Source: Nitrosopumilus sp.
GTDB taxonomy: Archaea > Thermoproteota > Nitrososphaeria > Nitrososphaerales > Nitrosopumilaceae
Assembly: GCA_965218785.1 (NCBI GenBank)
Contig: OZ244650.1
Coordinates: 1,184,001 to 1,248,000 of the forward strand
DNA: 64,000 nucleotides
Direction: 5' to 3'
Below are positions 1-64,000 of the stretch, piece after piece. The position numbers and the translations under genes are program-made. Numbering within the stretch: position 1 is the stretch's first letter; the number at the start of each line of letters is the position of its first letter. Below the pieces are notes generated by a model. That model saw only the letters and a program-made list of their open reading frames with translations. It was not told the DNA's origin and ran no database searches.

Positions 1-52
1 TTACTACCCATAATCACACATTTTGAGATAAAATACTATATCGTCAAGTTTT

Positions 53-871
53 TCATGTACGTGGAGATTTCATGCCCCTTGTTGAAGTACAGTCGTACGC
101 ATGCTTCAAGCATTGCAGTATCAGATCAAAATTTGCTTCAATGATATCAATACTTCTTTCTTGACCCTCTTGGAAAAACCACCTAACACTACGAATTCTG
201 TCATCCTTAATGTCAAAAGAATCAGGACAAATTCTGAAACGAATCTCAGAACTTTTTTTATGGCATATTATACCTGAAAATTGTTGATTATTATGCATGC
301 AAAAATGATAATACCATGATTTGACAGCTAGAGGATAGGAATCAGAGCCAAATTTTGAATCTATTGCAGATATTAATTTTTCAATATTTTTCCTGTTCTG
401 TATAGTCGTCCAGCCTAACTTGTACTTCCAATCGCTAGACACATTTCCACGTTCTTGTTTATTAGAATTTTTACTGCCAGTAGAAATAGATGATTTTGAG
501 GGTTTTTTGGAATCAAATGTGTATTGTTTTCCAAAGTCATCATACTCCTTATGACAATCCCGGCACAAAAACATGAAAACGTCTTTGATGGGCATATGCA
601 ATTCCTTTATCTCGTTGAATAGTTTGTCAACATCTTCAACGACATATACGTCACCGTTCTTTGAGTATTTTTCAAGTGCCTTCCACATCAGAGTCTTTCG
701 ATCCATACCATGCTTGTGTGCTGCATCAAGAGAAGAGAAGGTTTTACCACATCTTTGACATCTATTACCTAGGGTATTCTTCTCAGATTTGGTCATAATT
801 GCAACAATATTTCTGACTTTTGGACCAAAAAGGGCATTGAATTCATCACATGTCCCTTCAAAACGAACCAT
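53..871 (-). CDS. HNH-type Zn-binding nuclease-like protein with C-terminal DUF5655-like domain
   Basis: CQRC...DAAHKH...LCRDCHKEYD pattern typical of HNH/McrA-like domains; S/K-rich linker; second globular domain. Confidence 0.55.
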   Translation of the reverse strand: MVRFEGTCDEFNALFGPKVRNIVAIMTKSEKNTLGNRCQRCGKTFSSLDAAHKHGMDRKTLMWKALEKYSKNGDVYVVEDVDKLFNEIKELHMPIKDVFMFLCRDCHKEYDDFGKQYTFDSKKPSKSSISTGSKNSNKQERGNVSSDWKYKLGWTTIQNRKNIEKLISAIDSKFGSDSYPLAVKSWYYHFCMHNNQQFSGIICHKKSSEIRFRICPDSFDIKDDRIRSVRWFFQEGQERSIDIIEANFDLILQCLKHAYDCTSTRGMKSPRT

Positions 872-1896
872 AACTAACGTTAAAGGCGCAGTATAAAAAG
901 ATCAACCATAGAACTTGCCAAAAACTTTTTTCCTGAAAACTCTTTTCTTCTGGAAAACTTTTTCAAAACTTTACAAAAACTTTTTTCTTCTGGAAAACCT
1001 TTCTCCAAAAGATCTCCAAACAAAATACTCATCCACGCCTGAAAGCTAAACCCCCTACACAAAACCACACTCACAGTCACAACACCATATTTTCAAAAAC
1101 CACCAATTACCGGGGGGGTTTAACACCCGTGCCTGCCCACAAAAGCCAACCCCCAAAACACCCCGCTAGCTCAGATAAACATGTATGATCTTTTATTGTT
1201 GTGCGTAAAAGCTAAACCCCATAATTTTTGTAAAAAAATAAAGAATTGATAGTCAAGCTACGGATTGTAATGCATGAAACTCCTGCAAGACAGGATTGAC
1301 AGATGACATACACCAACAATTGTTACAGTATACATGCCGGCATCAATGTAAGTAATCACAACTGATTTTTTTTGGTTGTAATTAATAGTCAGCAGGTATC
1401 AACTACACAAATCACCACCATTACCTGGCATAGATTGCCCGTACTACGGCATCCTGGCCATCATTAAATGACAGACAGCAGTTGCAACATAGTAATGCCT
1501 ACTCGAATAGACCAGCCAATGCAAACCCGCATCATAACTTAATCCAACGTCTGGCAACAAGTAAAGCCGCCTGAACCCATAAAACACCTTGGAAACTATA
1601 AAACCGGATTTATCATCAATTCAACTCAATATCCAATAGGCACCCAAGAAAATTTTGCCATAATCACCGAAAAGCACCACAACGGCCAGAAGATCATAAA
1701 ATCATGAAAATACAGTTATGGATCACTACCATGGGTCATAATCCAACATGCCGTGTAAATATGCATAAAATCTGCGAAAATTTTACTAAAAACTGCATAT
1801 CACCACATCCCCCCCACACACCCACCTCTGCCATTTTTGCACTGATCTGACTGCCCGTACCGTTTCAACTATATACTAAAAAATCAGGGAAAAAGC

Positions 1897-2382
1897 ATGG
1901 TACGACTCGTGATGGTGATCCTTTTTGGCGCAGTAATAGGATCCATGGCAATAGCGTTATTTGCATACACGCAATACCAAACAAACTACATTACATCAGT
2001 TGCAGGCCAGACTGTAACAGTCGGACCAGTAGAATACGTGATCACCTTTGATGGAACCCATGCCGGAAGCGAGTCAGTTACCCCGGAAAACGTCTTTGTA
2101 AAGATCGGAATTACCGCAAAAAACGTATCCAGCGAAGAAACCCTGATGACTGGAGGGCAGTTTTACTTTGTCGATGAAAACGATAAAAAACACAGGGCCG
2201 TTTACGGTGAATTTTCTGCAAAAGACCTGTATGAGGAATCCTTACAGCCAGATGAACCAATTGAGAGGACGACACAGTTTGATGTTCCATTTGATAAAGA
2301 ACAACAGTACGAAATAATCATAAGACCGCAAAAAATGCAATCAACACTCGATACTGCGGTTATTTGTATAACAAATTGCTGA
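1897..2382 (+). CDS. DUF4352-like membrane-anchored Ig-fold protein
   Basis: N-terminal TM helix; FVKIGITAKN...FYFVDEND...LQPDE...FDVP pattern. Confidence 0.65.
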   Translation: MVRLVMVILFGAVIGSMAIALFAYTQYQTNYITSVAGQTVTVGPVEYVITFDGTHAGSESVTPENVFVKIGITAKNVSSEETLMTGGQFYFVDENDKKHRAVYGEFSAKDLYEESLQPDEPIERTTQFDVPFDKEQQYEIIIRPQKMQSTLDTAVICITNC

Positions 2383-2483
2383 TCGCAAATTTACAAAATA
2401 AAAAAAAGTGTCAAATTTTACTATAAGTTGGGCAATTAAGTATGACCTTTGCTATATAACATCTATAACTTTTGGAAAAAGTC

Positions 2484-2879
2484 ATGGCAATATCTAAAGC
2501 CAAAAGAGCAGAAGCTGCAAAGAAAGGCGCAAGAACTCGCAAGAGGAATGCTGCCCGAAAAGCAGCTGATGCGGCAAAAGCATCGGGAACTCGTAAGAGA
2601 CGTGCAGCGGCAAAAAGAGCAGCCCCATCTCGAAAGAGAGCAGGCAGCACACGCCGTGCAGCTCCCAAGAGAAAGTCTGCAGCAAAGCGCAAGGCGGCAC
2701 CAAGAAGAAAGTCCGCAGCAAAGCGTAAAGCAGCACCAAGACGCAAGGCGGCACCAAGACGCCGTGCAGCTCCCAAGAGAAAGTCTGCAGCAAAGCGCAA
2801 GGCGGCACCAAAAAGAAAGGCGGCGCCAAGACGCAAAGCAGCACCAAAAAGAAAGGCAGCTAAACGAAGAAAACGTTAA
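2484..2879 (+). CDS. Histone H1-like / Hc2-like K/R/A-rich basic repeat protein
   Basis: Almost entirely K/R/A/P/S with (K/R)RKAAP and KRKSAA hexapeptide repeats; ATG at 2484 after a TATA-like tatataa; followed by a T-rich tract. Confidence 0.75.
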   Translation: MAISKAKRAEAAKKGARTRKRNAARKAADAAKASGTRKRRAAAKRAAPSRKRAGSTRRAAPKRKSAAKRKAAPRRKSAAKRKAAPRRKAAPRRRAAPKRKSAAKRKAAPKRKAAPRRKAAPKRKAAKRRKR

Positions 2880-2883
2880 GCTG

Positions 2884-2900
2884 TCTTTATTTTTTTATTT
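2884..2900 (+). terminator. Oligo-T archaeal terminator
   Basis: tctttatttttttattt immediately after the stop of the basic protein gene. Confidence 0.45.
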
Positions 2901-2939
2901 ATTAATCATTTCTAAACTCGAGTTTAGAAACATTGAAAC

Positions 2940-3356
2940 CTACTCGCTGGTTTTTAATTCAGGCATGACAAAAACCCTGTCTGGTTTGATTTTTAGAATC
3001 ACCCGCCTCTCATCATCGCGTCTAAACGGATAATGCAGGCGATTCAGGTATTTTTGTGTGAGTTTGTCTGCATGTTTGTAATCGTAATCAGGGATCAGCT
3101 CCTCAACTGTTCCGCGAATTGTCGCCATATCAAGCGGATCGTCTTTTGATACTACAGATACTGCAACGCGCGGATCGCGTAGGACGTTTTTGTGTTTTAT
3201 CCGTCCCTCGGCCGTGTTTACCATCACGTACCCGTCATCGTAGTTTGCCCAGACTGGGGAGACCTGTGGGGAGCCATCCCTCATCACCGTGGCAATAAAA
3301 ACAAGGTTTCGATCAGAAAACAGCCGTATTGCCTTTTCATCCATCATCGTTATCAT
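2940..3356 (-). CDS. PPOX-class F420-dependent oxidoreductase / pyridoxamine 5'-phosphate oxidase family
   Basis: IATVMRDGSPQVSPVW...KHKNVLRDPRVAVSV motif. Confidence 0.85.
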   Translation of the reverse strand: MITMMDEKAIRLFSDRNLVFIATVMRDGSPQVSPVWANYDDGYVMVNTAEGRIKHKNVLRDPRVAVSVVSKDDPLDMATIRGTVEELIPDYDYKHADKLTQKYLNRLHYPFRRDDERRVILKIKPDRVFVMPELKTSE

Positions 3357-3862
3357 CAGCTGCTGCCAGACTTTTCAAGAACATTAGTCATTGCCCGGTT
3401 CATAATCTCCATTACGAGATACTGGGAATAATCCTCAGATCTTTTGTTGTTCTTGGATTTGCCAGTCTTGGGTGTCAGATTTTTGAGGATCTTTTCAATC
3501 TTGACTGACGTATTGTCGATCACCTTTGAGTATTTTGAATCAAAATCCTCCGGAGTCTGAAAACCCAGCAGTTTGGTGGACGTGCCATAAAATTTTGTTA
3601 TCGCGCCACGGGATTCCTCGATTTTGACGATTTCAATCAGTCCGGAGACCTTTAGAATTTCCAGGTGGTGGCGGATTGTTGTGAGGGCCTTTGTGTGCCC
3701 TGCCTTTTTTAGAGCCTCGGAGATCTGCTCGGCAGAAAGCGCCTGGTGGTATAAAATTTCCACGGTCTTGGCCCTTATGGGATCTTCAATTGCACGCGCA
3801 TGATCCAGACTGGTAGTAACGATGCGGTTTACCTTGATTGGTTTTTCTAGTAATGTTGACAT
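3356..3862 (-). CDS. ArsR-like winged-helix transcriptional regulator
   Basis: RAIEDPIRAKTVEIL...TTIRHHLEILKVSGLI HTH; 1-nt overlap with the PPOX gene. Confidence 0.8.
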   Translation of the reverse strand: MSTLLEKPIKVNRIVTTSLDHARAIEDPIRAKTVEILYHQALSAEQISEALKKAGHTKALTTIRHHLEILKVSGLIEIVKIEESRGAITKFYGTSTKLLGFQTPEDFDSKYSKVIDNTSVKIEKILKNLTPKTGKSKNNKRSEDYSQYLVMEIMNRAMTNVLEKSGSS

Positions 3863-3950
3863 GTAAGATTAGGTTAATCTTTGATCTAAAAGATCCTTGT
3901 ATCATATTTTTTTGTCTAATAGCATTAATTTTTTTTTGCTACTAGAGAAC

Positions 3951-4062
3951 TCATAGTGCTATAAAATGATTAGAACCAATACGGGAAAAGTCATAGTACT
4001 AAAATAATTAAACCAATATAGGAAATATCATAGCAGATCAATTAAAGTCATAGCACTATGAT
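3951..4062. promoter_or_regulatory. Iterated TCATAG(T/C)(A/G)CTA operator-like boxes upstream of the ArsR gene
   Basis: Copies at 3951, 3991, 4028 (degenerate) and 4048 (palindromic TCATAGcaCTATGA). Confidence 0.45.
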
Positions 4063-4249
4063 AATATTGGGAATGGTATGATTAAATTAACTGGCTTGTA
4101 GTAATTGTTGTAGCGGTCTTGAAAATATCAAAAAACGGCAAACGACAGATGATATCTCCCAAAATGCCGTACTGATGCGCACTTGGGGGATGATTCGGGG
4201 ATGCGATTCGAGTTAAAACTCGGTTAGGGCAGACGTCAGGTACGGATTG

Positions 4250-5077
4250 TTATAATTTATGCCCGGTCAGTCTTTCATATGCTGCAATGTAGCGTTGTGT
4301 CATCTTTTCAACGATGTGACCGGGGATCATCGGAGGTACGGGCCGGTTTCCCGCACTGCGCGCATCATCGAACTGTTTTTGATAGCCGTTTGCAGCAAGC
4401 CAGTCACGCAAAATCTGTTTGTCGTAGGCATCCTGGATGCATCCAACCTCAAAAGAGTCCTTTGGCCATAAACGGTATTCGTCAGGACCAATCGAATCCC
4501 CCAAGGTGATTTGATCATTTAAAATTCCAAACTCTAGTTTCAAGTCTGCCAAGATAAAGCCGGCAGAGTCGGCAGTCTTTGTCATCCTGTTGTAGATTCC
4601 AATGGATGTCTTCTCCAGCCAGGAATACTGATCCGCAGTAACCAGATTCATCCCAAGTGCCCGTGTCTTGTTGATTGGGATGTCGTGCTCTGATTTTGTC
4701 GTGGGATCAAAAATCGGTTCGGGGAGTTTTGCGGCCAGTTTTGTTATGGTTTCATCGGGTAGTTGAATCCCGCCGTTTTTCCACCTCTCTGCCAGACTCC
4801 CATAAAAGTAGCCCCGGACCACACATTCGATTGGAAGCATCCGCATCTTTTTTACGATGATTTCAGTATCTGACTTGCGTTTAAGAAAGTGGTTTGGAGT
4901 AGGCGATAGTTCGTTGAACCAAAACTCTGCAAACTTGCACAAGACCCTGCCTTTATCTGGAATCTCCTGTTTGAACTTTACATCATATGCAGATACCCGG
5001 TTTGAGAATTTGAAGAGAAGCGTATTCTCATCTATATCGTAAATGTCCTTTACCTTTCCACTTGTAAGAAACTTCAA
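4250..5077 (-). CDS. purC: Phosphoribosylaminoimidazole-succinocarboxamide synthase
   Basis: [44 protein letters not shown] motifs. Confidence 0.95.
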
Positions 5078-5555
5078 ACAGTCAGGGCTTGTTTTTGTTA
5101 TAATTTAACTGCTAAGAATCGATGATTTCAGGCATACAGCAGTAAAACAGACTAGACTTTGATGCCATTATTCAAGAAGAACAGCTGTTTTTGCAGTCTT
5201 TTGGAGTAATGTGATCCATCAGACAGATCGGGCTCGTACTCCGGTAAAAATGGCAGTCAGGTGCAGCCTAGGGCAACGCAGAATATCAAAACGGCTCAGA
5301 ATTGCCGGTCATGACAAATCAGGAAAAGTCACACATGTATTATTCCAGTAATCAGCACCAGATGGATTTGACTGCCAACTAGAGATACCACAAGTTGTGT
5401 GAAACCAAAAAGACGACACAAATAATTAATGTGACTGGCAAAAAATACGACCGGCAGGAAAATGACCTGAATAGTCGGTTGTATTACCTGCAGTGGTCTT
5501 AAACAAACAGATCAAGTCACAAAGGCATCCATTCAAGATACCCGTAATAAAATCA

Positions 5556-5855
5556 TCACGCGTCATCCTGCCTTACCACGACACCGTTCCAAAATGCCAC
5601 CATCCCCTTGATCTTCATGGCAGCATCATTTGGCTGGGCGTAATACCACGCACAGTCCCTGTTGGTTTTTCCATTGACTGTAACTGAATAATAATTTGCC
5701 ATGCCCTTCCAGCCGCAAAGCGATGTCATCTCAGTCTTTAGAAAATATTCTGCTTTTATAGAATCAGCTGGAAAATAATGATTTCCCTCAACTAGTACGG
5801 TCTTGTCACTCTGAGCTATTACCACGTCATTCCAGACTGCCTGCATGCTATTCAC
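5556..5855 (-). CDS. DUF427 domain protein
   Basis: VEGNHYFP...CGWKGMANYY...AWYY...VAFW. Confidence 0.85.
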   Translation of the reverse strand: MNSMQAVWNDVVIAQSDKTVLVEGNHYFPADSIKAEYFLKTEMTSLCGWKGMANYYSVTVNGKTNRDCAWYYAQPNDAAMKIKGMVAFWNGVVVRQDDA

Positions 5856-7281
5856 CCTTCATCTCCTTTCTGCTTTTAAATTCCGGGGAGATTCCAAGGG
5901 ATTCATAATTGCCTGACGAGCATGTAAAACACATCGAATCAAAGGGAATCCCGACTGCCGCTGCAAGATTTTCAGCGTCGTTATACCCCAAAAAGTCCGC
6001 GCCGATGTCATGCCGTACCATCTCTGTAATCTCCTTCTCTGTCATCTCTTTTCCGTTTGAAAAAGTCGCAAGCTCCTCCTGTGATGGAAAATCAATGCCG
6101 GCATAACAAGGAAACCGGATTGGCGGGTATGTAATTAGCATGCTGATCTTCTTGGCACCGGCCCGGCGCAGCGCCTTGTTTATCGCCTTTGAACTGGTAC
6201 CACGAACCAGGCTGTCATCAATTACAACTATGTGTTTTCCCTCAATTATCTCCCGAATTGGCATTATCCACCGATTGATCTCTATTCTGTCAGTCTGGTG
6301 TGGTTCGATAAAACTTCGCAGCGGTCCTTTTTTGCTGTATCTGTCCTTGAGTAATCCCTCATCAAATGATACGCCAAGTTCCTGTGCATATCCAAGTGCG
6401 GCAGGTCTTGCAGAATCAGGTACGGGTATCACCAAATCCGCATCAGAGATAGGGAATTTCCTTGCCAGAAACCTGCCAATATTTTTTCTTGCGACGTATA
6501 TGTTGGTGCCCTCCATGTTGCTTGACGGATGTGCAAAATAGGTAAACTCGAAAGAACAGTGCGCTCGCGTGACATCATCAGAAAATCGCTCAGTCTCCAG
6601 TCCGTCCTGGCTCAACCGGATCAGCTCGCCTGGATTCACGTTTCGCTCCAGTGTTGCACCCACCGCAGAGAGTGCCGAGGATTCAGATGCAACGATGAAT
6701 GTGTCATCTGCCTTTTTGTGTCCCAGGACCATCGGACGAAACCCCTTGGGATCACGCGCGGCGTAAACTGAACTGTCATCAGAGAGGAATGTAAAGCAGT
6801 AGGACCCGACCATCTCGTTTTTCAGAACAGAGAGCGCCTTTCCCATCTGCCCCTGTTCTGAGATCAGTGATACGAGCCTCTGTGCTGCAACAAGCGTGTC
6901 ACTTGCGTTTTGAGGCGTAAATGTACAGCCACCAACAAGATTTGATAGCTCCTCGACGTTTGTAATCGTCCCGTTGTGTGCGATACACAGGTCCTTTACC
7001 CTGAGCGGCTGCGCGTTCTCTAGGGAGCTTTTTCCCATTGTTGAATAACGCACGTGTCCGATTACGGCAGGAGACGCATAGTCAGATGCAATCGTTTTAA
7101 ATTCGGATGATGCCGCAGATACCAGCCCCAATTTTTTAAACGGGGTTTTGTTTGGGACTGCCAGCCCCCAGGCCTCCTGTCCCCTGTGCTGCAGTGCACG
7201 CAGCGCGTCAATTGCCATTGGGATCACGTTGATGCCGCTCTTGCTGTATATGCCAACCACGCCGCAGTTTTCCTTAACCAT
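5848..7281 (-). CDS. purF: Amidophosphoribosyltransferase
   Basis: CGVVG N-terminus, LQHRGQE, GHVRYST, VIDDSLVRGT PRTase motif. Confidence 0.97.
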   Translation of the reverse strand: MVKENCGVVGIYSKSGINVIPMAIDALRALQHRGQEAWGLAVPNKTPFKKLGLVSAASSEFKTIASDYASPAVIGHVRYSTMGKSSLENAQPLRVKDLCIAHNGTITNVEELSNLVGGCTFTPQNASDTLVAAQRLVSLISEQGQMGKALSVLKNEMVGSYCFTFLSDDSSVYAARDPKGFRPMVLGHKKADDTFIVASESSALSAVGATLERNVNPGELIRLSQDGLETERFSDDVTRAHCSFEFTYFAHPSSNMEGTNIYVARKNIGRFLARKFPISDADLVIPVPDSARPAALGYAQELGVSFDEGLLKDRYSKKGPLRSFIEPHQTDRIEINRWIMPIREIIEGKHIVVIDDSLVRGTSSKAINKALRRAGAKKISMLITYPPIRFPCYAGIDFPSQEELATFSNGKEMTEKEITEMVRHDIGADFLGYNDAENLAAAVGIPFDSMCFTCSSGNYESLGISPEFKSRKEMKGE

Positions 7282-9445
7282 AATGTACCAGTCTCCTCAA
7301 CGAGTTTAACCAGGTTTTCTGCGTCTTATCAACGCTTAGATTAATCAGCTGTTTTTCTCCCCTGCTAAACCGGATCCGCTCTCCGGTAAACACGCCGATT
7401 TGACTAAATGACACGCCCCTTTCTTTAAGCAGCGTCTCCAATTTTTTGAGATTCTCAGGGGATGCCACCAGCAGGTAACGGGAATGACTCTCAGAGAAGA
7501 GAAGCCTGTCATCTGCGAGTTCTTCTCCGGGGACTGTATCCAGGGATATCATACAGCCGATTTTATTAGTCATGCAAAGTTCTGATACTGCCACTGCCAG
7601 TCCGCCTTTTGAGCAGTCGTGTGCGGATTTTAGCAGCAGTTTTTTTACAGAGTCTAGCACCGCGTTTATGTTCTTTTTGGATTTGGCAAAATCCACGACG
7701 GGGCACGTCCCCCCCACGAATTTATGAATATATTCAAAGTACTCTGATCCGCCCATCTCGTTTCTAGTCTCACCGACAATCACCAGACAGTCGTCTGCAA
7801 TAATTTTTTGAGGTACAAGCGGTTTTTCATCTATTAGTCCCAGAACGCCAATTAACGGGGTGGGTTTTATCGGGCCAGCCGCTGTCTCGTTATACATGCT
7901 GACCTTTCCACCAATACAGGGTATCTCCATATATGTTGCAAAGTCTGCCAGACCTTTCAGTGATTCTAGAAACGTCCAAAAGATTTCAGGATCCCTTGGA
8001 TTCCCAAACTGGAGGTGATCAAGCATGCCGACGGGCCTTGCCCCGGTGCACACCACGTTTCTGCATGCCTCCTCAAAGCACCCGATTGCGCCCTCCCGCG
8101 GGTTGAGATAGCACTGTTTTGGATTGCCATCAACTGTTACAGAAAGAAATTTCCCGTTATCTAGCCTCAGCACGGATGCATCATGCCCCGGTTTTACGAC
8201 TGTTCTGATTCCCACCTCGTGGTCATACTGGCCGTACACCCATATCCTGCTTGCAATATTCGGGGAGGCAAGCAGCATCGTCATGGTTTTAGAGTAATCA
8301 TCGGGGTTCTCACATTTGAGTTTCTCTTCGAGTTGTATCTCATCCAGATAACCGGGTCTTTTGGATGGCAGGTCAAGGAGTGTGGCATTTGCCACAACAT
8401 CTGCAGGAAGGCGCGCAAATGTCTGCTCGCCCTTTTTTATATGCACGTTATTATCAGATGTCACCACACCGATAACGGGACACGCAATGCGGAATTTCTC
8501 GCAGATCTCTTGTAGTTGTTTTAGCTTTGTGTCATCTGTGATTATCAGCATTCTTTCCTGTGATTCAGACACCATGATCTCATCTGGACGCATGTCGGAC
8601 TCGCGCGTATGCACCAGGTCAACGTCTATCTGCATTCCGATTTTTAATGCATCTGCAGTCTCTGAAACCGCGCATGAGAGACCTCCGCCGCCAAGATCCT
8701 TTATGGCATGGACAAGCCCGCAGCGTCTGGCCTCGATTACTGCCTCGATGATCAGCTTTTCAATAAACGGGTCTGGTATCTGCACTGCCGAGCGGTTCTC
8801 AGATTCCAGGGAATCAGATGCAAACTGGGATCCGCCTATGCCGTCCCTGCCGGTGGGGCCCCCCAGCAGGACCACCAGATCCCCCTCTGCTGCATGGTTT
8901 TTTATCAGGTTTGCCTTTTTTCCAAACCCGACTGCCGCAACGTCAACTAGCGCGTAGTTCGTATAACAGTCGTCGAATTCAACCTCGCCGCCAACTGTTG
9001 GAATGCCCAGGCAGTTTCCATAGTCGGCAATGCCGGTGACGGCGTTTTTGAAGAGCCATCTTGCATGCGGATCCTTTTTGATGTCACCAAAGCGCAGCCC
9101 GTTGAGAATCGCAATCGGCCGTGTCCCGGCAGACAGTATATCCCGGATGACTCCGCCAACACCGGTGGCGGCACCGCCGTACGGTTCGACTGCCGACGGA
9201 TGGTTGTGGCTTTCAATGTGTGCCGTAACAACATAGCCGTCACCGACATCCAGAACTCCCGAATCGTACCCCTTTTCATAAATGACAAGCGGTCCGGTCA
9301 TTGGAAGTATCTTGAGGTGTTTTTTTGATGACTTGTACGAACAGTGCTCAGACCACTCTGCTGCCACTATCTGCAGTTCAGTTGCAGTCGGCATCCTGCC
9401 GATCTTTGATTTTAACTCGGAGAGCTCTCCGGATTCCAGACTCAG
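7274..9445 (-). CDS. purL: FGAM synthase subunit PurL (probable CTG start at 9445; first ATG at 9394)
   Basis: WSEHCSYKS, ESHNHPS, DLGGGGL, SESQERM; frame stays open 17 codons upstream to a CTG overlapping the purQ stop. Confidence 0.95.
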   Translation of the reverse strand: MSLESGELSELKSKIGRMPTATELQIVAAEWSEHCSYKSSKKHLKILPMTGPLVIYEKGYDSGVLDVGDGYVVTAHIESHNHPSAVEPYGGAATGVGGVIRDILSAGTRPIAILNGLRFGDIKKDPHARWLFKNAVTGIADYGNCLGIPTVGGEVEFDDCYTNYALVDVAAVGFGKKANLIKNHAAEGDLVVLLGGPTGRDGIGGSQFASDSLESENRSAVQIPDPFIEKLIIEAVIEARRCGLVHAIKDLGGGGLSCAVSETADALKIGMQIDVDLVHTRESDMRPDEIMVSESQERMLIITDDTKLKQLQEICEKFRIACPVIGVVTSDNNVHIKKGEQTFARLPADVVANATLLDLPSKRPGYLDEIQLEEKLKCENPDDYSKTMTMLLASPNIASRIWVYGQYDHEVGIRTVVKPGHDASVLRLDNGKFLSVTVDGNPKQCYLNPREGAIGCFEEACRNVVCTGARPVGMLDHLQFGNPRDPEIFWTFLESLKGLADFATYMEIPCIGGKVSMYNETAAGPIKPTPLIGVLGLIDEKPLVPQKIIADDCLVIVGETRNEMGGSEYFEYIHKFVGGTCPVVDFAKSKKNINAVLDSVKKLLLKSAHDCSKGGLAVAVSELCMTNKIGCMISLDTVPGEELADDRLLFSESHSRYLLVASPENLKKLETLLKERGVSFSQIGVFTGERIRFSRGEKQLINLSVDKTQKTWLNSLRRLVHYG

Positions 9446-10143
9446 TTATCAACACCTGCCTTTCTTAACATGGACTCGAAGATCAGCGCGGATGGCCTGC
9501 TGTCAGCGGGGTTTATCTCCGATTCCACCGCCCTCTCCGGGTGGGGCATCATGCCGACAACGTTGCCATCCTCGTTACAGACGCCTGCAATCTGATTCGA
9601 GGAGCCGTTTACAGCACGATCATATCTGAATACGATCTGGTTTTTTTTACATAGTTGTTTTAGGGTGTCATCATCGGTGTAGTACCTGCCTTCCCCGTTT
9701 GCGATGGGGATTGGAATTCGGTCATGCAGTCCGAATTTATTTGTAAATGCAGTCGTGTTGTTCTCAACTATCAGGCTGGTCCATTCACACATAAAGTTAA
9801 GCGAGTTATTTTTGAGCAGGGCTCCCGGAAGCAGTCCGGATTCAACTAGGATTTGAAATCCGTTGCATACGCCAAGGACGGGCATTCCTTTTTCTGCCAT
9901 TTTTTGTATGTCTTTTATGACCGTACTGTGGGCTGCAATTGCCCCGGCCCGGAGCCTATCCCCATAAGAGAAGCCGCCTGGAAGAATTACGGCATCAATG
10001 TCTTTTGGGAGTGGCTTCTCATGCCAGCAGTACCGGGCATCAAGATTAAAGACGTCGCTCAAAACATGATACATGTCACGATCGCAGTTACTGCCTGGAA
10101 AAACTACAACTCCGACCTTCACAGAACTAGTTACATCTGGCAA
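9442..10143 (-). CDS. purQ: FGAM synthase glutaminase subunit
   Basis: FPGSNCD, PGGFSYGD, GVCNGFQIL, MMPHPER. Confidence 0.97.
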   Translation of the reverse strand: MPDVTSSVKVGVVVFPGSNCDRDMYHVLSDVFNLDARYCWHEKPLPKDIDAVILPGGFSYGDRLRAGAIAAHSTVIKDIQKMAEKGMPVLGVCNGFQILVESGLLPGALLKNNSLNFMCEWTSLIVENNTTAFTNKFGLHDRIPIPIANGEGRYYTDDDTLKQLCKKNQIVFRYDRAVNGSSNQIAGVCNEDGNVVGMMPHPERAVESEINPADSRPSALIFESMLRKAGVDN

Positions 10144-10291
10144 TATTTAATCTGAATCGTGGCAAAGACAAGCGATCTGGCAGTAAGGATATGTCACGTG
10201 TTATCGATTTCCAGCCAGAATAATGGTAACAGGCCGTAATCGTGTGTTCCACATGTGTGAAACATGATAGGATCATATGAATCCGGTAAGA

Positions 10292-10555
10292 TTATGACTC
10301 CTCGTGGCATGAAATGGACACCCTGCTTACCATGGGGTTGTACACTCGCAGCTCATCGCAGACATTCTGCACTGCCAGCTGGGCGGTCCTGCCGTCTTTT
10401 TCCTGGATTGTGAATTTTAGCATTTTGGCAGTTCCTATCTTGGAGATTGTTTTATGCGCGCCCTTGAGAACAAGATCATTTAGGATAGTCTCGCCCTCCG
10501 GATCACTGATGCCTGGCTTGTTTTCGATAGTTACGTGCACGTTAAATGTTGGCAT
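10292..10555 (-). CDS. purS: FGAM synthase subunit PurS
   Basis: KPGISDPEG...NP motif, 87 aa, upstream of purQ. Confidence 0.93.
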   Translation of the reverse strand: MPTFNVHVTIENKPGISDPEGETILNDLVLKGAHKTISKIGTAKMLKFTIQEKDGRTAQLAVQNVCDELRVYNPMVSRVSISCHEES

Positions 10556-10829
10556 TGGTAATTTGTTGGTTCGACCCGAGGTTAATTTATCTTCCGAAAA
10601 TGATATGCAGGTTATAGGTTGGTTAGATCATATTGCAGGTATCAGACTACCCTGTGAAATAATAATCTAGCAGGGTTTCTTTCACAGATAAAGATGTCTT
10701 TGGTAATTTGCGATATGATGTTGGCAGTTAGTGTCATCCAAATAAAACGGTTTTTGCATGTTTTACACCGGCACTCCCGCTATGATATCAGAGATTAGTT
10801 ATGCTTGTAAGTTCTGCGGTGCAGGTTTT

Positions 10830-10958
10830 GGTGTTTATTGACTGGTATTTCTGCCATTTTCCGTGGTGTGAATTTACTCCTTACTACGATGTAATACCGG
10901 ATTGCACAAAAAGTGTATGTGTAGTGGCCTCATTTAGATTGGTCATCCTCCACCACCA
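10830..10958 (-). mobile_element. Degenerate end of the IS3-like/MITE family
   Basis: Reverse complement aligns by eye to 36536-36667 (ctaaatga..catacacttttt..aaattcacacc..tcaataaac). Confidence 0.5.
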
Positions 10959-11090
10959 AATAATTTGGTTTTTGGCTTGGTTCATATCAAGATGTTTTTT
11001 CTCGTTCATATTCAAAACGAGCTTTATCTAGCAAGATTTCTTCAGTCTTCATTTTGAGTATTTCTTTACTGTCTTAGATTGGTCATGTTC

Positions 11091-11216
11091 CTACTTTGAT
11101 TCCTTTGCAGGGCTTTCTTCATCGTCTTTGTTTTGAGTATGTTTCTTTACTGTTTCATAGATTGGTCTTGTTCCTATTTTGATTCCCTTTGCAGGACTTT
11201 CTTCATCTTCACTCAA
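11091..11216 (-). CDS. 41-aa micro-ORF MSEDEESPAKGIKIGTRPIYETVKKHTQNKDDEESPAKESK (TTG start)
   Basis: Manual translation; paralogous to 11498-11611; lies within a degenerate ~80-bp tandem duplication (11037-11210). Confidence 0.45.
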   Translation of the reverse strand: MSEDEESPAKGIKIGTRPIYETVKKHTQNKDDEESPAKESK

Positions 11217-11497
11217 TAATTATTATTAGTAAATATGTTATTTAACCATTCTTTAGAGCGCTGTAAAGTTATCGTATGTCTAATTATCTTTAATATGACT
11301 TGATGCGAATTTTAGAATTAAAGAGTAGATACAAAATATTGGTTGAAAAAGAGAATGTTAAATGTTAAAAACGAACTTAAAGCAGATGAACCACTTGAAT
11401 CCACTATGCCAGAATCTGCCAGAGAACAGCAAAAACCAGTCATTACGTGGAGTCGATTAAAATCACAGATAAATAACAGATTTACTCACAGTTATTA

Positions 11498-11611
11498 TTG
11501 AGCGAAGATGATGAGCAACCTGCAAAAGGCATAACCATCGGCACAAAACCAGTGTTTAAAGAAGTACGACCTGCATCTAAAGACAAAAAAGATGATAATG
11601 AAGATCAGTGA
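11498..11611 (+). CDS. 37-aa micro-ORF MSEDDEQPAKGITIGTKPVFKEVRPASKDKKDDNEDQ (TTG start)
   Basis: Manual translation; PAKGIxIGT(R/K)P conserved with 11091-11216 despite synonymous codon changes. Confidence 0.5.
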   Translation: MSEDDEQPAKGITIGTKPVFKEVRPASKDKKDDNEDQ

Positions 11612-11641
11612 AGAGATAATTTTAGAAAAAGTAAAGGCAGG

Positions 11642-11786
11642 TAAAACACCTGCTGAGATGGCAGGAATAACTGCAGATGATAAAAAAGTGGAAAACGATT
11701 ATTCAAAATGCCAGTCTAAACAGGGTTTCATAACTAGACTGTTATTTAGTTGATTTTGAAATTAATAGATCGATCTTTTTTTCCAA
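11642..11786 (+). repeat. ~145-bp direct repeat copy 1: 3' tail of an IS6-like transposase plus the C-terminus of a coiled-coil gene
   Basis: Near-identical to 12302-12446 (660-bp period); encodes GKTPAEMAGITADDK/KWKTIIQNASL, matching GKTPAEQAMISVDGKNKWITLIQNSSL of the 33304 transposase. Confidence 0.85.
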
Positions 11787-12068
11787 TTTGTCAAATTTTG
11801 TATCCAATTTGTCAAATTTTGTATCCAATTTGTCAAATTTGCCTTCCAATTTGTCAAATTTGCCTTCCAAAGAGACAATATCAGTTTCAATGTTGTTTAT
11901 TTTCTCTAAAATTTTAGCATCAGTTACCTTCAAATCACCTATATTTTCCGCATTAATTTGTATATCATCTGTTACATATGTAGATATTACAAACAAGCCT
12001 AATGCAAGTATAGCTCCACCACTTATTCCACCCCATTTTAAACTAGTCAGACATAATTGTTTATTCAT
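11742..12068 (-). CDS. Heptad-repeat coiled-coil protein with N-terminal TM (Bdr/DUF1640-like)
   Basis: 21-bp tandem repeats encoding KFDKLEG/KFDKLDT; hydrophobic N-terminal helix. Confidence 0.65.
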   Translation of the reverse strand: MNKQLCLTSLKWGGISGGAILALGLFVISTYVTDDIQINAENIGDLKVTDAKILEKINNIETDIVSLEGKFDKLEGKFDKLDTKFDKLDTKFDKLEKKIDLLISKSTK

Positions 12069-12150
12069 ATCAAATTCTCTCTCCTAACATATTCATTATA
12101 TACCATTTAGTATATATCAATTCTATTTAATAAAATGATTTAGTTATAAC

Positions 12151-12183
12151 AATATAATCAAATCCCGAAGATTATACAGCACC
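12151..12183 (-). mobile_element. IS6-like terminal inverted repeat (right-end orientation)
   Basis: Reverse complement GGTGCTGTATAATCTTCGGGATTTGATTATATT matches 25360 GGTACTGTGTAATCGTCGGGATCTGATTATAT. Confidence 0.6.
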
Positions 12184-12215
12184 TTAAAAAAATGCAGGAT
12201 GTTCTGGTGGGACCT

Positions 12216-12290
12216 TGGTGGGGACCTCGCTAGAATGAGACCGCTTGCATACATACACTTTTTGAGCAAGTTGGGAGGTAAAACACCATG
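12216..12290 (+). mobile_element. Isolated left end of the IS3-like/MITE family
   Basis: Nearly identical to 26169-26243 (tggtg.ggacc..ctagaatgagaccgcttgcatacatacactttttgagcaagttggg.ggtaaaacaccat). Confidence 0.7.
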
Positions 12291-12301
12291 GTGTTAGAGA
12301 A

Positions 12302-12446
12302 TAAAACACCTGCTGAGATGGCAGGAATAACTGCAGATGATAAAAAAGTGGAAAACGATTATTCAAAATGCCAGTCTAAACAGGGTTTCATAACTAGACT
12401 GTTATTTAGTTGATTTTGAAATTAATAGATCAATCTTTTTTTCCAA
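12302..12446 (+). repeat. ~145-bp direct repeat copy 2 (IS6-like transposase tail)
   Basis: Near-identical to 11642-11786. Confidence 0.85.
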
Positions 12447-12671
12447 ATCGTCCAATTTAGAACAATTTTGTAAAACATTACCCTTGATCTCTATAACATC
12501 ACTTTTCAAAGTACCAACATCACTTTTCAAAGTACCAACATCACTTTTCAAAGTACCAATATCATCACACATCTTTTTTATGGCTTTGTGATTATTTTGC
12601 ATTTCAATATCTAATGAATCAAACTTTGTGTTCAATGTATCAAAATTTCTCTGGATAATTTCATCATTCAT
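12402..12671 (-). CDS. Heptad-repeat coiled-coil protein
   Basis: 21-bp repeats encoding LKSDVGT; same C-terminus LEKKIDLLISKSTK as 11742-12068. Confidence 0.65.
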   Translation of the reverse strand: MNDEIIQRNFDTLNTKFDSLDIEMQNNHKAIKKMCDDIGTLKSDVGTLKSDVGTLKSDVIEIKGNVLQNCSKLDDLEKKIDLLISKSTK

Positions 12672-12799
12672 ATCAAATTTTCACTCCTAAATACATATTA
12701 TAAATCAGGATATGTATATTATTTAAATATTAATCATATCAGAATAACCACGATGCCTAAGTAGTTATGGTATTTTCTGTTCTAATACAATCACAGGTG

Positions 12800-12965
12800 A
12801 TATTAAATAGGATTTTCAAACCATCCATACTGCCGTCCATACAGTTATCCCAGATTCCATATTATCTAATCTGGAATCCATACGATCTAATCTGGAATTT
12901 ACACTTGAATTTTTCATTCATTAAATCTGCTAATTCTTGAATTTCCCCAATATTAGCCACTTTAG
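12800..12965 (-). pseudogene. Frameshifted heptad-repeat gene relic
   Basis: Minus strand reads NSRLDRMDSRLDNMES in 21-bp repeats (atctaatctggaat x2) with broken frames. Confidence 0.4.
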
Positions 12966-13180
12966 GATTGGATATATACGCTAGATGTTATTAGTCCAGA
13001 TATTTAATCAGATCCCAGTAACTTTGGTACCACGATGAAGATTAGTAAAGAAACAACTTTAAAAAAAAAGTAAATACCGGATATTCTCACCGGCAACTAG
13101 ACTGAATTAAACCACAAATTCCTAATTTGTTCCAGACCGGCAGACATTGGAATTTATATCAGAATATTCCACCACTACAC

Positions 13181-13648
13181 ATGGTAAAAGGCAGATCAAG
13201 GTACTGGAAGATCAACTCAGACGAGATGGACGATTTTGCATACGATCAAAGCAAGTTGTTAAACTGGGAGATCAAATGTATCAGGGAACCAGAAGAGGAG
13301 GCGCACTTTATCGGGGTATTCATGTATAGAAACGGGACCGCATATGACTATGAATCAGTAAAGGGGATATGTTACTTTCACAACAACATTGAAAGAGGCG
13401 AACTCTCATCAGTTACCAGTTTTCTAAAGGAGAGATTCGGCGGCAAGGAGATGGAAAAAGGTGAGAGGATATTCCTCAAGGATTCAAAAGAGATCTATGC
13501 CAGCAGGGACATCCAGGATCTGGCAAAAGAGATGGAGAAAAAATTCAACACAAAGGCAGTCATCTCCCTGGAATTTGAGGACCTTACTGCAGAGCAGCTC
13601 AAGGAGGCAGGACTGCCAGAGTCAAAACTACTACCAATTCCCACATAA
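13181..13648 (+). CDS. Hypothetical protein, probably conserved in thaumarchaea
   Basis: Clean ORF with core-like codon usage; ATG at 13181 about 25 nt after tttatat; leads the tat operon. Confidence 0.7.
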   Translation: MVKGRSRYWKINSDEMDDFAYDQSKLLNWEIKCIREPEEEAHFIGVFMYRNGTAYDYESVKGICYFHNNIERGELSSVTSFLKERFGGKEMEKGERIFLKDSKEIYASRDIQDLAKEMEKKFNTKAVISLEFEDLTAEQLKEAGLPESKLLPIPT

Positions 13649-13677
13649 TTGATATAGCTAAAACACAAAGAGACGTC

Positions 13678-14469
13678 ATGTCAGAACTCGATGGAATCAA
13701 CAGGCATCTTGAGGAACTAAGAAAGAGCCTGCTTCGAATCGTGCTAGTCATCGGCATTATCACCGTAGTGATTCTGACGTTTCACATCGAACCAATCGAG
13801 GTGGGAGAGACCACGTTATACTACATAACACCAGAACCGCTAGACAACATCGCAGCGCAGATTACCAGCTACATGAAGGATATCCTCGTCCCCCCCGGCG
13901 TCCAGCTGATTCAGACGGCACCAGGACAGGCATTCTTTTCACAGGTATACATTGCAGCACTAGTCGGAATCGTAGCCGGGATGCCAGTCATCATCAGGGA
14001 GCTAGTCGGGTTTATCAGGCCGGCGCTAAAGGAAAACGAGATCAACATCAGCAGGAGCATCACACTGCCCGCACTGGGGCTGTTTGCTGCAGGCTGCATC
14101 TTTTCATATAACTTTGTGATTCCATACATCCTGGAATTCCTATACAAGTACGGCGAGTCTGCCGGACTGGTAACATTTCTTAATATAATGGATTTTGTCA
14201 CGTTTGTCCTGCAGTTTCTGCTGGCATTCGGGCTTTCATTCCAGCTTCCGCTGATTATGTATGCGGTATCAGAATCCGGCATGACATCTCCGGACTTTTG
14301 GCGGAAAAACATACGGTACGCAGTCGTGATTATTGTGATCTTCGGGGCAGTCATCACCCCGGATGGAAGCGGCGTTACAATGTGGTTTATTGCAGGCCCG
14401 ATGATCGTACTATACGCGGCAGGCATGGCAGTAATCGAGCGCAGGGAACGTAAAAAGTCGAACACTTAA
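13678..14469 (+). CDS. tatC: Twin-arginine translocase subunit TatC
   Basis: HLEELR, FIRPAL, FGLSFQLP, AVITPD; about six TM helices. Confidence 0.95.
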   Translation: MSELDGINRHLEELRKSLLRIVLVIGIITVVILTFHIEPIEVGETTLYYITPEPLDNIAAQITSYMKDILVPPGVQLIQTAPGQAFFSQVYIAALVGIVAGMPVIIRELVGFIRPALKENEINISRSITLPALGLFAAGCIFSYNFVIPYILEFLYKYGESAGLVTFLNIMDFVTFVLQFLLAFGLSFQLPLIMYAVSESGMTSPDFWRKNIRYAVVIIVIFGAVITPDGSGVTMWFIAGPMIVLYAAGMAVIERRERKKSNT

Positions 14470-14493
14470 ATCCAAATTTGATCAAACAGATGC

Positions 14494-14700
14494 ATGTTTG
14501 GAGCGGGCCTGGCCAATTTTATCGCGGGGCAGGAATGGATCTTTGTCATAGTTATCGCAGTAGTCCTGATCTTCGGCGCAAAAAAGATCCCAGAGCTTGC
14601 AAAGACGTTTGGCAAGGCAAAAGGCGAGTTTGAGAAGGGAAAGATCGAGGGCGAAAAAGAGCTAAAGGACCTCAAGGATAAAGAGACGAAAACTGACTAG
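14494..14700 (+). CDS. tatA: Twin-arginine translocase TatA/E
   Basis: TM followed by IFGAKKIPELAKTFGKAKGEF amphipathic helix. Confidence 0.93.
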   Translation: MFGAGLANFIAGQEWIFVIVIAVVLIFGAKKIPELAKTFGKAKGEFEKGKIEGEKELKDLKDKETKTD

Positions 14701-15158
14701 TCACGTCTGGTGGCAGCAGCGGCATCTAGCAGATCATCAAGGATGGCCTCATATCCCAGTTTAAAGTTATTTCTGCCAAACAGGAAATTCGACATCATCA
14801 TCATCATCATACCCCCGAGTTTCAAATCCACATCTACTACCACCCTGGTGGTGCCGTCTTTTGGAACATCAAAAAACCGCTGCCGGATATAGCTTCCCCT
14901 TGCATCCCCGCCGATGACAAAAACCTCGTGCATGACGGGCCTGTCAAGAACGTGCTTGGCCATGATCACCAGTTCCCGCCCCCCAAGATTCATGTGCTCC
15001 TCCACTACTGCAACGTTTCCGCGCACCGAGCGCACACGGACTGACGGGAAGTGTCTTGGAACCAGTCTCTGATAGTTTTCATAGCCGGATAATGTTTCAT
15101 ATACGGTCTCCCTGTCTGTCTCTATAATTTTTTCAATGGAGAATCCTGATGCGGCCAT
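14697..15158 (-). CDS. SRPBCC/polyketide cyclase-like protein
   Basis: IETDRETVYETLSGYENYQRLVP N-terminal motif; TAATG overlap with the ubiX stop; poly-Met tract. Confidence 0.7.
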   Translation of the reverse strand: MAASGFSIEKIIETDRETVYETLSGYENYQRLVPRHFPSVRVRSVRGNVAVVEEHMNLGGRELVIMAKHVLDRPVMHEVFVIGGDARGSYIRQRFFDVPKDGTTRVVVDVDLKLGGMMMMMMSNFLFGRNNFKLGYEAILDDLLDAAAATRRD

Positions 15159-15718
15159 TAAATGGCGCTGCCCCATCGCGGGTATAAATCGTGATCTATA
15201 TCAAACTGGTCCAGGCATTTTCCCACGCCGTGATTAATGATGTCGTTAATTGATTTGGGTTTTGTATAAAATTCCGTAACAGGGGGGAGTATCACTATTC
15301 CAAGCCGGGATAGCTTTAGCATGTTTTCTAGATGGATTGCAGAAAGCGGCGTCTCCCGGGTCATCAGGACCAGTCTTCGTGATTCCTTGATTGTAACTCC
15401 TGCGGCACGTGCAATCAAGGTCTCGTCATACCCGTTTGCAATTGCAGATAGCGTCTTCATGCTGCAGGGGGCAACTATCATCCCGTCGATGCGGTGCGTG
15501 CCACTGGATATGGCAGATGCCATATTTTTTTCATCAGATATTCCAGTTGCAAGCGAGCGTACATAGTCTGACGAGTATTCAGTCTCCATGGAGATGCACT
15601 TTTCGGCCCATTCTGAGATTATCAGATGTGTTTGAATGTCAATTTTTTTGAGGAACTCCAGCATCCGGATGCCATAGATTACCCCGGTGCTGCCAGTAAT
15701 GCCAATGATTAGCTTCAA
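15158..15718 (-). CDS. ubiX: Flavin prenyltransferase UbiX
   Basis: GITGSTGVIYG, APCSMKTLSAIANG, RETPLS. Confidence 0.95.
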   Translation of the reverse strand: MKLIIGITGSTGVIYGIRMLEFLKKIDIQTHLIISEWAEKCISMETEYSSDYVRSLATGISDEKNMASAISSGTHRIDGMIVAPCSMKTLSAIANGYDETLIARAAGVTIKESRRLVLMTRETPLSAIHLENMLKLSRLGIVILPPVTEFYTKPKSINDIINHGVGKCLDQFDIDHDLYPRWGSAI

Positions 15719-15790
15719 CAGTTAGTCTTGGAACATACGGTATTTTATCTGTTAGATTGGGTAGTCACAGGGCAGTCTCTGTCTTGCCGT

Positions 15791-16012
15791 TTAGGTCTCG
15801 TCATATTGGGTCTCATCGTTCCGGGTCTCATCATTTTGGGTAGTAACAGCAGCAACAGCAGCAACAGCAGCAGCCGCATCTATCTCCCTCTGCCTCTTCC
15901 TCATCCTCCTCCTTTTAAGCCACATCGAGATCCCGCCTGCTGCCATCGCAGTCAGTAGAATCACCCCTGCCATCTGCAGTTCAAAATTATAAAGCACACC
16001 ACACATCATCAA
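15791..16012 (-). CDS. Small putative membrane protein, low complexity
   Basis: TM segment, basic cluster, poly-Ala and DET repeats; may be spurious. Confidence 0.3.
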   Translation of the reverse strand: MMMCGVLYNFELQMAGVILLTAMAAGGISMWLKRRRMRKRQREIDAAAAVAAVAAVTTQNDETRNDETQYDET

Positions 16013-16091
16013 CAGTCAAAAAAAAATCTTGCGGTTTTTACCGATCTCCGGATTAAATTAGCTATATTAGATCCCACCACACAGGCATACC

Positions 16092-17183
16092 ATGATCAAG
16101 GGCTCTGAGATCAGAAAGATGGTAAACAGCTACACAGACGTAAGAATCGGGGTCCTTGGCAGCCACTCGGCGCTGGAGATAATGGATGGTGCAAAAGACG
16201 AGGGCTTTCAAACCACGGTATTTTGTCAAAAGGGAAGAGAAACCCCGTATCAGCGATTCAAAAGGATCGCAGATGAGATCATAGTACTAGACAAATTCAA
16301 GGACATGGCCCTGGCCAGAACTCAAAAACAGATGCGAGAATCAAACACAATCATAGTTCCGCACAGATCACTTACAGTATATCTCGGATACGACACCATA
16401 GAGAACTCGTTTAACGTGCCCATCTTTGGAAACAGAAAGTTGTTTCAGGCAGAGGAGAGGACTGCAAAAAAAGGACAGTACCACCTCCTGCAAAAGGCCA
16501 GGATAAAATATCCCAGGTTATTTACGGATCCGAAAAGAATCGACAGGCCGTGCATCGTAAAGGTTCAGGAAAAAAACCGGCCTTTGGAGAGGGCGTTTTT
16601 TACGGTTTCATCCTACAGGGACTATAAGGAAAAATCAGATGCGAGAATCAAACAGGGCCTCATCGCAAGAAAGGATCTGCAACAGGCAAGCATAGAGGAG
16701 CTGGCAGTTGGAACGTACATGAATTTTAACTTTTTTCACACCCCGATTTCAGAGCAGGTGGATTTTATCGGAATCGAGAGGAGGCTGCAGACAAACATCC
16801 ACGATTACAACGCGCTGCCTGCAAGGGAACAGATGGAGATGGATATTGATCTGCAAAACATCGAGGTCGGCCACACCCCTGCAAGCATCAGGGAGTCGCT
16901 GCTTGAGAAGGTAATCAGGATGGGTGACAAGTTTGTAGCGGCAGTCAAAAAAGAGTACGCCCCTGGAATCATCGGCCCGTTCTCACTGCAAAGCGTGATT
17001 ACCAAGGATCTGGAACTCGTAGTATATGACGTGTCCCTGCGCGTTCCAGGAAACCCGATAGTGGCAACTACCAGCCCATACACAAAATACCAGTATGGCA
17101 AGACATTTGGCGTGGGAAGAAGAATAGCAATGGAGATAAAGCGGGCCCAGGAGGAGGACAGGCTAGACGAGATAGTGACGTAA
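16092..17183 (+). CDS. purP: Formate--phosphoribosylaminoimidazolecarboxamide ligase family (PurP, ATP-grasp)
   Basis: GVLGSHSALEIMDGAKDEGF, IIGPFSLQ, GRRIAMEIK. Confidence 0.9.
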   Translation: MIKGSEIRKMVNSYTDVRIGVLGSHSALEIMDGAKDEGFQTTVFCQKGRETPYQRFKRIADEIIVLDKFKDMALARTQKQMRESNTIIVPHRSLTVYLGYDTIENSFNVPIFGNRKLFQAEERTAKKGQYHLLQKARIKYPRLFTDPKRIDRPCIVKVQEKNRPLERAFFTVSSYRDYKEKSDARIKQGLIARKDLQQASIEELAVGTYMNFNFFHTPISEQVDFIGIERRLQTNIHDYNALPAREQMEMDIDLQNIEVGHTPASIRESLLEKVIRMGDKFVAAVKKEYAPGIIGPFSLQSVITKDLELVVYDVSLRVPGNPIVATTSPYTKYQYGKTFGVGRRIAMEIKRAQEEDRLDEIVT

Positions 17184-17372
17184 TGATATAAAAAAAATAC
17201 AAAGACATATTTCCGGCAGGAGTCAAGCGTATCTGTTAATTGGCTAGATTGGGAAATATTCAATACCCAACGTCTGGTCTCAAATAATTAATCGGTTTGA
17301 TCTTTGGGGCAAGACTGCTGGATGCCAATTAACAATACAAACTCTTTTTTGTCCGGTTAAAACACGGTACAC

Positions 17373-17636
17373 ATGGGCAGAACAGTCTTTCTCAAAGAGA
17401 TAATCACCATATCAAAAGAGCCAAAACTCTGTCCCACGTGCAAAAAAGACGACAGGCTTGAAAAGGACGTCATACAGGAGGGCAGGTCCAACGGGAGGAC
17501 GGTTCTCTGCTCCAGGTGCGAGGCGCTAACTGTAGTTACAAGCCAGAATCTAAAAACCGTGGAGCTATCCTCAAAAAATGATGGCGTGCACATCATGCTA
17601 AAGGAGCCCTACCTGATCAGAAAAGTGACGTACTAG
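17373..17636 (+). CDS. Small Zn-ribbon hypothetical protein
   Basis: CPTC...CSRC. Confidence 0.7.
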   Translation: MGRTVFLKEIITISKEPKLCPTCKKDDRLEKDVIQEGRSNGRTVLCSRCEALTVVTSQNLKTVELSSKNDGVHIMLKEPYLIRKVTY

Positions 17637-17887
17637 TAGTCCTCACCGGTCTTTTCCAGTAATTTTTTGATGATATAGCCGCGGACACTTGCAATCTCCC
17701 AGTCCCTCAGATTTGCATTTTTACACTCCTCCCTGATTATCAGACCTGCCAGGCCGTCACTCCAGATGTGGCGTCTGGGATCATATACTGCGATTATTTT
17801 TCCGTGCTTTTTGATCCTGATTCCCCCGTGGCACCGCTCAATCACCCGAAGTGCTGTTTTCTGATAGATTTTTTCAAAGTCGGCCAT
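17633..17887 (-). CDS. Hypothetical protein
   Basis: 84-aa ORF with core-like composition, convergent with the Zn-ribbon gene. Confidence 0.65.
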   Translation of the reverse strand: MADFEKIYQKTALRVIERCHGGIRIKKHGKIIAVYDPRRHIWSDGLAGLIIREECKNANLRDWEIASVRGYIIKKLLEKTGEDY

Positions 17888-18278
17888 ACTACTGTGAGTT
17901 GTCTGTTCATCTCAAAAAGGTTATGATTTGAACTAGTTCCCATCAGTAAGTTATCGGGATCTGAAATGGGGCATTCTGATGGATGGTTCGATAACCAGAT
18001 AAAACAAAAACGATTTTCTAGCCATCTCATGTTGGTGATGCCTTTTTACAGATGAAAGAAAATACGTCTGGAATATTTTTAATAATATCAGGACCAGATC
18101 GTCATATTATGATTTAATAGAATAGAACTCTGTAATTGCAAGACAGACAAGATCACATATAACCCATCTAGATAAATTGTGGGAAAAGGTTAGCAGTGTT
18201 CTAATTTGGTGGCTCCCGCCATTAATTGAGATAATTTTAGGGATTGATGAAAAATTTGAATTAATTATCTTGTCTCAC

Positions 18279-18300
18279 TTATATACTGATTTAGTATATA
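18279..18300 (+). promoter_or_regulatory. TATA box embedded in an inverted repeat (tatatact-gattt-agtatata)
   Basis: ttatata about 24 nt upstream of ATG 18309; 8-bp arms. Confidence 0.45.
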
Positions 18301-18308
18301 TTATCATT

Positions 18309-18455
18309 ATGGGAACAGATTCTATGTCTCAAGATAAAAAACGAAATCCATTGGTTAATACCTCATATTTGAGTCAATTTATTAACGACGAAGTCAATTC
18401 CAGCACTAAAACAAAAAATGAACTTCCTCTTTCGAATAAAATAATAAACAGATAA
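18309..18455 (+). CDS. 48-aa hydrophilic peptide leading the proteasome-like pair
   Basis: ATG correctly spaced from the TATA box; ends 13 nt before the next gene. Confidence 0.4.
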   Translation: MGTDSMSQDKKRNPLVNTSYLSQFINDEVNSSTKTKNELPLSNKIINR

Positions 18456-18468
18456 TACACAAGATCGC

Positions 18469-19116
18469 ATGTATGAAATTTTAGGTGCGATTGCAAGTCA
18501 TAATGGAGTTGTAATTGTTTCTAATGATAAAGATGACGATGTGCAGGATACTGTTGTTTTTAAAATAAATCAAAATTCTGTTGCTGCTGTTGTTAGAGGT
18601 AAAGTGAAAGTGAAGGAATTTTTAGATAAATACATTATTCCTAAAACTCCCAAAACTACTCAAGATACTATTACTTTAATCCAAAAGGAAATTCAAATAC
18701 ATTCTGCAGAATATGCTAAATCTAACATTTCATTTTTTATAGCAGGTTATGAAAATAATAAAGGAGGGTATTTTGCAATTTGGTTTGAGAATGAAAAATT
18801 ATACTCGCGTGTGATTCCAAAATTTTCTCATTTTATATATTTTATGGAGGATTTAACAACATACATCATCTCAAAAGTTTTCTCCGAACAAATGAGTATA
18901 GATGAATTGAAAAATCTGATGGGGTTTGTAACCTTACAATGTATCAAAGTTTTTGGTTTGAATTCTTCTGTTAATATCACTACAATAAGTAAGGATGGGA
19001 TAAAGGAAATGTCTAAAGGTGAAGTCAAAGATCTGCTATCTACTCAAGATAAAATAGATCATAAATTAAAGAAAATTTTTAGTGATTTCTTTGTTAATGG
19101 AGCTTCTGATAAATGA
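18469..19116 (+). CDS. Proteasome-subunit-like Ntn-fold protein lacking the catalytic Thr1
   Basis: ILGAIASHNGVVIVSND, FFIAGYE, VNITTISKDG mirror the neighbouring protein; no N-terminal Thr. Confidence 0.6.
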   Translation: MYEILGAIASHNGVVIVSNDKDDDVQDTVVFKINQNSVAAVVRGKVKVKEFLDKYIIPKTPKTTQDTITLIQKEIQIHSAEYAKSNISFFIAGYENNKGGYFAIWFENEKLYSRVIPKFSHFIYFMEDLTTYIISKVFSEQMSIDELKNLMGFVTLQCIKVFGLNSSVNITTISKDGIKEMSKGEVKDLLSTQDKIDHKLKKIFSDFFVNGASDK

Positions 19117-19835
19117 CTCTTGCATTTGCATTACGTGGAAGTAATGGACTGGTTCTGGGTGCTGACAGTAGGGTTTCAAGTGCATTAGGAAGTGCGGATA
19201 CATCCACAAAATTCTTACAGGTAAATCGAGAAATAGGAATTTTAACTTATGGTCTAGCTGAAGTGGGATACAAGAGTATCCATTCTATAGTTGATCAGGT
19301 TAATGGTTATTCTGATTTTTCAGCCACGGCTACTCCTAGAATAGTGCATTTTTCTGAAATAACTAGGAAAACTCAAGAAATTTGTAAAAAAACTTATGAT
19401 GATATTGTAACAGAAATCAAGAAAAAAGACCCTAAAATAACTGATAGAGATCTAACTGTGGGATTCATACTTGCAGGATATGACGCTAATGAAACAAATC
19501 AATTTAAGATATATCATTTTGAAAGTCCAGACTTCAAAATAGAGGAAAGGCCGGGGGATATTATTGCTGCAAAATGGCATATTTCCCAATTTCTATCTAA
19601 CCATTTCTATTATCAAGAAATGGATGTAGAACAACTAAAACGATTGGCAAGTTTTATGTTAATTGAAACTGGAGTGATATCTACTTCTGTAGGAGGTAAA
19701 TTAAAGATTGCAACTGTAACATTAGAAAATGGTTTTCAATTACTTAACGAAAAAGAAATACAGGGGATTATTTCTGAAAATCAACCTCGTTTTGCAAAAT
19801 ATAGGAGAATTTTATTAGATAATTTACGATCTTAA
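19113..19835 (+). CDS. Proteasome beta-type (Ntn) threonine hydrolase
   Basis: M-T1LAFALRGSNGLVLGAD17SR...K32...YG46, FILAGYD, SVGG; ATGA overlap with the upstream paralogue. Confidence 0.8.
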   Translation: MTLAFALRGSNGLVLGADSRVSSALGSADTSTKFLQVNREIGILTYGLAEVGYKSIHSIVDQVNGYSDFSATATPRIVHFSEITRKTQEICKKTYDDIVTEIKKKDPKITDRDLTVGFILAGYDANETNQFKIYHFESPDFKIEERPGDIIAAKWHISQFLSNHFYYQEMDVEQLKRLASFMLIETGVISTSVGGKLKIATVTLENGFQLLNEKEIQGIISENQPRFAKYRRILLDNLRS

Positions 19836-20447
19836 TTTCTTTAAAAATCAAATTTATGTAATTAAATTAAACGTATTTTTCATTTTCAAGTATGATACGT
19901 TGATCTTGCTGTGAATAAAATACTGCAATATCCACTGTATACACGCTTATGATGCCTGCCCCACACTCTCCTTTTTGGACGGCATCATCTGTTTCCACAA
20001 GAAACACAAGTGGACAGATAAGACGCAGATTTCTAGCACGAGAGATGATTTGATGGAAGAGTCATAATAATAATATACCACAAAAACAAGGTTGTACTAG
20101 CTGATGATTAATCAATAAACTAAGCTATTCCTGATAGATGATGAGTTTGCCGAATTATGAAGCAGAACCGTTTTTATGGCATATGATGCCAGACCCAAAA
20201 ACAAACAGTTGCAGACATCCTCAAGTTAAAAAAGACACCTTCAAAACCGCATTAAACATTTGGTACCACCAGATATGCCGTCATACAGAAAATGGCATGC
20301 AGACTACAAACAGGGTGGTTGCCTATCTTAGTTTCAGTCGTATTTGATCCTTCTCTCTCCCTTCTTTTTTACGCCGCATCAAAACGGCCATCAGATTCCA
20401 AACATCCTCGCTAGATACGCAGATCATAAAAACTCCCGGGGCATAAA

Positions 20448-20885
20448 TCAGACACCCATCGCCTCCTTGAGAAGGTTCCTTCTAATTAAAATGGGAATGT
20501 TATACAGCGATGCCAGCGCCATGGCATCAGATGCCCGATAGTTTCTCAATATCAGATCCTTCTTGCCTGTAAAGTACAGATTTGCCCGCAGCACCTTGCC
20601 GCTTTCATAGATTTTTACCTTGACTAGAACCAGTTCATTTTCTTCACAAATTTCCTCGATCATCCGATAAACTGACGGGATCTTCTCTGCCTGTTCCTTT
20701 CCATCAAAACTTGAGATGTGCCTTACAACCTCGCCGGAAAACGCGCGCATGGGAAACTCTTTTCCATCATCGGCCTTTAACACGGCGATCCCCTCAAGTG
20801 CATACGGATCAACAAACCCCACGTAATCAATCTTGACTGATTCATAATCAGGCTCCTGTGCTTGATTGATGTCCATGATATGCAT
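20448..20885 (-). CDS. Bifunctional nuclease family (DUF151) protein
   Basis: RASDAMALA...PILI motif. Confidence 0.8.
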   Translation of the reverse strand: MHIMDINQAQEPDYESVKIDYVGFVDPYALEGIAVLKADDGKEFPMRAFSGEVVRHISSFDGKEQAEKIPSVYRMIEEICEENELVLVKVKIYESGKVLRANLYFTGKKDLILRNYRASDAMALASLYNIPILIRRNLLKEAMGV

Positions 20886-21004
20886 AACTGTGCTTTATAC
20901 TTATAAAGATAGCAAAATCTAGGGATCAGACGGGTAAAACAGCGCAAACTATTTTGTAACAATCAGGATTATGCGCAATACCAAATTATTTAAAATCCCC
21001 AATT

Positions 21005-22834
21005 ATGGATAGCTTGTTGTCGACAAATCCGGGGCGATCCGTATCATACGTGCTAAGCAAGTATGTTACAAAATACATGGATACAGACGTGCTGATACTT
21101 GATCAGGGTACATCCACAAGGGATGCCACCAGAATGCTGCAACACTACGAGACAGACGATATAGTAGTCACAGATAACAACAATCTTCCAGTCGGAATTG
21201 TAACAGACCAGGATATCCTAAGCAAGGTCAGTGATGTTACCGTTTACGCAGAGGCCACCACGCTCAAGGACATCATGAGTACGCCGCTTATCACGATCAA
21301 TGAAAAAGCAACGCTGCAGGAGGCCTTGAATAAAATGAGATCCAACGACATCAGAAAACTTCCCGTAATAACAAAAAAGAACCAGGTAGTCGGGATGATC
21401 CTGCAGACGGCCATCGCAAACGTGATTAGAGAAGCTACTGGCACCCCGCCGCGTCTTTTGAGCCCTCCTGTAAAGGCGGTTCTGGGAAACCTCGGGTTTG
21501 TCCTGCAGTTTGCAGGAGTCCTGCTGATAGTGCCTGCCATCGTTGCAACGCTGCTAGAGGAGACCACTACTGCCACCGGAATTTATCTCACCACGGTCCT
21601 TTTGCTAGTTACGGGATTCTTTTTGAACTCTTATGGCGAGAAATCAAGCCTTAATTTACAGCAGGCCTCGATTCTGGTCTTTTCAAGCCTGTTTCTGCTG
21701 TCGTTATTTGGCACCATACCGTATCTGTACGTGTTTCCCAGCGATGATACGGCAGTAGAGGTGTTTGGAAACGCGTTTTTCTCAAGCGCGGCAGGATTCA
21801 CAACCGGCGGAATCTCGTTGTTTGACGAGCCAGAAAACCTCTCGCAGAGCTTTACATTCTACCGTAGTTACACCCAGCTAGTCGGGGGCATGAGTTTCAT
21901 CTATCTGGTGATTACGGCGTTTTATCCCGAATCAAAGTTACAGTCCATGCGCGGTTTCATATCAGGAAGAACGCTTCACATGAAGGAGCTCTTTTCGACC
22001 ATCACCGTCATCTTTGCCGTATACATCATAATTGTTGCAACCCTGCTGTATATCCTGGGGGAGCAGGAGAGCCTGCTAGATGACTTTTCACTGGCAATGA
22101 GCACGCTGGCAACAGGCGGATTCATCCCGACATCAACGATTCTTGATGGGTTGCTGTGGCAGGAACAAGTCGTCTTGATGGGGGCGATGATACTAGGTGC
22201 GCTGCCATTTACGTTCCACTATGCGTTTGTCAGAAAAAAGTTCCTCTCACCAAAGCTTGGAAAGGAGGTCCTGACATATTTTTCAATACTGGCAGTGGCA
22301 ATAGTCCTGTTTACTGCCATCAGCGGCCTGGATCCCATACAGGGCGCGTTTTATTCCATATCAGCTAGCACCACAGCGGGATTACAACAGGAGAGTCTTG
22401 CAGGACTTGGAGGCGGGGCGCACACCATCCTGATAATTCTGATGCTTATCGGGGGGTGTGGATTCTCAACTGCAGGCGGCCTGAAGATATTCAGGCTGTT
22501 TCATCTGTGGGATGTCCGGGCATTATTTAGCAAGATAAAAAGGGACCAGTTATCAAGGCAGGCAAAAAAAGAGGTCATTGCAACTCTGATCATAATAGCG
22601 TTATTCCCCATAATCTCCGCGGTGACCGGGGCGCATCTTGCTGCCATCGAGGATGTGCCGTATCAGGAGGCGTTCTTTGAGGCAGTAGGAGTCATCACCA
22701 CCGGGGGGCTGTCTGCGGGGGTGATTGATTCAGATACGGATCCTGCAACAAAGATAGTTCTGGGGTTTCTGATGATATTTGGCAGGCTGGAGATTATTGC
22801 AATCATCTACATTTTCATCCCCAGGCTTAGCTAG
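21005..22834 (+). CDS. trkH: CBS-pair / TrkH-type potassium transporter fusion
   Basis: N-terminal CBS pair; four pore loops (FTTGG, LATGG, STTAG, ITTGG); GGCGFSTAGGLK; MIFGRLE. Confidence 0.88.
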   Translation: MDSLLSTNPGRSVSYVLSKYVTKYMDTDVLILDQGTSTRDATRMLQHYETDDIVVTDNNNLPVGIVTDQDILSKVSDVTVYAEATTLKDIMSTPLITINEKATLQEALNKMRSNDIRKLPVITKKNQVVGMILQTAIANVIREATGTPPRLLSPPVKAVLGNLGFVLQFAGVLLIVPAIVATLLEETTTATGIYLTTVLLLVTGFFLNSYGEKSSLNLQQASILVFSSLFLLSLFGTIPYLYVFPSDDTAVEVFGNAFFSSAAGFTTGGISLFDEPENLSQSFTFYRSYTQLVGGMSFIYLVITAFYPESKLQSMRGFISGRTLHMKELFSTITVIFAVYIIIVATLLYILGEQESLLDDFSLAMSTLATGGFIPTSTILDGLLWQEQVVLMGAMILGALPFTFHYAFVRKKFLSPKLGKEVLTYFSILAVAIVLFTAISGLDPIQGAFYSISASTTAGLQQESLAGLGGGAHTILIILMLIGGCGFSTAGGLKIFRLFHLWDVRALFSKIKRDQLSRQAKKEVIATLIIIALFPIISAVTGAHLAAIEDVPYQEAFFEAVGVITTGGLSAGVIDSDTDPATKIVLGFLMIFGRLEIIAIIYIFIPRLS

Positions 22835-22907
22835 CATGATGGTAATCTTTTATCTGACGATATTCTAATCCATACAGGAATGATGCAGATGATTCTAAAA
22901 ATATAAG

Positions 22908-23642
22908 TTGTGCAAATCCCGGGAGAATACAGATGTTCGGAGCTGCATGGTCACGATGAAATTGAATAAAATATACGTTGGAATCATTGTATTATCTGTA
23001 ATTGTGGTATCTTTTGGAATCCTGTCATACCATGAAGAATCAGATTACGATGTACAGTATTTTACTCCTACAGTCAAATTGGCAGATGCACGAGCTGTGG
23101 ATATTATAACACCTCCAGAATTGTGTACTGACCTGTTAAATGATCTAAAAAAACAACATCCTGGCAAAATCAAGACACTACGTATGCTGCCTGATGGGTA
23201 TAAACTGACATCTTTTAGTGGTGATTTTAGTTTTGATTCTGATGGCATTTCGGCATTTACGTTTTATGAATCCGGAGATACTGAGTGTGGTTCCAGTATA
23301 CCCGGTAGTCCGTCTACCCATGGCATGATTAGCATAATGATACAAACATATGATGACTCTGAATTTGATACAATGGCACAACTAATTGCATGGGTTGCTG
23401 AAAAAATCCGTATAGAAAATCGCACCAATGTCATTGAAATCAATGGATATATGACTTGGGCCAAACCACCAAAACTTGCAACTGAAGAAGTTTTGTTTAA
23501 AAATGGAACCGTACTTCACACCCAAAAAGTTACACGTCCTGGTTATGTAACCGTGCTTGATGAAGAGAGCGACTTGGTATACCGGATTGAAGGCTATTTT
23601 TCATTGGATGATCTCAAAATAATGGCAGAATCCCTAAGATGA
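22908..23642 (+). CDS. Membrane-anchored/secreted hypothetical protein (start may be later)
   Basis: Hydrophobic signal or anchor after MKLNK; C-terminal SLDDLKIMAESL. Confidence 0.6.
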   Translation: MCKSRENTDVRSCMVTMKLNKIYVGIIVLSVIVVSFGILSYHEESDYDVQYFTPTVKLADARAVDIITPPELCTDLLNDLKKQHPGKIKTLRMLPDGYKLTSFSGDFSFDSDGISAFTFYESGDTECGSSIPGSPSTHGMISIMIQTYDDSEFDTMAQLIAWVAEKIRIENRTNVIEINGYMTWAKPPKLATEEVLFKNGTVLHTQKVTRPGYVTVLDEESDLVYRIEGYFSLDDLKIMAESLR

Positions 23643-23752
23643 AAAGATTATTTTTATCTCTTGGTTCCATCCTTCTTGTGGGGTATCCCTGATGTCATGC
23701 AGACGACTGCATTACATTTTTTAATTAGTTCAGCACCAAAAGGATGTAAATT

Positions 23753-24690
23753 TCAAATTTTCTGTCCATTTAAATGAGGAATTATGGATTCGTTGAGAAA
23801 GTCCTCCAATTTGTTTTTAAATTCAATGAATTTGCCCTCATCTACATCCCGCAAAAGGAGATTCTTTTCATCGCCCCATCTAAATAATTCTCCGGACTTT
23901 AACAATTCTAGTTTTGCCTGTAAATTAACACGATATTTTCTATTCCAATTTGTGGAATGGTTTATTTTTTTAATTGAATTTTCTTGTATTTCAGATAGCA
24001 ATATGTCGAATTTCCCACATACCAAAAAAATATCCAAAAAATCTCGGGCCTTTATTCCCCGCCTAGTCATTATTGCACGAATTTTTTCACACAATATCTC
24101 TTCAGGTCTGTATACATGGAATTTCAGCTTCTCAAAATAGGGGTGTGATTATCAAAAACATAACTCAAACTTTCATCTTCTGAAACAAGGCTTGATAGGT
24201 CTCTTAATTCTGAATCATAACAGATACGTTCTACGAAATTGAATTGAATTTTTATCTCAGATAACTTTTTCTCAATTTCTGACTCGTATCTTACAAACAG
24301 GGTAAGCATTTTGCCTCCTCCACCAAATGCAAAATAACTGGGATTGTTTTTTTCAGCTTTAAAGTCAAGAGAAAATTTTACTGCGATTTTTTCAAAAAGC
24401 TTGCCTATCTGTTCTGCTTGAACAGATGTATACCTCTCAATTCCTTCATGGGATTTTCCAACAAATATGAACTGATCATTCCATGTAAAATCTAGATCTT
24501 CTGAGAATCTATAGTATCCCAAATATGCTTTTATTAGACAAGTTCCTCCTTTGAAAGTAAAATTATTTGAAAAATAGCCATCTTGGCACAAACAGGAAAG
24601 AATTTCATGCAATATTATGTCCTTTTCAAGTAGCGCCCTCTTCCGGATAGAAAACTTTTCAGATATCTTATTAATTAATTTCTCTCTCAT
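23753..24690 (-). pseudogene. AbiEii-family nucleotidyltransferase toxin, split by a single frameshift near 24140
   Basis: EKD, FKGGTCLIKAYLGYYRFSEDLDF in ORF1; EEILCEKIRAI...RDFLD in ORF2; frames join across the G4 run. Confidence 0.8.
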
Positions 24691-25309
24691 GTAATATCTC
24701 CTGAATTACTTTTCTCGTAGTTTTTGGATAATGTTTTGAATATTTTTTCATTATATCCACGGATACGTTCAGACTCCAATCATATACATCTGAAATTATT
24801 CTTTTATTTGATTTTCCATTGTATTTTCCCAAATAAATAAAATCAAGGATTGTTTTTTCTGGATCAGAGAACTTTGTCATTCCATGTTTTTTTATTCCAA
24901 AACACATTAATTTTTTTGAAATTTTTATAAATCTGAATTTATGATCGTCTATTGTCATTGGATTTTGTCGGAATATCGAATCGCTGATAATATAGTCGAC
25001 TGTAAAAGTCTCATGTGTCATGTTATTAAATTTGAGTGCGGTGTAAAGACCACAATACCAATTTTCTACGCCCTTTATCTCAAGTCCTTTTGCAACTAGT
25101 TCAAGATGATTGTGTCTAGTATTACGAACAGGGGGAACTACGTGAAATATTCCTCGAAATATTCTTTGCAGGTATTTTTGTGCTTCAAGATATTTTATTG
25201 CATTATCATATTGAAATCCTGCAATCTTGCAGAATTCTTTTATCTCATATGCGGTGACAAATTCCTGTCCTCGGACATCCAATCTTTGCATGAGATCTGT
25301 GATCATCAT
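24671..25309 (-). CDS. AbiEi-like type IV antitoxin / transcriptional regulator
   Basis: wHTH with RIFRGIF, YCGLYTAL, SDPEKTILDFIY; overlaps the AbiEii start. Confidence 0.8.
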   Translation of the reverse strand: MMITDLMQRLDVRGQEFVTAYEIKEFCKIAGFQYDNAIKYLEAQKYLQRIFRGIFHVVPPVRNTRHNHLELVAKGLEIKGVENWYCGLYTALKFNNMTHETFTVDYIISDSIFRQNPMTIDDHKFRFIKISKKLMCFGIKKHGMTKFSDPEKTILDFIYLGKYNGKSNKRIISDVYDWSLNVSVDIMKKYSKHYPKTTRKVIQEILHEREIN

Positions 25310-25359
25310 TTATATCACAATCTCTTATATCATATGCTATTTTAATATATATCATAATC

Positions 25360-25392
25360 GGTACTGTGTAATCGTCGGGATCTGATTATATC
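25360..25392 (+). mobile_element. IS6-like terminal inverted repeat (left-end orientation), orphan
   Basis: GGTACTGTGTAATCGTCGGGATCTGATTATAT resembles the TIR at 28865 and the ends at 12183 and 43767. Confidence 0.6.
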
Positions 25393-25503
25393 AGGTTCAC
25401 TGTAGAGTAATTGTAGCCATATCTTGTTTTTTCAATCTGCATGTCACAGATACCAATGGTATTGTTGATATGGTACCATTTTGTCAACTTTGGGTTCAAG
25501 AAA

Positions 25504-25677
25504 TTACGTAGCGGTTTCTTTTCTCTTGGCAAGGTACGGCTGCAGGTCTGATTTTATCTCTTCTGGAATGTCCTCGTATTTGAACAGTCCCATAGTAAGA
25601 CCCTGCAAAATGTTGGGCAACGTAAGCCATTCGGTTTTTAGATGGGGCGGACCGAATGTGTTTTTGTACCTCTTCAT
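25504..25677 (-). CDS. 57-aa hypothetical protein (MKRYKNTFGPPHLKTEWLTLPNILQGLTMGLFKYEDIPEEIK...)
   Basis: Manual translation, below the ORF-track cutoff. Confidence 0.4.
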   Translation of the reverse strand: MKRYKNTFGPPHLKTEWLTLPNILQGLTMGLFKYEDIPEEIKSDLQPYLAKRKETAT

Positions 25678-25763
25678 GATATAAAGTCTACACTCCCATT
25701 ACTTAATCATTATCACGGATTTTCGTGCATAATTTTTCCCTATCTCAAGTATTTTGTCTTCAT

Positions 25764-26078
25764 TTACTCCATGATTGATCGGATAGGATACATCCCGTAC
25801 TCGTATCCCTCTTGACTAGTCCATCCTCCAAACAATGGAAGCATGTCAATGCAGACAACCTGCTCATATGCAGGTTCCAAATCTTCAATGCCGTCCTTGT
25901 TGTTGGTAATAGCTATGATGTATAACGGATCCCTGCTGTTTGAGAACATCCTGTGCAATCTTTTGGCATGTATCGGATTTCCCACTGCGTCAAAACCTTC
26001 GCCCGTAGTTGGGTCAAATGAATAGTTTGCAAGGTCAGTGTCGTCTAGAAAATATTCAAGTCTCTTTATAGCATCCAA
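25764..26078 (-). CDS. Hypothetical protein, possibly 5'-damaged
   Basis: 104-aa ORF; its upstream ~83 bp (26086-26168) is duplicated at 27371-27454. Confidence 0.45.
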   Translation of the reverse strand: MDAIKRLEYFLDDTDLANYSFDPTTGEGFDAVGNPIHAKRLHRMFSNSRDPLYIIAITNNKDGIEDLEPAYEQVVCIDMLPLFGGWTSQEGYEYGMYPIRSIME

Positions 26079-26168
26079 ATATGGAGAACCTGCGTATTAT
26101 TCTGCATTTCTTTCATTAAGAAAAGAATTTAAAACAATTCCAGAACTTGTTCATTTATTATCATTAAA

Positions 26169-26517
26169 TGGTGAGGACCCCCTCTAGAATGAGACCGCTT
26201 GCATACATACACTTTTTGAGCAAGTTGGGGGGTAAAACACCATTTCCAAATACCATACTCAAAGCAGAACTGACATGTCGAATCATTCCACCGGACACTC
26301 AAAAAAGGGTATTTGTGGCCACACGAGTTTGCAAGTTATCAGGATGTCGAGGCAGTCATTGCAGATGCATGCAGGATTACAACCACTCTAGGATCCATTC
26401 GGCACCGGGATATGTGACTCCTGAGGAATTCTTATCAGAAGGGGGGATGAGAAATAAATAATGGTAACTGTATGTAAAAACATGCAAAAAGCGTTCTCAT
26501 TAGAGGGGTCCACTCCA
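26169..26517 (+). mobile_element. IS3-family-derived MITE / internally deleted IS
   Basis: TG...CA ends with imperfect TIR (tggtgaggaccccctctagaatgagaccgctt vs revcomp tggagtggacccctctaatgagaacgctt); internal DYNHSRIHSAPGYVTPEEF matches the integrase-core C-terminus. Confidence 0.7.
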
Positions 26518-26547
26518 ATATTTTAACTGGTCATGATGGTTTGAAAC

Positions 26548-26916
26548 ATGAAACCAACCTTAGATGATATAATTTCTAATTTGAACAATAAATTTAATGT
26601 CACAGATATCAAAACATTAAAAGAATTTCTTTATAATCTGATTCAGACAATAGATAATTTTGGCGAACGGTTCATCCAGGTTACAGATATGATAAACGAG
26701 TTCGTGAATACAAAAGCTAGTGGGTCTGAAAACAAAATAGATGTTTTCAGAGATGAGGAGATTGATGATTTTGAGTCAATAGCAATAGAGTGTTACATAA
26801 AAGGGGCAACTAGTATTCAGTGTATTCAATGGACAGATGAGGTTATTTCAAAAATAATTGGTATTGATGAAAAAATGTTAAATCTTCTTCAAATAGAGGT
26901 TATTCCTCATGAGTAA
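26548..26916 (+). CDS. Hypothetical AT-rich protein
   Basis: 122-aa ORF; no recognisable motif. Confidence 0.5.
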   Translation: MKPTLDDIISNLNNKFNVTDIKTLKEFLYNLIQTIDNFGERFIQVTDMINEFVNTKASGSENKIDVFRDEEIDDFESIAIECYIKGATSIQCIQWTDEVISKIIGIDEKMLNLLQIEVIPHE

Positions 26917-27089
26917 TTTGGATAATTTTACACCCTAGGATTATTCGGATATTAGTTCAAGTATTGATAAAATGAAAAATGGTGTTTGAACATAATACCC
27001 AAAAATTACCACAGATGATCAGGGCCTAGTCAAGGCACAGTCGAAACTTTTGGTTTCATGAAATATCATTACGCGGTACGGCATCAGTT

Positions 27090-27290
27090 GACTTTGCAGT
27101 AAATCCTTTTCAAAACGTTCTACCCATGAATAATTCAGTTGGGGCATTGCAGCAGATACTGCTATTTCCTGCACGTCCTTGTCGTGCATATAAAACATGT
27201 GTACTGCAAGTATTCATGGTTTTATTTTTGGATCTATTTCTTTTTTCTATAATTTTTTGAAATCTTCCTGTATGATTGATCTCATTGTTT
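27090..27290 (-). pseudogene. IS630-like transposase N-terminal relic
   Basis: KKEIDPKIKP*ILAVHMFYMHDKDVQEIA...YSWVERFEK HTH pattern with stops. Confidence 0.45.
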
Positions 27291-27557
27291 TAAGACGTGG
27301 ATCGTGCAACCCGTCACGGAGATCCCCCCCCCCATACTGGATTCTAGTAATCTGATCACCAAAATGCATCAGAACCTGCGTATTATTCTGCATTTCTTTC
27401 ATTAAGAAAAGAATTTAAAATAATTCCAGAACTTGTTCATTTAGTATCATTAAACCAGATAATTATATAAAGAATCAGGGTTTTATGATACTAAAGTAAT
27501 TGTAACACCCTAACCTTAATTCATATCTTTTTTAAGGAAAGTTAGCATAAACGATAC

Positions 27558-27955
27558 ATGTCAGATATAAATTAAATTGATTCTCCCCCACTTTCAGACG
27601 AAGAAATTGCAGACATTAAGGAATTTTACAGCAATCCAAAAGTTCGCAAAATTGGGACAAAGAATTGCCTGACGAACTACACAGTGATTAAAAGTTGTGG
27701 GATCTAAAATGGGTAAATCAATTCACTAGGCAATATAAGAAACCGGATTCCAACACGCAACATATTGTAGATAATGCGCTTGCAGGTATTTATCCTCTAC
27801 AAATCCCTCCAGTCTTTGAGTGTACAAGCAAAACATGAGAACTTTTTCTTGTGATCTTTGCAAAAAATATCGTATAGGTATTCAATCCGATCCAATGGGG
27901 GAATCATAGACTGCTTCGGGTATGTGACCACAAGTCCGTCTATGGCAAAGACTAG
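27558..27955 (+). pseudogene. Decayed RelB/RelE-like toxin-antitoxin pair
   Basis: Antitoxin relic PLSDEEIADIKEFY (27558-27691); toxin relic MWDLKWVNQFTRQYKK...KKYRI.YSI...LLRVCDHKSVY (27695-27955), frameshifted. Confidence 0.6.
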
Positions 27956-28234
27956 CATCAGAATAATTTTTTTTCTTGCACCCAGCCCCACCGGATGTGA
28001 TGCTCCCAGTATCCCCTCCTCTCCCTCGGTAAACACGAATAACCAAGATGGAATGTCTTGAAAATAACTCAAGAACTTGTGATTGTCACTATAGATACAT
28101 TGGAGTGAGGGGTCAATTACGTACAACCTAATGTGAATAATTTGATTAAACGGATTTAGTGGGACGCTCAAGTATTAATAAAATTTGGAAATGAATTAAG
28201 CATGACACCTAACGCATTACTATAATCCAAAAAC

Positions 28235-28357
28235 CTACTCATTGTCACGGTTAGAATACCACTCAAAGTATTCAAGCTCTTCTTTTGGCATTTTTGCCAC
28301 TGCCTCGGAAACTTCCTTGAACACTTTTGCTACCCATCCTTTTTCAAATTCTTTCAT
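28235..28357 (-). CDS. 40-aa 'KGW' helical micro-protein, copy A (MKEFEKGWVAKVFKEVSEAVAKMPKEELEYFEWYSNRDNE)
   Basis: Manual translation; tatataaaa ~20 nt upstream; paralogue of 28703-28825. Confidence 0.6.
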   Translation of the reverse strand: MKEFEKGWVAKVFKEVSEAVAKMPKEELEYFEWYSNRDNE

Positions 28358-28395
28358 GTGTAATCACTGAATCCGTTTTATATAAGAATATCCTG

Positions 28396-28535
28396 TCATA
28401 ATTTTTCAACTTTGAGATTCTGATCGGCTAATATTTTTTCTAGTAGTTTGATCTCCTGTATCTCCTGGACATGAGGTGTGATGGATTCAACATGTCTCAG
28501 ATCGGCATTATCTGGCATCCATTTAATACTCCCTC
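28396..28535 (-). pseudogene. Duplicated 3' fragment of the dCTP deaminase gene
   Basis: SIKWMPDNADLRHVESITP...NLKVEKL nearly identical to the C-terminus of 34919-36415; breaks at a poly-C run. Confidence 0.85.
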
Positions 28536-28702
28536 CCCCCCCCCTGCAATCCCAGCACGAAAAATGACCAGGGGTAGTAGATCCGGTGCTGATGCTCCCA
28601 AGAAGATATGAGACGCATAGACACAAGTTATAAAATATGAATTTACACAGCTACGTCAGGAATTTGAGTGGGTTGCTTTAAAAATAGAGTGTTATCAAAA
28701 AT

Positions 28703-28825
28703 CTAGTCTTGGTTCCAGTTAGAAAACCGCTTAAAGTATTCACGCTCTTCTTTTGATAATTTTGCCACTGCCTCGGAAGCTTCCTTGAACACTTTTTCTA
28801 CCCATCCTTTTTCAAATTCTCTCAA
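28703..28825 (-). CDS. 40-aa 'KGW' helical micro-protein, copy B (TTG start; alternative ATG at 28864 gives 53 aa)
   Basis: LREFEKGWVEKVFKEASEAVAKLSKEEREYFKRFSNWNQD; TATA and GGAGG upstream. Confidence 0.6.
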   Translation of the reverse strand: MREFEKGWVEKVFKEASEAVAKLSKEEREYFKRFSNWNQD

Positions 28826-29252
28826 TAACCTCCGAATCCGTTTTATATAAGAATATCCCGTCATGGTTCTGTGTAGTTGTGGGGATATGGGCTTGAATTG
28901 CGATCTAATTTGAGTTGCCAAAATTTAATGTAAAAAACGATTCTGTCCCATAATCGAGGGCTAGGCACAGACACCAAATCACGATCTTCTCCAGATTGAA
29001 AATTTTTTGCCTGTTTGAAATTCAGACTTTGTGCTATTTTGAATATCTCTCCAAGTTCTGAAAAACAGTCTATGGAGATCACCCAAACCCATCACGTTTT
29101 TATTATATCTGCCCTCAAAATCATCGAGTGACAATCCAGCGTGTGTCCTGCTTTTCATATCCTGAAAAGCAGTTACATTATATTTTTTGTCTGATTTGAC
29201 TTCCATCATAGAAAATTTAAAGATGGGATTTATTTCAACAACAGGACACAAC

Positions 29253-29669
29253 ATGAAGAAACCATCTCGATCTACTACAAAAAAACGTACAAAAGAACAA
29301 ATTCAAAAGGCAAAATACAACGAAAAATGGGATCAAAACAATCCTGAAAAGAGAAGAGAATATTCTATAAATTATCTACAAAACAACTCTGAAAAAATAA
29401 GGGAACGTCACAGAGGATATTATCGAAACAATCCTGAAAAATACAAAGTCGCTGCTAAAAAATGGCAGAAAGAACACCCAGAAAGAGTCAAAGCCAACCA
29501 TGCCAAATGGAAGGAAAAAAATCCTGAAAAAGCCAATGAATATCAGATAAAATGGAGGAAAAACAATCCTGAAACGTCAAGAGAACGTGTCAGGGAATCC
29601 AAAAAAAAGGCTCGGGAGTTAGAGACTAAAAATAGGTTGCAGGCAAAAAAAATGAAGGGAAGGGGATAA
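29253..29669 (+). CDS. Basic protein with 15-aa (W/Y)xxxNPEK helical repeats
   Basis: Six repeats (WDQNNPEK, YLQNNSEK, YYRNNPEK, WQKEHPER, WKEKNPEK, WRKNNPET). Confidence 0.6.
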   Translation: MKKPSRSTTKKRTKEQIQKAKYNEKWDQNNPEKRREYSINYLQNNSEKIRERHRGYYRNNPEKYKVAAKKWQKEHPERVKANHAKWKEKNPEKANEYQIKWRKNNPETSRERVRESKKKARELETKNRLQAKKMKGRG

Positions 29670-29672
29670 TAT

Positions 29673-29894
29673 CTATCCGTTAAGGATACATGCTGCCAGC
29701 ATGAGACTCAGTGATAGTTGCTGTTCAGCAGTGGCATTTTCCACATCTGCATCAGTTAATTGCAGTGCTGCCTCACAATCCTGCTCCTGGATGATTTTAT
29801 CTAGATCAGGACCAGATGAAATACTCAGTGTTCCTACCCCTATCCCTATCGCAACTATGATAATAATCGGGATAATTATGGCGATTTTGTTCAT
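29673..29894 (-). CDS. Small membrane-anchored protein
   Basis: Strong N-terminal TM helix; two Cys. Confidence 0.55.
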   Translation of the reverse strand: MNKIAIIIPIIIIVAIGIGVGTLSISSGPDLDKIIQEQDCEAALQLTDADVENATAEQQLSLSLMLAACILNG

Positions 29895-30009
29895 TGTATG
29901 CAGGAAAGCACTTCCATTATTAAATTCGAGAGATTATCTCCAAGTCATATTTAGCTCAAATTATTTTACTATGGCAAATAGTTATAATCTGTAGTTTGTA
30001 GATGTTGTC

Positions 30010-30573
30010 ATGTTTGGTAAAAAATTGGGAGATCCACTACTTGATGAAAAAGAGAATGAAAAGATATCTCCCCGGTTAGACGAGGGGGAGAAGATTATAA
30101 TGTCAATCAGGCAGTCCAGGATAAAGCCAGGAGGTGCTGCCATTGTAACACCCAATTCCATATTTGTTACTCCAAATAGAATTATAATCCGAAATCCAAT
30201 CAGACTTGGATTTGGAGAGCATATTGAAGAGTATTTTTATCATCAAATTACCAATGTCCGTCTTGAAAAGGGATTGATGTCATCATCACTGGTATTTGCA
30301 ATTCCCGGGTTGACTGAAATATCAAAGACCGACAGGAAGCTCATGTTGTGGGGTCGTGATTCTGAGGGGATCATTGATGCAATTCCAAAGGCAGGTGCAG
30401 AGGCCATGTATAACTACGTCAGGGAACGAATTGAGGAGGCGAAACTCAAAAAAGAAGAGGGCAAGACACCTCAAAACACTGCAACAGATCCGATTAATGA
30501 GCTCAAGGTGAGATATGCCAGGGGCGAGATTACCAAGGAAGAGTTTGAAGAGATGAAGAGTGTTCTGGAATAA
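30010..30573 (+). CDS. Bacterial-type PH domain protein with C-terminal SHOCT
   Basis: LDEGEKI...IFVTPNRIII...ITNVRLEKGL; LKVRYARGEITKEEFEEMKSVL. Confidence 0.85.
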   Translation: MFGKKLGDPLLDEKENEKISPRLDEGEKIIMSIRQSRIKPGGAAIVTPNSIFVTPNRIIIRNPIRLGFGEHIEEYFYHQITNVRLEKGLMSSSLVFAIPGLTEISKTDRKLMLWGRDSEGIIDAIPKAGAEAMYNYVRERIEEAKLKKEEGKTPQNTATDPINELKVRYARGEITKEEFEEMKSVLE

Positions 30574-30611
30574 AAAGAAGGGTATGGACCAATTCTGGTG
30601 ATCTTGTAGTT

Positions 30612-30845
30612 CTAATCAGATGTAGATTTTAACCGCTGATATGTGCTAGGACTTGTTCGTATAATTAATCCCTTAGAACACAAGTCATTAATTCTACTCC
30701 TAATCCTATGTCTGACATCTATATGATTTATTACTTGATTCTCCTGTGCATAAGTTTCTTCAATTATTTTGTATACATCTTGTAGGGTGTGTTTTTTTTC
30801 ATCTTCAAATATGCTTAAAACAAGATTAGACATTATTATTTTCAT
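30612..30845 (-). CDS. Small winged-helix protein
   Basis: TLQDVYKII...IRSRINDLCSKGLIIRTSPSTY; ATGA overlap with the endonuclease stop. Confidence 0.6.
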   Translation of the reverse strand: MKIIMSNLVLSIFEDEKKHTLQDVYKIIEETYAQENQVINHIDVRHRIRSRINDLCSKGLIIRTSPSTYQRLKSTSD

Positions 30846-31951
30846 CGATTCTCGTCCTCAATTATTTCATTCCATTTTTCTTTATGTATGTACAATAAAG
30901 CTGGATCAGTTTCAAGTAATCCTACATAATTTCTTATAAAATCATTAGTAGATCTTAAAAGACGTAAATAGTATTTTAGAGTCTGCATGACTCCGTTTAC
31001 AATAACTTGACATTCATGTTTATTTTCAGTTTTACGTATTTCATCAATTACATCATTAGTTGCATTATAATCATTAAACGTAGTTAAGAGATAATATCGG
31101 TCAATCTCTTCACGTTTAAATTTTTCGTAAGACAAAAACACCATCTCCCTTGTTATGACTTGATCATGTTTTACCTCAATCGCTTCAAATATGCCCCCCT
31201 TAGCATTTTCTATTTCTATATCTCCGATAGATCCTGTCCTGGAATCCGCGGCTGTGTGCGACTCTAGTGGTTTAAGTTTATAATCTTTGTATCGTTCTAT
31301 TTCGACAATCATTTGTTGATATGCAGAATATATTGCAAGTACAGGAAGTCTGGCTGCACCACGTCCAGCATATTCTCCTGTAAAATGTCTATATAAAATA
31401 CGTATTATTTCTTCAATATGTAAATCACAGGGGACAGTGAGTTCTATTTGTTGTCTATTTCTATCTTCTAATAATTTTTGTAAAAAATAAATCATTAAAG
31501 TATCTGCCGAATGTTCATTCACTTGTACTTCATTTATGAGATTTAAAAAAGCATCTTTAACTTTCGGAGAACTCATCTCAGCATTATAATTCATGGTGTA
31601 AGGATTGTTACTTTCAAATGACCTGGTGAGCCATCCAGAACCGGATTTCATATATGGAAAATTATTGGTACGTAGAAAATCCGTTGTGACCTTTTGATCT
31701 AAACCCCGACCAGAATATCCACCATTCATCTGTTTTTGATGATAACGTATATCCTGTTGTGGAACTATTGATTTTTTGAGAAATGATGTAAGTAATACCG
31801 CTAAAGGTGAACGAGTTGTACTTTTTAATATTATATCCGACCATTGTTCTATATTTTCAGCAAGAATGATTCGAGGTTGTTGTTGGGCGTCCTCAAAACG
31901 TTGTAAAAGTCTATTTTCATATATTGAATAATCAATGCGTCTTTCAGTCAA
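30842..31951 (-). CDS. Putative type II restriction endonuclease (PD-(D/E)XK)
   Basis: GDIEI...EAIEVKH catalytic motif; 4-nt overlap with the methyltransferase stop. Confidence 0.7.
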   Translation of the reverse strand: MTERRIDYSIYENRLLQRFEDAQQQPRIILAENIEQWSDIILKSTTRSPLAVLLTSFLKKSIVPQQDIRYHQKQMNGGYSGRGLDQKVTTDFLRTNNFPYMKSGSGWLTRSFESNNPYTMNYNAEMSSPKVKDAFLNLINEVQVNEHSADTLMIYFLQKLLEDRNRQQIELTVPCDLHIEEIIRILYRHFTGEYAGRGAARLPVLAIYSAYQQMIVEIERYKDYKLKPLESHTAADSRTGSIGDIEIENAKGGIFEAIEVKHDQVITREMVFLSYEKFKREEIDRYYLLTTFNDYNATNDVIDEIRKTENKHECQVIVNGVMQTLKYYLRLLRSTNDFIRNYVGLLETDPALLYIHKEKWNEIIEDENR

Positions 31952-32964
31952 AGAACATCACCTATTCTCTCTGTCGCGGTTTTACAGTAGTTTGGATTTA
32001 CATCAATCCCGATATAATCTCTTTTGAGTTTTTTGGCCACAACACCTGTCGTTCCACTACCCATATAGGGATCCAATACTATCGCCTTATCTGGAGTGAG
32101 GAGACTCACGATATTATGTAGTATTCGCTCAGGATATATTGCAGGATGATCATTCCATTTTATACTTTCCACATTACTGATTATTACATCTCGTTTTATT
32201 GATTTACCAGTCAACCGAATTATCGTGAATCCATTATTTTTTATCTGCGTGTTTCGTCCACCGTCCTGACCGCCAAATGCTGGAGCATGTATTCCACGTA
32301 TTTTCATTCTAAACCCAGAAATTTTACTACATTTTACATCTTTTATCGTTTTATTTAATTCCTGCAACGCATGTTTTTTTTCAGATTTGGATAGCTTAGA
32401 ATGGCGTATAAGTTCTTTATACTGGGTTCCGATCGTGGTATTTTTTATTGGTTTTGTAATCTTGATCTCTGTTTTTTGATCAAAGGCATCAATATTATAA
32501 AAATAATCATCAGATTTCACAAAATGAAAGAATGGTTCAGTACTACTTACAAGACGTCTCCGGAATTGTCTGGGGGTAGGATTAGTCTTAACCCATGTAA
32601 TATTATTCACTAGTTTTACTTTACCTGTACTAGTAGCTTGAATTGCAAAACGATATGGCACAAGCATCAAATTTCCTTTCAAATATTTATCACCCATATT
32701 AAATACAATACTACCAGTATTCTTCGTAATTCTCACACATTCATCAAATACATCCATAACTGCATCTATGTAATTTTTAATTGAATTTTCTTGCCCCGTC
32801 TCCCCCCAACCATATGTTCTTTGTTTAAAATATGGAGGAGATGTAACTGTAAGATCAACGGTGTTGTCTGGAATCTTTTTTAATATACGTACACTATCTC
32901 CACATTGTATTGAATTTAAAAATCGAATTTGATTTTTCTTTTTAGTTATGAGGGATATGTTTAT
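31948..32964 (-). CDS. Beta-class amino (N4C/N6A) DNA methyltransferase; true start upstream of ATG 32757, probably ATA at 32964
   Basis: In-frame VTSPPY (motif IV, ~32830-32847) lies upstream of the first ATG; HPAIYP; VLDPYMGSGTT motif I. Confidence 0.85.
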   Translation of the reverse strand: MNISLITKKKNQIRFLNSIQCGDSVRILKKIPDNTVDLTVTSPPYFKQRTYGWGETGQENSIKNYIDAVMDVFDECVRITKNTGSIVFNMGDKYLKGNLMLVPYRFAIQATSTGKVKLVNNITWVKTNPTPRQFRRRLVSSTEPFFHFVKSDDYFYNIDAFDQKTEIKITKPIKNTTIGTQYKELIRHSKLSKSEKKHALQELNKTIKDVKCSKISGFRMKIRGIHAPAFGGQDGGRNTQIKNNGFTIIRLTGKSIKRDVIISNVESIKWNDHPAIYPERILHNIVSLLTPDKAIVLDPYMGSGTTGVVAKKLKRDYIGIDVNPNYCKTATERIGDVL

Positions 32965-33104
32965 CGCTTCCTCTCTTTATTCCAATACGGAGATTTACAC
33001 GAACGCCCGGCACAGCATTTTGGACTAGGCGTTGTCGAATACCAAATATGATCACATCTGTTGCATTCATGTCGAAAATAATCCCCATCAACTTTCTGAC
33101 TCAT
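32961..33104 (-). CDS. 47-aa Zn-ribbon protein (MSQKVDGDYFRHECNRCDHIWYSTTPSPKCCAGRSCKSPYWNKERKR)
   Basis: Manual translation; CxRCxHxW...C..CKSPYWN; stop overlaps the MTase ATA. Confidence 0.7.
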   Translation of the reverse strand: MSQKVDGDYFRHECNRCDHIWYSTTPSPKCCAGRSCKSPYWNKERKR

Positions 33105-33187
33105 ACAAATCTAAAACTCAAATCACATATATGGCTTTCTGTGATATATGGCACTAAGTATATATGGTATAGAGCCATATATACAAC

Positions 33188-33307
33188 ATGCAGAGATATG
33201 ATGATGAAGAACAAAAAATGAGGGATGGGGAAATCCTCATGAGTGATTTAATAGGCTCTGAATATCTTTGCATTTCCCACTTTATAATTTTTGAGGTGTT
33301 TTCATGA
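33188..33307 (+). CDS. 39-aa leader ORF coupled to the transposase
   Basis: ATG after a TATA-like tatata; TGA overlaps the transposase ATG (ATGA). Confidence 0.35.
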   Translation: MQRYDDEEQKMRDGEILMSDLIGSEYLCISHFIIFEVFS

Positions 33308-34698
33308 ATCGAAGAGTAAAAAAAGCAAAACAGATCATGCTGATAGATGGTTATTGCTCCCAGATCAACAGGGATAATTTCTTAGTCAAATCCCAGGCTG
33401 TACCACAGAAGGAATATCTGATTTCTAATATAGGGGAAAGATTTGTCTGTGAATGTGCAGACTTTATCACTACTGAAAAAGACTGCAAGCACATCAAGGT
33501 GGTACTAGAGGTAACAACAGAACCCAAACCAACACCCATGATGGCAAACAGACCAAGGCCGGTTCATACAACAAACGCAAGACAACAGAGAGCAAGGCAG
33601 ATTATGACAAAGAAAGGTCATGCCTCCCAAATTACACTAGATCAATTCAAAGTCAGGTCCCAGACTGATCCTTCAAAATTTTATATCATTAAAAGAACTG
33701 ATAACGGTCTTGTCTGTGAGTGTCCCGACCACCAGGAAAGAAAGGCGGACTGCAAGCATATCAAGGTAATATTGGAACATATCCAAAAGAATGTCTTTAG
33801 TCATGACGGATTTAGAATCATTGAAAGATCAATAATCAAGGTATGCAAATTCTGCGATTCTGGAAATATTGTAAAGGCAGGATTGAAGAAAAACAAGACT
33901 GGTAATTTGCAGAGGTTCAAATGTCAGGACTGCAAGAAGCGTTTTACTACGAACTTTGGATTTGAGAATATGCGACATGACAAGAGAACCATAACCCAAG
34001 CTATTCAGATGTATTATCAGGGAATGAGTGTAAGATCCATTTCAAACAACTTTGCGATGATGGGTACTGACATATCATTCAAGGCAATCTATAACTGGAT
34101 AACAAAGTATTCTGTCATGGTTTCAGAATATCTAAACGAGATTGTCCCCAGAACCAATGCCAGGACCATGGTTAGGGCAGACGAGGTATGGGTAAAAGTT
34201 GCAGGAGATCAAAAATACCTGTTTGCCTCTATGGATGATGATACCAGATATTGGATAGCATCAGACATGGCAGAAACAAAGTTCCAACATGATGCCGATT
34301 CTCTCCTGGAACTGACCAAAGTGCAGATTGGAAAATCACCATCTCATTTTGTCACTGATGGGCTTCCTGCATATATGAAATCCTCAAAGAAAATATTTGG
34401 CAAAAACACCCACCATACAAGACACATTCACATTTCAGGAAAAAGGGACAGAGATAACAATAATAAAATGGAGAGATTGAACGGTGGAATCCGAGACCGG
34501 GAAAAAGTCTTTAGAGGACTCAAGAAATTCGACACACCTCTCATTGACGGCATGAGAGTCTATTACAACTATACAAAAAATCATGGGGCTTTGAAAGGCA
34601 AGACACCTGCAGAACAGGCCATGATAAGCGTGGATGGTAAGAACAAGTGGATCACCTTGATTCAAAACAGCTCCCTTTATCGTGGAAATCTGAAATGA
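33304..34698 (+). CDS. IS6/IS240-like DDE transposase with two N-terminal SWIM fingers and a Zn ribbon
   Basis: CECADF..CKHI and CECPDH..CKHI; CKFC..CQDC; ADE, VTDG, NNKMERLNG; YYNY..H..LKGKTPAE. Confidence 0.9.
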   Translation: MNRRVKKAKQIMLIDGYCSQINRDNFLVKSQAVPQKEYLISNIGERFVCECADFITTEKDCKHIKVVLEVTTEPKPTPMMANRPRPVHTTNARQQRARQIMTKKGHASQITLDQFKVRSQTDPSKFYIIKRTDNGLVCECPDHQERKADCKHIKVILEHIQKNVFSHDGFRIIERSIIKVCKFCDSGNIVKAGLKKNKTGNLQRFKCQDCKKRFTTNFGFENMRHDKRTITQAIQMYYQGMSVRSISNNFAMMGTDISFKAIYNWITKYSVMVSEYLNEIVPRTNARTMVRADEVWVKVAGDQKYLFASMDDDTRYWIASDMAETKFQHDADSLLELTKVQIGKSPSHFVTDGLPAYMKSSKKIFGKNTHHTRHIHISGKRDRDNNNKMERLNGGIRDREKVFRGLKKFDTPLIDGMRVYYNYTKNHGALKGKTPAEQAMISVDGKNKWITLIQNSSLYRGNLK

Positions 34699-34918
34699 GC
34701 ATACGGGACTGATACCTACCGTTCCATCTGTCAAATTCGCATATTTTGAAGATAGATGCATATTTGATCACCTAACACCGTATCTGACATTCTAACATTC
34801 CATACATGATGAAAACAACTGGATGGGATTGTTTATACAAAGTATTTGTTCTCATTTGCGATCAGAAAATGATGAATCTAATTTGTGCCTATATCCCCAC
34901 AACTACACAGAACCCCCG

Positions 34919-36415
34919 TCATAATTTTTCAATTTTAAGATTCTGATCGGATAATATTTTTTCTAGTAGTTTGATCTCCCGCATCTCCTGAGCATAAGGT
35001 GTGATGGATTCAACATGTCTCAGATCGGCATTATCTGGTATCCATTTAATACTCCTCCCATGCTCGTCTTTTCTCCTTAGCATCTTGAATAACTCCATAT
35101 ATTGTCTAGGAGAGACGCCTATGAATGGCTCAAACTGAACCTTGTCCCTCACCATCTCCTCATCCACTGTAATCGAGTCATCATACAATTCCTTTGCCAG
35201 GCTTTTTGGATATGGTTCAATGTAGACCAGTCTTGAAATTCCGCTTGCAATGATGTGCTTGGCACAGATATGGCATGGAAAAGTCGTACAGTACATCGTG
35301 CAACCCGTCACGGAGATCCCCATACGCAATGCACTCATCAGGGCGGACATCTCGGCATGCACCTCCCTGCCATATTCTATAAGATTGAGAAATGCCGATC
35401 TTTTGATTCGCTCTGATTTCAGGGCCTCGACTGCCATGTCTGCTTTTTTAACATCATCGGACAGCCATCCCTCTTTGTTCAGATTAGACAGGAATTCGTC
35501 AAGTGCCTCTGTCTTTTTACGCGTGTTGGAATCATATCCAATCTTCCACTCCCTTGCATCATTTGGATCCCCTGCCAGATAATGGCCGCCATTAGCCTTT
35601 GGAACCTCGTTTATTCCAGTAGATATCAAATCTCCTGATTTGGTAAGGATCGATGCACCTACCTGCCTTGATAACGAGGAAGATGCCATTGAGACAGTAA
35701 GGGCGTGCATCATTCCAGATTCCTCGATGGAGGGCGTATTGTGTGTGTTTTTAAACAAGAGTTCTACAAACTTGTCAACGGACTTGTCAAGATCCTTTCC
35801 CATGTTGAGAAAGACATCAGCCTCTGAGAACGTGTCTCTGACATTTTGTCCCAGTGGATTGTCATCATCATGTTTATCGCGCCTTATCAGATTCTCCACA
35901 TAATCATCAGTATTGTTTTTGCTACTGTCTGAGATCTTTTCTGTCAGATATTGGACCCGATTGTTGTACGTTGAATAGACTGAGACAAGCCAAAAGTTCC
36001 TGCCGTATACACTTCGTAGCTTTTTTACTTCGTCTACATGTTTTAGGGATTTGAATATGTAAGCCTGTCTGTCGTTGGTTTCATGGGATTTTTCTTGTGG
36101 GTTATTCCTGTTTTTGAATATATAGATCATGGCAAGACTGATCAAGGCGCCGCCCATTCCGGTTTTTTCTCGGAATCTGTCCCCTGCATCCATCAGTGCT
36201 TTGATCCTGGCATACTCATCCTGCCCGTCATGCTCATCTACAAGTCCTGTAACCAGTCCCAAAAGATTACTCAGTACGATGGTTTCTGTTTTGTATTTCA
36301 GAGTCTGCAGCTTGGCTTTAAATATTTCAGAGACTGCATCTAAATCAGTACCGACTGCCCCCGTCAATCCAATGAACAGCTCTGGCGGTTTTGTGTTATT
36401 ATGTGTACTAGTCAT
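34919..36415 (-). CDS. Anti-phage-type dCTP deaminase (AvcD-like: P-loop kinase domain plus deoxycytidylate deaminase)
   Basis: ELFIGLTGAVGTDL, SLKHVDEV, SRQVGA, NEVPK, HAE, TTFPCHICAKHI, YIEPYPKS. Confidence 0.88.
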   Translation of the reverse strand: MTSTHNNTKPPELFIGLTGAVGTDLDAVSEIFKAKLQTLKYKTETIVLSNLLGLVTGLVDEHDGQDEYARIKALMDAGDRFREKTGMGGALISLAMIYIFKNRNNPQEKSHETNDRQAYIFKSLKHVDEVKKLRSVYGRNFWLVSVYSTYNNRVQYLTEKISDSSKNNTDDYVENLIRRDKHDDDNPLGQNVRDTFSEADVFLNMGKDLDKSVDKFVELLFKNTHNTPSIEESGMMHALTVSMASSSLSRQVGASILTKSGDLISTGINEVPKANGGHYLAGDPNDAREWKIGYDSNTRKKTEALDEFLSNLNKEGWLSDDVKKADMAVEALKSERIKRSAFLNLIEYGREVHAEMSALMSALRMGISVTGCTMYCTTFPCHICAKHIIASGISRLVYIEPYPKSLAKELYDDSITVDEEMVRDKVQFEPFIGVSPRQYMELFKMLRRKDEHGRSIKWIPDNADLRHVESITPYAQEMREIKLLEKILSDQNLKIEKL

Positions 36416-36535
36416 CTCGCATCATGATTTGTTATGTGGTATATAATATTAAAGATATCTTGATCGATGCATACAACAGACGTCACAGGTTATCATACAA
36501 TAACCAGCTACAACACATATCAAAGCATATCATGT

Positions 36536-36667
36536 TGGTGAAAGACCCATCTAAATGAAAAGACTTGCATACATACATTTTTTGAGTGGGCTGGGATGTA
36601 AAACATCAGATAAAGAGCAAATTCACACCGCGGGAAAGACAAAAAGTCCGGGAATCAATAAACGCCA
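36536..36667 (+). mobile_element. Degenerate left end of the IS3-like/MITE family
   Basis: tggtgaaagacccatctaaatgaaaagacttgcatacatacattttttgag aligns to 26169 and 12216. Confidence 0.6.
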
Positions 36668-36679
36668 GAATCAGCAACG

Positions 36680-36932
36680 GGATTCCAACACGCAACATAT
36701 TGTAGATAATGCGCTTGCAGACATTTATCCTCTGCAAATCCCTCCAGTCTTGGAGTGTACAGGCAAAACATGAGAACTTTTTCTTGTGATCTTTGCAAAA
36801 AATATCGTATAGGTATTCAATCCGATCCAACGGGGGAATCATAGACTGCCTCGGGTATGCGACCACAAGTCCGTCTATGGCAAAGACAGCACCAGCATAA
36901 TTTTTTTCTTGTACAACCCGCCGCCGGATGTG
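36680..36932 (+). pseudogene. Second, 5'-truncated copy of the RelE-like relic
   Basis: Highly similar to 27745-28000. Confidence 0.7.
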
Positions 36933-37079
36933 ACTCAGTACCATCATTTTCTTCATTTTAAAGTGCGTCTAAGGTGTATCATAACATATCAACTCGAACG
37001 TAACAACATTTTCGCCATCGAGTCCTTCTTAATCTTGCAAGTAATGTTGTGATATCTGAATGCCACTATTTCTTCTTAC

Positions 37080-39206
37080 TCAGTTTTTCATTGTTTTAAT
37101 CCGATGTGCGGGAATGAACTTGACTTTTGCCATATCATTATATTTTTCAAACTCGCGTACAAAATACCCTGATGGGCGTTTTCCTCCAAGCTCCGGATAA
37201 TGCAGCCCTATACAAAATCTCACAGCGTCCACCACATCAAAATTACGTCCTGAGAACAGTTCATCTTCATACTGCTTTAATATTTCAGTAGAATTTCTGA
37301 TTATCTCATCTATCTCCCCAACTGTCTGAAAACCAAATTCTGTTATTTCCTCCACTAGTTCCAGGATACTTTGATCTGACTGTTTTGCCCTAAGATGGAA
37401 CCGCCAGTCAAGACATGTCTTAAAACGATGCGTGTTTATTTTTGATTCTTTTCTTGGATATTCGTTATTTTTTAACAGTTTGACATCGGTTGTTCTTCCT
37501 TTAGGGTATTTCCCGATTACTTTGGATTTTTCTAGCGAGTCCACTCTATTTCGAATCATGGATTCGGTGACGTCCCCCCCAATCAACAAATTTACCATCT
37601 CTTTTATTGACATACTGCCCCCGCGTAGCAGTTTTTTGATCATCATATCAATGACATGCCTTCTTAATCTATCCAGAAATGGGGCTACAATGCCGGTCTG
37701 TTCTGCAAGATAGGATATCTGATCAAAAATGATTGTTGTGAAATCCTTTGTGCAGTTGATCTGCTCCTGTCTTTGTATCTCACCCCATACTAATCCCCAA
37801 TCAAAGGAACCATGTTGCAGTTCATGGGGCGTGTCAGGACTGCCAGTAACCAGTGCGGCCATGTCCTGTATGTCCCCCTCCCTGTTTGCTACTGCTTTGA
37901 GTAAAAACACATCCTCGTTTCTTAGCAGCCCCATCTTTAGTCGTCCATAATCTCTAATGTCCGCCCTCTCTTTCATGGCAGATGATAACGACAGATCCTG
38001 CATTATCATACATGTGAACAGATCGATTCTGCTCTTCTGATCATGTACAAAAATATCATCGGGTTTCATCCTTTTATCCTCGTCAGAATAATCCGTTTCA
38101 ATTATTCTTTTATATCCCATACCGGCAAGAATCCCGGCCAAATCATCAAAATCACTTTTATTTTCCACCACCACATCACAGTCTTTTGTGCTGTTCTTTA
38201 GTGATTTTATTCTCATATTTTCTCCGCCAAACAGGTATATCGTTTTGGACTCTTGGAGACTGTCACTGATTTCCTGAAATAATAAATTATTGGGTTTTGG
38301 TATTGCATATATTTCAGTTGGTATGTCATATAATTCCGCCTTGGATAGAAACTCGTCCCATGGCAAAAAAAAGTCCGTGTTTTTCAGCGGCATCCTACGC
38401 ATGTAAGCTTCAATATCCAGCCAGGTCTCGGATATTCCCAGTTCTGATGCCTTTTTTCGTAGTTGAAGGATATCCATCCGGTCTTTGTGTTTTGCATAAA
38501 AAATGATTGCCATCAGCAGCTCTATCTTATTTTTTGAATGATTTGCAGAAAAAACCGCATGTAATAACACGTCCTGTATATCCAAACCCTCTTTTTGTTC
38601 ACAAAAATAGTCATGTGTGGTATGATATTCAATGCCGTAATCTGAAAATAATGTAAATCCGGTTGTTGCACCTTTGGCAGCTTTGCCATCGGGTGTTTTC
38701 CGCAGTATTACCGAATTCTCATCATAAATGATTTCAGTATTTCCCTCCTCATATTTTTTCATTCTTTCGGTTTTTAATAATTTTGCAAACAGGATCAGTC
38801 CTTCCTTTGATTCATCCATGTTTATCACGTCCTCTTTTTTTATGATGGCCCCTATTGACTGTAAATCCGATATTGACTTGTAGGTCGTCGCCTTTGATAA
38901 TCCTGATTTTTTTATTAATTCGTCTACGGTGATATCCAAATCCATGCTGGAGAGGATTGTTTCATTTGATTCATAAAGTAATTTTTTGACATCCACACTC
39001 TGTGCAATATCCCGGAACAACACCGCTTTTGGCGTTTCTTTTAATCTGATTACCGCGCCTTTCTTCTCGATGTAATCCTCTTTTGTAAGATTTTTTATTA
39101 TTTTTGCTAGCCATCTGCCCTTTATTTGCAATAGTTTTGATAATTCATCTGGTTTTTTTTCTCCATCAACTAGCGATTCAAGTAGTTTTATTGAAATTAT
39201 ATTCAT
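37080..39206 (-). CDS. wHTH / DUF6036-like nucleotidyltransferase fusion protein
   Basis: Two N-terminal HTHs; YLFGGENM...STKDCDVV; LLKAVANREGDIQDM; further C-terminal wHTH-like region. Confidence 0.7.
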   Translation of the reverse strand: MNIISIKLLESLVDGEKKPDELSKLLQIKGRWLAKIIKNLTKEDYIEKKGAVIRLKETPKAVLFRDIAQSVDVKKLLYESNETILSSMDLDITVDELIKKSGLSKATTYKSISDLQSIGAIIKKEDVINMDESKEGLILFAKLLKTERMKKYEEGNTEIIYDENSVILRKTPDGKAAKGATTGFTLFSDYGIEYHTTHDYFCEQKEGLDIQDVLLHAVFSANHSKNKIELLMAIIFYAKHKDRMDILQLRKKASELGISETWLDIEAYMRRMPLKNTDFFLPWDEFLSKAELYDIPTEIYAIPKPNNLLFQEISDSLQESKTIYLFGGENMRIKSLKNSTKDCDVVVENKSDFDDLAGILAGMGYKRIIETDYSDEDKRMKPDDIFVHDQKSRIDLFTCMIMQDLSLSSAMKERADIRDYGRLKMGLLRNEDVFLLKAVANREGDIQDMAALVTGSPDTPHELQHGSFDWGLVWGEIQRQEQINCTKDFTTIIFDQISYLAEQTGIVAPFLDRLRRHVIDMMIKKLLRGGSMSIKEMVNLLIGGDVTESMIRNRVDSLEKSKVIGKYPKGRTTDVKLLKNNEYPRKESKINTHRFKTCLDWRFHLRAKQSDQSILELVEEITEFGFQTVGEIDEIIRNSTEILKQYEDELFSGRNFDVVDAVRFCIGLHYPELGGKRPSGYFVREFEKYNDMAKVKFIPAHRIKTMKN

Positions 39207-39238
39207 TTAGTATTATCATACTACTTTTATATATATAC

Positions 39239-39261
39239 TTTAGTCTTAATTTAAGACTAAA
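39239..39261. promoter_or_regulatory. Perfect 11-1-11 palindrome TTTAGTCTTAA-T-TTAAGACTAAA beside a TATA box
   Basis: Abuts a tatatatata box ~25 nt upstream of the 39206 start. Confidence 0.6.
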
Positions 39262-39692
39262 TTGATTATACAAGAAGTATTAAGAGAAAATTCCACAAGC
39301 TCTTCAAATCAGTAGAGATGACAGAAGAGGATGTCTGTTAGTGGATGGTTTAGAAATCATGGAAGTTGAGGTCTGCAAGTTATAGGTGGCAAGTTAGATT
39401 GAATTCTATTGATGGGTGTTTAAATGAGTATGATATGTTTCCTGCCATCAATTAATCATCTGGTTAAATAGGCGTCTTGCCTCAAGCCCCATTCAAAAAA
39501 AAAGTCTGTAAACTGGATCATTGAAAAACAGATCAGGCGATATTACAATATGCAACAACCAAGCCATAAGAGTTCTCCTGGCAGGACTTTGACCCCCCAG
39601 ACTCTCAAAAACGCCATATATCAGAAAAACCCGCAACGATATCTTGGCGGCATCACAGATAGGGTTTAATTTCACAGGAGGGATTCAAAATC

Positions 39693-40538
39693 ATGGAAGA
39701 AGGTGCAGAGAGGACCAATAATGCAAACAACGGCAAGAGGATGATTATTCTGGGATTTGCAGTGATAATACTGCTGTTTCTGATTTATGACAGGTACCAG
39801 GATCCGGAACTGCTCACTCCCAGCGCGATAGATTCCATCCAAAGAATCGCGTACGGGTTTTACATAACACTGCTTGCGGCATTTGGATCAATTGCCTTTG
39901 GAATGTACAGGTATCACAGGGCAAAGGTACTGGGCAAAGGAACAGATCTATCAACTATAATCGCACTTGCGACGTGGAACCGGAGATCACGGAAGATCTT
40001 TATTGCGACGTTTGCAGGATACGGGATATTTTTTTCACTGATCTCAGGGACGCTGGTGTACCAGCCCGAGGTCAATTTTGCAGTCCATTACGGCGCGGAG
40101 ATTCCGTCTGGTTTTATCGCGCCCTGCTGTGACGAACCGGGATACATGCCGAAGATAATCGTGTATGTGACAGAGCACGTGGGGCTGCAGGTGATTCCAA
40201 TCAACCTGACATTGCAGATAATCGTCTCATACCTGGTCGGATTAAACGCGTCAGTTGCTGCCAGTGCGTATGCGGTCTCAAAGAAGGGCCGCGGATTAAG
40301 CACGGTCGGAGCTGCTGCAGGGCTGTTCATTGCCTGTCCGACCTGTGCGGGGACGTTCCTCTCAGTGTTTATCGGGACTGCAAGCGGGATTGCCCTGTCA
40401 ATTGCGCTCTCACAGATGCAGACGCTCTTCATTGCAGTGTCAATTCCCGTGTTGCTGCTTACGCCGTATCTGATGGCGCGGAGGCTGAGAAACGCAGACG
40501 GCAGCTGCAAGATAGGCCATGCCGCAGGTGTTGACTAG
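39693..40538 (+). CDS. Multi-pass membrane protein with CC and CPTC motifs
   Basis: About six TM helices, APCC, IACPTCAG; core-like codon usage. Confidence 0.75.
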   Translation: MEEGAERTNNANNGKRMIILGFAVIILLFLIYDRYQDPELLTPSAIDSIQRIAYGFYITLLAAFGSIAFGMYRYHRAKVLGKGTDLSTIIALATWNRRSRKIFIATFAGYGIFFSLISGTLVYQPEVNFAVHYGAEIPSGFIAPCCDEPGYMPKIIVYVTEHVGLQVIPINLTLQIIVSYLVGLNASVAASAYAVSKKGRGLSTVGAAAGLFIACPTCAGTFLSVFIGTASGIALSIALSQMQTLFIAVSIPVLLLTPYLMARRLRNADGSCKIGHAAGVD

Positions 40539-40729
40539 GTTACACGGTTTGCAACGTAGAGCATTCTGTCTTAACTTCAGATATCTGTAAACTGATTGTG
40601 GGATCTTTATTTCAGATCAATGTGGGTTTCCTCTGGGTGAGAAAAAAGCCAAAAGTCCACTTTGAACCATATTTTGGAACATCCCCAATGACAACATGAT
40701 TTATAATCACATGTTTGGAATACCACATA

Positions 40730-40834
40730 TTGAAAGAATTAAAAAAAGGCTGGTTAAAAATTCAAGTCGAAAAAGCACAAAAATACTATGATGAACTTCC
40801 ACAGTGGAAGAAAGACATGGTTAAAAGAGACTAA
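40730..40834 (+). CDS. 34-aa 'KGW' micro-protein, divergent copy C (MKELKKGWLKIQVEKAQKYYDELPQWKKDMVKRD)
   Basis: TTG start ~24 nt after tttataat, followed by an oligo-T tract; similar to 28235-28357. Confidence 0.5.
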   Translation: MKELKKGWLKIQVEKAQKYYDELPQWKKDMVKRD

Positions 40835-40927
40835 TGTCTTTTTTTTATTTTTTGATAAAAATCCAGACATCTCGTGCTAGTAAAATTTGTAGTGATATTG
40901 TAAGCGTCCCGATCGCTTTCTGCCGTC

Positions 40928-41239
40928 ATGTACGACAGGTATTGCCCCACTGCGGGTGCTGACACCCAGAGATTCAAACAAATACAGGACCAGGCAGATA
41001 CAAACATGGGCATACAGACACCCTCAGAATATATTGATTTTTTCCTGAATCTCAACATGGGTGAGGACGCAAGTCTGCTGAGCTTTCTTAACAATGAGAA
41101 ACTGACATTAAAGCAGAAGCTCAGATATAAAAACCAGGAAAAAGAGCCAATCAAAAAGGGAATTGAGATCCTAGAGGGGCTAGCAGAAGAGGTCGGCAGG
41201 ATTGGCAGAAAGGCAGTACTGGAAAAATACCGGAGATAA
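40928..41239 (+). CDS. Hypothetical protein
   Basis: Clean ORF with core-like codon usage. Confidence 0.65.
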   Translation: MYDRYCPTAGADTQRFKQIQDQADTNMGIQTPSEYIDFFLNLNMGEDASLLSFLNNEKLTLKQKLRYKNQEKEPIKKGIEILEGLAEEVGRIGRKAVLEKYRR

Positions 41240-41251
41240 ACAGGAGAAAAG

Positions 41252-41824
41252 ATGGAGAAAGATACGGATATCATCAGGACTGAGATCCTCAGGGTTCTCA
41301 ACGAGAGTGGGAGGATTCGCGGAACCGAACTAGCCAAGAGGGTGATAAAAAAGATGGGCAGTGAAAAGATCGTATACAGGGAGATCAGCACGCTAGTCCA
41401 GGCAGGGGAGATAGAGAAGATGGTCCGTGACAGAACCCACATAGAATACGAGCTAGTCGACCTCTCAGAATCGGCAAGCATCCAGCTCAAAAACATCCAC
41501 GTGGAGATCAGCCGGGTTTTCGGGGAGATCAACGATTTTGGCGATGCATGCACAAAAGAGGAGGAAAAACTCTCATTTCATGAGAGGCAAAGGATTGTCA
41601 TCTGCCTCATTCACGCCGTACAGTCAACTAACGGGGTGATGAAGTTGTTATCATACTATCCGACATTCAAAAAAGACAGAATGTTCCCGCAGATCAACAG
41701 GATGACAGATGACTGCTGGCAGAATATCATCAGTATTATCATGCACCAGCAGGAGACGGAATTTCTAAACGAGGTTCTTGCAAACCTGTTAATGGTGCAG
41801 TCTGACTCTAAGAATGTAAACTAG
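41252..41824 (+). CDS. Winged-helix domain protein
   Basis: ILRVLNESGRIRGTELAKRV...YREISTLVQAGEI. Confidence 0.7.
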   Translation: MEKDTDIIRTEILRVLNESGRIRGTELAKRVIKKMGSEKIVYREISTLVQAGEIEKMVRDRTHIEYELVDLSESASIQLKNIHVEISRVFGEINDFGDACTKEEEKLSFHERQRIVICLIHAVQSTNGVMKLLSYYPTFKKDRMFPQINRMTDDCWQNIISIIMHQQETEFLNEVLANLLMVQSDSKNVN

Positions 41825-42146
41825 ATCTTTTCCTGGCTCTCTTTTGTATTGCGATTACCGTTTTCCCATCATTGCCGGTTTATCAAAGTTGGTTTTTCTG
41901 TCGGATTTAATCCCGGATTTGACGTGTCTTTTTTTTTGTGTCTCCATGAGGGCGTGCCGCATTAATCTATTTTCCCTTTTTTTGTCTTCCAAGATGACAG
42001 TTGTATAGTCAGACCGCAGTCAGTATACACCACCTACACGTTCTTCTTGATTGTCTGGCCGCATCTGAAAATGATTAAAGCCAGGATGCGCAAACGTGCG
42101 TGCAGGGTAAATACATCTGAAATATTTGCTCCTTGGAAAAGATCCA

Positions 42147-42449
42147 TCACCTTGAGAATAACCGCACAAAAAATGATTTTTTTCTCGGGGATGCGTTTTT
42201 TGCACCCTTTCTGGAAATCATCCCATCGATGAACTCGTCTGTCACAAGGCTCTTGGGCTTTGCCTTCTCCCCCTGCAGCATCCTTATCTTCTGATCGAGC
42301 TTCTCGGTCATGGATTCCAGGAATTTCATGTCTGTTCTGTATAGCGGCTTTTCTTTTTTGATGCATTCCAGAATAAATTTCAGCCTGCCCTCATCTCCCA
42401 TTCCGGAGTTTAGCAGGTCAGTTGCCATGGTGTGATAGTCAGGTGCCAC
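42147..42449 (-). CDS. Hypothetical protein
   Basis: GMGDEGRLKFILECIKKEKPLYRTDMKFLE helical domain. Confidence 0.6.
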   Translation of the reverse strand: MAPDYHTMATDLLNSGMGDEGRLKFILECIKKEKPLYRTDMKFLESMTEKLDQKIRMLQGEKAKPKSLVTDEFIDGMISRKGAKNASPRKKSFFVRLFSR

Positions 42450-42769
42450 TTTATTATGGTGGTAAAATCTGCTAATAATTCTTTGTGGATCTGCTGTTTT
42501 TAGGCAGAATTGTGTGATGAGCCGGCAGTCAGGATGATATCACCATAAACAGGCATGTGATGGGCCAGACGATGATGATGATACAAGCAGATCAGGTCAT
42601 CTACGGATGATTTACGGTGGTGGCATATGCTCTTTTACCTCCTATCTTTTTGCCGCCGCAGCTCTACTCGTAACAGTTAAACCAGTCCGGAATTTTCCTG
42701 GTTCTAGCTATTTTACTGATACGAATCCCGATGATCAGGTACTTATTTTCAATGAACCAAGTGTTTTTA

Positions 42770-43003
42770 ATGGATATCAAAGAGGAGGACCGTTCTGAGG
42801 AATCGCAGAGAAACCACGTCACATACTACAAGTCGCTGGCCAGGACGATCTCAGATGTCGAGGAGGAGAAAAAGCGGGAGGGGGATCAGGTGGTAAGGGA
42901 TCATCTTGATAAAAGAATAGAGGCCATGCAAAGGGACAAAAAAAGGATAAGGGGGATGTTTCCAGATGTCTCAGAAGAGCAGTGGGATGCCGATCCTGTC
43001 TGA
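42770..43003 (+). CDS. Small helical hypothetical protein
   Basis: RNHVTYYKSL...RIEAMQRDKKRIRGMFP. Confidence 0.6.
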   Translation: MDIKEEDRSEESQRNHVTYYKSLARTISDVEEEKKREGDQVVRDHLDKRIEAMQRDKKRIRGMFPDVSEEQWDADPV

Positions 43004-43301
43004 AGAAGAAGGAAAAAAACATGCCAGGATCAAATAATTTGTGCCTTGTAGTTTCATCATATTTTGAAATATCATTTTAAATGGCCTCAAGCATTGGAGG
43101 GAGTTGATCTAATAATCCGGGTTTAGCTAACAGTGCCAGATCAGAAACAATCAATGTTTTTTGTTGAGATTATAAAAAATTAAAACTAAAGATACGGTAA
43201 TCTTTGGGATCCAACTCTAATTTAGCCGGGTCAAATCAAGGTATGACTAGGAAGGTTCAGGAACAGTTCTCAGGGATTTGAATGCTGCAAGAATAGTAAG
43301 A

Positions 43302-43532
43302 TTACTTTGAATTCTCGTCCTGATTGTGTTGAAAAGGATCGACGCCCATTTTCAGTTGAATCTTGGAAATCTCTCTTCCAAAAGACCTATAGAAATTATT
43401 TATTTGATTTTCCACATTATCAAGCTTTGTACAATTTTTACCAACTTGATTTTTTAACTCTGCTGTTTGATTTTTTAACTCTTTTACTTGATTTATTAAT
43501 TCATCAACCCACTCTGGTTTATCTTCATTCAT
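43302..43532 (-). CDS. Heptad-repeat coiled-coil protein
   Basis: ELKNQ repeats and NCTKLD shared with NCSKLD of 12402-12671. Confidence 0.6.
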   Translation of the reverse strand: MNEDKPEWVDELINQVKELKNQTAELKNQVGKNCTKLDNVENQINNFYRSFGREISKIQLKMGVDPFQHNQDENSK

Positions 43533-43690
43533 ATCAGGTTTTCTCGCCTTATTCTTTAATATATGTTATTTAATGTATCTCAAGATTTCTGAATGGAAGT
43601 GCCCGGATCCGCATCAATGGCATTTAGATCGGATTGAACATAAAAAATTCTCCTTGTGCCAAACATAACCATTACTATCTCAATTGGTGT

Positions 43691-43767
43691 TTATTCAGAT
43701 CCCTATAACTTTAGTACCTTACAAGTATAGTAATCACGATATAATCAGATCCCAAAGATACAGTACC
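43691..43767 (-). mobile_element. Two tandem IS6-like right ends
   Basis: Revcomp GGTACTAAAGTTATAGGGATCTGA (ends 43718; matches 13005-13031) and GGTACTGTATCTTTGGGATCTGATTATAT (ends 43767). Confidence 0.5.
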
Positions 43768-43889
43768 GAAATATCACATCAGGTAAAACGGATCCGGGAG
43801 CAAACTAATAGAAAACCATCCATACACCACATGGCATATTTGCCATCAGATTAAACAAGTCATGGATTATCCAATCAAAGCCCATGTGT

Positions 43890-46800
43890 TTAGCCAAATA
43901 GTGATTGGAACCATCTGATGATCTGCTCAAATATGTTATAACTGCGTTTGGGTTCTGGTGTATCAGGTCCTGGGTAAGGATCCACTGGCAATGGTACTGG
44001 TATTTCTGGTACTGGTATTTCTGGTACTGGTATTTCTGGTACTGGTATTTCTGGTACTGGTATTTCTGGTACTGGTATTTCTGGTACTGGTATTTCTGGC
44101 GTTGGTTCTGTCCTGTCTGTAGACTGTGATTCACCATCTTCAGATGTTACAGCAATGTTGTACGCCGTATTACTGTGTGCAGAGAGGGTTATTCCACGGT
44201 TGTCCTGCAAGAACATGCTGAGACGGCCTGAGAACTCGTCATCAAATGGTATCATGATACTGTTAAAACGCTTTCCAGTTGAAAGAAGGGATTCAAGGTA
44301 TGATACCTGTGTCTCAGATATGATCGAGGCGTTATCACAGACATAAAGATTATCTGTTGCGTATTCCTTGCCGGTACATTCCTCATGTGCAAGAACATTT
44401 GCAATCAACATGTACTGTATCAGGGCAGCAGGTAATTGCGGTACTGCAGGATCCGAGAGGATGATCTCCATCTTTAGGATGTTCTGGCGTGCGTCAATGG
44501 GCAGTATACGTGGTGTTATTGTAAGTGATGCGTCAGGTTCAAGCGTTATCTGGGATGGGACTGTCAATACGTTTTCTCCGTTGGATGTAAAGATGAAGGA
44601 CAGGTCATAGGGCGAACCTCTGCCGTCGCCGCCACCGCTGCCTCCGCCGCCGCCGCCGCCGCCGCCTCCGCCGCCTCCGCCTCCGCTACCTCCGCCGCCT
44701 CTTCTAGGAGTGGGGTCTGGTTCTACTGGGTCTGTTCCCTCATCAACAGGTGTTGTTGTTGGTGGTGTTGGTGGTGTTACCAGGTTTGAGCCAAATACTG
44801 TAAAGTGTGCAGTCCAGATTATCAGGTCACTGCCAGTGTTTATGAAGCACTCTCCTGCGCTGTTAAGCTGCTCTGATACAGGGGTAAGATCATCGCCATC
44901 ACACGCTGCAGTTATCTGGGTAGCTGCTGCGCCGCCCTCAGAGTACCATGGAACGTTGCCTGCCTGTCCTCCAAGCTGTATCCGTATCGGTTTATCCGTA
45001 TTTATCACAGAGCCTGCCTGTCCTATCTCGATGCAGGATGCCTGTGCACCAGAAGTTATTGCAGTGGAATCACAGCCGGATCCAGAGTCAGTTGGCAGAA
45101 TCAGTATTCCATCAAAGGTAGAAGAGCTAAAGCTGGTGAAGGCAGGGATTGTCACCCGGATGTCCCCTCCACGTATACCTGTCGCAGTTACTACAATCTC
45201 GTTGTTTGTCGTAGCAGTTGGAGTCACTGATTCGCCGTCTATCAGTGATGAATAATCCAGCGTGGCATCTACTGTACTTGGATATTTGACTGTGGCAAGG
45301 GTGGAATCAAAATCAGTGACTGCGATGCGGTTATCAGTAGCGTCAAGTACGACGTTGACTTCTGCTGTTACCGGATAGTCTTCTAGTGGTGAGAGCGCCG
45401 ATGTAGAGTCTGATGTCTTTGTTGGACCAGATACGTCGATTGTGGCAGTGGTTCCGGCTGGGGTAGTTGAGAGGGTGAGTGATATGACAGTGTAATTGGC
45501 ATCATCGGGAGTGGCATCAATAAACGAATCTATTGTATGGGGCGTGCCAGCAGGTGACATTACGTCATCATAATGGGTGGCATCCGTAGTTACTAGTTTG
45601 CTGTAGATTATGGTGATTATATTATTGGAGAGCCTTGCAGATACTATCTCAGGTACTTCCGCATCAACTGTGATGGTATATGTGTTAGATGCCGTGTTTT
45701 GGTTACCTGCAGGATCTGCTGCCACATTTTCAGGTACGGATACTATTACCGTACCATCAGATGTAGTCACCACATCAAAGGTGTATGAGATGTCTGCCGT
45801 AGCAGTTTCAAAGTTTGATGGTACCGGTGCACCACCTGATGCCGTTCCGGATATTATGATATCTGCCACATCAAAGCCTGGCACAGGCTCGTTGAAGGTG
45901 ACAGTGTAGGATGCGGTGGTGTCAGTAAGTGTGGTGTCGCCATCAGCGATATCAGCGTTAGTTATGGTTACAGTTGGGCGGGTGGCATCATCTACGTTGT
46001 TTGTCACAGGCAGGGCAGCAAATGCCGCAAGTGCGTTTCCTGCAGCATCAGTTATGGCATCACCAACTGCGTAATTTATCGTGGGTGTGTCCCCGAGCGA
46101 TATCTGGGTATCCACAGTTATGGTTACGGTAGTTCCAAGTATTACAGTACCAGTAACTGTATTGCCAGGTACGGTAAAGACCGGGGTAGCCGCAGTTCTT
46201 GCAAGGAATTCGGATGCAGTAAGTACGATCGTATTCGCATCACTAGTTACAGCAGCTACGATGGTTGGTACAGTCGTATCAGGACCTAAAACCGCAAGTG
46301 TCTTGATGGTGTTTGGAGTGTCAGTGTTTGCTATTACAGATGGAAGATCTCCTCCGTATACGAGTGCCAGCGTATCATCATCATCATCATTTACACTGAC
46401 AAGCGAGTTGAATGCGCCATTTGCCGTGTCATGCTCGAATGGGTCACCACGGGCAGTCAGACCGGTGGATGATATGTCATATAATCGGATAAAGCCGTCT
46501 GCATCATCTCCCCTGTACGCAAGTGCCAGCGTATCAGAATCCAGCAGTGCCAGCGAGTTGATATGTACCTGCTCTTCAAATTCGGCAGCTGCAGATGTGG
46601 TCTGATATGTAGCAGCGTTAGTTCTTCCGGTAAAGCCACCAGATGAGGTAACATCAAATACCTTGATGGTACCATGCCCGTCATCTGCTAATGCGGCATC
46701 ACCAATCGCAGAGTATGCGACTGCCACAGTGTCACTATCCACCCGGACAAGGGAGTGGTATGCCGTCCTTCTGGAATCATGTTCAACGGCATCTATGACA

Positions 46801-49800
46801 GTAATGGTATCGTCTGCTAAAATATCAACTGCCTGCAGGTATGCCTTTTGAGTATCACCCCTGTATGCAACTATCACCGTGTCATCATCGAGTTTTACAA
46901 GAGATGAGTACTGTCCATTATTATTTGCGCCAAGTGCCGTAACAGTTCCAAAAGACAAAGCACCGTTGTCAGGATCAATACTTATAATCTGGATATAGTT
47001 GTCGGGGGAGGCATCAGGATACGAATATGCAACTACCAGCCTGGTTGCATCAAGTGTTACCAGGGAGTGGTTGTGCGTCTGCTGGCCATCAAGGACAATT
47101 CCTATGGAGGTAAGCACGGAAACACCAAACGGTGCAGTAGTAGATGCGGTATCAACATCATATGTTCTGAGACGACTGGTACTGCCGGCCACATATGTAA
47201 CTGCGATGGTATCATCATCCACAGCTGTAACAGCGGTGGATCTTGGGTGGGTTGTAAATTCGTTAATCGTCGTGGTTTTATCCTGAGTTCGGGTTTCAAC
47301 CGTCCGACTGCCAATCAACGTAATGTCCCCGCCAATGATACTGTACAGGTTAAGAACAGTGTCAAAATTCCAGAGAGCCGCATCATCGCTATTGGCTCTA
47401 GTTACAGTGTGGGATGAGACATAGTAATCACCGGTGAAATGTACCAGGTTGTGCCTGTAGCCGCCTGGTGTAAGGTCAAGTGAGTTTATTTGGGATATGG
47501 GATTTACTGTAACGGTGTATGTGGCAGATGCCGTGTTGCCGTTGCCTACCTCACCTACTGCCGCATCTGTTGCCACATCTGCAGGAATCAACACTGTGAT
47601 TATTCCACCATTGAGGGTAGTTGCAGCAAAGGTGTACGTGCTACCAGAACCGGTTGGTGTAGTGAGGGTTGCAGCTGCAGTACCAGATACTGTAATATCA
47701 TCTACGGCATCAAAGCCGGTTACATCCTCGCTGAAGGTGGCAGTATAAAATACAGAGCCGTCGTTTGTGCTGGCGCCATCAGCGACATTGGCAGTTATGG
47801 TTACAGTTGGTACAGCAGTATTGACTGTGACTGTGTAATCCCCAGATGCCGTGTTGCCGTTGCCTACCTCACCTACTGCCGCATCTTCTGCCGCATCTGT
47901 TGCCGCATCTGCCGGGATGGATACGGTGACCGTGCCATCAGTGGTGGTAGTCACAGTAAAGGTGTATGTGTCACCGGATCCGGCTGGCGCGGCAACAGTT
48001 GGACCGGCAGTACCAGATACGGTGATATCAGATACGGCATCAAAGCCTGTCACGTCCTCGCTGAAGGTGGCAGTGTAGGTTATGGTGTTGGCGTTGTGTA
48101 TACTACCATCAGGGGTGGTACTAGATAGGATTACGGTGGGTGCAATAGTATCAACTGTAACGATGTATACACGAGATGCATCATTGCCGTTGCCTGCCGG
48201 ATCAGTTGCCACGTTTGCGGGAATCGTTACTATGACCGTACCATCACCGGTAGTCACCACGTCAAACGTATACGCAGTTGGGCTGGTTGCCACAAAGTTT
48301 GATGCTGTAGGCGAGCCACCAGATGCCGTTCCAGTTACGACAATATCCTCCAGAACAAAGTTTGTAGTAGGATCGTTGAAGACGGCAATGTAGGATATTG
48401 TGTTGGTGTTTTGTTTGCCGTCATCAGAAGTAGCGGTGGATAGGAGCACGCTGGATCCACCGGTATCAACTGTGACGGTGTACATACCAGATGCCGTGTT
48501 GGCGTTGCCTGCAGTATCAGTTGCCGCACCAGTAGGAATTGATACAACGACTGTGCCATCGGTGGTGGCAGTCACAGTAAAGGTGTACGTGTCACCGGAT
48601 CCGGCTGGTGCAGCGGCAGTTGCAGTTGCAGTACCACCCAGTGTAATATCAGATGCGGCAAAGCCTGTCACGGTCTCGCTGAAGGTTGCAGTATATGTTA
48701 TGGCACCGGCGTTTGTAATGGCACCATCAGCGGTATCAGCGTTAGTTATGGTTACAGTTGGTGCAACAGTATCCACAATTACTGCAGAGGTGCCGCCAAG
48801 TGAATCAGCAGAAGTGGTCGAAGGAAGCACCAGGTTTGCAAGAGCGGTGCCACCAGTGGCAGTTATGCTTCCGCCGCTTGGTGTAAGGGAGCCGGTACCG
48901 ACATAGTTGAGATCACCTGTATTGTGTCCTGAAATAACGGTATACTGGAATATTATCGCGGCTGTACCTGTGCCTGAGAAATAGCCAGCTGATGCATCGG
49001 CAGTACCAGTCTCCAGTAACAGTTGCGGGGTTTCATTTACGTCTACTGGCGCGTCAAATGTTACGGTGATATCAACTGTGTCACCTGCGTTGTATGGACC
49101 GCCTGTCGCAGATACGGAATCCACATTTGGTGCATCAGGGTTTGGCACGTTGTTTGTCACGGTTTGGGCGGTAAATGTGGCAAGTGTGTTTCCTGCGATA
49201 TCAGTTATGCCAGAACCCATGTATGCTACTGTGGGTGCATCTACAAACACTATTGACGTATCTACTGTTATGGTTATGGTACTGCCAGATACTACAACAT
49301 TACCAGATACGGTGTTACTTGGGAGGACTGTAAAGTCTGTTGCAATCGCAGATCCCATAATGGGTTCTGATGCGGTAACTTCAATCGTTCTCGCAGTAAG
49401 GGTGGTGGCAGAAGAGAAGACAGGTGCGGTGATATCAACTGTAACTGTGTGTGTGGCAGATGCCGTGTTGCCGTTGCCTGCCTCATCTGCTGCCGCATCT
49501 ACGGGAATTGATACAACGACTGTACCATCATTGCTGGCAGTCACAGTAAAGGTGAACTCGGAGCCAGATACAATGGGTGCAGATGCCGTTCCAGCAGCAG
49601 TACCAGATACCATAATATCAGATGCGGTATTAAAGCCTGTCACAACCTCATCAAAGGCGACAGTGTAGGATATGATGCCAGTGTTTATGGTGGTACCATC
49701 AGGGGTAGCAGAAGTCAGCGTTGCAGTCGGACTTGTAGTATCAGACACGTTGTTTGTTACGGATGGTGTGGTAAATTGCGTCAGTGCATTTCCTGCAACA

Positions 49801-52800
49801 TCAGTTATGCCGCTGCTCACATACGATACGGTGAATGTGGCTCCGGGTATTATTTCAGTATCTACAGTTATGATTATGGTACTGCCAGACAGTACGGCAT
49901 TGTCAGATACGTTGCCATCTGAGAATGTAAAGTCTGTCGCAGTTGTGGTTCCGTCAAGGGTTTCAGACGCGGTAATTACAACCGTGGTCGCATCACGGGT
50001 TGCAACAGAGACAAATTCAGGTGCCTCGGTATCCACAATTACTGCAGAACGGCCAGCAAGTGAATCAGCAGAAGTGAGTACAGGTAGTGTCAGATCAGCA
50101 GGAATGTCGTTATCGAAGGCAAGTATGGTTCCGCCGTTTAGGTCAAGTGAGCCAGTACCGACATAGTTGAGATCATCAGAAGTGTGTGTTGCCGCAACGG
50201 TATATCTGAATGTCAAGGCAGTTCCACCCGTGCCTGTGGTATAGTCTACTACAGCGTCATTAGTACCAGTCTCCAGTGTGAGTTGTGGGACACCAGATAC
50301 GATTACTTTCTCGTTAAATGTTACGATAATGTCAACTGTTTCACCCGTACTGTATGAATCGTTTGTTGTCGCAGATACGCCAGTTATGCTTGGTCCGGTG
50401 GTATCGACTGTAACGGTATACACGCTAGATGCCGTGTTGCTGTTGCCTGCCACATCCGTTACCCTATTTGGGTGGATGGCTATTTGGACGGTGCCATCAC
50501 CGGTGGTTGCCACATCAAACGTATACACAGATGTGCTGGTTGGCAGCAAGCCTGATGCTGCAGGCGAGTTGTCAGACGCCGTTCCAGTTACGCCAATATC
50601 GCCTATAACAAAGCCCATAACAGGCTCGCTGAAGGTGGCAGTGTAGGATACTGTGGCAGTGTTTTGCGTGCCGCCACTAGAGGTGTCAGAAGATAGGATT
50701 ACAGTTGGTCCAGTCGTATCAACTGTGACGGTGTATGTAGCAGATACCGTGTTGTCGTTGCCTGCCGCATCTGTTGCCACATTTGCGGGAATCGTCACTA
50801 TGACCGTACCATCATCGGTAGTCACCACGTCAAACGTATACACAGTTGGGCTGGTTGCCACAAAGTTTGATGCTGTAGGCGAGCCACCGGATGCCGTTCC
50901 AGTTACCGTAATATCAGATACTGCAAATTCAGTTACTGCCATGTCAAAGGTGGCAGTGTAGGATACTGTGGCAGTGTTTTGCGTGCCGCCATTAGTTATA
51001 GTGGTAGTGCTAGACAGGGTTACGCCAGGTGCGGTTGTATCGACTGTGACTGTGTAATCCTCAGATACCGTGTTGCCATTTTCTGCCGGATCAGTTGCCG
51101 CACCAGTAGGAATTGATACAACGACTGTGCCATCGGTGGTGGCAGTCACAGTAAAGGTGTACGTGTCACCGGATCCGGTTGGTGCAGCGGCAGTTGGACC
51201 GGCATCACCAGATACGGTAATATCAGATGCGTCATCAAAGCCTGTCACGTCCTCGCTGAAGGTGGCAGTGTATGTGATGGTGTTGGAGGCTGTGGTGCCG
51301 TTATCATCGGTATCAGCGTTAGTTATGGTTACAGTTGGTACGACAGTATCCACAATTACCGCAGAGCCGCCTCCAAGTGAATCAGAAGAAGTGATCGGAG
51401 GAAGCACCAGGTTTGCAATAGCGCCGTCATCCACGGCTACAATGGTTCCGCTGTTTAGTGTAAGAGAGATGGTACCGACATAGCTGAGATCATCTGTATT
51501 GTGTCCTGAAATAACGTCATACTGGAATATTATTGCAGCTGTACCCGTGCCTGATGAATAGCCAGCTGTTGTACCAGTATTCAGTGATAGTTGCGGGGTT
51601 CCAGTTACGTTTACTGTCTCGTCAAATGTTACGGTGATGTCAACTGTGTCGCCTGCGTTGTATGGACCGCCTGTCGCAGATACGGAATTCACATTTGGTG
51701 CAATAGTGCTTGGCACGTTGTTTGTCACGGTTTGGGCGGTAAATCCGGCAAGTTGGTTTCCTACAGCATCAGTTATGCCAGAACCCGTGTATTCTACTGT
51801 GGGTGCATCTCCAAACACTATTGACGTATCTACTGTTATGGTTATGGTACTGCCAGATAATACAACATCACCAGATACGTTGTTACCTGGGAGGACTGTA
51901 AATTCTGTTATAGCCGCAGATCCCATAATGGGTTCTGATGCGATAATTTCAATCGTGGTGGCAGTAACGGTGCTAGCAGAAGAGAAGACAGGTGCGGTGA
52001 TATCAACTGTAACTGTGTGTGTGTCTGATGCCGTGTTGCCGTTGTTTGCCGCATCTGCTGCCGCATCTGCAGGAATGGTTACCATGACTGTACCATCAGT
52101 GCTGGCAGTCACATCAAAGATGTAATCGGTGCCAGATACAGTGGGTGCAGATGCCTCTGCAGTAGCAGTGCCAGATACCATAATATCAGATGCAGTATCA
52201 AAGCCTATCACGGTCTCATTAAAGGTGACAGTGTAGGATATGGTGGCAGAGTTTGTGGTGGTACCATCAGTGGTACCAGAAGTCAGCGTTGCAGTCGGGC
52301 CCGTAGTATCAGAGACGTTGTTTGTTACGGATTCTGCGGTAAATTGCGTCAGTGCATTTCCTGCAACATCAGTTATGCCGGTACCACCATACGATACGGT
52401 GAATGTGGCTCCGGGTATTATTTCAGTAACTACAGTTATGATTATGGTACTGCCAGATATTTCCGGAGTACCAGATACGTCGTTACCTGGGACTGTAAGG
52501 CCTGTCACATCTGAGGTTACATCAAGGGATTCAGACGCGGTAATTACAACCGTGGTCGTACTACTAGTTGCAGCAGAACGAAATTCAGGTGCCTCGGTAT
52601 CCACAATTACTGCATAGCTGCCGGCAAGTGAATCATCAGAGTCGAGTGCAGGAAGTGCCAGGCTGGCAGGAACGTCGTTATCAAAGGCAAGTATGGTTCC
52701 GCCGTTTAGGTCAAGTGAGTCAGTACCGACATAGTTGAGATCATCAGAAGTGTGTGTTGCCTCAACGGTATAACTGAATGTCAAGGCAGTTCCACCCGTG

Positions 52801-55800
52801 CCTGTGGTATAGTCTACTACAGCGTCATCAGTGCCAGTCTCCAGTGTGAGTTGTGGGACACCAGATACGATTACTTTCTCGTTAAATGTTACGATAATGT
52901 CAACTGTTTCACCCGTACTGTATGAACCGTTTGTCGCAGATACGCCAGTTATGCTTGGTCCGGTGGTATCGACTGTAACGGTATACACACCGGGTGCCGT
53001 GTTGCCGTTGCCTGCCATATCCATGGCACTATTTGAAGGGATGGTTATTCGGACGGTACCATCACCGGTGGTTGCCACATCAAACGTATACACGGTTGCG
53101 CTGGTTATCGCAAAGTTTGATGCCGAAGGCGAGTTGCCAGATGCCGTTCCAGCCACGCCAACATCAGTCAGCATAAAGCCCATCACATCCTCGCTGAAGG
53201 TGGCAGTGTAGGATATCGTGTCGGTGTTTTGTGTGCCGCCATTAGAGGTGGCAGTACTCAGGGTTACAGTTGGTGCGATCGTATCAACTGTGACGGTGTA
53301 TGGGGCAGAGGCCATATTGCCGTTGGTGGTAGTATCTGCTGCCACATCATCAGGAATCGTTACTGTGACCGTACCATCACCGGTAGTCACCACGTCAAAC
53401 GTATACACGGTTGTGCTGGTTTTCACAAAGGCTGATGCTACAGGTGCACCGTTGGATGCCGATCCAATTACCATGATATCACCTATGGCAAAGCCGCTGA
53501 CTGTCTCGTTGAAGGTGGCAGTGTAGGATATCGTGTCGGTGTTTTGTGTACCGCCATTAGAGGTGGCAGTACTCAGGGTTACAGTTGGGCGGGTAAGATC
53601 TTGCAGGATGACGGGTACATTCTGGTTTGTAAATGATACAAGTCGGTTTCCAGCAGCATCAGTTAGGGCATCACCACCGTAGGATACTGTGAGTCTATCT
53701 GAAGGTGTTAATGGTGTGACGACAGTTATGGTTATGGTGCTGCCATCGACTACAGGATCAGCATTAATCATATTGCCATCAAGGGTAAAGTCACCGGTAT
53801 CCACGCTTCCCACAAGTGGTTCTGACACAGTAATTACAATCGTGTTTACATCAGGGGTTGCAACAGAAATGAATCTAGGCGCATCAGCATCAACTGTGAC
53901 GGTGTATGTGTCAGATGCCAGGTTTGCGTTGCCTGCAGTATCTGTTGCCACGGATTCTGGGATGGACACTGTAACTGTACCAGCATTGGTAGTCACCACG
54001 TCAAAGGTGTAGGTGTCCCTGATTCCTGCAAGGTTTGATGCTGTAGGCGCGCCGTCAGATGCGGTTCCAGATACTGTAATGTCTCCCACAACAAAGCCAG
54101 TCACTGCATCGCTAAAGACAACATCATATGATACGGTGGCAGTGTTTTGCGTGCCGCCGTTTGCAGTATCAGCAGTTATGGTTACAGTTGGCGCAAGATC
54201 AAATAACTGCACCCTGTTGTTACTACTGTCTGCAACCAGCAGGTGCGTGGAGGTTGCAGTGATTCCTCGGGGACGGTCAAACTGGTTATCACCCGTACCA
54301 GGACTGGCGTCAGAACGGCCAATCGTGTCGAGATAGTTGCCATCCAAATCAAATACCTGTATCCTGTTATTTTCAGTGTCTGCAACCAGTATGTTCGTGG
54401 GGGTTATGGCAAGTCCTTCTGGGAAGTTAAACTGGCCGTTGCCTGCGCCGAAATTGCCAAACTGGCGGAGATAGTTGCCATCTAGATCAAATACCTGTAT
54501 CCTGTGGTTGCCGGTGTCTGCAACCAGGATGTGCGTGGAGTTTGCTGTGATTTCTCTTGGTGCGTTAAACTGGCCGCCGGGTGGGTCCTCAAGTGGACCG
54601 TAAGCTAGGCATGTGACAATCGTGCAATCAGAGCCATCCCTGGAGTCAGGACCCACCTGACGTGTGTGCTCAGGCGTGCCCGTAAATGTGTTCTCAGGTA
54701 TGACCTCAGTTGTGTGCTCAGGTGGGCCGTAAGTTATGCCGTAAGTTGCGCTGTAACTGCCAAACTGGTCGACATAGCTGCCGTCTAGATCAAACATCTG
54801 TATCCTGTGGTTGAGGCTGTCTGCAACCAGGATGTTCTCGGAGGTTGTTGCGACTCCTCTTGGTGTGTTAAACTGGCCGTCACCCGTACCTAGGCTGCCA
54901 AACTGGTCTTGATAGGCGCCGTCCAGATCAAATACCTGTATCCTGTTGTTGTTGCTGTCTGCAACCAGGATGTGCGTGGAGTTTGTTGTGATTCCTCTTG
55001 GTGTGTTAAGCACACCATCAGTTGGGTTGGGGGTACCAAACTGGCTGAGATAGGTGCCATCCAGATCAAATACCTGTATCCTGTTGTTGTTGCTGTCTGC
55101 GACCAGTATGCTCGTGGAGGTTGTTGTGATGTCTCGCGGTGTGTTAAACTGGTTGTTGCCCGTACCAGGACTGCCAAACTTGTCTTGATAGACGCCGTCC
55201 AAATCAAATACCTGCATCCTGTTGTTGCCGGTGTCTGCAACAATTATGCTCGTGGAGTTTACTGTGATTCCTCTGGGACGGTCAAACTCGCCGTCACCCG
55301 TACCATGACTGCCAATTGTGCGGACATGTGTGCCACCTAAATCAAATACCTGTATCCTGTGGTTGTTGGTGTCTGAAACCAGTATGTGCGTGGAGTTTGT
55401 GGTGATTCCTTGTGGATGACTAAACTGGCCGTTGCCCGTACCAGAACTACCAATTGTGCTGACATGTGTGCCACTTAAATCAAATACCTGTATCCTGTGG
55501 TTGCCGGTGTCTGCAACCAGTATGTTCGTGGAGGTTGTGGTGATTCCTTGTGGAAGGGAAAGCATACCTCGATCAAAATCCGCCATGACCCCATCACGAT
55601 TTTGTCGTTGGATGACATCCACGCCGGAATTGTCAAACGAGCTGCGATGGTTGCCAACTAAATCAAATATCTGTATCCTGTCGTTGCCGGTGTCTGCAAC
55701 CAGTATGTGCGTGGAGTTTGTTGTGATTCCATAGGGTGCGCTAAACTTGCCGTTTTCTGCGCGGATAATGCTGTCGTCAGGTTGGATGACATCTACGCCG

Positions 55801-58800
55801 AAGCTGCCAAACTGGCTGATATAGTTGTACTCCAAATCAAATACCTGTATCCTGTGGTTGTTGGTGTCTGCAACCAGGATGTGCGTGGAGTTTGTCGCGA
55901 CTCCTCTTGGTGCGTTAAACACGCCGTTAGTTGGGCTGGAAGTGCCAAACTGGCTTTGATAGGTGCCATCTGAATCAAATATCTGTACCCTGTGGTTGAG
56001 GCTGTCTGAAACCAGTATGTTCTCAGAGGTCGTTGTGATTCCTCGGGGACGGTCAAACTGGCCGTCACCTGGGCCGGGATTGAGACTGCGATAGCCAATC
56101 GTGTGATCATAGGTGGCAATAAATGAACCTTCAGGGGCAGCAGTCACGGTGTTTGTCACGGACTGGGAGGTAAATGTCTCAAGTGCGTTGTTAGAGCCGT
56201 CAGTTATGGTATCACCGGTATATCCGACTGTAACCGTACTGCCGCTGAGAATTGTCCCATTCACGGTTATGGTAATGGTGCGGCCGGCCACTATAGGATC
56301 AGCGGGAATGCCATTATTTGAAACGCTAAAGACTTCCGCAGATGCGGTTCCCACCAAGCGTTCTGATGCGACAAGTACGATTGTAACATCATCAGTGGTG
56401 ATACCGGATTCTATGGTTGGCACCTTTATATCAGTGCCCGGAACTATGGCGGCAATTGTCTTGATCGTGTTGGTAGATGCAACATTACTTGGCAGGGTTT
56501 CTGGAAGATCCCCTCCGTATACGAGTGCCAGTATGTCATCATCCACCCTGACAAGCGAGTTGAATGCGCCGTCTTCCGTATCGTGTTCAAACGGTCCGCC
56601 TGCAGTAGCCAGGCCGGTGGTGGTTACATCATATACCCGGATAAAGCCGCCGGCGTCTGCACCCCTGTATGCGACTGCCAGGGTGTCATCATCCAGTTTT
56701 GCCAGCGAGTTGAGGTGTATACGTTCCTCAAATGCCGCGTCTGCCGCATTGTCATAATACGTGACAGTCGCGCCCCTTTGCGTGAATGCGCCGTTTGTCG
56801 CAACATCAAATATCTTGAGACGTCCCACCCCGTCATCAGTAGGAGTACCAAACTGGCTGCGATAGGTGCCATCCAAAGCAAATACCTGTACCCTGTTGTT
56901 GCCGGTGTCTGCAACTAGTATGCTCGTGGGGGTTGTGGTGATTTTAAGCGGCGTGTTAAACTCGCCGTTGCCAGTACCAGAACTGCCAAACTGGCTGCGA
57001 TAGGTGCCATCCAGATTAAGTATCTGTACCCTGTGGTTGCCAGAGTCTGTAACCAGTATGCTCGTGGAGGTTGTGGTGATACCTCTTGGGAAGATAAACG
57101 CGCCGTTGCCCGTACCAGAACCGCCAAACTCGCGGAGATAGGTGCCATCCAGATCAAATACCTGTACCCTGTTGTTGCCGGTGTCTGTAACCAGTATGCT
57201 CGTGGAGGTTGTTATGATTCCACTTGGTCCGTTAAACAGGCCGTTGCCCCTACCAGAACCGTCAAACTGGTTTACATAGGTGCCATCCAGATCAAATACC
57301 TGTACCCTGTGGTTGCCGGTGTCTGCAACCAGTATGTGCGTGGAGTTTGTTGTGATTCCTCTTGGGAAGATAAACTCGCCGTTGCCCGTACCAGAACCGT
57401 CAAACTGGTTTACATAGGTGCCATCCAGATCAAATATCTGTATCCGGTGGTTGCCGGTGTCTGCAACCAGTATGTGCGTGGAGTTTGTTGTGATTCCACG
57501 TGGGGAGTAAAACTGGTTGTTGCCTGTGCCGTTACTGCCAAACTGGCTGACATGGGTGCCGTCCAGATCAAATATCTGTATCCTGCTGTTGCCGGTGTCT
57601 GCAACCAGTATGTTCGTGGAGGTTGTGGTGATTCCTCCTGTTGCGTCAAGCATGCCGTCAGTTGTGCTGGGAGTACCAATCTCAGAGTATGCAAGTGCGA
57701 CGGTACTATCATCGATTTGGAGAAGAGAGTTGTATGCTGTTCTGCCGGCATCATGTGGAATAGCTGTTCGGGGAGTAAGTACGGATGCACCGCCGGATGA
57801 AACATCAAATGCTTGTATGTGTCCTGCCGCATCAGCGCCACGGTATGCAAGTACCACCGTATCAGCGTCGAGTTTGACTGCGGATTGGTACCGTCCCTGA
57901 TCGGCAGTAATGCTTACTGCTTCACCTGCAGTCAGCATGCCATCAGGAGCAACACGAATAGCCTGGATAAAGCCGTCAGGCGAGGAATTTGAATGTGAAT
58001 ATGTAATTATCAGCGTGTCTGCATCAAATGCAATCAAGGACTGGCTGGAGATCTGCCCGCCGGTGTCACCTGTTCTATAGTCGACGCTGTTGCGGTTTCC
58101 AAACGGCGTCATAGAGGTAGTATCAACATCAAATGTTGTAATGGCCGCTACTTCTGGCATTAATGTGACAGTACTGATGAAGGGGCATCCACGGACAGGG
58201 TGACAAATGGTTGTAACTGTACCTTCCGTACTGTCTGTATCAGTACGCACGTGTGAAATGGCAATGGTATCATCATCGATACGTACGATGGAGGTAGACC
58301 TTGGATCTTCTCTTGCATCATCGGTATTCTCACCTGAATCCTCAGGAGTGATGGCCACAATCTGAGGATCAGTCGGAGGATCAGTCGGAGGATCAACTTC
58401 CTGTGTTGTGAATATGATGGGCCGGTCTGTAACGGTGGCCACAGTCTGGCTGCCAATCAGCGAGATCTGCCCGTCAGTGATGCTGTATAGTCTGATATCG
58501 GTGTTGTGATTCCAGGTGGCAATGCCGGTATATACAGATACGGTGTGTGATGAGACGTAATAATTGCCAGTTAGGTGTATCAGGTCGTGTCGGTATCCGT
58601 TGTCTGGGAGTTCAACAGAGTGTACCGGTGATATGATATGATCAGTCGGGTCAGCGGCACCTGGCACGTTGTTTATCACGGCCTGTGGGGTAAATACCGC
58701 AAGTGGGTTTCCTGCGGCGTCAGTTATGTCACTACTACTGACAGGGTATGATACTGTGATATCGTCTGCAGAGGTTATTTCCGTATCTACGGTTATGGTT

Positions 58801-61800
58801 ATGATGTTACCGAATATTACAGGAACGGCAGTAAAGGCGTTGCCGGTCATGACAAAGTCAGATGCAGTAACGGTTCCCACAAGGGGTTCTGATGTAGTAA
58901 TTGCAATCATGGTTGGAGTGACAGTTGCAGCAGAGACGAATACCGGTGCGGCTGCATCAACTGTGACGGTGTGTGTGCCAGATGCCTCATTGAGGTTGCC
59001 TCCCGCATCTATTGCCACAGCTGCTGGAATCTGTACTGTGACTGTACCATCAGTGCTGGCAACCACGGTAAAGGTGTATGTGATGCCATCCACAGTAGAG
59101 GCGTACGTGACTTTGTCGTCTTCAATAGGAATAGAGACAGTTGCAGTCCTCGCCGTACCAGACAGTGCAATATCAGTTTCCTGATCACCGAAACCGGTTA
59201 CGGGCTCGCTAAATTGTACAGTATATGATAAAGTGCGAGAGTCTGCGGTGCTGCCATTAATCGTATCGTCATTGGTCAGTGTTACAGTTGGCACGTTGTC
59301 GTTTGTCACAGACCGTAGGCTAAATGTGACAAGTGCGTTTCCTGCGAGATCAGTTATGGTAGTACCGTGGTAACTTACCGTGACTGTGCTGTCGATGGGG
59401 ATTGCATTGTCCACGTTTATGGTTATAGTGCTGCCGGATATCTCCAGGTTGCCCACCAGGGTGTTATCAGATATGGTATTAGATATGGTATTAACAGATA
59501 CACCAAAGTGTTCCCTGTTAACAGTTCCCGCAAGGGGCTCTAATGCGGTAATTACGATCGTATACGCATCATGGACCACAGCAGAAGAGAAGACGGGTGC
59601 TATAGTATCAACTGTGACGGTGTACGGGTCAGATGCCGTGAGGGTCTTGCCTGCAGGAACCATTGCCGCATCTGCGGGAATCATTACTGTGACCGTACCA
59701 TCACCGGTGGTCGCCACGTCAAAGGTATATGCGGTTGCGTTGATTGCCACAAAGTTTGATATGGCAGGTGCACCGCCTGATGCCGATCCGGTTACCGTAA
59801 TACCAGTTTCATCAAAGTTTGTCACATCCTCGCTGAATATGGAGGTGTACGATACCGTGTCGCCGGTTTGTAAGTTATCATCAGGGGTAGGACTGTCCAG
59901 GGTTACGGTGACCATGGTAGTATTAACTGTGACGGTGTATGGGTCAGATGCCACGTTGCCGTTGCCTGCAGCATCCGTGGCCACGCCTTCAGGAATCGTT
60001 ACTATGACCGTACCATCACCGGTGGTTGTCACGTCAAACGTATACACGGTTGTGTGGTTTACCACAAAGTTTGATACGACAGGCGAGTTGTCGGATGCCG
60101 TTCCAGTTACCATAATATCAAATATATCAAAGTCCCTCATGCTCTCGCTGAAGGTGGCAGTGTAGGATATGGTCTCAGAACTCTGCGTGCCACCATCAGG
60201 GGTGGCAGTGTAGGATATGGTCTCATGTAGGTACCTGCTGTCCTCAGGGACCACACATACATTCGCCCCCACCGGTGGCACCTCACATATCACTGTCCCA
60301 GGTTGGGACATGCGGTCCTCAGGGACCACACATGCCGTCTCCCCCTCCGGTATCTCCCTACATAGCACTGTCACATGTTGGAACGTGCCATCATCACGGA
60401 TCATACCAGCAATTATGTATTCTTCGCCTAGTTGCACCACAGTCCCAGGTTGGGACGTGCCGTCATCACGGATCACACCAGCAATCATGTATTCGTCGCC
60501 TGATTGCACCACAGTCTCAGGTTGGGACGGGTCGTCAGCAGGGATCACACATACCGTCTCCCCCTCCGGTGGCACACACACCACTGTCACAGGTTGGGCC
60601 GTGCCGCCATCACGGATCACACGGGTGCCAGCAGTCAGGGTTACGGTGGGTGATACGGTATCAACTGTGACGGTGTATGTGTTGGATGCCGCGTTGCCGT
60701 TTGCGGCAATATCTTCTGCCACACCTGCCAGAATCGTTACTTTGACTGTACCGTCACTGGTAGTCACCACGTCAAACGTATACACGGTTCCGCCGCTGAT
60801 TTCCACAAAGTTTGATGCGGCAGGCGTGCCAACTGATGCCGATCCGGTTACCGTAATATCAGATGTACCAAAGCCCGTCACGGGTTTGCTAAATACGGCA
60901 GTATATGATAAAGTGTTAGAGTTTGTGTCGCGGTTATTAATCGTATCGTCGTTGGTCAGGGTTACAGTTGGCCCGGTATCCGTCACAGACCTCGCATCAA
61001 ATCTGGCAAGTGCGTTTCCTGCGAGATCAGTTATGGTATTACTGGTGTAATTTATCGTAACTGTGCCGCCGTCGGGAATTGCCGTTCCCACGGTGATAGT
61101 TACAGTACTGTCAGATATTACAGGAACACCAAAGATCGTATTGTCGGATACCTCAAAGTCGTCTGCAGCAACAGATCCTCCAAGGGGTTCTGATGCAGTA
61201 AATACGATCGTAATGGCATTAGAAATTACAACATGGGAGAAGACAGGTGCAGTTGTGTCGGCAGTAACGGTGTATGTGGCAGATACCACGTTGCCGTTGC
61301 CTGCCGCATCCGTGGCCACGCCTGCGAGAATCGTTACTAATACTGTACCGTCACTGGTAGTTACCACGTCAAAGGTATACACAGTTGCGCTGATTTCCTC
61401 AAAGTTTGATGTGGCAGGTGTGCCGCCTGATGCCGTTCCAGTTACTCTAATATCAGATTCAGCAAAGTCCGTTACATCCTCGCTAAAGGTGGCAGTGTAC
61501 GATACCGTGTCGCCGGTTTGTAAGTTATCATCAGGGGTGGTACTAGATATGGTTACGGTGAGCGTCTCAACATCAACTATGACGGTGTGTGTGTCAGATG
61601 CCGTGTTGCCGTTGCCTGCCGCATCCGTGGTCATACCTGCGGGAATCGTTGCCAGTACGGTGCCATCACCGGTAGTCACCACGTCAAATGTGTATGATGT
61701 GCCGCCGGTTCCTGCAAGGTTTGATGCTTCAAGCGTGCCGCCTGATGCAGCTGCTGCTGCCGTTCCAGATACGACAATGTCTGATTCTATAAAGTCTGCA

Positions 61801-64000
61801 ACGGATGCGCTAAACGTGACAGCATAGGATACGGTATTGGAGGATGTGATGATGCCGGTTCCGCCGGTAACAGTATCAGACAGGGATACTACGGACAACG
61901 GACTAGTCACTATTACATCGGAGCTGCCGGCAAGTGAGTTGAGAGAATCAGTTGCAGGAAGTACCAGGCTGGCAGGAACGGTGGTATCACTGGTGGTAAA
62001 TATGGTTCCGCCGTTTAATCTGAGCGAGCCAGTATCAACATAATTGAGATCATCTGAGAGATGGCCCACGGCAACGGTATATCGGAATATCAGGTCGGTT
62101 CCAGGCGAGCCGGAGAGATAGTCTGCCATTGCATCAGTATCGCCAGTCTCCAGCGTCAGTTGCGGGGTGTCAGTCACATCCACTGACTCGTCAAATGTAA
62201 TGGTGATATCAACTGTCTCACCCGGGACGTGGGTGCCGGGTGCCGCCGCAGATACGCCGGTGACTGTGGGTATGTCCATCACGTTAACGGTATACTGGTT
62301 TGATGCCATGCTGTCCTGTCCACCCCCGGTCCGTGCTGCAAATTTGGGGATAAATACTGTAACCATGCCATCAGAGGCAGTCACAACATCAAAGGTGTAG
62401 GTGTTCCCGGTTCCCGCAAAGTTGGATGGTACAAGCGAGCCGCCGGATGCCGTTCCGGATACTAGGATATCCGTCACATCAAAGTCTATCACGTCCACGT
62501 TGAAGGTGGCAGTATATGATACGGTGTCAAGGTTGTGTATGCCGCCATCAGGCGTATCCGCAGTTATGGTTACGGTTGGTGCAAGACCGAATGTCTGTAC
62601 CCTGTTGTTGCCGGTGTCTGCAACCACCATGTGCGTGGAGGTCAGCGCGATTGCAGTTGGCCCGCTAAACTGGGCACGGCCCGTGCCGGTACCGCCGATT
62701 GTATAGAAATAGTTCCCGTCCAGATCAAAGACCTGGATCCTGTTGTTGCCGGTGTCTGCAACAATTATGTGCGTGGAGGTTGCCGCAACCCCGGTTGGGG
62801 AGCTAAACTGGGTGTCACCAGAGCCTCCACGGCCAAACTTGCTGAGATAGTTGCCGTCCAGATCATAGACTGTTACCCTGTTGTTGCCGGTGTCTGCAAC
62901 AATTATGTTGGTGGGGGTTACTGCAACTCCGCCTGGAAGGTTGAACCGATTGTTGACAGTGCCGATACCGCCGAATTTGCTGACAAACTCGCCGTCCATA
63001 TCAAAGACCTGTATCCTGTGGGTGTGGGTGTCTGCAACGATTATGTGCGTAGAGTTTGCCGTGATTCCCGAGGGGAAGTTAAACCTGCCGTTGGCCTCGC
63101 CAAGACTGCCAAACTGGCTGAGATAGGTGCCCTGTAAGTCAAATATCTGTATCCTGTCGTTGTTGCTGTCTGCAACCAGTATGTTGTCAGGGGTCACCGT
63201 AATTCCACGGAGATTACTAAAAGTACCGCCGGGAGGGGGATTGACAAAGCCGATAGAAGGTACAAACGGATTAGAAGTTCCAAACTGGTCCTCATAACTG
63301 CCTGCAATATTGAATACCTGCACCCTGTCGTTGTTGGTGTCTGCAACCAGTATGTGTGAATCGTTTACCGTGACACCCCGTGGGCTGTCAAACTCACCGT
63401 CAGCGCTGCCAGAACGGCCAATCGAATTAAAGTGGGCTGCAATTGGTATAAAGATATCAAATGTAATGGTGTGCATATTTGATGCGGGGTTTAGGTTATT
63501 GTCTTCATCTGTTGCCACGCCTGCGGGGATTGATACGACAAGTGTTCCATCACTGGTTGCCGTCACATCAAACATGTATACGTTGCCGGATCCTGCAAAG
63601 TTGGTTATGGGGGAGGCGCCACGGGGTGCCGTTCCAGTTAATGATATATCAGATGCGACAAAGTCTGCCACCACCTTGTTGAAGGTAACGGTGTATGATG
63701 CGGTATTGGAGGTGTGGATGCCGCCATCAGGGGTGTCAGTGGCAGTTATACTCACGGTAAGAGGAAGAGTTGAGAGGTCATTAGATACGGTCCGGTCATC
63801 AAATGCGGCAAGTGTGTTTCCAGCAACATCAGTTATCATGGCATTGCCATTATAATCCACCATAATCGTATCAGCGTTGACAATTGCCGTGTTTACAGTT
63901 AGGGTTATGGTACGGCCATCCACTACGGGAACATCAGTAGAGGTATTGGTATCAAGTGTAAAGTCTCCTACAGCGGCAGTTCCCATAATGGGTTCTGATG
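43890..64000 (-). CDS. Giant (>6,700 aa) surface/adhesin-like protein with Ig-like and NHL/beta-propeller repeats; 5' end outside the window
   Basis: Dozens of ~100-aa T/V/D/S-rich Ig-like units (YTATFSE..DAAGN), NHL repeats (ILVADTGNHRIQVFD); the ATG at 63986 sits in the internal SEPIMG repeat motif and the frame is open to the window edge. Confidence 0.9.
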   Translation of the reverse strand, partial: SEPIMGTAAVGDFTLDTNTSTDVPVVDGRTITLTVNTAIVNADTIMVDYNGNAMITDVAGNTLAAFDDRTVSNDLSTLPLTVSITATDTPDGGIHTSNTASYTVTFNKVVADFVASDISLTGTAPRGASPITNFAGSGNVYMFDVTATSDGTLVVSIPAGVATDEDNNLNPASNMHTITFDIFIPIAAHFNSIGRSGSADGEFDSPRGVTVNDSHILVADTNNDRVQVFNIAGSYEDQFGTSNPFVPSIGFVNPPPGGTFSNLRGITVTPDNILVADSNNDRIQIFDLQGTYLSQFGSLGEANGRFNFPSGITANSTHIIVADTHTHRIQVFDMDGEFVSKFGGIGTVNNRFNLPGGVAVTPTNIIVADTGNNRVTVYDLDGNYLSKFGRGGSGDTQFSSPTGVAATSTHIIVADTGNNRIQVFDLDGNYFYTIGGTGTGRAQFSGPTAIALTSTHMVVADTGNNRVQTFGLAPTVTITADTPDGGIHNLDTVSYTATFNVDVIDFDVTDILVSGTASGGSLVPSNFAGTGNTYTFDVVTASDGMVTVFIPKFAARTGGGQDSMASNQYTVNVMDIPTVTGVSAAAPGTHVPGETVDITITFDESVDVTDTPQLTLETGDTDAMADYLSGSPGTDLIFRYTVAVGHLSDDLNYVDTGSLRLNGGTIFTTSDTTVPASLVLPATDSLNSLAGSSDVIVTSPLSVVSLSDTVTGGTGIITSSNTVSYAVTFSASVADFIESDIVVSGTAAAAASGGTLEASNLAGTGGTSYTFDVVTTGDGTVLATIPAGMTTDAAGNGNTASDTHTVIVDVETLTVTISSTTPDDNLQTGDTVSYTATFSEDVTDFAESDIRVTGTASGGTPATSNFEEISATVYTFDVVTTSDGTVLVTILAGVATDAAGNGNVVSATYTVTADTTAPVFSHVVISNAITIVFTASEPLGGSVAADDFEVSDNTIFGVPVISDSTVTITVGTAIPDGGTVTINYTSNTITDLAGNALARFDARSVTDTGPTVTLTNDDTINNRDTNSNTLSYTAVFSKPVTGFGTSDITVTGSASVGTPAASNFVEISGGTVYTFDVVTTSDGTVKVTILAGVAEDIAANGNAASNTYTVTVDTVSPTVTLTAGTRVIRDGGTAQPVTVVCVPPEGETVCVIPADDPSQPETVVQSGDEYMIAGVIRDDGTSQPGTVVQLGEEYIIAGMIRDDGTFQHVTVLCREIPEGETACVVPEDRMSQPGTVICEVPPVGANVCVVPEDSRYLHETISYTATPDGGTQSSETISYTATFSESMRDFDIFDIMVTGTASDNSPVVSNFVVNHTTVYTFDVTTTGDGTVIVTIPEGVATDAAGNGNVASDPYTVTVNTTMVTVTLDSPTPDDNLQTGDTVSYTSIFSEDVTNFDETGITVTGSASGGAPAISNFVAINATAYTFDVATTGDGTVTVMIPADAAMVPAGKTLTASDPYTVTVDTIAPVFSSAVVHDAYTIVITALEPLAGTVNREHFGVSVNTISNTISDNTLVGNLEISGSTITINVDNAIPIDSTVTVSYHGTTITDLAGNALVTFSLRSVTNDNVPTVTLTNDDTINGSTADSRTLSYTVQFSEPVTGFGDQETDIALSGTARTATVSIPIEDDKVTYASTVDGITYTFTVVASTDGTVTVQIPAAVAIDAGGNLNEASGTHTVTVDAAAPVFVSAATVTPTMIAITTSEPLVGTVTASDFVMTGNAFTAVPVIFGNIITITVDTEITSADDITVSYPVSSSDITDAAGNPLAVFTPQAVINNVPGAADPTDHIISPVHSVELPDNGYRHDLIHLTGNYYVSSHTVSVYTGIATWNHNTDIRLYSITDGQISLIGSQTVATVTDRPIIFTTQEVDPPTDPPTDPQIVAITPEDSGENTDDAREDPRSTSIVRIDDDTIAISHVRTDTDSTEGTVTTICHPVRGCPFISTVTLMPEVAAITTFDVDTTSMTPFGNRNSVDYRTGDTGGQISSQSLIAFDADTLIITYSHSNSSPDGFIQAIRVAPDGMLTAGEAVSITADQGRYQSAVKLDADTVVLAYRGADAAGHIQAFDVSSGGASVLTPRTAIPHDAGRTAYNSLLQIDDSTVALAYSEIGTPSTTDGMLDATGGITTTSTNILVADTGNSRIQIFDLDGTHVSQFGSNGTGNNQFYSPRGITTNSTHILVADTGNHRIQIFDLDGTYVNQFDGSGTGNGEFIFPRGITTNSTHILVADTGNHRVQVFDLDGTYVNQFDGSGRGNGLFNGPSGIITTSTSILVTDTGNNRVQVFDLDGTYLREFGGSGTGNGAFIFPRGITTTSTSILVTDSGNHRVQILNLDGTYRSQFGSSGTGNGEFNTPLKITTTPTSILVADTGNNRVQVFALDGTYRSQFGTPTDDGVGRLKIFDVATNGAFTQRGATVTYYDNAADAAFEERIHLNSLAKLDDDTLAVAYRGADAGGFIRVYDVTTTGLATAGGPFEHDTEDGAFNSLVRVDDDILALVYGGDLPETLPSNVASTNTIKTIAAIVPGTDIKVPTIESGITTDDVTIVLVASERLVGTASAEVFSVSNNGIPADPIVAGRTITITVNGTILSGSTVTVGYTGDTITDGSNNALETFTSQSVTNTVTAAPEGSFIATYDHTIGYRSLNPGPGDGQFDRPRGITTTSENILVSDSLNHRVQIFDSDGTYQSQFGTSSPTNGVFNAPRGVATNSTHILVADTNNHRIQVFDLEYNYISQFGSFGVDVIQPDDSIIRAENGKFSAPYGITTNSTHILVADTGNDRIQIFDLVGNHRSSFDNSGVDVIQRQNRDGVMADFDRGMLSLPQGITTTSTNILVADTGNHRIQVFDLSGTHVSTIGSSGTGNGQFSHPQGITTNSTHILVSDTNNHRIQVFDLGGTHVRTIGSHGTGDGEFDRPRGITVNSTSIIVADTGNNRMQVFDLDGVYQDKFGSPGTGNNQFNTPRDITTTSTSILVADSNNNRIQVFDLDGTYLSQFGTPNPTDGVLNTPRGITTNSTHILVADSNNNRIQVFDLDGAYQDQFGSLGTGDGQFNTPRGVATTSENILVADSLNHRIQMFDLDGSYVDQFGSYSATYGITYGPPEHTTEVIPENTFTGTPEHTRQVGPDSRDGSDCTIVTCLAYGPLEDPPGGQFNAPREITANSTHILVADTGNHRIQVFDLDGNYLRQFGNFGAGNGQFNFPEGLAITPTNILVADTENNRIQVFDLDGNYLDTIGRSDASPGTGDNQFDRPRGITATSTHLLVADSSNNRVQLFDLAPTVTITADTANGGTQNTATVSYDVVFSDAVTGFVVGDITVSGTASDGAPTASNLAGIRDTYTFDVVTTNAGTVTVSIPESVATDTAGNANLASDTYTVTVDADAPRFISVATPDVNTIVITVSEPLVGSVDTGDFTLDGNMINADPVVDGSTITITVVTPLTPSDRLTVSYGGDALTDAAGNRLVSFTNQNVPVILQDLTRPTVTLSTATSNGGTQNTDTISYTATFNETVSGFAIGDIMVIGSASNGAPVASAFVKTSTTVYTFDVVTTGDGTVTVTIPDDVAADTTTNGNMASAPYTVTVDTIAPTVTLSTATSNGGTQNTDTISYTATFSEDVMGFMLTDVGVAGTASGNSPSASNFAITSATVYTFDVATTGDGTVRITIPSNSAMDMAGNGNTAPGVYTVTVDTTGPSITGVSATNGSYSTGETVDIIVTFNEKVIVSGVPQLTLETGTDDAVVDYTTGTGGTALTFSYTVEATHTSDDLNYVGTDSLDLNGGTILAFDNDVPASLALPALDSDDSLAGSYAVIVDTEAPEFRSAATSSTTTVVITASESLDVTSDVTGLTVPGNDVSGTPEISGSTIIITVVTEIIPGATFTVSYGGTGITDVAGNALTQFTAESVTNNVSDTTGPTATLTSGTTDGTTTNSATISYTVTFNETVIGFDTASDIMVSGTATAEASAPTVSGTDYIFDVTASTDGTVMVTIPADAAADAANNGNTASDTHTVTVDITAPVFSSASTVTATTIEIIASEPIMGSAAITEFTVLPGNNVSGDVVLSGSTITITVDTSIVFGDAPTVEYTGSGITDAVGNQLAGFTAQTVTNNVPSTIAPNVNSVSATGGPYNAGDTVDITVTFDETVNVTGTPQLSLNTGTTAGYSSGTGTAAIIFQYDVISGHNTDDLSYVGTISLTLNSGTIVAVDDGAIANLVLPPITSSDSLGGGSAVIVDTVVPTVTITNADTDDNGTTASNTITYTATFSEDVTGFDDASDITVSGDAGPTAAAPTGSGDTYTFTVTATTDGTVVVSIPTGAATDPAENGNTVSEDYTVTVDTTAPGVTLSSTTTITNGGTQNTATVSYTATFDMAVTEFAVSDITVTGTASGGSPTASNFVATSPTVYTFDVVTTDDGTVIVTIPANVATDAAGNDNTVSATYTVTVDTTGPTVILSSDTSSGGTQNTATVSYTATFSEPVMGFVIGDIGVTGTASDNSPAASGLLPTSTSVYTFDVATTGDGTVQIAIHPNRVTDVAGNSNTASSVYTVTVDTTGPSITGVSATTNDSYSTGETVDIIVTFNEKVIVSGVPQLTLETGTNDAVVDYTTGTGGTALTFRYTVAATHTSDDLNYVGTGSLDLNGGTILAFDNDIPADLTLPVLTSADSLAGRSAVIVDTEAPEFVSVATRDATTVVITASETLDGTTTATDFTFSDGNVSDNAVLSGSTIIITVDTEIIPGATFTVSYVSSGITDVAGNALTQFTTPSVTNNVSDTTSPTATLTSATPDGTTINTGIISYTVAFDEVVTGFNTASDIMVSGTAAGTASAPIVSGSEFTFTVTASNDGTVVVSIPVDAAADEAGNGNTASATHTVTVDITAPVFSSATTLTARTIEVTASEPIMGSAIATDFTVLPSNTVSGNVVVSGSTITITVDTSIVFVDAPTVAYMGSGITDIAGNTLATFTAQTVTNNVPNPDAPNVDSVSATGGPYNAGDTVDITVTFDAPVDVNETPQLLLETGTADASAGYFSGTGTAAIIFQYTVISGHNTGDLNYVGTGSLTPSGGSITATGGTALANLVLPSTTSADSLGGTSAVIVDTVAPTVTITNADTADGAITNAGAITYTATFSETVTGFAASDITLGGTATATAAAPAGSGDTYTFTVTATTDGTVVVSIPTGAATDTAGNANTASGMYTVTVDTGGSSVLLSTATSDDGKQNTNTISYIAVFNDPTTNFVLEDIVVTGTASGGSPTASNFVATSPTAYTFDVVTTGDGTVIVTIPANVATDPAGNGNDASRVYIVTVDTIAPTVILSSTTPDGSIHNANTITYTATFSEDVTGFDAVSDITVSGTAGPTVAAPAGSGDTYTFTVTTTTDGTVTVSIPADAATDAAEDAAVGEVGNGNTASGDYTVTVNTAVPTVTITANVADGASTNDGSVFYTATFSEDVTGFDAVDDITVSGTAAATLTTPTGSGSTYTFAATTLNGGIITVLIPADVATDAAVGEVGNGNTASATYTVTVNPISQINSLDLTPGGYRHNLVHFTGDYYVSSHTVTRANSDDAALWNFDTVLNLYSIIGGDITLIGSRTVETRTQDKTTTINEFTTHPRSTAVTAVDDDTIAVTYVAGSTSRLRTYDVDTASTTAPFGVSVLTSIGIVLDGQQTHNHSLVTLDATRLVVAYSYPDASPDNYIQIISIDPDNGALSFGTVTALGANNNGQYSSLVKLDDDTVIVAYRGDTQKAYLQAVDILADDTITVIDAVEHDSRRTAYHSLVRVDSDTVAVAYSAIGDAALADDGHGTIKVFDVTSSGGFTGRTNAATYQTTSAAAEFEEQVHINSLALLDSDTLALAYRGDDADGFIRLYDISSTGLTARGDPFEHDTANGAFNSLVSVNDDDDDTLALVYGGDLPSVIANTDTPNTIKTLAVLGPDTTVPTIVAAVTSDANTIVLTASEFLARTAATPVFTVPGNTVTGTVILGTTVTITVDTQISLGDTPTINYAVGDAITDAAGNALAAFAALPVTNNVDDATRPTVTITNADIADGDTTLTDTTASYTVTFNEPVPGFDVADIIISGTASGGAPVPSNFETATADISYTFDVVTTSDGTVIVSVPENVAADPAGNQNTASNTYTITVDAEVPEIVSARLSNNIITIIYSKLVTTDATHYDDVMSPAGTPHTIDSFIDATPDDANYTVISLTLSTTPAGTTATIDVSGPTKTSDSTSALSPLEDYPVTAEVNVVLDATDNRIAVTDFDSTLATVKYPSTVDATLDYSSLIDGESVTPTATTNNEIVVTATGIRGGDIRVTIPAFTSFSSSTFDGILILPTDSGSGCDSTAITSGAQASCIEIGQAGSVINTDKPIRIQLGGQAGNVPWYSEGGAAATQITAACDGDDLTPVSEQLNSAGECFINTGSDLIIWTAHFTVFGSNLVTPPTPPTTTPVDEGTDPVEPDPTPRRGGGGSGGGGGGGGGGGGGGGSGGGDGRGSPYDLSFIFTSNGENVLTVPSQITLEPDASLTITPRILPIDARQNILKMEIILSDPAVPQLPAALIQYMLIANVLAHEECTGKEYATDNLYVCDNASIISETQVSYLESLLSTGKRFNSIMIPFDDEFSGRLSMFLQDNRGITLSAHSNTAYNIAVTSEDGESQSTDRTEPTPEIPVPEIPVPEIPVPEIPVPEIPVPEIPVPEIPVPLPVDPYPGPDTPEPKRSYNIFEQIIRWFQSLFG
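43994..44099 (-). repeat. 15-bp tandem repeat x7 encoding (PEIPV)7
   Basis: gtactggtatttctg repeated perfectly inside the giant gene. Confidence 0.95.
44625..44700 (-). repeat. GGC/GGA trinucleotide tract encoding a poly-Gly linker
   Basis: RRGGGGSGGGGGGGGGGGGGGGSGGGDG. Confidence 0.9.

Follow-up and report, generated by a model that had tools for sequence, protein, structure and literature searches.

How a proteasome is built from catalytically dead and live paralogues is an old question, and to our knowledge the single-subunit HslV, Anbu and BPH are the only simpler comparators so far. The locus described here, in a Nitrosopumilus genome, raises this question again. Within the window, i.e. 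the whole 64,000-nucleotide stretch of DNA that was analysed, an initial annotation had placed a gene for a short peptide ahead of genes for an inactive and an active proteasome-like subunit (here A and B) and had proposed that the three form a new system. If A and B work together, they repeat the dead/live design with subunits of 215 and 240 residues, no propeptide and no ATPase, and they would show how readily this fold gives rise to hetero-oligomers and what a dead subunit contributes. Such a small, self-contained module should lend itself to expression and structure determination. The retention of the pair across archaea and bacterial phyla, as read from sequence comparison, points to an unstudied two-subunit protease.

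The module and its islet

The open reading frames follow the layout first given for the locus, with a small hydrophilic ORF, gene A and an ATGA-coupled gene B (Table 1). The small ORF is nested in a longer ORF with a TTG start (18177-18455), and translation could equally well begin at the ATG at 18324. Two TATA-like elements precede the small ORF, as had been claimed, and the stretch ACTGATTT.GTATATAT recurs upstream of the homologous small ORF in another locus (L032). The palindrome reported beside them exists as an inverted repeat, but a weak one of 14 nt with 86% complementarity and arms 113 nt apart. Pfam searches of the neighbouring genes found no ATPase adjoining the pair in the window, in agreement with the initial annotation. 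No intrinsic-terminator-like site was found near the islet, and Rfam gave no match over 17000-21000 at E up to 1. Sigma-70-like sites occur at the shuffled expectation and are irrelevant for an archaeon.

Table 1. Features of the module, whose three ORFs span 18309-19835 of the window
Feature	Position	Strand	Remarks
AT-rich islet	17879..20064	.	2186 bp, 31.8% GC; holds this module only
Islet flanks			Conserved 84-aa gene on one side, conserved small-RNA-like element on the other
Two TATA-like elements, putative archaeal promoter	18281..18303	+	Read from sequence; TTATATA at 18281-18287 and TATATAT at 18297-18303
Small hydrophilic protein gene	18309..18455	+	48 aa; 43 aa from ATG 18324
A, dead proteasome-fold paralogue	18469..19116	+	215 aa
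B, proteasome-fold subunit with Met-Thr1	19113..19835	+	240 aa
ATGA overlap of A stop and B start (putative translational coupling)	19113..19116	+	Read from sequence

The genes lie in an islet that is AT-richer than its surroundings, as had been noticed, and that extends further than first stated. GC content is 0.28-0.34 across 18000-20000 as against 0.44-0.51 on both sides, and the window outside the islet has 44.0% GC. At the syntenic site of three genomes of the same genus (G036, G007 and G006), blastn comparison found the islet to be missing; in G036 only 57 nt separate the points that match window positions 17878 and 20065/20100, and in G007 about 94 nt. B was found in none of 60 relatives and in none of 300 genomes sampled from the phylum. 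The GC content of the islet equals that of the low-GC contigs that carry the closest relatives of the module. The absence of the islet at syntenic sites, the absence of B in relatives and the match in GC support horizontal acquisition, which had been suspected from composition, and the module belongs to the accessory genome, moves horizontally and has a patchy distribution. A search of the islet ends for target-site duplications or att-like repeats gave nothing convincing, only 12-nt repeats at chance level, and no tRNA lies within 10000-30000. Clusters of the A type are rare, with about 40 among 1.84 billion representative proteins.

Two proteasome-fold paralogues inherited as a pair

Protein B begins with MTLAFALRG and has no propeptide. 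Counting the Thr as residue 1, it carries Asp17, Arg19, Lys32 and Gly46, the last two being the equivalents of Lys33 and Gly47, and TSVGG lies at residues 190-195 of the translated protein, so that the catalytic residues and SVGG motif first read from the translation are all in place. Thr/Ser1, Asp17, Lys33 and Gly47 are kept in all 51 of the B-family members, with Ser1 in nine of them. The Pfam family PF00227 matches B with 31.5 bits (cut-off 22.4) over residues 4-50 only, and the NCBIfam alpha models score 18.7 and 17.5 bits, far under their cut-offs of 219 and 287.35. In profile comparisons B matches alpha subunits about as well as it does beta subunits. The AF2 model of B (pLDDT 87.2) has its first strand, S1, starting at residue 4, and predicts helices H1 (49-64) and H2 (80-105, long), a short helix (111-114) and a C-terminal helix (213-239). 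Structure comparison of B (VIA) gave Z 24.0 to a Rhodococcus beta subunit, 23.6 to a Thermoplasma beta subunit, 23.0 to Anbu and 21.8 to yeast alpha5. Equivalents of Ser129, Asp166 and Ser169 of canonical beta subunits are missing, and AAKW replaces GSG; the columns aligned with GSG are Ala-Ala in 43-44 of the 51 B-family members. The peptidase chemistry of B is therefore assumed from the triad alone.

Protein A begins with MYEIL and has neither a Thr after the Met nor an N-terminal extension. Across its family, Thr/Ser1 is missing in 32 of 36 members, Lys33 in all 36 and Gly47 in 32. Neither PF00227 nor the NCBIfam proteasome models match A, and the nearest ESM Atlas clusters are unnamed or 16% PF00227. 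Profile-profile comparison aligns the A family with the B family over 198 columns (hhalign, 97.3%, E 2e-11). The AF2 model of A (pLDDT 85.6) has S1 from residue 4 and a long C-terminal helix at 183-210, which, like that of the B model, spans about 27 residues; it matches 20S subunits with Z 18.3 (VIA) and gave a Foldseek E of 1.2e-8. These values bear out the proposal that A has the Ntn/proteasome fold without Thr1, and A is a divergent paralogue of B in which the catalytic set has been lost. When loci are compared two by two, A is also the faster to diverge in 519 of 528 pairs; between the window and L032, identity is 58% for A and 90% for B.

The association of the two genes was followed across genomes in 64 rows with a B-type match, i.e. 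the window and 63 further loci, some of them near-duplicates. Enough upstream DNA for the test was available in 56 of these rows, and an A-like gene lies upstream of B in 55 of the 56, so the pair, whose conservation the initial annotation had proposed to check, is kept together. Among the 55 pairs, 43 are adjacent, 10 are split by one nitroreductase gene and two were recognised by hhalign only (98.0%, E 1.7e-13). The adjacent pairs, counted among the 53 rows with an HMM-detected partner, comprise 18 with a 4-nt overlap (the window included), 24 with gaps of 0-30 nt and one with another overlap. The exception, L037, has B without A inside the 846 nt upstream. A and B are thus passed on together, as coupled genes, in archaea and in no fewer than five phyla of bacteria, namely Chloroflexota, Bacillota, Pseudomonadota, Nitrospinota and Nitrospirota. 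No ATPase recurs near the pair in 25 scanned loci. A search of 2251 longer candidates found no A-B fusion protein, which is weak evidence. In L083, a metagenomic relative, both genes are split by frame breaks.

B also has relatives that carry no partner gene. These proteins, here called group S (motif DSRGTxGDPRG), have all four catalytic residues in each of 30 members and come from Actinomycetota and archaea, whereas the B family includes Bacillota and Pseudomonadota and no Actinomycetota were seen in it. A quick tree joins A and B with an SH-aLRT of 97. A mixture-model tree does not join them, with A+B found in 67% of 200 bootstrap trees, and the AU test leaves both topologies open, with A and B as sisters or not (p 0.487). 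Given this test and the undecided mixture-model tree, a single post-S duplication is not claimed.

The small protein has a narrower range than the pair. Its motifs are NPLV(N/S)TS(F/Y/L) and a C-terminal SNK(I/V), and homologues adjoin the pair in L032, L033 and L036 (E 1.6e-28, 3.2e-21 and 2.7e-12, respectively). They were sought with a three-sequence HMM over six-frame ORFs; the L032 and L033 matches are partly circular, as these sequences helped to build the HMM, and the L036 match is independent. Counting the window, the small protein accompanies the pair in four of five archaeal loci, on the opposite strand in one locus; it is missing from L039 and from all bacterial loci. Judged by sequence, its conservation does not extend beyond the close archaeal clade. 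Compared with L032 over 44 codons, the small ORF has 12 synonymous and 13 non-synonymous codon differences. Pfam, NCBIfam, PADLOC and PHROG gave no match for the small protein, and its best ESM Atlas score, 0.77, is under the level of a lead.

Comparison with known proteasome-type families

The source genome has two PsmA and two PsmB genes of its own. Its PsmA copies bear GYDRAITVFSPDGR and YDMTPTMYSPDGR, with the N-terminal extension and YDR motif that A and B lack, and its PsmB1 has the propeptide MYFLSNNVEEKILHG before TTTVG as well as GSGS. The contention that the pair is not PsmA/PsmB holds, as indicated by the trees, by the absence of the YDR extension from A and by the absence of the propeptide and GSG from B. 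A and B resemble the 20S alpha and beta subunits (PsmA/PsmB, PrcA/PrcB) in sharing their fold and in being dead and live paralogues encoded side by side. They differ in that A has no N-terminal gating extension, B has no propeptide and has AAKW in place of GSG/Ser129, both have a long extra C-terminal helix, and the dead gene precedes the live one with overlapping codons. Unlike 20S subunits, they are also not housekeeping proteins, since their genes lie in an accessory islet of patchy occurrence, in a genome that has a complete canonical set as well.

Identity with HslV was rejected, as no HslV model appears among the NCBIfam matches at E up to 1 and no ATPase adjoins the pair; HslV chains are also absent from the best 60 of 77 PDB sequence matches at E up to 0.01. 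BPH (PDB 5OVS) is not among the matches listed in the sequence and structure comparisons. Anbu (PDB 5NYW, 5LOX, 5NYJ) shares with B the Met-Thr start, the lack of a propeptide, a length of about 240 aa and the lack of an ATPase partner, and B aligns with it over residues 2-240, including the long C-terminal helix (Z 23.0, rmsd 2.8, 217 aligned residues). In contrast to Anbu, which is a single-subunit homo-oligomer, B has a paralogous partner, and its sequence match to Anbu is weaker than that to alpha/beta subunits (E 4.4e-4 vs 2.5e-7). The Anbu operon usually includes ATP-grasp, alpha-E and transglutaminase-like genes. None of these families occurs in the Pfam matches of 140 neighbour ORFs from 25 loci or of the window neighbours. 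The presence of the paralogous partner and the absence of Anbu-type neighbours led to the rejection of Anbu as the identity of the pair, despite the Z score.

Connectase from Methanosarcina (PDB 6ZVZ) is, like B, an archaeal propeptide-less Thr1 homologue, and B has a possible peptide client nearby. Connectase shows that sequence-specific ligation is within the reach of proteasome homologues that start with Met-Thr and have no propeptide (PMC7980362; PMC8665760). It is described as monomeric, without H1/H2 and with a two-helix insertion between S3 and S4 (PMC8665760). The B model differs in having both H1 and H2 and, at residues 19-33, only a disordered 7-residue loop. Identity of B with Connectase was rejected on these modelled features, i.e. 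the presence of H1/H2 and the absence of the two-helix insertion.

The closest fit is with the uncharacterised proteins catalogued by Fuchs, Alva and Lupas (2021; PMC8665760), who list 22 proteasome homologues, accepted mostly by their conserved active-site residues and clustered with CLANS at P 1e-10. Representatives of two of these families, PHI and WPH, are WP_012956871.1 and WP_040339656.1, respectively. According to that account, WPH and group II are about as similar to alpha as to beta subunits, a long C-terminal helix is predicted for WPH, ACC and some PHI, a C-terminal coiled coil is predicted for WPH and some PHI, and PHI has a helical insertion after H1/H2 (PMC8665760). B resembles PHI/WPH in its propeptide-less Met-Thr/Ser start, its retention of Thr1/Asp17/Lys33/Gly47, its predicted long C-terminal helix, its roughly equal similarity to alpha and beta, its scattered occurrence in archaea and bacteria and the lack of an AAA+ partner. 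The taxa of the B family fit the PHI row of Table 1 in PMC8665760, and those of the partner-less group S (Actinomycetota, archaea) fit WPH. Spacing between Gly47 and S5 is 70 residues in the window B, with a median of 59 in the B family, 60.5 in group S and 51/55 in the genome's own PsmB/PsmA, and does not separate B from group S. Compared with the families by their published description, B probably belongs among these homologues as a PHI- or WPH-like protein; three B-family members are named 'hypothetical protein' by NCBI.

The claim of a new system is accordingly only partly upheld. B itself is very probably among the 22 homologues of PMC8665760, while the available text of that paper mentions neither the dead partner and its coupling to B nor the small protein. 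No literature on the dead partner or on a defence role was found, and PMC10936438 and PMC13022661, in their accessible portions, only cite the 2021 catalogue and mention neither. The dead partner A and the small protein thus appear to be undescribed so far. The 2021 catalogue states that neither a genomic context nor a co-occurrence pattern was found for its families, so the obligatory partner gene gives a new and concrete way into at least one of them.

A possible heteromeric peptidase and competing readings

The reading that we favour, at a probability of roughly 0.6, is that A and B form a self-contained, ATPase-independent heteromeric Thr-peptidase, accompanied by a small protein that is specific to one clade. 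Methionine aminopeptidase removes Met before Thr, a permitted second residue. It would strip the Met of B and so expose Thr1 without autoprocessing; if B is born 'mature' in this way, we infer that assembly has to keep its activity in check. Synthesis of A from the upstream cistron, which overlaps that of B, would keep pace with that of B. The two would then co-assemble by ring-type contacts and by their long C-terminal helices, as Anbu does, into a hetero-oligomer whose only cutting subunit is B. As no unfoldase gene is nearby, the complex may work without ATP, on peptides or on proteins that are already unfolded. The fast-evolving A would most likely set which substrate or partner is admitted, and the small protein could be an archaeal-clade accessory, i.e. 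a client, an inhibitor or an assembly factor. In bacterial host assemblies, B is the sole PF00227 match in two of five, and two strong matches occur in none of the five.

Some of the same evidence can be read differently. B could be a homo-oligomer on its own, like Anbu or BPH, with A acting as a decoy, inhibitor or chaperone that restrains it. The full catalytic set of the partner-less group S (30/30) suggests that the fold can work without a partner, B stands without A in L037, and a safeguard is plausible for a propeptide-less protein; however, stoichiometric co-assembly would account at least equally well for the 4-nt overlaps and for the almost invariable inheritance of A with B, and A is modelled with a complete subunit fold including the C-terminal helix, so we regard this reading as unlikely, though not far-fetched. 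It is improbable that B, aided by A, is a Connectase-like transpeptidase or ligase that cuts and religates a motif, with the small protein as its natural substrate. The Connectase precedent (PMC7980362; PMC8665760) and the fixed NPLVxTS motif of the small protein in four of five archaeal loci would suit this role, whereas the helices H1/H2 and the lack of the two-helix insertion over the active site (PMC8665760), PF00227 as the only relevant Pfam match, and the restriction of the small protein, missing from bacterial loci and L039, argue against it. Entry of A and B into the ordinary 20S proteasome of the host as alternative subunits is very improbable; a canonical set is present in the genome and the B profile is close to alpha and beta alike, but A lacks the alpha extension and YDR motif, B lacks the propeptide and scores far below the NCBIfam alpha cut-offs, none of 60 relatives with the same host proteasome was found to carry the pair, and B is the only PF00227 match in two of the five bacterial assemblies bearing the pair. 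Just as hard to credit is non-functional passenger DNA, with recently acquired genes that are either unexpressed or decaying. The strong compositional mismatch with the host and the broken genes of L083 would be expected of such DNA, but all three ORFs of the window are intact, B and A retain their 90% and 58% identity to L032 with catalytic residues kept, and the small ORF shows its 12 synonymous changes over 44 codons.

The patchy, islet-borne distribution and the toxin-antitoxin and restriction neighbours also make the module a candidate for an unrecognised conflict system. It would then be an immune or addiction protease that, once triggered, may degrade proteins of the host or of an invader, and an independent second invention of the live-ring/dead-ring split in a mobile module. 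In it A, on sensing an invader or a stress signal, would license a B that is always 'mature' for lack of a propeptide, and the archaeal small protein would be an inhibitor, a trigger or a processed signal. If true, archaea and bacteria would share immunity or addiction modules of a new, protease-based class, but we consider it doubtful. In its favour are the 2.2-kb foreign islet, the extreme patchiness (0/60, 0/300), the much faster divergence of A than of B, and a toxin-antitoxin, restriction or mobile-element Pfam family within about 3.2 kb of the pair in 11 of 21 adjacent-pair loci, a raw count without a background control that becomes 10 of 21 if a below-cut-off MqsA-like match is dropped and in which the loci are not independent, two clades supplying 6 of the 11. 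The families near the pair include PemK (L003, L004, L059), PIN (L002, L008, L043, L044), an Eco57I methylase with IS110 (L008), McrBC (L051), an integrase with AAA_15/AAA_21 (L036) and DUF5615 (L039). Against it, PADLOC-DB 2.0 at E up to 1 returned no family for the small protein, A, B or two neighbours, PHROG matched none of the three proteins, and the small protein is absent from bacterial loci. Viral contigs yielded no B-type gene, only four distant matches with 24-26% identity over about 128 residues. The clade with the Ser1 variant, moreover, carries the pair in a conserved gene cluster of metabolic appearance that includes CbiMQO, NikR, a nitroreductase, an M20 peptidase and a pyruvyl transferase.

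A proposed threonine peptidase of two subunits

We propose, with a probability of roughly 0.6, that A (the upstream proteasome-fold protein) and B (its downstream partner) form a hetero-oligomeric, ATPase-independent Thr-peptidase. Met removal alone would mature B, A would serve as a scaffold and specificity subunit without catalysis, and the small protein encoded upstream of A may act, within its own clade, as a client, an inhibitor or an aid to assembly. Binding of A to B, the stoichiometry, the choice of a peptidase over a ligase and any role in the cell are what we infer from the data below. The Pfam scan of neighbouring genes agrees with the initial annotation that no ATPase gene adjoins the pair.

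Genes of the islet (the AT-rich insert) and the genes beside it
Feature	Position in window	Strand	Basis and remarks
Small hydrophilic ORF, 48 aa	18309-18455	+	ORF reading; alternative ATG at 18324 gives 43 aa
A, 215 aa	18469-19116	+	ORF reading
B, 240 aa	19113-19835	+	ORF reading; ATG of B overlaps TGA of A
Zn-ribbon protein, 84-aa protein, BFN-domain protein, CBS-TrkH transporter			Pfam and genome comparison; core genes common to relatives

The residues originally assigned to B (Met-Thr start, Asp17, Lys32, Gly46 and SVGG) are all present in the sequence. Across 51 B-family members, Asp17, Lys33 and Gly47 are invariant and Met is followed by Thr in 42 and by Ser in 9, whereas Ala-Ala occupies the position of the canonical beta GSG/Ser129. 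B matches Pfam PF00227 with 31.5 bits (cut-off 22.4) over residues 4-50 only, and reaches approximately 18 bits with NCBIfam alpha-subunit models, whose cut-offs exceed 200. A B-family profile of 35 sequences scored 2.5e-7 against alpha, 7.4e-6 against beta and 4.4e-4 against Anbu in the PDB, which places B about equally far from alpha and beta. The AF2 model of B (pLDDT 87.2, pTM 0.85) shows the whole proteasome subunit: H1 spans 49-64, H2 is long (80-105) and the C-terminal helix has 27 residues. The VIA-align Z values of this model, among which differences of about 1 or less are ties, were 24.0 for Rhodococcus beta (211 residues aligned at rmsd 2.7), 23.6 for Thermoplasma beta, 23.0 for Anbu (217 aligned over residues 2-240) and 21.8 for yeast alpha5.

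Taken singly, A has no match in Pfam and no sequence match in the PDB. Its assignment to the Ntn/proteasome fold, made initially from sequence alone, is borne out by an alignment of the A-family and B-family profiles (97.3% probability, E 2e-11, 198 columns), by Foldseek (E 1.2e-8), by an AF2 model with strands and helices ordered as in B (pLDDT 85.6, C-terminal helix 183-210) and by VIA-align, with Z values of 18.3 for yeast beta4, 17.7 for alpha5 and 17.6 for Thermoplasma beta. A and B are thus paralogues of one fold, and B is the subunit that retains the active site. A lacks the Thr nucleophile, as first described, and has no N-terminal extension. Thr or Ser stands at position 2 in 4 of 36 A-family members, Gly47 is found in 4/36 and Lys33 in none (0/36), and from these residues A is predicted to be the dead subunit. 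The A family is small; among 1.84 billion representatives its profile picked up 232 proteins at E<=0.001, 71 at <=1e-10 and 17 at <=1e-30, many of the weaker matches being of B type or of group S (partner-less relatives of B).

Co-inheritance and phylogeny of the pair

Scans of genome and metagenome contigs yielded 104 loci, in which all ORFs were translated and scored with HMMs of the A and B families. B-type genes (at least 160 bits) were present in 64 rows, the window and 63 loci that include near-duplicates from two collections; the pairing count leaves out eight, six because less than 400 nt of DNA precedes B and two because the B N-terminus is missing from the locus. An A-like gene lies upstream of B in 55 of the 56 testable rows, and the suggested conservation of the pair therefore holds. 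The two genes are coupled, lying at most 30 nt apart or overlapping, in 43/56 (18 with a 4-nt overlap), and in 10/56 a single nitroreductase gene intervenes, the A-like gene being 689-928 nt upstream. In two rows (L070, L072), a divergent upstream ORF is A-like only by profile-profile comparison (98.0%, E 1.7e-13). In L037 (B-type gene at L037:838-1569), alone among these rows, the 846 nt before B hold no A-like gene; the end of an aquaporin-like ORF occupies the place of A, and Leu replaces the otherwise invariant Arg19 of B. In one metagenomic locus (L083:144-1643), A and B are each split across two frames, reflecting either a decaying copy or sequencing error.

In named records, the pair occurs in archaea and, among bacteria, in Chloroflexota, Bacillota, Pseudomonadota, Nitrospinota and Nitrospirota. 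B is the sole PF00227 match in two of five bacterial host assemblies and none of the five has two strong matches, which indicates that the pair can do without a canonical 20S. Group S (L010-L024, L085-L111; 230-250 aa) is widespread and comprises more distant relatives of B with no partner gene, complete catalytic residues in 30/30 and the motif DSRGTxGDPRG (fuller, MTL..L.G.DGLVLAADSRGTxGDPRG). Its hosts include Actinomycetota, Acidobacteriota, Spirochaetota, Dormiibacterota, Promethearchaeota and Bathyarchaeia, among others.

Trees used the host PsmA1/2 and PsmB1/2 as outgroup and excluded rows with fewer than 170 profile positions or 180 residues, exact duplicates and three truncated rows. 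A quick LG+G4 tree of 121 rows recovered clades A (SH-aLRT 95), B (98) and A+B (97) apart from group S and the canonical subunits, upholding the view that the two are not the housekeeping PsmA/PsmB; their subclades mirror one another. A careful tree of 52 rows (LG+C20+F+G4) kept B (100/99) and A (84/83) and did not join them, B standing beside group S at a mere 30/42 support. A+B occurred in 67% of 200 bootstrap trees of the careful analysis, and the AU test did not reject it (lnL difference 0.34, p 0.487). Both families are old and separate from PsmA/PsmB. In 519 of 528 locus pairs, conservation is lower for A than for B (window vs L032: A 58%, B 90%). The second canonical beta subunit of the host (L027:1483-2079, outside the window) reads ...MPGATAVGITF, against ...HGTTTVGIK in the first, with Ala at the column aligned to Thr1; this housekeeping beta is probably without catalytic activity.

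Fuchs, Alva and Lupas (2021, PMC8665760) catalogued 22 new proteasome homologues, and conserved active-site residues were the main basis for accepting candidates. Compared by description only, with its Table 1 and text, B would by properties and taxa fit the PHI family best and group S is probably the WPH family. Our literature search found no later work on these families, dead partners or a defence role, a matter on which supplements and the external dataset may bear.

Small protein and gene neighbourhoods

Homologues of the small protein (MGTDSMSQDKKRNPLVNTSYLSQF...SNKIINR in the window) adjoin the pair in L032 (...QDKKQNPLVNTSFLSQF...SNKVINS), L033 (MTKKADNPLVSTSFL...SNKILYED) and L036 (MTSKKQENPLVNTSLMSQF...SNKIVK). 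The L036 gene is upstream of A but on the other strand; the small protein therefore has a gene of its own and is not merely a leader. The window and L032 copies differ at 25 codons, 12 of them synonymously. In the same place L039 carries a small ORF that is unrelated, bacterial loci have none there, and the small protein matched no family in Pfam, NCBIfam, PADLOC, PHROG or the ESM Atlas. The gene is real and tied to the pair, though as an accessory of one clade.

A context scan compared 140 neighbour ORFs of 25 loci with Pfam. Toxin-antitoxin, restriction or mobile-element families (PemK, PIN, DUF5615, Eco57I, McrBC, IS110, integrase, AAA_15/21) occur within approximately 3.2 kb of 11/21 loci of the adjacent type, a raw count over mutually related loci that becomes 10/21 if a below-cut-off MqsA-like match is removed. 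In contrast to the islet context, a variant clade (L073, L074, L075-L077, L079-L082, L009; e.g. L073:3150-5554) has Ser1 in B' and a conserved, metabolic-looking cluster, CbiMQO-NikR ... A' - nitroreductase - B' - M20 peptidase - pyruvyl transferase. Upstream of the pair lie genes for CbiM, CbiQ and an ABC transporter, with NikR in two loci; downstream come an M20 peptidase gene and one for a polysaccharide pyruvyl transferase. In one Anaerolineae locus (L001:259-5127), a bacterial alpha-2-macroglobulin in two ORFs lies immediately upstream of the pair; alpha-2-macroglobulin is a protease-trapping inhibitor.

Borders and origin of the islet

The AT-richness first noted is evident as a GC dip to 0.28-0.34 over 18000-20000, vs 0.44-0.51 on either side. 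Window 16000-22900 was compared with five same-genus genomes and the junctions were then realigned. Only 57 nt separate the points equivalent to 17878 and 20065 in G036, and the same junction is seen in G007 and G006; 17879-20064 (2186 bp) is thus an indel holding nothing but this mobile module. Its GC is 31.8% vs 44.0% in the remaining window, and the contigs of its nearest relatives (L032, L036, L039) have 32.6-34.4% GC, matching their operons. Neither a protein query of 60 relatives (36 from the genus, 24 from the order) nor a profile query, at E up to 1e-20, of 300 further genomes sampled across the phylum found B. The simplest reading of these findings is acquisition from a low-GC lineage. 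The islet ends carry no integrase, tRNA or target duplication; in L036, however, an integrase gene follows B. Further stretches at 27-33% GC (12400-13000, 23600-25200, 26600-27000) are possibly other foreign islets.

Immediately right of the islet, a 100-nt element (20065-20164) has no Rfam match and is 85-91% identical within the genus, vs 72-76% for flanking genes, with additional copies elsewhere in G007 and G036. It contains a conserved ATAATAATATA box, after which come TGATGA ... CTGA ... TGATGA ... ATGA, and resembles an archaeal C/D-box small RNA under a promoter of its own.
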